The notes below the pieces were generated by a model. That model saw only the letters and a program-made list of their open reading frames with translations. It was not told the DNA's origin and ran no database searches. The position numbers were made by a program, and so were the translations under genes. A stretch of 64,000 nt of DNA from Macrostomum hystrix (lineage: Eukaryota; Animalia; Platyhelminthes), in assembly GCA_950097015.1 (NCBI GenBank), contig CATNEN010000038.1, positions 19,964,001 to 20,028,000 of the forward strand, read 5' to 3'. Positions 1 through 64,000 of this stretch are shown here, one piece after another. Each line of letters begins with the position of its first letter. The stretch's first letter is position 1.

Positions 1-319
1 ATTTTTTTTCTCTTGTGGGGCTTTGAAACAATGGACTCACTGCTCTCCAGAGTGTCTGTCAGCTTTTAAAATCAATAATTGGTTTGTTTATAGTGTGCTA
101 ATGAGAAATATTTAACAAAATTCGTTATTTAATACAATACAAGCCTAATTGAACTATTTGTCGTAGGCATTCGGCCTATATAAAGGTAAATTTTTTATTG
201 AAACTGTCAGTCAGACAAGCTGTACGGTTCAGAAACCTTCGGCCAGATATGGCCTGCGAAGCTTTTTAGTCCTGCAGCAATTTTCTAAATATACTGTTAT
301 GACCCCATCCACAAGTTAT

Positions 320-1147
320 TACCTCTCGCGTGTCTCGTCTCTCCCCTGCCTTATCTCTCCCCAGTCTCATCTCTACCGTGTCTCATCTCTCCCATGTCTC
401 ATCTCTCGCGTGTCTCATCTCTCGCGTGTCTCATCTCTCTCGTGTCTCGTCTCTCCCCTGCCTTATCTCTCTCCCCTGTCTCATCTCTCGCGTGTCTCAT
501 CTCTCTCGTGTCTCGTCTCTCCCCTGCCTTATCTCTCTCCCAGTCTCATCTCTACCGTGTCTCATCCCTCCCAGTTATTACCTCTCGCGTGTCTCATCTC
601 TCTCGTGTCTCGTCTCTCCCCTGCCTTATCTGTCCCCAGTCTCATCTCTACCGTGTCTCATCTCTCCCGTGTCTCATCTCTCCCGTGTCTCATCTCTCCA
701 CTGTCTCATCTCTCCTGTGTTTTATCTCTCCCGTGTCTCATCTCTCCCGTGTTTTATCTCTCCCGTGTCTCATCTTTCCTGTGTCTCATCTCTCCCGTGT
801 CTCATCTCTCCACTGTCTCATCTCTCCACTGTCTCATCTCTCCACTGTCTCATCTCTCCTGTGTTTTATCTCTCCCGTGTCTCATCTCTCCCGTGTTTTA
901 TCTCTCCCGTGTCTCATCTTTCCTGTGTCTCATCTCTCCCGTGTCTCATCTCTCCACTGTCTCATCTCTCCACTGTCTCATCTCTCCTGTGTTTTATCTC
1001 TCCCGTGTCTCATCTCTCCCGTGTTTTATCTCTCCCGTGTCTTATCTATCCATTGTCTCATCTCTCCCGTGTCTCATCTCTCCACTGTCTCATCTCTCCA
1101 CTGTCTCATCTCTCCACTGTCTCATCTCTCCCATGTCTCATCTCTCC
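320..1147. repeat. Minisatellite, 16-bp unit (TCTCTCCCGTGTCTCA and variants)
   Basis: Direct tandem repetition; the three overlapping ORFs here are artefacts of it. Related to the array at 27320-27835 in the opposite orientation. Confidence 0.95.
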
Positions 1148-2102
1148 AAAGTAAATATGTCCTGCTGTTGACTTCTATAAATTGCATCTTTGGCCTGCGA
1201 TGCATGTAAATGACCAAAAACTCTATAACACGTTTTCTGAATTTTGAAAGAGTCAATCAAAAGAGGAATTCAATAAAAGTACATAACTAATTGCGACCAG
1301 TTTAAAGTTTTGCCAGATACACAGAGAAGAGAAGATACACAGATACACAGAACAATATCCATACGAGCTTGAGACCAGGTGTTTAGTGCAAGCTGAAATA
1401 TTAGACATTCAAGAGATTCAAGCATATAGATATAATATCTACAAAGCTGAAACTCACTCAGAGTTATCTGTATCCGACATTGTGCTGATGAAGTGCTGAT
1501 GAAATTTAGACCCAGGAAGTTGCTGGGCTTGCCGATTGACTGCCGACAATAAAACAAAAAGGCCAGCTAACAAATCCTGTTTTTATGCTCAGCAACTTTT
1601 ATATTGTTTCCAACTGTTGTACAGTAGATGCATGAAAGCTATCAGCAAGCAATAACAAGATCGGACGATCAGCTATCGGCTAACTTGAAATATTTATCAG
1701 CTGCCAGCTGAGCAACTGCTGTTAGAAGAGAAAATTTACTAAGCTTAGAAACCTGGCCCAGTGATAGATTGAGTCTGGCGCTGAGCAAATTGAGTGCAGC
1801 TTAATAACTGCAGCTTAGCTCTGACTGGTGGAGAGACTTGGTGCGTCAGACCAACAGCCTCCTACCTATCTAGGCACATTTGGCAATTGAAAACCATTTA
1901 GGCTTGTTGCCAGCGCTTTCTATTCATTTCTATAGTGCAGAGATAACGAAAATGAACTCGCTCGCACACACAAAACTATTTAATAGACCGAGCTCTGAGA
2001 AAACTATTTAGTATAGTGGATGGTTGTGCCTGACTGACACATACACAATGAGAAAGTAGTGGCGGTTAGTCTACGATAAGGCACTTATTCAGTTCATTTT
2101 TT

Positions 2103-3530
2103 CTAGATGTTGTTCTGCTCCTCGCTAGACTTTGGAGGTTGAAAGCTCCACTGGGCGTAACTGCCTGCCACACAGACGCTTTTAACTATAGTCTGAGTAG
2201 AAACCTGACAGGTGGAGTGAAACAATTATTACTCACTCCATCTTGGTTTTGGACAACTGGCGCGTGCTTCTGAGATCGATTACGGGGTCTATTTTATGTA
2301 AAGAAATTTGATACTAGAAGGAAGCCTCCAGCTTTCACTGGAGCGTTAAACGTCTTTCTTTGAAGCGTTAAACGTCAGAAGACGGTTCTTTAGCATTAAC
2401 TTTTCAGCCTCACTTTTGTTTCTACTTAAAAAACTAAATAACAAAAAACTAAATAACCTTCTTGAAGTTTGAGAACCTTCTTGAAGTTTGAGAACCTTTC
2501 TGAAGTTTGAGAACCTTCTTGAAGTTTGAGAACCTTTCTGAAGTTTGAGAACCTTCTTGAAGTTTGAGAACCTTTCTGAAGTTTGAGAACCTTCTTGGAG
2601 TTTGAGAACCTTTCTGAAGTTTGAGAACCTTCTTGGAGTTTGAGAACCTTCTTGGAGTTTGAGAACCCTCTTGAAGTTTGAGAACCCTCTTGAAGTTTGA
2701 GAACCCTCTTGAAGTTTGAGAACCTTCCTAAAGTTTGAGAACCTTCTTGGAGTCTGAGAACCTTCTTGGAGTTTGAGAACCTTCTTAAAGTTTGAGAACC
2801 CTCTTGAAGTTTGAGAACCCTCTTGAAGTTTGAGAACCTTCTTGGAGTTTGAGAACCCTCTTGAAGTTTGAGAACTTTCTTGAAGTTTGAGAACCTTCTT
2901 GAAGTTTGAGAACCTTTCTGAAGTTTGAGAACCTTCCTAAAGTTTGAGAACCTTCTTGAAGTTTGAGAACCTTGAGAACCTTGCAAAGTTAAGAATGAAA
3001 AAACATGCAGAACATATTTTGCTTTTTGATTTTCAAACAGAAATATGTACGTACGTTCGATATTTAAAAATTATTTTCAAACGAACAGAGTCGAGAGATT
3101 AATCTCACGTGGTCGGCTTGCTGTAGGTACTGTCGAGGTGCTGGTACAGTGATTTCATCTGAAAACAGTGAGATTACAGATTAGTTTAGGCTAGCGAACG
3201 GATTGCTGTAACAAAAAACTCAAAGTCAAACTGCACTACTAAGAAAGTAGTAATATGAGTTTTTTAGACAGTCACAAAAAGTGTTAAAACAAACAACTTT
3301 CAATCTCATTCTACGCGTTCAGTTGGTACTGACACTCACAACACTTTTGCCTCCGACCGCGCCGGCTCTCTCATCCACCGATCCCCTAGCGTTCTTCAAG
3401 CCCCGGGCCACCTCCGACCAGATGTTGGGCTGGCGCTGGTCCAGCTGCTCCCGGCTGTCCGACATCACTCGGTCGACTGCTCCGCGCAGCCTGGCCAGTG
3501 AGACCTTCGGCGTCTCGGTAGCCGCGGTGG
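2103..3530 (-). CDS. 3' exons of an unidentified protein-coding gene (partial model)
   Basis: Phase-consistent GT-AG exons: 3340-3530 (GC-rich, ATAATETPKVSLARLRGAVDRVMSDSREQLDQRQPNIWSEVARGLKNARGSVDERAGAVGGKSV), 3109-3158 (MKSLYQHLDSTYSKPT), 2237-2288 and 2103-2192 (ends ...SEEQNNI*). No family recognised; 5' exons not located. Confidence 0.45.
2455..2975. repeat. Minisatellite, 19-bp unit (GAAGTTTGAGAACCTTCTT)
   Basis: About 27 tandem copies. Confidence 0.95.
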
Positions 3531-5577
3531 CTAAGTGAAAATCGAAGAGAAACGACAATTAGGTCTCCCAATTTTCCTTCCTATTTCCTACTTATAATTC
3601 TTTCCTTCCGATGAATGTGGGACAACTGACGTCAAATGATGCGACAGTGCCGACAGCTGATACTATTAGTAGTATCCATTGTATTCCTTTCCTATCGGAA
3701 TATTAAGCTCTTCATTATATTCTATAATCTATTGACTAGATCAGCAATTCATATTATTATTTCTGCTCTCCAATTGCTACCTGGTTTATTGCTGTTTTGA
3801 GTTTTAATTGGTAGCTTTTACTTTCATTAATTTCCTGTTTTTCTAATTTCTTCCATTTTTATACCAAGAGGCCCCCCTGAAATTTTTTTGGCAGCGTCTG
3901 AAGGCTAACAGCGTTAGGTGGTGACTGATTGGTTGACAGACTAGGCGATGGTGTATTGTGGTTGAGCTGCGCCTAATATTTTGGCTTGAGCAGTGAAACC
4001 GGAGAAATTCGCGTCAGGGTGTCCATAGTAGCCATTTCCCACTTGTTGTAGCCCTTGAAGGTCCAGCAAATCCGTCTAGATAAAGGTAGGTGACCACCGA
4101 AGACGGAGATGATGCAGGCACACTCGGTTGACATGCAAATAAATATTGAAGGCCTGGCAAGGCCGCACTGAGGCGCAGTGCTAATTTGTGTATTGGGGTG
4201 AATGAAATACTCTAGAGCTTATGGGAAAAATCCGACCTTCGGCCAGAACTTGACTCTTGTTTCAGAAGATGCATGAACAAAAAATTGGCCCTTGTTCTTG
4301 AGTTTCATGTACTTGAATTGCTCTGTTCGGCCGCAGCACAAAAAGTTTTCAGGGGAGAAATCCCTCTTTAGTTGTTCTACTAATAAATATATCATTCAAC
4401 ATAAAAAATAACAGCCTGCATGGTTACATGATGAACTTTTGTGAGCTATTTTGGCTATTTTGGTGGCTTTTCAACGACGAGAATCGTTGAATATATCGAC
4501 GAGCTGAAAGTTGTCGGTCGTGTACTGGATTTTCATGGCGATTGGTGAAATATTTCAGGAGATACAGGAAAAAGAAAAATGGGGTTTTTGAAATACCCAT
4601 TGAGGACTTTCTGCTGTTAACTGAGAATAATGCAGGCTCTTTGCGTATACTAATGATGGCTGAGTTACAAATCAATAAACCTGAGTATAGTACTCACTCA
4701 TGCTGCTGATCAGTCCAATGTAGGCGAATCTTGAACGATTAATAACTGCTACGCTTGTCGCTACCTAGTTCTTAGTTGCTAACGGTATGAAAACGCATCA
4801 ATTTAAACTTTCGCAAAGCATTATGAAAGGATTGTACAGTGGCAATTGGCGCCCACCTTGCTGGCTTGCAGATAAACTGCAGAGCGGCTAATTTAACTGC
4901 TAACACTATTCTGTCGCAGACAAAAATTGACGAGCCCTCGAAAGCAAATGCAGAAGAAAATGGACGTGAGAGAGACTTTGTTGAGTCGCCTCTCACCTCC
5001 TCTCAATGCCTTTGCGCCGTGTGGGCCTTCTCATATCTTTGAAGCAGACTTGAAGTAGATGATTCTAACCTTATATTTGTTCTGGCACCCTGAGAGTCTC
5101 CTACCGTATGTAAGGCTTCGGTTGAGTATTGCTGCGCTCTACACACAAAGTTTTATTGGTGTTTCTCATCCAGCTATTTTTCAACTTGGCTGGATATAAT
5201 TCTCCTAGTTGTATATTGGAGGCGCACTTCTCAAAACAGTGCTCAACACTGCTCAACACTGCTCAAGTATTTTGGTAGGTCGGGCCTCGGCAACTAATTT
5301 GTTATGAGTTGCTGTGTGCCTTACACAAGGCTGAAACTACGCAGTACACCATTGTCTGCTGCATGGAGTTCGTCTTTAGACCCCACTGTTCTTACAATGG
5401 TTAATGTGCGACTTCGTTTAATTAATGCCAGTGTCTAAGTGCGCTGTTTCATTATTCGCATTAATTCTTCTACGGCCGTGTACCACTCATTGTTATCTTC
5501 AAAGATTGGCGATAGACAAAGTTGAAATGCTTGCTATAAGTCAATTATTAATTGACTAATTTAGTAGTCCGTGGTAT

Positions 5578-5579
<2 letters not shown>

Positions 5580-5642
<63 letters not shown>

Positions 5643-6372
5643 AAGACACTAGCCCCAAAAGTCAGGGAGGCAGCGTCAGATGGCGCGCCGCAGAGCCAGC
5701 GCGCGAACATGGTCTGCGCCGGTGGCAGTGTCGGGCGCCCCGGCGTCGCTCAGCAAGCAGTCGACGTAGCGGCGGGTTCGAGCCTGGCCGCGCCTGAACG
5801 GGCCCTGCAGGGTGAGCAGCAGGACGTCCTGGGCGGGCTGGCGGCAGTAGCTCTCGGCCCGAATAACGTGGCCCGCTAGTCGCAGTCGCCGCTGGCGCAG
5901 GATGGTGGACGGGCGTTGCAGCTGGGCTCTCTCGTACAGGGCCTCGGTCCCGACGCTCTCGTCAGCTTGAAAGGCCGCACGGAGCAGCCCCGAGTGCGCC
6001 GAGTCCAGCTGCCGCTCCAGCGTAGCCGTCAGCGTCCACGACTCGGCGTTGTACAGCAGGACGGTCTCGACCACCGCCTGCCACAGCCGAGCCCTCTGGC
6101 GGTCAGGCAACGCTGTGGACTGGAGGACGGCCCGGATCGAACGGTAGGCTGCCCATGCGAGTCCTCTGCGCCGCCAGATGTCGTCTTCCACGTTGGGCAC
6201 CAGACCGCCGAGGTAAGTGAACCGCTGGCAGCGTGTGAGCGAGTTGATCTGCCCGTCTGCGCCGTGGCACGTCAGGCCCGCTGGAATGTCGGCCGGCACA
6301 GTCAGCACCTCGGTCTTAAGCGTGTTGATCACTAGGCCGCTTCAGCCAACCTGTCAATCTGGCGCTGGCGCT
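5580..6372 (-). mobile_element. 5'-truncated non-LTR retrotransposon (RTE-like), C-terminal part of the RT ORF plus (GTT)n tail
   Basis: ORF 5676-6332 has LINE RT C-terminal motifs (INTLKTEVL, FTYLGG, LLYNAESWTL, RRLRLAGHV). A short 3'UTR is followed by a (TTG)~21 tail at 5580-5641. Flanked by the target-site duplication GTGGTATAA at 5571-5579 and 6373-6381. Confidence 0.9.
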
Positions 6373-6974
6373 GTGGTATAATCACAAGAGAGATGTGATT
6401 TCGCGACTTGTTTTGGCCATAGAATAATGCTCGTGTCTATTATGTCTATACTACACACCATTATTGCTTGCGGCTTAAAGCCTCGGTGTACAAAAAGTAT
6501 ATTCACAGGATTAACGAAATGGTTGATAGACAAAATTATTTCATGTTAATTCTTACTAGGCGTGCTGCTTGGCGTGGCGAAATATTCTATTTTTTTCATC
6601 CTGATTTTAAACAGACGCTAAAATAAAACAAGTTTAATTGTGTCTGTCACGCATTACAATAATCTATTTTTTATTAAAGGAAAACTATACTAATTTTGAA
6701 AATACAGCCATCATGCGCATATTGTTACGAGGTTAGAACACAAACTTAAAGCAGTCACGATTCATTCACAATTTTTTCTCCAAGCATTCAATAAATAAAA
6801 TTTAGGAAAAAAGCCAAGTGAACAGTTTTTTCGAAAATTTAATATGTTAAATTCAAACGAGCGGAAAGACTCTTAAAGGGGAGTAACGAAAGACATCAAC
6901 AAATTGGAAGCAAATTAGTCCTATAGGCGTCTCGGTGTCGCTATGAGCCGTAGATTTTTCATTTCACCGTCGCA

Positions 6975-9900
6975 TCAGGCGTGGTCCGCTGATTGACTAA
7001 CAATCTGAGAGAATTCTGTAAATTTGGTTTAACTGCTTAAATTAAGTGGCAGATAAAATCATTTGGTTAAAGTGTATAAAGATAATATAAAAATATTAAC
7101 ACTTGCATGAGGGCTGCGGGCAATGGCAGATCATTAGGTGACATTAGACCCACAGCCAGTGAGGAGGCAATTCTGCCCATTTCACTCACTACTGAGCACA
7201 CATGCACGCACGTACAGTCTCACACAGGTGTGTACATCTGCCCTGACTTTCTCATCGTCAGGCAGTGTGAACTTTCATTGTGCCTTGGAGGTTGGCCCTC
7301 AAGGACGTAAATTACACGACAAGCCCCGAAGCCTTCTCTCCGCGGCTGCGCCCCAAGGGGCGAGAGGCGAACGCGTTAACGGCTCTGCCACCGACCCCCA
7401 AGGTGCCTGGATTAAGGTTAGATTACACAAAAGTCTTTCTAAAAATAGCAGCAACCGACATTCCTATGCTATCGATTTTTAAGCTTAACACTTAATTGGT
7501 TGAGGAAAGTCACGTGCCTGGCTCACAGTGAGGTTGGGGTTCACAGAGCCGTTCTAAAAATAGCAGCAAGCCATCCTTCCTTCACTAATCGATTTTAAGA
7601 CCACAGTTAGCTACTGGTTTAAGAAAAGCAATAACCAATGGACTGAAAGAAGCAATAGTTGACAGTTATTTTTGTGAGAAAATCACCAGAAAAGTCCACA
7701 AATCCATCGCCATTCTTGTCAGCCTCTTTGATCATGTCGCCAAGCTCCTGTTCAGTCAGCTTCTGACCCTGACTCTCCATCACAGCTCGCAGGTCGGCAA
7801 GACAAATCAGACCGTTGTTGTCCTTGTCGAATACCTGTCCGATAGGAATAACTTTTATTTTAATGATTGAGCATCAGCATCAGCTAGGATCATAAAAGGA
7901 AGGAAGCACTATTTTGAACTGCATCTTTAAAGTTACTAAAGGTAGCAATTTTTATCACAAATCTCAAGTCAGCAACTTTCGACTATGAATTGTGAGTCCA
8001 TTACAGTTCATTTGATTAGTCGAACGTACATAGTACTCAAGATGTCGTGCAGTTCAAAAAGCCTTGTTGTATTTATGGTCTTTAATTAACAACAAAATTA
8101 GGGTTTAGGAACAAGTCCTACAGACACGAGGCCTTCTATTTTTGTGGATAATTAGTTGTTTCTCAAGCATCGACTGATTTGTGTCTACGAGGTGAAAATT
8201 TGATGACTTTGCTATATAGCGCCCGAGTCTAGCAGAACAACAACTTGCTTAGCAACATAAATACATGCAATATTTCTGACGAACCTGTATAAAGTATTAA
8301 AGAGCCACTTACCCTCAATATTTCTAATCTTAACTGAGCACCCGGAACACCCTCTTGCCCATCAAAGCACTAGTCCGGATTAATGAAAATCATGGCGGTT
8401 CACATTGAGGTAGAATAAATCAAGAAGTTATTCAACTAATATGCGATATCTACCATTTATAACAAAAATTCGTGGATTGAAACTTGGAAATTCAGTACAA
8501 ACTAGTAAATTACCTAATTATTAGCCTAGAACCATTAATGCTTTATAATAAACAACAGTTGACTATGGACTCCTGAGCACACACGCACACAGATACTATA
8601 CGCAGGCACACTCTCACACAGGTGTGTGCATCTGCCCTCACTTTCTCATCGTCAGGCAGTGTATACTTTTACGGTGCCTTGGAGGTTGGTCGTCAGGAGC
8701 ATAAATTGCGCGCAAAGCTGTCAAGCCTAGTCTCCGCGGCTGCGCCCCAAATGAATGTGGCCTCGCCACGGAATCGAGCTCAGGGATCTTTGTGACCCCA
8801 CTCTTCGAAATGTACACGTTTAAATTCGATCTGCCAACTAATTGGCTTTAATATAAGCAATAATGGAATTCGCCTATTCTCTCACCGCAAACGCTCGCCT
8901 CAGCTGTTTCTCCCGACGGTGCTGCCGCATCGCCTCCTCGGAGATGATCCGCTCCGACATCATGTGGACGAATTCGTCGAAGTCAATCGTGCCGTCCCCT
9001 GAAATGGGCAAAGCACTTTAACACACTATTCCCTCATCCGTTAGGATAGACTAGCAATCCATTCTATTTCTTTATCCATGGTGATAGACTAGCAATCCAT
9101 TCTATTTCTTTATCCATGGGGATAGACTAGCAATCCATTCTATTTCTTTATCCATGGGGATAGACTAGCAATCCATTCTATTTCTTTATCCATGGGGATA
9201 GACTAGCAATCCATTCTATTTCTTTATCCATGGGGATAGACTAGCAATCCATTCTATTTCTTTATTCATGGGGATAGACTAGCAATCCATTCTATTTCTT
9301 TATCCATGGGGATAGACTAGCGATCCGACAATAATCCGAAAGCCACAGCATTGCAAACGATAGTTTGGCAGCGTGTTCCCAATATCCCGTAACAGGCAAA
9401 GATGTTTAACGCAGGTCTGTGAAATGTAAGAGCAGAATGAATTCTTTCAATTCGATCTCTATCTGTTGATGTAGAAACTCTCGTACTGGAGTAGCCATTA
9501 TTAATCTCGCAGCCTCTTCTCATTTCCTGATCTCTCTAGATCTACTAGATAATACTGCTCAGCATATCGCTGCCATATTTAATATATGTCGCGCTTCTTT
9601 TCATTATAACAAAATCTGTCTTTCTGATTTAATATCCGCTGCTGTACAGTACATCGGCGAGAATGCCGTTTGCTAGGCGGGAGTTGTGAATTGAAAAGAA
9701 GCGGAGCGTCTGTCCTGGATCTCATCGCATGAGGAATCGAAAAAAGTGCAAGAACTGTTGAAGAGAGCAGGCAACCTCACAGTGGGCAAACAGCTTGAGG
9801 ATTCCTAGAACCAGATGTTTGCAGGGATATGTTAGATTGCAACATTTTTGTTTGAAGCATCTCATGACTGTGGGGTGTTGAGTTTGCTCACTTGAGCAGA

Positions 9901-12364
9901 CGTTTCTAGAAATGTACCTTTTAGAGAAAATTATTTCCGTGGTGACAGTGTCCTATCAGGCTATGAGGCTTTTTAGTTTTCAGTCCCAAAAAACCAAAAC
10001 CATTTGATGATGATGCATTTGGCGGATTCCTGAGCACACACGCTTATAGATAAATACCTTACGCAGGAACACACTCAAACAGGTGTGTACATCTGCCCTG
10101 ACTTTCTCATCGTCAGGCAGTGTACGCTGTTACTGTGCCTTGAACGTAATCAATCAGCGTATATTGCAGGACAAGCCGCGGCTGCGTCCAAAATTGAATG
10201 TGGCCTCGCTGCGAAATCGAGCTCAGGGACCTTGGTGCGAGAACCAATCTGCCACCGACCCACTAAAACTTAACAATTATTTAGCTTAAAATAGCTGAGA
10301 GATATCGGTCACGCTTGGATAAATTTAAACATGAAAACAATGTACTCAAACAGACTCATTCAGAATCAATCTAAGTGCACCTTAGTCCCCAAGAAATCGC
10401 AAGACCGTTAAGGACCTCAGTTTATAGGAGAGTTTTAATCACCAAAGTGGTTCTCTGCTCTGCTAATCTCTTGCAACTCTCCATCTCCGCAAGCAGACGG
10501 AAGTCCTGAGTCATACTCGAGCAGGACAGTGGGACGGGGCTGACAGACCGGAGCTTGCACGATAGCCTAGCGGCCCTCGTTGAGATTGCGAGCCAGCGAG
10601 ATTGTGGTGCAGTAAACACACGATTGCTAATGCCTGCGCTGTGCCCTACAGCTAAGCTAATATCTAATGGAATCAAATTTGTTCAATCACATCTTGTCAA
10701 TGAGATAATTTAGCAGTACACTCTACTTAACTATTCTTCCAACGGGATAGATTAGCAATCCATTCTATTCCTTCCTCAATTAGGATAGATTAGAAATCCA
10801 TTCTATTCCTTCATCAATTAGGATAGATTTACAATCCATTCTATTCCTTCATCAATTGGGATAGATTTACAATCCATTCTATTCCTTCATCAATTGGGAT
10901 AGATTAGCAATCCATTCTATTCCTTGATCCGTTGGGATAGATTTAGAATCCATTCTATTCCTTGATCCGTTGGGATAGATTTACAATCCATTCTATTCCT
11001 TGATCCGTTGGGATAGATTTACAATCCATTCTATTCCTTGATCCGTTGGGATAGATTTACAATCCATTGATATTCCTTGATCCGTTGGGATAGATTTACA
11101 ATCCATTCTATTCCTTGATCCGTTGGGATAGATTTACAATCCATTCTTCGAGTATTCATTCACCCATTTAGTAAAATATTTTTCATTCCTTAAAATTAAG
11201 AGATAGTTGTGCATCACACCCATGTTGATGTAAAAAACGTCTTATCTTGTAATGAAGGCTTACATTTTAGCTCTCAGGTCGCTAATGCATAAAAAACTGT
11301 GCTTACCTAAAAAACATGACCAAGCACCTGCGCACGCACATGTCTCACAGGAGTTAAAAAGCCAAGCGAATCTATGCGACCAAGATACGGAAACGGATCA
11401 AGCCCAGGTAGGACTGGCGGCAAAAGATGGTTAGGAAGAGATAAAGAAAGGACGACAAGAGGCACCGGGATTATAATGCAACTCGATAGGGCCGCATCAA
11501 TAGCCGGATTAAGCTAGTTCTGCACCCAACCTGACCTTGAGTGGGTCCCTAGAAATGAGCTGGCAAATTAATAAATTTATAACATCACAAATCCACAAAC
11601 ACGCATTGATCAAGTTCATAGGAAACACTTTGATTATGGGGTAGCTGTAGAGAAGGTTGTTGCCTATGTGGTTAGAACTTCGGACTTAAGACCTGAAGGT
11701 CGGGGGTTCGATTCCGAACTGCGCTGGAACTATTTGTGTCCTTTATAAAGACACTTCTCTCTGTATTGCTTCAGTTCACCCAGCTGTTAAATGGGTACCA
11801 GCATTAGCTGAGGTAATTGAGGGTGGGTTTGGCGTCCCCCCTGTCCATGGACTGAACAGCTGTACGCAGCCTTCAGATGCGCCGCGCAATACGGCTGTGC
11901 TGTGTTATTAATAATAACCAATTATTATTATTAGAGCTAGCTTTTAGATCAGCGGTCAGTAATTGAGCAAGAAAATTTCCCGATTGTCAAAAATTTGGGT
12001 TTTACCTGAGTCCTCGGACTGAGTAGTTGTACACTAGCCTTAAATCTGTTTCAACTTAGTAGTTTCGTAGATGAGTAGATAGTGACTCTATTTCTTTTTT
12101 TGAGGGTCATTACCGTCCCGATCCACTTGTCGCATCATGTCCTGCAGCTCCTCTACGCTGGGATTCTGTCCCAGACTCTTCATCGCGTCCTCCAACTCAT
12201 CGGAGCTGATACAGCCGTCGCCATTTTTATCGAATAGTTTGAAAGACTCGCGAATGTCTGGAAGAAAAGCATGCCGAGCTGTGTTAGAAAGGCCAGGACT
12301 CAATAACTTGAGTATTATACTCACCCGCAAGTTGACTGGTTGTTAACCGTTTTGTCGTATGCAT
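6975..12364 (-). CDS. Calmodulin-like 4-EF-hand protein (~161 aa)
   Basis: Exons 12325-12364, 12114-12257, 8886-8998, 7687-7834, 6975-7015; all GT-AG and phase-consistent. EF loops [48 protein letters not shown]. An acceptor just 5' of the ATG (12371) means a further upstream exon is possible. Confidence 0.88.
7107..7400 (-). mobile_element. tRNA-derived SINE, family A
   Basis: Matches other copies; tRNA-like head GGGGTCGGTGGCAGAGC..GTTAACGCG, with an internal deletion. Confidence 0.85.
8565..8800 (-). mobile_element. SINE family A, partial copy
   Basis: Sequence similarity to other copies (CTTTCTCATCGTCAGGCAG core). Confidence 0.85.
9044..9320. repeat. Minisatellite, 38-bp unit (GATAGACTAGCAATCCATTCTATTTCTTTATCCATGGG)
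   Basis: About 7 tandem copies; same family as 10730-11147 and 39090-39250. Confidence 0.95.
10022..10262 (-). mobile_element. SINE family A, degenerate copy
   Basis: Similarity to family A consensus. Confidence 0.8.
10730..11147. repeat. Minisatellite, 38-bp unit (GGGATAGATTTACAATCCATTCTATTCCTTGATCCGTT)
   Basis: About 11 tandem copies. Confidence 0.95.
11655..11930 (+). mobile_element. tRNA-derived SINE, family B (CORE/Meta-like central domain)
   Basis: B box GGTTCGATTCC; central GTGTCC..AAGACACTT..CACCCAGCTGTTAAATGGGTACC; AT-rich tail. Further copies elsewhere in the window. Confidence 0.8.
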
Positions 12365-12389
12365 GCTGGGTCTGAGGGAACAGTTTGGT

Positions 12390-12408
12390 TAGATAGATAG
12401 ATAGATAT

Positions 12409-12460
<52 letters not shown>

Positions 12461-12470
12461 ATAAATAGAT
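12390..12470. repeat. (GATA)n microsatellite
   Basis: Direct inspection. Confidence 0.95.
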
Positions 12471-14272
12471 AGCTAATCAAAGGAAGTCTGGAATTCTGAC
12501 ATCCTGTTAAAAGACAGTTCCTTGCTTCCTTCGTTCGAAGTATCTGAAATCTAGTCCGAGTATATTTCCTGACAAGTGATTTTACTTTCTGACTCAAAAA
12601 CTGGAGCAGATGGCGAGTATACAGACTATTGATGAACAACTTGCTCAAGAATGTAGTTCGCATAGCGTAAGCTAAAAATCAAGCATGCAGGATCTCTTGA
12701 CAGCAATTTAATTAACAAACCTTCGTGACCAAAGGACTGCGTCGTCAGTTGCCATGCGCCTGATTTAGTTGATTGCTAGCTGCAAGCATGGTACCTCGTG
12801 CAGCTCTGATCAGTTTGGCTGCTTCAAAGCTCGTCTCTTGACTGGCCAATTTTTACCTTTCGTGTTCAGACAGATTAGGCTAATGCCTTAGCTCAGCGAA
12901 TTACAGTTTCGAGGAGGGGGGTTGGCTCCTGTCACGGATTGGCTGACGGGACCCTTTTACAAACCATCTAAGTCAAAGTCTCATTAAGGCCATGCGAGCG
13001 ATGCTCTTATCTGCATGCGTGTGCGCCAAGATTAATTGGCTTCCTCTGTGCCTGTATGCTCAGGAGCAGCTTTCGCCGATGTCTGCAGTCGAGTCGGAAT
13101 CGCGTAAAAAATTTACCAAAGCGAGTAGTACGCTCCCTTTTAGGACTGTCATTTTTTCTTCGGATCTTAGCTAAGGCGGCTGCTGCGACTGCTGCAACCA
13201 CTTGGGAGTTGGATGCTGAATCCGTGATGAAGCGCTTGCAAGCTTAACAAAAAATAAATTATAAGGAACTCAAATAAGTTAGTTACAAGGTTTCGTATAA
13301 CCACGCAGGTACCTGTACCCGACCAAGAGTTAGTAGAAAGTTGCAGGCAGCGTTAGTTTTTTTAACTGCGACCAAATTTTTTCAAAGAATATTTTATTTT
13401 TATAACTTTCGTCAGAAGATTGTCAGAAAATTATAGTTGAACAATAGAATAATAACGATTTTCTGGTTGATAAAATCAGACAGGAACAATTATAAAGTAA
13501 GCATTCAGAACACGACGTTGATCGTGTGGGCGGATATAGAAAATTCTAGAGAACAATGACTTGGCTTAATATTTGCAGTGCTTTCTTGATTTGGTCAGAG
13601 CTTTTTTCATGGGACCCAGCAGAACTTGAATGTTCATTCGAGAAATGTATTCTGGCTAACATCACACTGAAATACTGAATGATTCGTATATTTCATCGCT
13701 GAAAAGAACAGTTTTGTTTAATTGGTTATAATAAAATAATTGTCTGCTAAAAATGGATAAATTAAATTAATTACTAAAAAAGCAATCAACGTTGTAAAAT
13801 TATCAATTCTAGCAAGGGAACATAGCTCGTACTATACAATACTTTTCGTAATAAAACGCGAGTATACATTCGTTGAGCGAAAGTCGTTTATAAAATTTAA
13901 GACGTGTTTTGTGACAGATCATTTTAGCAGTGACCGCGCATGAAAAGTTGAGCCTTGAAATCAAAGAATATGTGACCTATACTTGGTCATGCTGCGAGTA
14001 GCTTGTACCGTAGTCTAGTGGTTAAAGCTCGGGACTTCTGACTGAAATTTCGGGAATTTAAATCACAGTAAGTACCATCAGCAGCCAGAAGCTATTTTTG
14101 GCAGGCTCGTTAATGCGCTCGATCTGTTTCATTTGATTGAGCAAATCTCAACGAAAGTTTGATATTCCAGAGCCTTCTACTCAGAGTAGTAGAAAAGTAC
14201 TTTTAATTATTTAAGCTCAGAAAGTTGAAAAAATGTTGACCGCAATAACTTGAATCATCAACCAATCAAGCA

Positions 14273-17200
14273 TCATTTTGACCTCTTGAACTTCCTGTCG
14301 CTGGCGCCGATCTCGCACAGCTGCAGCACCTTCGCTGGGGTCAGCGGCAGCTCGAAAGTCAGGTTCAAATCCGGCTTGCCCTGCTGCTTCCGGAAGGCCT
14401 CGACCGCTCGCTTGATGGCGGTGACGCATGTGGCAGAGAGGCCGAGCGGCGGCTCCCCGATGGCCTTGGTGCTGAAGACGCTGTCGGTGTCTCCCGGCTT
14501 CTTCAGCAGGTGGACACGGAAGTCGCGCGGCACGTCCGCAGCCTGCGGCGGCTTGTAGTTCCAGGTGCCATCGGCCAGGTTGCGGCCGGTGTCGGAGTCG
14601 TAGACTGTCCTCTCGGTCAGGTAGTAGCCCATGCCGAACACGTAGGCGCCCTCGATCTGGCCGATGTCAACGCCGGGGTTCAGGCTCTTGCCAATGTCCA
14701 TCATGATGTCCGAGCGCAGGACGATGTACTCGCCTGTAAGGACGTCCAGCTCAACCTCTGCGGCGCCAACGCCAATGGAGGCGTAGCGGGCGTGATTGCC
14801 TTCTCGGTTCTTCGAGGTGTAGCTGCATATGCATTTTTGGAGGAAATCGAGCTACTGATATTCTTGTCTTAAAAAAACTTGTTGCAGCCATCGCTTGGTA
14901 CTTACGTGCCGAATGCTTTCAGCAGCACGCCGGACATGATGGCGGTCACCACCAGCTCATTCCAGCCAGCGTCCGGCTTCTTCTCCTTGAACGGCAGCAG
15001 GCGCTCCTTGATCTGATCGGCAGCTACCTTGGCAGCCATGGCGTTCAGCTCGCTGGTGGAGCTGCCACCGGTGCCATCCATCTGGGGCAGCATCATGCTG
15101 TCAGTCGGCTTGGCCTTGACCATGTCCAGTGTGGCGCCAAACTCAGCCAGCTGAGCCACAGCAGCTTGAGCAACCTTGGTTGTGAGGCCCTGGCCCATCT
15201 CCGCGCCGCTGTGGACTAGGCTGATGGTGCCATCCATGTGAACTGTCAGGTCAACCTCAGAAGGCCCGAATCTCTGATAGCTGATGTGGTACGAAATGGC
15301 TGACATGTCCAGGCCGCGCTTCTTGTAACGGTTTTCCTAAGCGAGAAATTTAATTTTTAATTCCATAAGTTTCAACTTTAAAACCTTCAAAAAAACAATT
15401 GTTTCTTGCTATATCAAGGTGGATTTAGTCCATATTCACCTTGTTGAACTTTTCGATCTCTCTGCGACGCTTCTCAATGTTGGCCTCGTCGTAGAGTTCG
15501 TCCCACATTCGCGACAGATTGTTGTCCGCGCGCTCCATTCCATGCTGGTCGATCTGGCATTGGGTCATACGAGACATCAGACATTAGGGATGAAGTTCAC
15601 CAAAGAACCTACGGCTCAACCGGGGGATGAGTGGCAGAGCGGTTAACGAGTTTGCCTCTCGCCCCAAGGTCCCTGGGTTCGATTTTGTTGCGAGGCCACA
15701 TTTATTTCGGGTACAGCCGCGGAGAGAAGGCTTGGCGGCTTGTCGTGCAATTTACGCCCTTGAGGGCCAGCCTCCAAGACACAGTGAAAGTGTACACTGC
15801 CTGACGATGAGAAAGGCAGGGCAGATGAACACCGCTGTGCGACTGTGTGCCTGCGTAAAATATCTGTGTGCGGGTGTGCTCAGGAGTCAGTGAAATGGGC
15901 AGAATTGCCTCCTCGCCAGCCGCGGGTCTAGTGTCACCAAATTATGTGCCATTGCCCGCTGTCCACCTGCTGTTATTATTATTATTAACGGTTCAACTGT
16001 AGAGACGACATTGAATTCAGCCGAGCTGCAAACAGGGCAAGTTCACAAACCTGGCCAGCCCGGTAAAGATTCTTTCGCTTGAACTCAATGGGGTCCATCT
16101 TGAGCGCGTGAGCCAAGTGATCCATCATGAGCAGATTGAAAATGGCAGCCGGCGCAGCGCCAGGCGACCTGACCGCGGTGGCCTGCGGCTTGTTGGACTT
16201 CAGATAGGTGAGGTCCCGCTTGTAGGTGTCAGAATGGTAGGCCTGGTCCAGAGAGTCGTCCATCTCGCGACCAATCAAGGTAATGAAGTTGCAATTGTGA
16301 CCAGCATCTAGGGCGGAGTCCCAGTGGACACTGCGCACATTGCCGTCCTTGTCGGCTCCCGCCTTGTAATTCGCGATCACCATGGGCCGCTTCTGTCCGC
16401 CTTGGGCGAACTTGTCCAGTCGCAGGTACATGCGACAGGGGCGGCGAGTGATGTCACACGCGATGGCGCACACAGCAATCACATGATCGACCTGCATTCA
16501 AAGTAATATGCACACCTGAGAGAGATTCAAACTCGCTATGTGCATACTATTTCCCTGTTGCGAATACTTGTACAAGCTGAAAACTTAAGCCGGATTATAA
16601 GCTAAAAACTCGAAATCTCGTTTCGTCGTTTCTTCGAAAACATAATTTTCAAAATTAAAAACAACTTTAAAACGACTAAACTACTTTCAACTGTTTGAAA
16701 ATGTTAAGCTAAACATCTCTAATTGGGCCGTTAAATTTGATGAAATTTTAGGCATAAATTTTTGGATCCAAGTCCAGTGGGGACAGATTCTGACTTCTGG
16801 TCAGGAGTTCGAGCCTCAGCCACCCAAAATATAATATGGGTGGGTGTAGCGGCCTCCGTCAGTCCATGGACTGATTAACAGCAGTACACAGCATTTTGTG
16901 ACATCTGGTGGAACTGGTCTAGACGTAATTCCAATTTACCTTAAAACACAGAACGTAGTAGATCTAACTCACCATCAACATTTTGCCACCAAAGCCGCCA
17001 CCAATGCGTGGACTGATGGCCCGGAACTGGTTCCTTGGACGGCGCATTACTTTGGACAGCATCACCGTGACGCCTTCAATCCACTGGTGCGGCGCGTGCA
17101 CGAGGAAGCCCTCCTCAGTCAACCGGACGCTCGCAGTCAAAGATTCAAGGAAGAAGTGCATCTGCTCTCCCACGGCTACTTCGCCTTCGATTTGGACAGG

Positions 17201-20200
17201 CTGTTTGGCCAGAGCCTCGTCGGCGTTCTCTTTCGAAGCGCGCTGGGCGTCCTTGAAGTGAATGGACTTCTTGGCGATTGCCTCCGTGATGTGCACGATT
17301 GGCTCGGCATCTCCGGCTTCAAACTGGACCTCGACAAGGCTGGCGGCCCGATCTGCGGCCCACTGCGACTCGGCGAGTACCACAGCCAATGGCTGGCCAG
17401 CGAAGCCGACTGTTGAAGATGGAAAGATCTCATCGGTTTGCCTGTGAAATGAGAGGCACGTTTGGCGGTGACCGTGAACTCTTGCCGCAGAAGTGGTTAT
17501 TAACACATGGATGTACTTTTGTATTTATGTACTTTCGTATTTATGTACTTTCGTATGGATGTTTCGTATGGATGTACTTTCGTATTTATGTACTTTCGTA
17601 TGGATGTTTCGTATGGATGTACTTTCCTATGGATGTTCTTTCCTATGGATGTACTTTCCTATGGATGTACTTTCCTATGGATGTACTTTCCTATGGATGT
17701 ACTTTCCTATGGATGTACTTTCGTATGGATGTACTTACAGCTCTGGTGGGAAGATGGGCAAAGTCGTATTGTTAGTGTATTTTCCCTCCAAGTCCTTTAG
17801 AGTGATCATACTGTGATAGCCTGGCACTTTCTGAAGTAAAAACGGAAAAGTGCTAGACAGTGGGTCTTTTTTGAAACTACAAAAAATAATGATTAACGAA
17901 CCTCGGCTTCTTCAGTCTCAAAGCCAGTGACCTTGATGGCCGCTTCAGGAGCCACAACATAGGACAGGAACAGCTCGTTGGCGTGGGCGGGGAAATCGTT
18001 GACGTAGGTGGCCTCGCCGGATGTCTGCGCCTTCGACTCGAGCTTCCTGACCGACTGGCCCAGCGGCGCCGGCTGAAGCACCTCTTCGAAGTCCTGTTCA
18101 CCACGCTGCAGAGGCCGCGTCAGAACTGGGCCGCCTGAGCGAGCGGCGCCCTCCACTGCATCGCTGCCGATGTCCAAGATGGCCTTGTAGAGAAGGTTCA
18201 CGGCCAGCTGGCGACGGTGCTCCGGCGAACTAGCCGTCGCTTCCTCCACCGGCACAACCTCCGACTCCAGCACCTTCAGTGCGGCTAAAATGTTACGTTT
18301 CTTTAATGTTTTTCTTGAAAAATATTGACGCAAAATTATTCTAAAGGGCCACTTACACTGAACGACTTCTTCATCCAGTAGACTCTTGTTGAGCAGAAAA
18401 TTCTCTGTTTTAATGGCGTGGTTCTAAAAGAAAGTGTGTCTCATTTATCTAGTGATAATAAACGAATGATTTAAATCAAGCACAAGTGACCTAAATTTCA
18501 ATCTCTAGGACTCACAAATTTGTCCGAAATTCCACCAATCAGGATGCTAGGCCGCTCTGTCACTTGGTAGTTTCTCTTCTTATCCACCGCAATTTGGAAG
18601 GCTCCGTTGACATAGGCGTGCGCGTTCTGGAATATATTTAGAACTAAGATGCATACACACTACTGATTTGATTGGGTAAGGAAATATAATGCGAGTATTA
18701 AATAATGATTTTTATCTAGCGTAAACAGGTTCAACTGAGCTGTGACCCCGAGCATCGATAAGACGCTGGACTTAGAGATTTGGACTTAGTTATTATTATT
18801 GTTATCTGATTCCAAGCAAAAATGTTCGCCTCAAGGCCACAAATAATCACTGAAGTAAAATACGTTACTGTATCGTTTTTATAAGTTTCTTTCTTAGCTG
18901 AGCTCTTTTAGCGAATCTCACCAGCTGCCGAGGCGTGATCTTGAAGGACCGGTAGAAGTGCTGGTCCGTCGAGATGGCGGGCAGCTTGGCTGACACGATC
19001 ACCTTGCCCCGCATGTCCAGCCTCAGAAAATCGGTCAGCACGTGATCCTGAGTGCCCTGGTCATCCGCAACCCTGATGACAGTCTTGGCAGCCTCCAGCG
19101 TGATGAACACATCCGATGGGAAGTCCTGGTGGCTGTGCTTCATCATGAGGTTTCCGGCCCAGGAGGCGTTCGCGCGGACGGCCTGGTTGGCCACCTGCTG
19201 GTAGTGGTCACTGATTCTGTCGAGATGGGCCAAGCCGGGCACCTTCGCAGCGGCCTCCTTAAAAGTGTCGATCAGCTCGCGCAGAGTCACCGTGGCGCCA
19301 ATCTCCAGGCCTGACTTGCTCAGCTGCAGCGAGTGTCAGGTGTTGAGAAGATTTTGAGCTCATTGTCACTAGCTCTGCGATGTACTCTTTAGTGACTCAC
19401 CTTGATGCTGTGCAGCTCGGGCACGTTGCGAACGTTGATGAAGCAGTTCACGAGGACGTCCTCTTTGAAGACTCCGGCGGAGGTGTTGCCGCACAACAGC
19501 TGGTAGTCGTCGTCCTTGTAGCGCTTGAGCAGCTTGAGCAGCTGGTCCAGGCTGCCCGGGTTGTAGAAGCGCTGGCCCTTCCAACCTCGAGCGATCGGGA
19601 TCACGCCGGATGTGGGCGGCTTCAGGATGTTCTCAGCGCACAGGCTCTGGTTCATTTCCTGCCGCGGTAGCATGAGCAGCTCAGCGAGTTACATTTGAGC
19701 TGTCTGGAATTGAAGGGCTTTAACACTAGTCCGGTCCACTCACCTCAATGTCGACGCATTTTCCATTCTTGGAGTCGCAGGCGAACGACTTCATGCCGTC
19801 GAGAATGGACCTGTAGCCGGTGCAGCGGCAGATGTTGCCGTCGAAGAAATGCTCAACCTGCTGCATTGTGGGCTTCTGGTTCTCCTGCAGCTGGCTGTAC
19901 ATGCTCATGACGAAGCCGGGAGAGCAGAAGCCGCACTGGGTGCCGTAGTGCTCGGCCAGCCGCTCTTGAATCGGATGGTAGGGCTTGCCGCTGCCTCCGA
20001 TGCCCTCGATGGTGGTGATGTGCCAGCCCACGGCCGAGTAGACCGGGCACAGGCACTAGAAAAAAGATAACTTGTAGGTTTTTCATACTGATTGGCTTAG
20101 CTCCGAGTTGCTCATTTCTATAATTCGGGACTCACAGAGTTGACAGGCACTGAGACCACTTCCTCTGTTGCCGGGTGCTTGTAGGTGGCCGTGACAACGC

Positions 20201-20450
20201 AGCAACCGCAGCCGCCCTCTCTGCACATCACCTTTGTGCCTTTGAGATTAAGCACTTCTCGTAGGAACTCATTCAGACTCGTCTCCGGGTTGCAGTCCCG
20301 AGGAACTAAGAGATTTCAATGCATCCTTTAAATGTACACAGCTTACACTTAACTGACTAAAACTACTAAAAAGGACTTACTTTCGATGCCTTTTCCATTC
20401 ACGAAAACGATTGGTTCACCGCTTGACGGTGAAATACCTCCAGAATACAT
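14273..20450 (-). CDS. Molybdo-flavoenzyme of the xanthine dehydrogenase/aldehyde oxidase family, aldehyde-oxidase-like (~1289 aa)
   Basis: 14 phase-consistent exons: 20381-20450, 20136-20305, 19744-20055, 19401-19658, 18922-19323, 18516-18626, 18357-18423, 17902-18284, 17739-17830, 16973-17441, 16051-16491, 15440-15553, 14906-15336, 14273-14822. Motifs: 2Fe-2S (CREGGCGCC, TQCGFCSPGF, GNICRCTGYR); FAD region (RANASWAGN, NAHAYVN); Moco (QMHFFLE, GGGFGGK, EMGQGL, DIGQIEGA, KAIGEPPL). Confidence 0.95.
15620..15985 (+). mobile_element. SINE family A, near full-length, intronic
   Basis: A box TGGCAGAGCGG, B box GGTTCGATT, (TTA)n tail. Confidence 0.9.
16790..16890 (+). mobile_element. SINE family B fragment
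   Basis: GGGTGGGTGT..CAGTCCATGGACTGA shared with family B 3' end. Confidence 0.55.
17507..17735. repeat. Minisatellite, ~16-bp unit (TATGGATGTACTTTCC), intronic
   Basis: Tandem copies abutting the splice donor at 17738. Confidence 0.95.
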
Positions 20451-21477
20451 TCTTGACGCCTACAAGAAAAGCTTTGGAAAAGCCAAGTTCTTTCACAAGA
20501 ATAGTTTGACCGATCGGTGAACTCAGCACCTTGTCTTGGTTGTTGACTATATACATGCATCGTTAATCAGGGCCACTATACTCTAGCCAATGCTATCGGA
20601 CTGTGGCCTCAAGCGCCCACTCAAAGTCGATCAAATCTCAGATAAGATCTCATTGCTAAATAAAACCGATTGTACAGCCGTTCCGATAAATCGCTGCAGA
20701 GAATTTCTTGGTTCTGCAGCTAGCCCCTGCTATCTCTTCTAAGCTCCTAATCTAAGGGGCAAATTCAGCTGCAAAATTACCTAAACTGGTTTTGTTTAGT
20801 GGTCTCACCTGTCTCACTCTCCTGTTCACTTATGCGGCGATATTATCGGCTTCACCTAAGCAACTTAAACTGATTAGTTTGCTTTGCTTGCACAGAAAAA
20901 TCTGCTCGGAAAAATATTTTGCGAGGCTTCTGACTTCTGATCTCCTTATCTGACAAGTTAACCGAACAAAGTTGCAATTTGTAACTACCTGGGCAGGTAT
21001 AATTTGTGGCCTTGCTGTATCGTTTGATGCTGTAAATCAATCGCGCCAATTGTACGAACTGATTTTAATCTCAAACATGTATTGCGTACTTTAAGATAAT
21101 AGAGTTTCGTAAGAAGAAGTCACCAAATGTTTATTTCAGTGCAAAAATATCTGAAAATGTATATTTTAGTAGCGCTAATCTACGAGCGTATAATACGAGT
21201 GTAAATAGTCATTGTCGTATTATCAGATAATCTGAATATATATATTTATAACTCACAGTGTTTTATTCAAAGTTATGCTCGTTAATACTTGATATGATAA
21301 TCAAAGGCTACAATTAGTTACATTTTCAGAAGTATTGACAGTTTTAGAAAGGTAACAATGGTCACAAAATACAGATCAATTTATATAATTTATTGAATAA
21401 ATAAATTTTGGGCGATTTCAAATCTTGTACGTCGAAAGTTTTTGTATCCATTTATTGTTTTCATATAGCATGACGTA

Positions 21478-21670
21478 CGGTACAAGACGAACGTATGGTA
21501 CAAGACGAACGTGTGGTACAAGACGAACGTGTGGTACAAGAGGAACGTGTAGTACAAGACGAGCGTGTGGTACAAGATGAACATGTAGTAAAAGACGAGC
21601 GTGTGGTACAAGACGAACGTGAGGTACAAGACGAGCGGTACAAGACGAACGTCTGGTACAGGACGAACGT
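21478..21670. repeat. 18-bp tandem repeat (GTGGTACAAGACGAACGT) in the predicted 3'UTR of the iGluR-like gene
   Basis: About 11 copies between the stop codon (21692) and a minus-strand AATAAA (~21451-21456). Confidence 0.9.
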
Positions 21671-21691
21671 CCGGAACTTCGCGCAAATAGC

Positions 21692-24600
21692 CTAGTCTTC
21701 ATCCTCGTCCACCACACGATTCCTCTGCTCCTGCACCCACTCGCTGTTCTCAAACAGTCTGGCAAAAATGCGGTTCTGTGTGGCGCTGTCCTTGCCAAAG
21801 TACTGCACTTGAATTTTCTGTCGCATCTTTAAGTTTAGACTTTTAGCCGTCTTGATCTGCAATGATATTTTTGCAAAACTCGCGTTATTCAATAGCGATA
21901 TGCTAAAGCAAAATAATCAAGACTCACCTTTGTGGGATCCGAGTGCAAACTGTTGTTAGCAATGAAGAATACTTCCTGTCTACCTTCTATCTTCACCCAG
22001 ACGCCCTCCTTGGTAACCTTGATTATCTCGGCCTCGTAGCTTTGGCCGTACTTCAAATCTATCCTGCTTCTGCGCCTGGCCAATAAGAGACTCACCTTCC
22101 TGTACATCCAGTGCAGGATTATGTACAGGAATCCCAGAATAGACCCGATGCCAACTGCCGCAAATAGGCCGGCGAAATAGCTAAAGCTCAGCGGCGTCTT
22201 ATCCGAAGGATTGATCACAGTCGTTGGGCAGCGGTTCAGCCCAAAGTACTTCTTCTCCAGGTTCTGGTAGTCTGAGTAGCGTATGGAGCTCAGGTAAGCC
22301 CTCACCTCGGCCTTGAATGGATAACTTTTGCTCATCATCGTGGTCTCGTAGACAACATCCTCTAGGGGACCGTAGGTCTTCAACCCGCAGTCTTTTGTCT
22401 TCTCATAGTTGACAACTGTGGCTGAGTCGATGTACACGTAATGATCCTTGGACTTCAGCAGCTGAATGGCGCCCGCAGTTGTTGACTGGACCATCTCTGA
22501 CGGCCAACCAGCCTGCGCCAGCTTAATCAGTCCAGGCCAGCGCTTCTGCACCGTTGAGTAAGAAATCGAGTTGTTCAGGAAAATTGCTCGATAGGATGTT
22601 GCATTCTGTAGCTCGGCAATTGTGGTAAATGGCACCGTTTCGTCTGGCTTCACCAGAAATGGAACCAAGTTACTAACGTAGGTTGTCATGTAGAAAAGCG
22701 TCGAGAACCACAGTAGCAATGTGAACAGACGAGCCGAAGGCTTTCGCGGCTCCGTCTCCACTTTGGACATGAGAAACGAACTCAGCACCAGGAAGAATGA
22801 CCCCATGAAGGTGAACATGCTTTTTTCACTTTTGTTCGGACTGATTTTATCGCTGACGAACAGAGTAACAGACAGCACAACCATTGAGAACACGATGCTA
22901 ATCCAAACGTACCAGGAAAACGGGTAGAAAACATTGAAAAAGTCCAGCTGATGAATGGTTCTCTTCAGCAGCATGATAACGCCGGACTGTACCAAGTTTA
23001 CCGTGCTCTCCGCATCTTGAAGCCGGTCCGCCACTGCGAACATGAAATTGGCGGAGATGTCCGCTTTCTAGAATGACAAAAACAGTGTGAGACAAATTAG
23101 TTAATGACATTTCATAAACTATGCCCGAATTCGCCACTAAACTCTAAAAACACGAGTGAAAAATTGTTAAATGGTTCAAGTACGGTTATTAGTACACGAG
23201 TAAACGACACAGTTTGAAACCCTTTGACTGCGGCCATAGACATTTTCAAGCGGTGTGCCTGCAGTGCCTGTGCCAGCAGGACGGAGCTTGTAATGCTTAG
23301 TGCACCAACTTTTGCTAATATTTTTGCCGATAACCAACAACCTCAAATTTGTAGTTAATACTCAATGCTCACATTCTGAGTCAGATATCCCATGATGCCA
23401 GTCCAGTTACCATCTGACCGTTTAGACCCGTACTGGCCGTCCTCGACAAACAGGATTTCGTATTGGAACTTGAGATTTTTCTGCATCAACTGAATCAGAT
23501 CGTAGCTGATTCCAGTTAGATCTCCGTTTAAATTGCGGTAAATGTACGGCTGGTCCTGAAGTAAGAGTTGTTGCTTTTTTAGCGACACTGTGTCATGGTG
23601 AAAAAGCCAGTCGTATCCTTACCAAGACCGCTGCGAATCTCACTAGCGAGTTCTGAATAGTTGTAGTTTTAAAATAGTCCACCTTGTAGGCAGGTGTGCT
23701 ATTTTGTACCCAGGTTCCAGCTTTAACTAGAAAGTCATTCTCTGGCCTCGATCGATCTGTGGTCATTACGCTCACTGATAGATCCTGCCGGATGCCATTT
23801 CGGTAGGCGAAGTATCCACTTTCGGCGTTGATAGATGTCTGAAAAAAGCAGAGAAAATTCTGCTCGAAATGGGCATCAGAGGGCTCGAATGCTATGTTGA
23901 CTTTGCTCGGGTAATTGAGGGTGGGTGTGGTGTCCCCAAGTCCATGGACTGAACAGCCGTACGCAGCCTTCAGATGGGACGAGCAATAGCTGCGCCTGTG
24001 CTGTCTAAAGCACATCTGACCCAGTTGTGGTATGATTTCAACTTACAGCGAGCAGTCCCATCACCAGAGTATAGTTGACTCGCGCCCTGCAAGTAGCGAT
24101 GGAGGCCACGAAGTGAAGAAAACAGTCCTTCAGGAAAACTTTCTGCAGCTGCGTATCGTTGTATCTCTCTAGCCTAGCCAGCGAGAAGGTATAAATGATG
24201 GCCGAGCTTCTGCGCACGTTTGCTAGATATTTCTGCTTTTCGTCCTGCAGTTTTGGATTATTAAATTTATCGCTTACTTTCCGAATCCTTAACAGTAGAG
24301 AGACCACGATATTTCCCGCCTCTATGAAAAACAACGGGGATATTTCAAATATCCACTGCCTACTTCACGACAGTTCCCAAACCGAATGATGCCGAATATG
24401 TTTTTTTATTCTTAAAGTTGTCTCATCAGACAGAGCGAAAAATTTTGCTTGTGTTTTGCATTTTCATGGCGTCTGATTGGTTGAATATTTTAGGAGATAC
24501 AGAAAAAATGTGGGTACCCCGTTGTCTTTCTGCTGTTAGTTGTTTTATTCGATTTACTGGTTGTGTACCTTGCAGTGAATCGGAAGGGTTTATAGGGTTG

Positions 24601-26863
24601 TGGTTAAAAATGTTATGCGTAATATTTTCGCGTACCAAACTTGGCAGGATGAATATGTCCTGGTCGCTAAGCGCCCCAGCTGGTCCGCTCTGGAAGTTAC
24701 CATAAACTTAATTTGAATTATTTATGACTCCGACCAGCTGTTTTACACACTATTTTACTGTGATTAATCAGTCACCTGATTGAATATCCTGTCAACCTGG
24801 TTCATGTTCTCCGGCCTGTACACTAGCACCCAGCTGTGAGAGGTCAGCAGGTCGCGATCGCTGACCAAAGCCGCGAAGATCTCCTTGTCGGTGGTGCTGG
24901 CGTTGATGACACGCTGGGTGAAGATTTTGCCGACGACATTGGATGTGAAGTGACTGCTGGCTATATTGTGTGGTGATAGGCAAAGAGATTTAATATTTGC
25001 GGCCTAGCTCACAGATTTCGTGGGTCGGTCTGAGACGCAGCTAAAAGGTGGCTTATGGCTTTTTTTATTCGCTGCTAAACAATGAGAAGGTCAAAGCAAT
25101 CTACACCCTCATATTGCCTCCTCACTGGCTGCAAAGATACCTACTTCAGTTCAAAGATACCAAATAAATTTTTGCTCTTATAACTCACGATATTATCTGT
25201 CCAACTGAGTTTATAATTCACAAATGTATAAATTAAAAATCTGGAGACATACCGATAGTACCATCAGTGAAGATGGTGTAGCCCTGTCTTTGCAGTGCCG
25301 TATTTAGATCAAACAGTGTACCGTTCAGTTGGTTATGATCAATCTGATACTGGAACATCTGAGGCTGGTACTCGTAGGGTGAGTACTCCCTGTCGCCGCT
25401 AATGAAGTACGGTATGCCATTACTGAAGGTGACAACAGCCACGCTCAGGTAATAATCTGCCACCACAGCGGAGATTCCGCGACTGAGTAATTCGCTTTCA
25501 ACTGAAAAATAGGTTTTTCTTCGTTGAAAATAATCCTTCTTGAATCCATGATCAATAGGAACAGCCTAATTAATCCTAAACGAAAAAAGACCTTACACCA
25601 AGACACATAACACGACAGAAATTAACAAAAGCTCTGTGCATAACACTGCCAAGATTATGGAACTTTAAAACGAGTACTTTATTTCCACAGAAGGTTGATT
25701 TTCCCCTGCATACTTTATAGGGATCCAGTACGCTTAATCTTTCGATTATTAACGACAGAATGTTTACAGTTTTTATCAGGACATATTGACGATATTGACG
25801 AAAATAATGTGAAGTTTTGCCATAGATATAATAGCGCTTAGGATATCCTTTTCTGTACGCGAAGTCAACTGAGAATGGTGTTCTATGGTCAAAGCTGTCG
25901 TTTCGCTCGTCATAGAATAACTTTATTAGGGACATGCAATAGGATGACCGATTAATGGAGAGACAGAGAGAGGCTTAACTAAAAGGCATCGTTAAATTCT
26001 TAAATACACCTTGTTCATACAATCGATGAAATGGTGGTGCGAGATAGCAGGACTCGAAAACGAAACAGCGACAATGACAAGACTAAATAAAACTGCTCGA
26101 TGGACTAAAATGCGTGGAAATGTTTTTAAACATAAATGTACTTACGAGGTCCCATCATTTCGGGCAGTGAAAACAACGGCTGAATTGGAAAATAGGTGAA
26201 ATTGAAGGAAAATTGTCGACCCGACGCGTTAAAAAGCTGATTGCGAATCGACGTCAGAAAGTTGAAGGTGTCGATGTTTTCGACAGCTGAAACGACGTGT
26301 TTAAAGAGCATGCATATATGATTTTCTTAGTTCCATTTTATATTTGTTTGCCGAGCAGTGAATTTGGTATCAGCATTAGCTGGTGAAGAGTAACATTTTA
26401 AAGCAATGCGATTAAGAAGTATTAGCTGCGACTGTGCCAATGGGACTATCTATCTACTCGTATATATAAGTACGCTTTGCCCGCTGTACACTTCACTGTG
26501 CCTTGGAGGTTGGCCATCAAGGGCGTAAATTGCACGACAAGCCCCCAAGCCTTCTCTCCGCGGCTGCGCCCCAAATGAACGTGGCCTCGCCGCGGAATCG
26601 AACTCAGGGACCCTTGTTGCGACAGGCGAACGCGTTAACCACTCTGCCACCGACCCCCATATATTCATGCACTCTCTAATTGAGGTACAGTTTAGCTCGT
26701 AATTCCCGGAGACAGAAGGTCCCAAAATCTTACCAACATGATAGAAGTTCGACCCGCACGTTCTCTGTGCCCTCTGGGCGTCGGCTTCTAGTGGCCATTG
26801 CGACGACACGAGAGCCAGCAGGAAGAGCAGTTGGCTCAGCCTCGATGTAGAAGCGGATGCCAT
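21692..26863 (-). CDS. Divergent ionotropic glutamate receptor / IR-like channel with a C-terminal PNPase-like S1 RNA-binding domain (~934 aa)
   Basis: Exons 26734-26863 (signal peptide), 26146-26286, 25253-25501, 24776-24960, 24569-24689 (least certain), 24047-24321, 23623-23838, 23373-23555, 21928-23067, 21692-21856. iGluR motifs: GISYDLI, DGQYG..GNWTGIMG, KADI..R, M1 FYPFSWYVW, PRKPSAR, M3 TYVSNLVPFL, LEKKYF..C, M4 FAGLFAAVGIG. The tail resembles the PNPT1 S1 domain. Confidence 0.9.
23908..24005 (+). mobile_element. SINE family B 3' fragment, intronic
   Basis: GGTAATTGAGGGTGGGTGTGG..GTCCATGGACTGAACAGCCGTACGCAGCCTTCAGATG, near-identical to 11812-11900. Confidence 0.8.
26484..26658 (-). mobile_element. 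SINE family A, 5' part, in intron 1 of the iGluR-like gene
   Basis: tRNA head and 5' body match the consensus. Confidence 0.85.
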
Positions 26864-27319
26864 CACGATGCGGCACGACTCGTTTGAGTTTCGCGTTTCG
26901 AGTTTTGAGCTCGTCTTGTCTCAAGAGTTTTCTAGCCAAAAAATGTAAAGCACTGACTAATATTTACTGCAAACACAAGTCTACCCCCGAGCTTTCTGTG
27001 GACTTGTTCTCCTTATTGTATTGAATTCAATCTTTGCACATGCAGTCCATCTCTTCATCTCTGTCTTCTCTTCCAATTGTTATTTTCTTCGAAGCTTTTG
27101 TTTGAACTGAGTACAGTTGGGCAAAATTTTTAAGTCTTCGCACTGGGCAGACCCTCTTAAGACCTAGCTGAGTCCGCTGGTGTGAGCATAGACTCAAATA
27201 CTTCTCTGCCTTGCGGCCCAATGAGTAAATTTAAGAGATAAAAGCGGAGACTACTGGGGATAGACGAGGTGTTGAGGGTGACACAGTGACAGACAGGTAT
27301 GAGATTGGATGGGTAGAGA

Positions 27320-27835
27320 AGAGACACAGGGAGAGATGAGACGCAGGGAGAGATGAGACACTGGGAGAGATGAGACACAGAGAGAGATGAGACACAGGGA
27401 GAGATGAGACGCTGGGAGAGATGAGACACAGAGAGAGATGAGACACAGGGAGAGATGAGACGCTGGGAGAGATGAGACATAGGGAGAGAGAAGACAAAGG
27501 GAGAGATAAGACACGGGGAGAGATGAGACACAGGGAGAGATGAGACACAGGGAGAGATGAGACATAGGAAGAGATAAGACACGGGGAGAGATGAGACACA
27601 GGGAGAGATGAGACACAGGGAGAGATGAGACGCTGGGAGAGATGAGACGCTGGGAGAGATGAGACGCTGGGAGAGATGAGACGCTGGGAGAGATGAGACG
27701 CTGGGAGAGATGAGACGCTGGGAGAGATGAGACACAGGGAGAGATGAGACGCTGGGAGAGATGAGACGCTGGGAGAGATGAGACGCTGGGAGAGATGAGA
27801 TGCTGGAAGAGATGAGACACAGGGAGAGATGAGAC
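27320..27835. repeat. Minisatellite, 17-bp unit (GGGAGAGATGAGACGCT/ACACA)
   Basis: Tandem array; reverse-complement relative of 320-1147. Confidence 0.95.
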
Positions 27836-28263
27836 AGTCTGCTGCTTGTTGCATCTTTAGGCTAAGAAAAATTTTTATTGACTTGTCTACAATAGATTGC
27901 AGTTGATGACTTTAGCGCTGTTTATTTTTCAGTCACTTGAAAAGATGTCAAGAAACGAAACTATTAGCACTATAGGTCTACTGTCAGTAAAGTGGCTTGT
28001 TTTTGTATCTTTAAACTGTCTTGAGTTAATTTTTTTGTTTTACTCGTGATTTCGTAGCCAATCGCCATTTAGCTGAATTCCTATTGGCTGCTAGATATGC
28101 GTGCATTCAGATTTGGCTAATGCAATATAGTCATTATACATTTAAGGCTTTTTAAGACAGGACTTACAGTCAGCCCTCCAAGGACACTTGGCAGTCATTC
28201 AGGAAGTCATAATTGGTAAATCAGTTCGCTTTCGTGAAGCAAACTACTCAAAGTTGAGATCGC

Positions 28264-47607
<19,344 letters not shown>

Positions 47608-49227
47608 GAACAAAAATTGTTCGGGGCATTGTAGGCCCCCCTAGTGCCATTATCGTTGCAGGAATGTTGACGCTAGCCATCGTGACTCGTTACAATCTCG
47701 GATCATATGTCGCGCTCAGAAACGTTGCAGTAAGGTTGATGCGAAACGTTGATGAAGAAACCAAATATCAACTATAGGGGAACCATTACTATTTATGCCA
47801 TGGCAGGTTTTATTACTCAGTACGTTTTTTATTTTATAAAGTTTCATTATGGAATTATTTTTCAAGAGAGACTCAAAATATCTGCTTGATATTAAAAGCT
47901 AGAAATACTTTTTTATGTTCGTGGAAGCAGGACAAACTCACGTACCCCTTGCATTATTGTTAAAAAATGTTAATTTATAAAGCATCATTTGGCAATGAAA
48001 AAGAAACAATACAAAAAAACTTTTTTATCAAAGGAATTGTACACATAAATTTGTCCTTTTTAGTTTTAAAATCTGTTCACAAAGTATTTTTAACTATCTA
48101 TAAAAGGCTAGTTTATAACTCGGTCGTGATCAAATCTTAAAAGTTTCGTTGCAATAAATACGATTGAAATCGCACTAACTGAAGTACTTTCTTGCTACCA
48201 ATATATTTTCTATTTTCACCTGCAGTTTCCTTCACGATCAAACGCTGCAAACTGATTGCGTAAAACATGTTACTGAAAATTTATAAAAAGCTTTGGCACT
48301 TTTGCTATTCTGTCGATAATTTTTTTCAGACAACTGGCTGTACACGATTGACACACGATTTAAAAATCGTAACTAATGCTTAAGCAGTTATAACAAATAT
48401 TAAAAGTAAGTTTACCTTTTTTAATTAAAGGCATATGGTAGTAGTAGTAGTAACCTATATGATCAATTCACAGAAGTTATAAAATTACTATTTATTAGCA
48501 AATCCAGGCACAAATTTTGATGTCTCCATATCATTTGATCATTTTGATTGCACAAAAATTAAGTGATGTGATAAGCTGTGCCATTTTACCCATATGTAGA
48601 CAGTGTTTGTGTTGTATGTACGACGTAATATTTCTACGAGTATATTTTTTACAATCTCCTACGTGTTGCATGTCTCTAAAATGCAGCTTTTAATAACCTT
48701 TTATTCTCTTAAATCCTTACCCTAATGAGAATAGATGCCTTGCAACACAAATGCTGTGTGAAAAGTACGTGCACTGCTGTAAATAAACTGCTGTCATCAC
48801 TTACAATAAGTTTATTGTGATTACAAAGTAGATTAACAACTTCGGCACAGTTTTGTATATGGGGTTTTAGGTACTCTTAAAATAATAATTTTGGCAGTTC
48901 AAAATTGTGTTTCGCGGAAAATGACAATTTAGAAATTAAATAATATTTTTAGAAACAATTATCGGCGCCGAGTAATTTTTCCATAGCAGCCGGCGGTTTC
49001 GTTTAAGTATGTGGCATAGCTCGTATATGGATGTTGCTGCTTGAAAAAGTAGTTTAAAAATATATAAACTTAAATTAAATAACATTGTTAAAAAATGATC
49101 CTCTCTTAATTTTCATGTTGTTTTAAACTGATTTCTTTCGAAATTCGAGTTAAACATCGTAAAAAGGTGATAACAATCATTCATTCATAATTTATTGTAC
49201 TAGTGTTCCGCAGCGCGTATAATAGTA

Positions 49228-52200
49228 TTAGAGAATCACAAGGTTAACATCAGACAACGGCGTGAAGTCAATTGATCTCAGTGTGGAAACATTCAACCAG
49301 GTTGAGTTTCCTTCTGGTGTCAGCCCGCCGCCGTTCGCGTTAACGGTCAGCCTGACGACAACACCGGCAAGGAAAAAGGCTAGAACACCTGCCGCTGTGG
49401 CTGCTCTAATTAAAACTATTCTAAGTCGCAATGCCCTGCTGGACGCTGATGAATGCGCTGCTGGAGGAGGCCGGATAGCGACTAGCTCGCCAGCTGACGC
49501 ATAGGCTGGATTGCTGGGATACCGACGATGATGCTGCTGCTGTTGCTGCTCTTGATCAAACTCTTGTCTATCATCTGATAGTAGGCCTGTGTGTTTAAAG
49601 TTTAGAATTGTAACACCTTATATACGCTGATTGGTTGGTTTATCTCGTCACCCAACCAAATTTCTACCCCATTCTCTAGACACTCTGTGACAACTAACGA
49701 TTACGATTGGTCGGTTTCTTGGTTGACTATCGAGGCAAATTCATTTTCGTCCAGTGTCGATCAGGCTCTCTCTCTTTATCGCCCATTCCACAACCACCCG
49801 GCCACTCCATAAGCGCTAGCTTAACTAAATATTGATTGGCTTGTCTTTTGCATTTCTATCCCTAGAATGACAGACAACCCTATACGCCTTGGCTTCCATC
49901 TCTAGCTATAGCCACTCTGAAGCAGTAGCTTGCAAATTGATGGTCTTTGCAAATAGCTTGCAAATCGATAAGCCTTAAAGACAACGCAGGGTATTTCAAA
50001 TACCCCCCTTTTTCTGCATCTGCCAAAAATATTAAACCAATCGCTAATAAAATGCAGAACGCCGGCAAATGTAGCACTCAATCTCATTAAACAACTTCCA
50101 GAATCACAAAAACATCGACATCGTCAAGTTTAAACGATTCTCATCGGCGTGTCAGGTGGCAAAAACCACCAATATAGGAATAATTTTTCTGCTCACAAAA
50201 TTGCATCTTGTAACCATGTAAGCAATTATAATTGACTATACTCTATTGACCATTTTGGTATTCTTTTTTCGACAAGAGTCGCTGAGTATTTCGACGATGC
50301 TGAAGTTGGACGGCTTTGAAAGTTAATTCATCATAGAAGGCGGAAAATTTTGATCCATATGGTTGAACTAGAAGTAGACAGTGGGCATTTGTAATACTCC
50401 ACGTCGTCTTTTTCCGGGAGGGAAATAGCGTGGTCGGTCATTCTACTGTTAAGTGACCAACAACCTCACGTCGTAGCTCCTTCACTAACCCACTACTTCG
50501 ACAACGACCCCTTCAGTCCCTCTGGAATTTCAATAGTTCTAGCCCACCAGTAGTCTCGTCCTGGAAGTCTCTCTGTCGCTGCCGCTGCCGCCTCTGACGA
50601 CCAACAGCGTCGATAGCCGCCTCGCCGGCGTCGCCGCAGTCTGTGTCGTAGCGCAGCTGCTTAACTGACGCGGCTCGCACTCGCCTTTGAGCTAGCCTGG
50701 CCTGGCCCTGCCAGTCCTGCCTTGATAGAACGCCGATATAGCCGGGACAGATTAGGCTGACACCGATTAGCAGGCCGATCCATAGGCCTGCGGACGCGGA
50801 AGTTGAAGATTTTGAAGAAGCTTCTTTTCAAAGAGCGACTTTTGAAGAAACGGAAATGCATAGCTACGCGCCGGCGCACCAATCACGTGGAGGTCCGTAG
50901 CCAGAGCCAGCGGCAAACCGATGGTCATGCCCAGAACATAGTAGGACACGAACACGAAGATGACACCTGTCAACTGCCGGCCGCAGCCTCTGAGCGCCCC
51001 GGCGCACACTCCGGCGAGGCCATCCAGGTAGAGAAAGAATCCCAGCAGTGGAAAGATTGGCGCCGTGATGGCCAGGACGTCGCTGTGTTGTTTGGAAAAC
51101 AATTGGTTTGTGACTTGTAAAGTTGTTCAGCTTTATAAACAAGCTTTTAGAGGCTTTTTAACTGCAAAATTTCAGTGCTTTCCTAACTCTACCAGGCATT
51201 TTATAATACCACTGTAGTATAATTATATTTGCAGGAGGCTGCAGGCAATGGCACATAATTTTGGTGACACTAGACCAGCAGCCAACGAGCAGGTGATTCT
51301 GCCCAATTCGCTTACTCATGAGCCCACACGCACACAGATACTTTACGCAGAGACACAGCCACATAGGTTTGTACCTCTGCCCAGACTTTGTCATCGTTAG
51401 CCAGCGTTCACTCTCAGTGTACCTTGGAGGTTTACCATCAAGGGGCTAACCCACCGACAAGCCCGTCTTCTTTCCGCGGCTGTGCCAAAAATGAATGTGG
51501 CCTCGCCGCGGAATTGAACTTAGGGACCTTGGCGCGAAAGACAAACGTTATCCTCTCTGCTACTGACCCAACTTTATTATAACATTGAAATCCTCATTCA
51601 AACGCACGCGTCAGCGGTGTACAGGCCAGGAATGAAATCTTTGCCGACAATGAAGACCGCACAGAGCAGTGTGGTGGCGCAGAGCATGCAACAGACGCCG
51701 GCCTTCCAAGCCCGCTTGGCTCCGGGACCGTCGTTGGCGCCGAGCTGCTGACCGACGCGGATGTTCACAGCGACACCGAAGCCAACAACGCACTGGCGAG
51801 GATGGAAATGTTCTCACGGAAGGACATTCTGGTTTTAATTATAGACATTGGGATCACAGTATACCACACAAGATGGACATTGGGTTCACTGGATACACAA
51901 GATGGACATTGGGATCACAGTATACCACACAAGATGGACATTGGGATCACAGTATACCACACAAGATGGACATTGGGATCACAGTATACCACACAAGATG
52001 GACATTGGGTTCACTGGATACACAAGATGGACATTGGGATCACAGTATACCACACAAGATGGACATTGGGTTCACTGGATACACAAGATGGACATTGGGA
52101 TCACAGTATACCACACAAGATGGACATTGGGTTCACAGTATACCACACAAGATGGACATTGGGTTCACTGGATACACAAGATGGACATTGGGATCACAGT

Positions 52201-55200
52201 ATACCACACAAGATGGACATTGGGTTCACTGGATACACAAGATGGACATTGGGATCACAGTATACCACACAAGATGGACATTGGGATCACAGTATACCAC
52301 ACAAGATGGACATTGGGATCACAGTATACCACACAAGATGGACATTGGGATCACAGTATACCACACAAGATGGACATTGGGATCACAGTATACCACACAA
52401 GATGGACATTGGGATCACAGTATACCACACAAGATGGACATTGGGATCACAGTATACCACACACAGATAGACACTGTCTAGAGTTTCTTGCAACAACCCA
52501 CCGTGAATGCCAAAGTTTCTGTTTGAAACAGAATCGACTGAGCTCCCAGTTCCGAAGTTCCGATTGTGCCTGAAATACGAAATAATAAATTCCGTCTCTT
52601 TTTTGAAAAAACGTGAATCGTAAAAATTAGATTGACCAACCTGCCACAATGGTGCCAATTTCCCAGCAGATCACCTCCAGACAGACCATCCCCATTCCAG
52701 GAATGGCCAGCCTTAGAAACTGCCACCAATTGAACAGGCTTTCAACTTTCCAGCCATCCCAGGTCTCGCGATAAACTCCGCTGATGAGAATGTAGGCCAA
52801 TAATGAGCTGGCCATGATGCCGTAGGTCAGGCACTGACAAATGGGACTGCACCTGCCATCATTGGGGGTGGGTTTTGGTTCTACGGTGAGATTTTGAACA
52901 TGACAAATCTGGGGTGAGATTTTGAATCAGGAGAATCTTGGGTGAGATTTTGAATCAGGAGAATCTTGGGTGAGATTTTGAATCAGGAGAATCTTGGGTG
53001 AGATTTTGAATATAACAAATCTGGGGTGAGATTTTGAATATAACAAATCTTGGGTGAGATTTTGAATATAACAAATCTGGGGTGAGATTTTGAATCAGGA
53101 GAATCTAGGGTCAAGGGTGAGACTTTGAATCAGGAAAATCTTGGGTGAGATTTTGAATCAGGAGAATCTTGGGTGAGATTTTGAATCAGGAGAATCTTGG
53201 GTGAGATTTTGAATCAGGAGAATCTTGGGTGAGATTTTGAATCAGGAGAATCTTGGGTGAGATTTTGAATCAGTAGAATCTAGGGTCAAGGGTGAGATTT
53301 TGAATCAGGAAAATCTTGGGTGAGATTTTGAATCAGGAGAATCTTGGGTGAGATTTTGAATCAGGAGAATCTTGGGTGAGATTTTGAATATAACAAATCT
53401 GGGGTGAGATTTTGAATCAGGAGAATCTAGGGTCAAGGGTGAGACTTTGAATCAGGAAAATCTTGGGTGAGATTTTGAATCAGAAGAATCTTGGGTGAGA
53501 TTTTGAATCAGGAGAATCTTGGGTGAGATTTTGAATCAGGAGAATATTGGGTGAGATTTTGAATCAGGAGAATCTTGGGTGAGATTTTGAATCAGGAGAA
53601 TCTTGGGTGAGATTTTGAATCAGGAGAATCTAGGGTCAAGGGTGAGATTTTGAATCAGGAAAATCTGGGGTGAGATTTTGAATCAGGATAATCTTGGGTG
53701 AGATTTTGAATCAGGAGAATCTTGGGTGAGATTTTGAATCAGGAGAATCTTGGGTGAGATTTTGAATCAGGAGAATCTAGGGTCAAGGGTCAGACTTTGA
53801 ATCAGGAAAATCTTGGGTGAGATTTTGAATCAGGAGAATCTAGGATGAGACTTTGGATTAGCAAAATCTTGGGTAAGACTTTGAAACTGAAAAATCTAGG
53901 GTGAGTTTTTAAATCAGGCAAATGGAGGACTAAAATTGCGATTAAGAAAAATCGAGGGTGAGATTTTGAATCTGACCAATCCAAGGTGAGATTTTGAATC
54001 TGACCAATCCAAGGTGAGATTTTGAATCTGACCAATCCAAGGTGAGATTTTGAATCTGACCAATCCAAGGTGAGATTTTGAATCTGACCAATCCAAGGTG
54101 AGATTTTGAATCTGACCAATCCAAGGTGAGATTTTGAATCTGACCAATCCAAGGTGAGATTTTGAATCTGACCAACCCAATGTGAGATTTTGAATCTGAC
54201 CAATCCAATGTGAGATTTTGAATCTGACCAATCCAAGGTGAGATTTTGAATCTGACCAATCCAAGGTGAGATTTTGAATCTGACCAATCCAAGGTGAGAT
54301 TTTGAATCTGACCAATCCAAGGTGAGATTTTGAATCTGACCAACCCAAGGTGAGATTTTGAATCTGACCAACCCAAGGTGAGATTTTGAATCTGATCAAC
54401 CCAAGGTGAGATTTTGAATCTGACCAACCCAAGGTGAGATTTTGAATCTGACCAACCCAAGGTGAGATTTTGAATCTGACCAATCCAAGGTGAGATTTTG
54501 AATCAGGAAACCGAGGGTAAAATTTCGAAATATTAATATCTGGGTGAGTTTTTGTATCTTGCAAAAAAAATAATTGTGTGTATTGTGTGTGTGTAAAAAA
54601 TATAGTGTGCTAAGAGACAAAGTTTAACTTACAAGAATCCCAGCTTAAACACATAGATGCCAAGGTACTGGGATAGAATGTTGAAAGCGTTCGCAAATAC
54701 GGCCACTAGCATGGGAACAATGACCCTGTCCTGGTTCTGCATGTACCTGGCCTGGATTAGGTACATGTAGTAGAACTGAAAAAATCGCGAATTAAAAATG
54801 GTATAATCTTTTAGAATTTTTATCGGTAAAAACAATAAAATAAAACAGTAATCGTATTTGCAGAGCAGTAAGCAGTGGAACATAATTTGGTGACACTAGA
54901 CCAGCAGTCAGCGAGGAGGCAATTCTGCCCATTTCGCTGACTCCTGAGCACACACGCACACAGATGACGTACACAGGCACACACTCACACAGGTGTGTAC
55001 ATCTGCCCTGACTTTCTTATCGTCAGGCAGTGTACACTTCACTGTGCCTTGGAGATGGGCCCTTATGGGCGTAAATTGCACGACAAGCCACCAAGCCTTC
55101 TCTCCGCGGCTGCGCCCCAAATAAATGCGGCCTCACCGCGGAATCGAGCTCACGGACCTTGGTGCAAGAGGCAGACGCGTTTGACCGCTCTGCCACCGAC

Positions 55201-58200
55201 CCCTTTAAGAAAAATGCATACCAAAACTCCTGGACAAAAGTACAGCAGATAATCGGCTGCCATTCTAAAAATGCAATGATGTTAGAACCTTATTGAAAAA
55301 TTAGTCTAATAAAGATTCGTGGCAGATTTTAGCACACCTTGACACGTCGGCGTCCTGTCCGAGAGCTATCAGGATTGGCTCCATGTTTATATAGAATGGC
55401 CACAGTAGAAATGGTGCTAAGCCTATTATCATGACACCTGCATAAATCATTTAATGAGTGCTCAATCGGATTACACGTAACCCAACTGGATTAAGGAGAG
55501 CTCAATTAGATTTCAAGTGTGCTCAAATGGATTATTCTGTGCTTCTCACTTCGGGTGAGTTTGTTTCAAGAAAATTATTATCTTAATAAGACGTTCTATC
55601 TTATTAACCATAGAAAGACCAAAATATGAAACCAAACACCATGAAAACTCAGAACACAGGCTAAAATTTTGCGCTCTACCTGATTCAAGAATCACCAAGC
55701 ATCGGTATCAAGATACTCAGTGAAAAGATATTCGAAAATCCAGTGAAAAGAGTTGTGCTAAGTAATAAGGAGATTCACGAGATTGTGCTGCAGTTTGAGA
55801 CGGAAGATGGTGTTGGCGTTGATTTCAACGGTGAAGAGAATGAGAATTGAGAGAATGTGAGCTGACTAATGATTTCTGCAAAGTTATAGCAGCTGTCGTA
55901 GTCCTTTACGTAGGTTACTCCATACTTATGGAACCAGTGTCTTTAGAGAGCTTGATTAATATTAGGGACATTGATATCGACGTTGGGTCAATATTTTCTC
56001 ATGTACTCGCTGCATTCTTGTTTGCATCGGTATTTACTCTTGTAATTAGGCTCATGCCTTTTGTAATAAGATCCTGGAGAGACGATAATATTTCATCGTG
56101 TTACAATGTCAGCTATTGTTGTTGATTATATTGTACCATAATTAATATATTATTGTACAAATATGGATTCGCCATTGAGGTTTATACAGAATTTTAATTG
56201 TCCTTGTCACCAGGGTCTTCGACAAGAACCGCTGAATATCTCGACGATGCTGAGGTCGGACGGCTTTGAAAGTTAGCTCATCGTATAAATTTTGATCCAA
56301 ATGGTGGACTTTCACGAAAATCGGTCATTCGGTTTGGGAGCTATTGTGAAGTAGGCAGTGGGGATTCCGTGGTCTTTCCCCGGGTGAAAAAGTATCTGGC
56401 AAAGGTTATAGTCTGTCTACTGTTAAAAAAGATACTGTCTTTTCAAGAAAGGTGTAATCAATGGAATCAACGACTGCTCAACTGAAGCATTGCATGGCCT
56501 CACTTTGTTGCAGATAAAGACCGACTCGCTTTTTATATGCACTGCCGTAGCACTGTGAGAACAGGGTGTCGCAGGCGGTCGCCATTCCTGAGCCGAAGCT
56601 CAACCCGAAGCCGTTGAGAATCTGTGGGGGGGAAATCGTCGACCTATTTTCCATGGATAAGTTTTTGGTTTTTAAACTGGTCCAAATCGCTCAGCTCACA
56701 CTATTGGCCAGGGCTGCACCGTCCAATTCCAGTTTTCCCAGCCTGCCGCACATAATGATGCTCTCGGACAGAATGACAAAGTTCAGAAAGTAAGTTGTCA
56801 CCTAGAAAGGTAATCGGTTTTTCTATTGAAAGTATTTTATTGCTTTTCACTTCCATAAAATAACGTGGAATTGTTACACATTCTACAAAGTACGTTCCTC
56901 ATAATTGTTACTCGTTAATTGTGTCATAATCAAGCTTATGAGAAATATGGGATCAACAAACAATAACAACCTTAAAAGCCACCACATAGAATTATCTACT
57001 TCTTTTCTGGAACATAAAAAATCAAATTGCCTAAAACTATTTTATTAAGGTCTCCATACCTGCTCATATTTCATAGAGATCACTGTTATTATTGTTCTAA
57101 TTTTTTTAGAAATCACAGTATTCTTGCTCAACTTTCTTAGAAATAAAAGTTTTTCCTGCTCTAATTTCTTAGAAATCACTGTTATTCTTGCTTAACTTTC
57201 TTAGAAATCGTTGTGTCATTTTTCTCAACTTATTAGATATCGATACTACTGCTGCTAAAATTTCTTACAAATCCTTGTTATTCATGCTCAGTTTTCTTAG
57301 AAATCCACGCAATTGGTGCTGTACTATCTTAGAAGCCCCCGATATTGTTGCTCGATTTTCTTAGAAATACTTAACTTTCGTGTTTAATTATTAACTTTAC
57401 ATAAAACATTTAGGTTCTAGAAATCTGTTTTCTTTGATATCCTCGATCCTCCACTTTTTATAGAACTTTTTTGAAATCAGAAAAAACTCCCAATAAGGAA
57501 TCATACTTCTTTCGTCACGAATTAAAAAATGTTTTTCGAATTTCCAAAAAATCGGATTCAGCGCTAATCAGATCTAAAAAAATATTTTTAGCTTGATTTT
57601 GGAGACATCGAGACATTGAGGCCACATTGATTTTTTGTTGCAGTCGTCGATTGATAGCTTTAGAAGCAATTTTCGTTAAATTTACGCTGATAGATGCCAA
57701 ATCTAATGCACCTTCTGACGATGAGAAAGTCAGGTGTAGTGTCGGCATGTTTATTTTATAATGCGTATATTTCTACTTACAGTAACATATTCACGCACGT
57801 CAATATTAATGAATTATTATAATGTATGTTATAGGTTTGTTGTTTGTACATGCGCGCCCCAGCCAGGCCTACACACGCGACCGGCCGGTCACCCTGCTCT
57901 ACAGCCATGGCATCCGACTAACCCCGGTTTGGTGGGCCCAGCCAATAGGAGGGCGGCTAGCCAATCTGATGCGACCCGACTTAAGCGCGACACCCCGGGC
58001 CGGGCCAATCAGCAGTCAGTTCGTTAACCGGCAGGGACGACCTGGCAGTAGAACAAGTGGCGCGGCCGGCACCCAGGCTTTGATGGGGGCTGGGGCGGGC
58101 GTTCGACTATATAACTGACTATTGCGTTCTCATTTTGTTCCTATCGTGTCGTGTCGTTTCGTATCGTTTTTCGTTCCAATCGTTCTTTTCTGCGTTGTTA

Positions 58201-58677
58201 CGCATCCTAGTAATAGATACCGGGACAGGTAAACCGGTCCAACTAGCTAGTCGAAGAAAACCCCACACTCAATCCCACGTCAGTAAGTATAGTTTGCGCT
58301 GAGCTCGGCACGTCTGGCCAACTGCTGACGGAGTGTTAGACAGGGATTGGCAAGCACGGAAGTACTCTCCATATCGCCGACAATCATCGGTTGGACGCCG
58401 TCGAATTGACATTAGGTGTGGCACGATAGAACTATCGTTGTGCCAACGTAATTGTTGAGACAACGTAATTTCACAGACTCGTAGTCTAGGTCATTTCTTT
58501 TTTCGAAAGATTATCCAAAGAAATAAGAGAAGCCTTGTACTTTAATTAGTTTGTTGTCTAAGGAAATACAAAACAAATAAAAGTACACAAAATTACCACA
58601 GGCCAGGCGATCCTCAGCATCTTCTTAACCTCTTGCTTCAAATCATCGTTAAAAAACTGACGCAGTTTGTTCCACAT
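49228..58677 (-). CDS. MATE family multidrug and toxin extrusion transporter (SLC47A-like, ~617 aa)
   Basis: Exons 58597-58677, 56700-56801, 56504-56621, 55338-55437, 55222-55264, 54633-54775, 52641-52852, 52502-52569, 51608-51792, 50880-51082, 50548-50787, 49228-49586. Motifs: CGRLGKLELDGAALANS, GMATACDTLFSQCYG, LAIPGMGMVCLEVICWE, IRVGQQLGAN, GALRGCGRQ, GLWIG; extra C-terminal TM helix. Confidence 0.93.
50268..50390. repeat. Dispersed repeat, similar to 56216-56365
   Basis: TTCGACAAGA..GCTGA..TCGACGATGCTGA..GGACGGCTTTGAAAGTTA..AATTTTGATCCA shared between the copies; partial inverted copy near 24350-24392. Confidence 0.7.
51228..51570 (-). mobile_element. SINE family A, diverged copy
   Basis: Similarity to consensus. 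Confidence 0.8.
51845..52462. repeat. 32/31-bp minisatellite (GACATTGGGATCACAGTATACCACACAAGATG)
   Basis: About 19 copies in two variant units; not CRISPR because there are no unique spacers. Confidence 0.95.
52885..54505. repeat. Compound 28-bp minisatellite sharing core GGTGAGATTTTGAATC
   Basis: Sub-array 1 (..AGGAGAATCTTG) to ~53840; sub-array 2 (..TGACCAATCCAA) 53955-54505. Confidence 0.95.
54858..55204 (-). mobile_element. SINE family A, full-length copy
   Basis: Match to consensus; lies 17 bp from the MATE exon 5 donor. Confidence 0.9.
56216..56365. repeat. Dispersed repeat, similar to 50268-50390
   Basis: Shared sequence blocks. Confidence 0.7.
57735..58271 (+). mobile_element. Probable solo LTR (or LTR-like promoter element) in MATE intron 1
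   Basis: TG...CA ends (TGTAGTGT / ACACTCA); three CCAAT boxes (57942, 57961, 58005), GC box, TATATAA at 58108, then a T-rich R/U5-like region. No clear TSD. Confidence 0.45.
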
Positions 58678-59084
58678 TTTTATTGACAACACTTTCAAGT
58701 ATTTTAAGAATAAACTTTTGTTGTCGCTAAAAATTAAAAAAAGAAAACAGTTAAAAACTAGTCTAGCGAATGCTTTCTACCGTTTATATCGTTATCAATT
58801 AAATTTACAAGCTTTCACGTTGCCTATCTAAATTTCTAATGGTTTAGAAAAACTGGGCGTATCTCGTAAAGTCACGAAAATTTACCTAGACTGAGATTAC
58901 TGAACGTACTCGAACGGGCTCAACTGGTATTTCTGAACCAGCTGTGTTTGAACCCAGACTCTGAAAGTTTACGAGTACGGTTTTTTGCCTGTCTAATCTT
59001 CTACTCTCAACTGACAAAAATCATCTTATTTTCAATTCTTATTGTTCAAAAATACCAATTTTCTTTTCCTTTCTTTTCCTCTTT

Positions 59085-59490
59085 TCCACGAATCCCAGAT
59101 TCTACGAATCCCAGATTCCACGAATCCCAGATTCCACGAATCCCAGATTCCACGAATCCCAGATTCCACGAATCACAGATTCTACGAATCACAGATTCCA
59201 CGAATCACAGATTCCACGAATCACAGATTCCACGAATCCCAGATTCCACGAATCCCAGATTCCACGAATCCCAGATTCCACGAATCCCAGATTCTACGAA
59301 TCACAGATTCTACGAATCACAGATTCTACGAATCACAGATTCTACGAATCACAGATTCTACGAATCACAGATTCTACGAATCACAGATTCTACGAATCCC
59401 AGATTCCACGAATCCCAGATTCCACGAATCCCAGATTCCACGAATCCCAGATTCCACGAATCCCAGATTCCACGAATCCCAGATTCCACG
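59085..59490. repeat. 16-bp minisatellite (TTCCACGAATCCCAGA)
   Basis: About 25 tandem copies. Confidence 0.95.
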
Positions 59491-60907
59491 AAAATTACAA
59501 TCTAAGAATCCCATATTCCAAGAGTCCCAAATTCGAAAATCCAATATTCCGTAAATCCCATATTCCACGAATCCCATTTTCCCATGATATAAGAATCCCA
59601 TATTGCAAGAATCCAATTACCCAAGAAAAAATCTCATACTCCGAGTATCCCGTGTTCTAAAAGTACAAGTCGTCATATTTTTTAAGAGTCTCTTCCTAAA
59701 ATACTCGCGTCTTTTAAAACTCACTTTTTCTGTCTTTGGTCATCTTCAATATGAAACTGCTTTCTTAAGTTCTTTTAAACACAATCCCATTTGGATATTT
59801 TAGATAGGAAAAAATTAGCAGTTTTTGGCTTAAAATTTATGAATTATGAAATACAATGCGGGTTTAAAATGCCATTTTTCTCATCTCTATAATCATGATA
59901 ATCCAACTTCAAAAAAAGATCTGAGATTTTGACCATTTTAAAGCAAAGAGCCAAGGATAGCACTATACTTTTAGGAGCATTTATTATAATGCGTTTCTTT
60001 ACTGGACGACGTGAAAGTGTATTTGTGCAGCAACTAAATTTTAAGCTAGTTCTCTAAATCTAGATATAGAGAATAAATATTCGCATAAAAAAATAGGAAA
60101 AGTTACTCTTGACTGCAAAACACTGCAAAGTTCCGTTACAACTGTATAACATTCCAAAAACGATACGAATTGGATACATTAAAACAAAATTAGTGCAACC
60201 ACTATTATTGATAAGCGCAGTGGAGCAAATTCAAAACTAAACAAAGAATTAACAAATTAACAAAAATTGGACTGCATAATTTTCATCACGGTGCGGTAAT
60301 ATAGCTATTTTTGCTGTGTTATCTTTGATTTGTTATACTTCTCCGTAAATAGTCACTTCGAAAAATACGTTTTAACATTCGGAATATACGGAAGCTTAAC
60401 ATTCTGTCAGACTTTGAACTTTACCTACTGTTAAAAAGTGGCCTTACTGAAATAAAAACTCTAGATTTAAATTCCTCAGCTAAAAACCGCACCGCGATTA
60501 AACAGTCGTTCGAAATTCGTTTAAACAAGTGCGAGTGCAATATAGAATTATGAATTTAATATAGATAGAAATTGCACCCTATCCCAGGTGGGCCAGATAA
60601 ACAGCGAGTGGTACAGCCACAGCTACCAAAGGCTGTGTACAGCTGTTCAGTCCACGGACTGTGGAGAACTGGCAGTCGAAACGAACCCAAATATCTACTC
60701 GACGCTTGTGCCAGTAATAATTTTACTGCTGGATGAACTACTAAAAGCTCAAGGGAATCAAATTGCTCAGTGATACAATCGGGCTGAGATTCGAACTCCC
60801 GACCCTCAGTCGGATGTCCGAAGCTTCAACAGCAAGCTACAGTTATACAAAAAATTTTCAACTGCTTTATTTGTTACAGCTTGCAGTACATGTACTGACA
60901 CTGAGAT

Positions 60908-62068
60908 CTAGCCACGAGTAGCAGATAGGTTTGCCATCGGCTGAGTATCCATAGGATCCCGAGCGTTTTCATTGTGTCCAAAATTGCACTGCGGGCGAAA
61001 CAACGCCAGAAATCTCAGACGATAGCCAGGATTCTTCCACAGCAGTAGCAACCAGTTGAAGCTCTGGTTAAACAGAATCAGGACCTGACTGGCCTGCGAG
61101 ATGTTCAGCAGTGCGCGCAGCAGCTGGGCATCTGACTCAGTCTTGTACTCGCCGACAAACTGGGCAGCTAGAATGGTCAGGGCACTCGGCAGAGAGCACA
61201 CTGTGAGCACTGCTGACAATGTCACGCACAATATTGTGTTCGTCATCTTATCAGCGTCGTCAAATCCGTTTGGTGAAGAGATGGAGGACATTGTGAGCTG
61301 ACGCCGCCTACGCAGGATGGTAACTAACTTCCAGGCCAGGTAAAAGTTGGTAGCCAACACACAGAACACTGGCAGAGTGGGCGGATACAGTAGCAGGATA
61401 ATGTGCACACCTAGTAGGACTCTGGACACACCATCTATGCTCGAATACACCATGCAGGCAATTATTTTCGGACCAACAGGTGAAAATTTCAGCTCTTGCC
61501 AACCGTAGGAAATCAGAGAGACTGAGCTCAGGGCTAACGAAATCGCGACCATTGCTCCACAGACACGCCAAGCCGTGCGCTGGCGCAGCACCTGGAAACG
61601 AAACGGCATGGCTAGACTAAGCGCTCTGTCCAGCACCATGGCTAGAAAGATGAGCATAGACTGCAGGCTCAGCCAGTGCTGAGCAAATCTGTAAATGCTG
61701 CACGCGGCAGCGGAGATGTTGTACACAACAAAGCCTAGGCGAGCATTGCTTAGCCACGGCAGGCCGCGGGCTAGAAACAGACCCAGGAAGCCAGTGACAA
61801 TCATGTTGGCACTATCGGCAATAGCCATTGCGCCCAGGTAGGCGTTTAGTCGAGTCCGTTCAGCACCGTCGCCCAGGGTGACCAAGGCGGTGACGCAGTT
61901 GCCAAACAGGCCGGAAGCCATCACCAGGGGCAAAAAAACACCGGTCAGAACCCCGTAAGCCGTGCTAATTGGACAAAATATTTCCCGATTTTTAGCAGTT
62001 GGAAGGCAATCTAACAGGGCGCTTTCCAGACTGGCGTAGAATGTTGCTTCAACAACTGAATCGTTCAT
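60908..62068 (-). CDS. Intronless rhodopsin-like (class A) GPCR, orphan peptide/chemoreceptor-like (~386 aa)
   Basis: Seven hydrophobic segments: TM1 GLFGN, TM2 AMAIADS, TM3 C..LDRAL, TM6 VCSLP, TM7 NQSFNWLL, helix 8 NPGYRLRF. First ATG (MNDS) at 62068. Confidence 0.9.
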   Translation of the reverse strand: MNDSVVEATFYASLESALLDCLPTAKNREIFCPISTAYGVLTGVFLPLVMASGLFGNCVTALVTLGDGAERTRLNAYLGAMAIADSANMIVTGFLGLFLARGLPWLSNARLGFVVYNISAAACSIYRFAQHWLSLQSMLIFLAMVLDRALSLAMPFRFQVLRQRTAWRVCGAMVAISLALSSVSLISYGWQELKFSPVGPKIIACMVYSSIDGVSRVLLGVHIILLLYPPTLPVFCVLATNFYLAWKLVTILRRRRQLTMSSISSPNGFDDADKMTNTILCVTLSAVLTVCSLPSALTILAAQFVGEYKTESDAQLLRALLNISQASQVLILFNQSFNWLLLLWKNPGYRLRFLALFRPQCNFGHNENARDPMDTQPMANLSATRG

Positions 62069-62548
62069 TGCGCTGAGCTTCCGCTGCGTCAAAGTGAGAG
62101 ATTTTTTAGTCTTTTTCGAAGCTGGTTTTAGATTTGTCGATTACTATTTTATAGTCATCAATCTGCAGATGCTCCACCCACCATCCTTTGACGTCAAAGA
62201 GTTGGTCTCTGTGTTAAAATTAAATCTCTTTTTTAAATTGGTGGATTACTTGTCTGGGGTATTTGCGCGGATTTAATTTTCATGATTGTTTTTTATTTAA
62301 GCCTAAGCTTTGAATTCATTTTATCTGCTGAAACCGGCCTTAATCCTCCATTATATTTGGCGATTTGAGATTTTAGAATCCTTTTTGGGACAGGATTTTC
62401 ATTTTTCATCGATAAAGGGACTTGTCTATAGAAGCCTGGGAGCCGAGGATTAACATCAAGGTATCTTTCAGCGTTCGACTAAGGATCTTCTTAATGATCG
62501 GAGAAACTGTCTTAGCACGCTGTAATAATCTTTAATTGCGTCAGTGAT

Positions 62549-62880
62549 GGGGTGGGTGACAGAGCGCATAACGCGTTTTCCTCTCACACCAAAGTCCTTG
62601 AGTTCGATTCCATGGCGAGGCCACATTTATTTGGGGCGCAGCCGCGGAGAGAAGGCTTGGGGGCTTGTCGTGCACTTTACGCCCTTGAGGGCCAACCTCC
62701 ATGGCACAGTGAGAGTGTACACTGCATGCTTGACGACGAGAAAGTCAGGGCTGATGTACACACCTGTTTGTGTGCCTATGTACAGTATCTGTGTGCGTGT
62801 GTGCTCAGGAGTCAGCGAAATGGGCAGTATTGCCTTCTATTGTCACCAAATGATGTGCCATTGCCCGCAGCCCTCCTGAA
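62549..62880 (+). mobile_element. SINE family A copy
   Basis: Match to consensus with a 3' internal deletion. Confidence 0.88.
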
Positions 62881-63019
62881 AATATTTTATTTCTTAAAAT
62901 TACTATAATATGTACTATTTCAATGAACTACAATATTTCAACTATAATATGCATGAGCTTTTTCAGCGATGTAATATTAGTTTGTTAATTATTAATTACA
63001 CCTGCCCCGATCGGGTTGT

Positions 63020-63255
63020 GAAGCGGATAGCGGCGTACGGCTGTTCAGTCCATGGACTGGGGGACGCCACACCCACCCTCAAACAACCCCAGCCGATGCT
63101 GGTACCCATTCAACAGCTGGGTGAGCTGAAGCAATGCGGGTTAAGAGTTGAAGAGCGTGTTAGCAGACAAAGGACACATATTGTTCCAGTGGAGTCGCCC
63201 AATCCCCGACCTTCAAGTCATGTGTCCGGCCCACTGACAACTAAGCTACTGACCA
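63020..63255 (-). mobile_element. SINE family B copy
   Basis: Reverse complement of family B (GGTACCCATT..CAGCTGGGTGA..AAGGACACA). Confidence 0.8.
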
Positions 63256-63758
63256 CTAAATTAACATTTCTGACGAGGTATTTTTTGGTGGCTGCAAGTC
63301 CAACCATATCAATTTATGATATTCTTAAGAAAACATCCATTGTTTTAGGAAGAAAATATTATTATACTGAATTTATTTTACAGTGTTCCATGACAGTAGC
63401 GGACTAAATTACAAAAGCTTCCGTTGTATCCAAGATTTTGGATTGAATATCATGGGCTGTAGAGAAATTCAAAAAAATAATCGACTGCTTTTATTTCCAA
63501 CGAAACTGAGATTCTTGATTCAGTTCTCTTTGTAATATCATAACTCAGTTTTGATTCGTTTTTTTATTTTCTTTTTTTTTAATTCGATTCTTGATACAAA
63601 AATGCTTCAAATAAGCTTCTTCAAAATCAATATTTAATGTGCTTCAACATTGACCTGAAGGAAATCAACGAAATTTCTCTGCATCTAACTACTTAAATTA
63701 ATTATCGAATGGAAAGAAGAGGTGGTGCTATTTTAAAGAGAAATCATTCAATCCTTGA

Positions 63759-63915
63759 GGCCGGATGGCTCAGTCAGTAAGGTGTCGGACTCTGGATCAG
63801 ATGGTCCTGGGTTCGACTCCCAGACCTTAGTCTAGAACTATTCGTGCAGCCTTTGGCAAGCTGCTTTGCCCTGATGTGCACACAGTCTACTCAGCTGCAA
63901 ATGAGTACCGAAATT
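63759..63915 (+). mobile_element. tRNA-derived SINE with CORE-like domain (family B relative)
   Basis: A box TGGCTCAGTCAG, B box GGTTCGACTCC, followed by CCTTTGGCAAG..ACTCAGCTGCAAATGAGTACC. Confidence 0.7.
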
Positions 63916-64000
63916 TCTTTGGATAATAATAATTCCGGCTGGCGTGGAATAAAGTAGTTCTGTGCGGCAATTCTGTGGGGTTTGGATGCTGCCGATATGT

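Follow-up and report, generated by a model that had tools for sequence, protein, structure and literature searches.

An ionotropic glutamate receptor gene, probably AMPA/kainate-like, of the flatworm Macrostomum hystrix with a predicted S1-type OB-fold cytoplasmic tail

Gene organization and transcript evidence

The window, i.e. the whole analysed stretch of 64,000 nucleotides from Macrostomum hystrix (assembly GCA_950097015.1, contig CATNEN010000038.1, positions 19,964,001 to 20,028,000), carries on its minus strand one real, transcribed gene of ten exons and about 886 codons (see Table 1), the product of which is an ionotropic glutamate receptor (iGluR) subunit, probably AMPA/kainate-like, with a predicted S1-type OB-fold cytoplasmic tail. 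In the translation, the first ATG is located in exon 1 at positions 26863-26861, and the N-terminus (MASASTSRLSQLLFLLALVSS...) resembles a signal peptide as judged by eye. Scans of the gene region with Rfam and for tRNA genes gave no matches.

Table 1. Positions of the gene, its exons and the encoded protein features within the window (LBD, ligand-binding domain; the S1 lobe of the LBD is a lobe name and distinct from the S1 RNA-binding fold)
Feature	Position	Strand	Remarks and evidence
Exon 1	26734..26948	minus	5'UTR and start of coding sequence; contigs X3/X4, listing of open reading frames, translation
Exon 2	26146..26286	minus	amino-terminal domain region; joints 26286>26734 and 25501>26146, CT..AC ends; open frame
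Exon 3	25253..25501	minus	amino-terminal domain region; transcript contigs, open frame
Exon 4	24776..24960	minus	transcript contigs; joint 24960>25253 present also in run X2
Exon 5	24636..24689	minus	transcript contigs; boundary moved by 1, giving a GT..AG intron
Exon 6	24047..24244	minus	transcript contigs, translation
Exon 7	23623..23838	minus	transcript contigs; joint of exons 7 and 8 also in runs X1 and X2 (second study)
Exon 8	23373..23555	minus	S1 lobe of the LBD
Exon 9	21928..23067	minus	1140 nt, 380 codons; uninterrupted in the transcript contigs
Lig_chan domain, M1 through M4	22144..22917	minus	Pfam PF00060
M4 transmembrane helix FSYFAGLFAAVGIGSILGFLYIILHWMY	22102..22185	minus	alignment to M4 of GluA2; helix in the model of an ortholog
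Basic linker RKVSLLLARRRSR	22063..22101	minus	holds an unused GTGAGT donor look-alike (22095-22090)
S1 fold, first half (strands 1-3) IDLKYGQSYEAEIIKVTKEGVWVKIEGRQEVFFIANNSLHSDPTK	21928..22062	minus	Pfam S1 below cut-off, tail HMM of the family
Intron 9	21857..21927	minus	71 nt, GTGAGT..TTGCAG, phase 0; splits the S1 fold
S1 fold, second half (strands 4-5) IKTAKSLNLKMRQKIQVQYFGKDSATQNRIFARLFE	21749..21856	minus	weak PDB match, tail HMM of the family
Acidic C-terminal extension NSEWVQEQRNRVVDEDED and TAG stop (21694-21692)	21692..21748	minus	translation
3'UTR	21275..21691	minus	contig X3 extends to 21275

Besides the remainder of the LBD, M1, the pore loop, M3, the S2 lobe, M4 and the linker, the long exon 9 encodes the first S1 half. 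Translation of positions 21928-22800 of the minus strand runs from M4 through RKVSLLLARRRSR into IDLKYGQSYEAEIIKVTKEGVWVKIEGRQEVFFIANNSLHSDPTK as an open frame without any stop codon, and translation of positions 21680-21856 yields IKTAKSLNLKMRQKIQVQYFGKDSATQNRIFARLFENSEWVQEQRNRVVDEDED followed by the stop. The spliced contigs of the runs X3 (3163 nt) and X4 (3071 nt) matched the gene with 0 mismatches and with all of the nine introns removed; they read through the M4/S1 junction down to the stop and skip exactly the positions of intron 9, this part of the transcript evidence comprising two runs of one study and assembled contigs, which lose rare isoforms. Other introns of the gene are covered by the spliced contigs of a second study (runs X1 and X2). 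The original prediction of a receptor reading frame that continues past M4 and a basic linker into an S1 domain, interrupted there by a 71-nt phase-0 GT-AG intron, was thus borne out by the open translation, the splice sites and the contigs that join M4 to both S1 exons; as it had also maintained, these are not two neighbouring genes, the contigs representing one gene with one mRNA. Loss of the tail through the cryptic donor of the linker was considered as well and rejected for the major transcript, no such joint being present in X3 or X4. The 3'UTR holds an 18-nt tandem repeat at positions 21479-21670 (10.9 copies, TRF).

The receptor part of the protein

The identity of the channel part was evident from both profile and structure database comparisons: The Pfam profile Lig_chan matched with E=2e-21 (76.7 bits, cut-off 30.8), and exon 8 matched Lig_chan-Glu_bd (PF10613) with E=3e-12 (47.1 bits, cut-off 30). 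Comparison of exon 9 with the PDB gave an alignment to GluA2 that spans M1 through M4 (E=1.5e-19), with GluN1 scoring close behind; it stops where M4 ends, and the iGluR chains of solved structure among the matches listed did not align past this helix either. The best PDB matches of the whole-length family profile were GluK3, GluK2 and GluA2 (8e-57 for GluK3, 2e-54 for GluA2), a comparison that is dominated by iGluRs and uninformative on the tail.

The flatworm gene has the domain order in common with the AMPA/kainate receptors GluA2 and GluK2/GluK3 (amino-terminal domain, two-lobe LBD, M1, pore loop, M3, M4), with the S1 lobe of the LBD positioned before M1 and the S2 lobe between M3 and M4. 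The S2 lobe could be aligned to that of GluA2, the cysteine pair being kept and the position of GluA2 E705 being occupied by D. In contrast, the gate motif of M3 is recognisable but divergent (TYVSNLVPF versus SYTANLAAF, 5 of 9 residues identical), and the Q/R position is occupied by Ser. A further difference concerns the region behind M4: Whereas the cytoplasmic C-terminal tails of iGluRs are normally disordered, protein-docking regions, the usual disordered tail is replaced in the flatworm gene by a predicted folded S1 OB domain, which begins about 13-20 residues after M4. Since the tail follows M4, the established iGluR topology would place it on the cytoplasmic side.

Sequence, predicted fold and conservation of the S1-type tail

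The Pfam S1 profile (PF00575) matched the first half of the tail with E=0.0018 and 19.1 bits (cut-off 22), whereby only the profile positions 3-40 of 74 could match in this single-exon comparison. The ortholog P0001 reached 14.7 bits, which is likewise below the gathering score, and the family members P0003, P0004, P0007 and P0009 gave no match; altogether, the gathering threshold was attained by none of the window exons and none of nine family proteins. Because Pfam S1 stays below its threshold, the tail is considered a divergent S1-type fold and not a Pfam-defined member. In contrast, a tail-only HMM built from the relatives outside Macrostomum recovered the two halves separately among 1979 ORF pieces (first half E=2e-12, second half E=1e-8), and by this measure, the similarity of the window's tail to the tail family is well above chance.

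Judged by sequence similarity, the S1 module appears closest to that of animal polynucleotide phosphorylase (PNPase, PNPT1), as originally predicted. The phmmer comparison of P0009 with the PDB placed the S1 domain of human PNPT1 first over the whole domain (residues 630-733, E=9.9e-4), and human PNPT1 (residues 674-700) was also the top, though weak, match of the coding part of the window's exon 10 (E=0.9); the link to PNPT1 rests on these two values. The exon with the first half of the tail gave only marginal PDB matches when used alone, PNPT1 not being among them, and PNPT1 was also absent among the best 60 PDB matches listed for P0007. A search of the ESM Atlas with the tail provided a weak lead to S1 clusters (score 0.90). 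The motifs FGxVY, GVxV, NxxL and (I/V)xVKYFGxD are common to P0009 and PNPT1. However, the strand-3 histidine of PNPT1 ("LLH") is aligned to Ala in the window's protein, and the position is variable across the family; the missing conservation of this residue would be compatible with an RNA-binding surface that has been altered or lost.

The fold was assessed by AlphaFold2 modeling of two database relatives of the window's protein, with an alignment of nine sequences. For both members, the models of the tail (pLDDT of 85-91 for P0009 and 72-85 for P0001) revealed the order strand-strand-strand-short helix-strand-strand of a five-strand OB fold (strands at residues 192-201, 204-209, 216-219, 243-248 and 261-264 in P0009 and at 692-700, 704-709, 715-719, 743-751 and 758-762 in P0001, with a helical turn after the third strand in each), and the acidic C-terminal end is modeled in an ortholog as a short helix following the OB fold. 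Among the top 50 Foldseek matches almost all were S1 domains (probability 1.00, E-values of 4.4e-5 to 5e-3), and structural alignment of two independent models with VIA-align gave Z-scores of 8-10.2 at an rmsd of 2.1-3.4 Å over 74-80 residues, the partners being S1 domains of PNPase, bS1, RNase R, Tex and aIF2-alpha. The assignment of the tail to the S1-type OB folds, as anticipated in the original prediction, is supported by these models.

The modeled tail resembles the S1 domains of PNPase (human PNPT1; E. coli PNPase, 1sro; KH-S1, 6qh2) in its five-strand OB fold and its length of about 75-80 residues, with Z-scores of 10.2 to 6qh2 and 7.8-8.0 to 1sro. Comparable values (Z 8-9.9, rmsd 2.4-3.4 Å) were obtained for the S1 domains of bS1, RNase E, RNase R, Tex, eIF2-alpha, DHX8 and the exosome subunits Rrp4/Rrp40/Csl4, and the structure searches do not separate the PNPase S1 domain from the others. 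Elsewhere, S1 domains typically occur in proteins that handle RNA, PNPase being one of them; to our knowledge, the S1 proteins listed here all handle RNA and are either soluble or bound to the ribosome or to a complex, and none of these domains resides in an integral membrane channel. Unlike PNPase, the flatworm protein contains neither RNase PH domains nor a KH domain and lacks the catalytic parts of PNPase altogether, and its S1 module is tethered to the membrane behind a channel helix and does not conserve the strand-3 histidine of PNPT1. Indeed, the Pfam domains of PNPase (RNase PH, alpha-helical, KH) had no matches in the gene, and everything upstream of the tail is of iGluR type; the protein is therefore not a PNPase. 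In the genome as a whole, the PNPase profile TIGR03591 gave S1 matches in other genes only, PF03726 had no match, and PF01138 matched scattered loci, the small number of which would be compatible with exosome RNase PH subunits.

Within the genome, the search for further paralogs revealed two tail-bearing genes only: the window gene and a paralog on another contig (L002, contig C3), which likewise possesses the tail with a phase-0 intron at the matching position and ends with the PDZ ligand-like C-terminus -ESV. A search of 1.84 billion proteins returned 12 matches, in most of which the alignment continues through the tail. The architecture is thus present in M. lignano (A0A1I8HFD1 and BOX15_Mlig009170g3, direct orthologs of the window gene with an identical exon join; PAA92080.1, ortholog of the paralog) and in the cestodes Schistocephalus solidus (A0A0X3NVQ4), Rodentolepis nana (A0A0R3T0I6) and Hymenolepis weldensis (KAM3179252.1); five further database proteins bear the tail, too. 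P0013 was rejected as a tail-bearing member, as it is an M1-M3 fragment without tail. Searches with the tails of P0001 and P0004 and with the whole of P0003 returned, apart from the queries themselves, a single M. lignano protein.

In the M. lignano ortholog P0016 (881 aa), the two exon halves are joined identically at DPTK|IKTAK (residues 827|828). This protein is 82% identical to the window's over exon 9 and 83-87% over the tail; compared with M. lignano, 39 of the 45 residues of the first S1 half and 45 of the 54 residues encoded by exon 10 are identical. When distant members are compared, identity is higher in the tail than in the channel core (41 versus 24%, 38 versus 23% and 30 versus 19%), which argues that the tail contributes to the working of the protein and must do something important; the S1 tail is thus probably functional. 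As the fusion is common to the two paralogs of M. hystrix, to M. lignano and to tapeworms, it must be old. That the architecture is real and under selection is regarded as nearly certain.

Proposed role of the tail and alternative explanations

The best explanation overall, to which a probability of roughly 55% is assigned, is an iGluR with an S1 tail, the basic face of which holds RNA at the receptor. Given the topology of iGluRs and their assembly as tetramers, up to four S1 modules would be suspended directly below the pore, facing the cytoplasm. Their face, the net charge of the S1 tail being positive in most members, might bind single-stranded RNA or an RNA-protein particle and hold it at the receptor, by which receptor location or activity would become linked to the local handling of RNA; the acidic C-terminus may cover this basic face. 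For RNA as the ligand of the tail, taken by itself, the odds appear to lie somewhat below even. More tentative still is the extended proposal of a neurotransmitter-gated channel with a built-in RNA-binding domain that tethers specific mRNAs or RNA-protein particles, the position of the receptor and perhaps its activity (via the acidic tail or the ion flux) controlling local RNA storage, translation or decay. An ion channel that itself contains an RNA-binding domain is not known to us; an RNA-binding iGluR may therefore be the first example.

Among the alternatives, a real architecture with the S1 fold turned into a module for protein-protein contacts, without RNA binding (for trafficking, scaffold docking or as an intracellular assembly layer under the tetramer) fares best, even though it is considered rather unlikely. 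Protein contacts, too, can be mediated by S1 and OB folds, and the C-terminal tails of iGluRs are established docking sites for proteins; the loss of the histidine found in PNPT1 and many other S1 domains, the surface divergence indicated by the sub-threshold Pfam S1 scores and the PDZ ligand-like end of the paralog would all be consistent with such a module. In contrast, the positive net charge in most members, the retained aromatic residues of strands 2 and 3 (GVWV, FF) and the YFGxD...R motif common with PNPT1 point away from it, and we know of no partner protein of the S1 tail.

It is improbable that the ligand is instead a different polyanion or some component of the membrane (acidic phospholipids, polyphosphate or single-stranded DNA) and that the tail acts as a gating or anchoring element near the inner leaflet. 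The short distance between the net basic domain and the membrane, bridged by the basic linker, would suit this function, and OB folds bind varied oligomeric ligands; however, the closest sequence and structure matches were all RNA-binding S1 domains, and no S1-class lipid binder is known to us. An artefact, i.e. read-through into a nearby S1 gene fragment or pseudo-exon or an error of assembly or prediction without any functional fusion protein, might be suspected from the donor look-alike in the linker and from the single study of assembled contigs behind intron 9, but is close to refuted by the position of the first S1 half in the exon and frame of M4, the mismatch-free read-through, the recurrence of architecture and intron phase in the paralog and of the architecture in M. 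lignano and cestodes, and the superior conservation of the tail between distant members.

The preferred reading of an RNA-holding receptor tail would provide a direct physical link from a ligand-gated channel or synaptic receptor to RNA localisation or translation, processes that neurons otherwise connect to channels via many adaptor proteins; if the tail binds protein, it would clearly exemplify the co-option of an S1 fold from an enzyme of RNA degradation. M. lignano is experimentally tractable, with established methods for RNAi, transgenesis and in situ hybridisation. A predicted folded module of an RNA-binding class that follows shortly after M4 and is retained in macrostomid flatworms and tapeworms alike is an iGluR architecture for which the literature search found no description, nor any paper on the database members. 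The originally presumed novelty therefore holds for the literature, but not for the databases, in which predicted proteins of this architecture were already deposited without remark. Their labels read "PBPe domain-containing" or "hypothetical" or, in the case of Schistocephalus, wrongly "Polyribonucleotide nucleotidyltransferase 1"; given the lack of PNPase domains upstream of the tail, the latter is a misnomer and exposes an annotation error, an iGluR being named PNPase in UniProt. The cestode members may, as lineage-specific features of a channel, be of interest to parasitologists.

Transcript structure and channel part of the window gene

Re-translation of window 21928-22800 (minus strand) reproduced exactly the coordinates and sequence originally predicted for an open reading frame running from M4 into an S1 domain: the S2 lobe is followed by the M4 helix FSYFAGLFAAVGIGSILGFLYIILHWMY and a basic linker (RKVSLLLARRRSR), from which the frame stays open without a stop into IDLKYGQSYEAEIIKVTKEGVWVKIEGRQEVFFIANNSLHSDPTK; past a phase-0 intron of 71 nt (GTGAGT...TTGCAG on the minus strand) it resumes as IKTAKSLNLKMRQKIQVQYFGKDSATQNRIFARLFENSEWVQEQRNRVVDEDED and ends in a stop codon. 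In a run search, four sequencing runs of one study covered 90% of the sequence words, and two runs of a second study contained small shares. Over 21100-26950, the transcript contigs of runs X3 (one contig, 3163 nt) and X4 (one contig, 3071 nt) aligned without mismatches and with nine skips each; all skips had CT..AC ends (GT..AG on the minus strand), and the contigs thus represent spliced mRNA (see table). The 71-nt intron is precisely the last of the segments skipped, the junctions joining M4 to both S1 halves are present with the introns removed, and the first S1 half lies with the transmembrane domains in a single exon, as the original prediction had held. All exons are open in the phase demanded by their lengths, which sum up to 886 codons from the first ATG (26863). 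In the second study, intron 7 was spliced in the contigs of runs X1 and X2 and intron 3 in X2 too; exon 10 was also covered by an X1 contig with one synonymous difference. The splice evidence over intron 9 consists of assembled contigs from one study, which rare isoforms could escape. A GTGAGT look-alike in the linker (22095-22090), considered as splice donor, was unused in the contigs.

Features of the window gene and its surroundings (window positions)
Feature	Position	Strand	Remarks
Exon 1	26948-26734	-	contigs X3/X4
Exon 2	26286-26146	-	contigs X3/X4
Exon 3	25501-25253	-	contigs X3/X4
Exon 4	24960-24776	-	contigs X3/X4
Exon 5	24689-24636	-	contigs X3/X4
Exon 6	24244-24047	-	contigs X3/X4
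Exon 7	23838-23623	-	contigs X3/X4
Exon 8	23555-23373	-	contigs X3/X4
Exon 9	23067-21928	-	1140 nt, single piece in contigs; ligand-binding domain, M1-M4, first S1 half
Intron 9	21857-21927	-	71 nt, phase 0
Exon 10	21856-21275	-	contigs X3/X4
3'UTR repeat	21479-21670		18-nt unit
Intron sequence	26392-26640		high depth
Intron sequence	23844-24039		high depth
Intron sequence	24236-24480		high depth
Neighbour gene	~14250-20260	-	multi-exon
Array	300-1150
Array	2455-2973
Array	27315-29227
Array	30100-36830		(ATCT)x227 at 33097-34003
Array	39856-43478		(TTTCTCA)x173 at 39856-41107
Array	51844-54510
Array	59084-59576

The window sequence was searched exon by exon: exon 8 matched Pfam Lig_chan-Glu_bd (E=3e-12) and exon 9 Lig_chan (E=2e-21). 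The alignment of exon 9 with GluA2 extends from M1 through the end of M4 (E=1.5e-19) and ends at residue 323-328 of 380, so that at least the last 52 residues lack a counterpart among the listed iGluR chains of solved structure. The family profile retrieved GluK3 (8e-57) and GluA2 (2e-54) from the PDB, and the S2-lobe cysteine pair is present without exception within the family. In contrast to GluA2, the gate motif is divergent (TYVSNLVPF versus SYTANLAAF), Ser occupies the Q/R position, and the residue aligned with the ligand-binding Glu705 is Asp. A weak match to type-I periplasmic-binding folds (Z 7.2-7.5) was obtained for residues 138-349 of the modelled M. lignano ortholog, which would fit an amino-terminal domain.

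Fold, relatives and conservation of the tail

Pfam S1 remained below its cut-off of 22 everywhere (19.1 bits for a half domain, 14.7 bits for the M. lignano ortholog P0001). AlphaFold2 models were calculated for two relatives of the window protein, P0009 and P0001, from a nine-sequence family alignment: the P0009 tail comprises three strands, a helical turn and two strands (pLDDT 85-91), and that of P0001 has the same topology (pLDDT 72-85), with a long helix running on from M4 in front of it. Foldseek matches in the PDB were nearly all S1 domains (Tex, bS1, RNase E, PNPase KH-S1, DHX8, human PNPase), and in VIA-align both models reached Z values of 8-10.2 (rmsd 2.1-3.4 Å, 74-80 residues aligned) within a set of 48,161 representative chains. 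Together, predicted topology and structural matches make an S1-type OB fold well supported. The originally proposed PNPase character has no more than moderate support: the reading that fits best at present is an origin from PNPase in particular, with the human PNPT1 S1 domain as first PDB match of P0009 (E=9.9e-4, entire domain, above every iGluR) and, weakly, of window exon 10 alone (E=0.9). A PNPase core was not detected in the whole genome by exon-wise profile search with TIGR03591, which matched just S1 domains of other genes, or PF03726, which matched none; the scattered PF01138 matches are few enough that they may represent the RNase PH subunits of the exosome. Either this flatworm lacks PNPT1 or has a very divergent one, or the gene was missed by the exon-wise search; its apparent absence deserves attention because the iGluR tail looks PNPT1-derived.

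When the 150 C-terminal residues of both exon-9 equivalents were searched against 1.84 billion representative proteins, 12 matches were obtained, most of them aligned through the tail, with both S1 halves joined in the protein sequences. They include Macrostomum lignano P0001 ("PBPe domain-containing protein") and P0002 ("hypothetical protein", PAA92080.1), Hymenolepis weldensis P0005 ("hypothetical protein", KAM3179252.1), Rodentolepis nana P0006 ("unnamed protein product"/"PBPe domain-containing protein") and, from Logan or ENA contigs without database name, P0003, P0007, P0009, P0010 and P0012. Schistocephalus solidus P0004 is an iGluR with S1 tail; its UniRef name "Polyribonucleotide nucleotidyltransferase 1" is a misnomer, evidently owing to that tail. 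P0006 (1263 aa) contains two iGluR units in a row, each followed by S1-tail sequence, and probably represents two tandem genes fused by the predictor. At 881 aa, M. lignano P0016 is a full-length ortholog; it shares 82% identity with exon 9, with 39/45 identical residues in the first S1 half and 45/54 in the coding part of exon 10; its junction DPTK|IKTAK (residues 827|828) is the same join as in the window transcript. The architecture thus recurs in M. lignano and cestodes. Macrostomorpha and Cestoda are widely separated within the flatworms, and by parsimony the fusion would have arisen in an early flatworm ancestor.

A tail-only HMM of non-Macrostomum members (M4 excluded), run against 1979 ORF pieces, matched window exon 9 (E=2e-12, profile positions 2-45) and exon 10 (E=1e-8, positions 34-77), the next match outside the gene having E=1.6. 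In distant member pairs the M1-M4 core is less conserved than the tail (tail versus core identity: P0001-P0003, 41% versus 24%; P0001-P0004, 38% versus 23%; P0003-P0004, 30% versus 19%), a pattern expected from purifying selection on the tail and not from decaying read-through sequence.

The same 42-contig genome of 220,453,370 bases also contains a paralog (locus L002, contig C3) that shares the exon design: its M1-M4 exon extends into ...KLGHEYLAEVLDAKPDGVYFRINGENEVRFMNNSCLGEDV, followed by a phase-0 intron of ~365 nt at the same position in S1 and an exon encoding ...LKGRIIQVRYLGKCSINNNAKIFVR... with the C-terminus -ESV. No tail-bearing genes beyond these two were found in this genome. The paralog's end ...DSDEESV (L002:947-1132, minus strand) resembles a class-I PDZ-binding end; that of the window gene is acidic (...VVDEDED; M. 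lignano counterpart, ...VVDSDSD). With such unlike C-termini, the two proteins may dock differently.

Full-text literature searches gave no description of an iGluR with S1, OB-fold or PNPT1 domain, including Platyhelminthes, Macrostomum and the M. lignano gene, in agreement with the earlier statement that no such architecture was known to have been described; the window gene encodes an iGluR whose cytoplasmic domain is novel, and predicted proteins of this kind are public but unremarked.

Possible function of the tail

A single mRNA encodes, in one reading frame, an old and constrained S1-type folded module that follows M4. As the post-M4 tail of iGluRs is cytoplasmic and the receptors assemble as tetramers, as many as four S1 modules could lie directly under the membrane. 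Lys and Arg outnumber Asp and Glu in the S1 part of most members, the aromatics on strands 2 and 3 (GVWV, FF) are retained, and the YFGxD...R motif is common to tail and PNPT1. Judging from these sequence features, the net-basic S1 might bind single-stranded RNA or RNP and keep it at the receptor (probability about 0.4), and the acidic end VVDEDED might mask its basic face. The main rival, an S1 fold co-opted for protein docking or assembly, is favoured by the lack of conservation of the histidine aligned with PNPT1's LLH and is somewhat less likely than RNA binding; binding of a polyanion or lipid by the tail is improbable. An artefactual fusion is highly implausible in view of the spliced contigs.

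Surroundings of the gene

A tandem repeat with a unit of 18 nt, GGTACAAGACGAACGTGT (10.9 copies, 83% matches), occurs in the 3'UTR and could be a regulatory or protein-binding mRNA array or one more of the genome's many minisatellites. At three intron positions the contigs' summed depth was ~400 to 5000 versus ~34 for the gene transcript, with many variants and loose ends: these sequences in introns 1, 5 and 6 are dispersed high-copy repeats, many copies of which are transcribed or abundant. Scans of the gene region including the intron repeats gave neither a tRNA nor an Rfam match. The downstream neighbour belongs to the xanthine dehydrogenase/aldehyde oxidase family (Pfam Fer2_2, 1.4e-29; FAD_binding_5, 1.1e-8; Ald_Xan_dh_C, 8.2e-9; MoCoBD_1, 1.3e-16; MoCoBD_2, 1.9e-18). 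Long minisatellite and microsatellite arrays with a strong strand composition skew are unusually abundant in the window.
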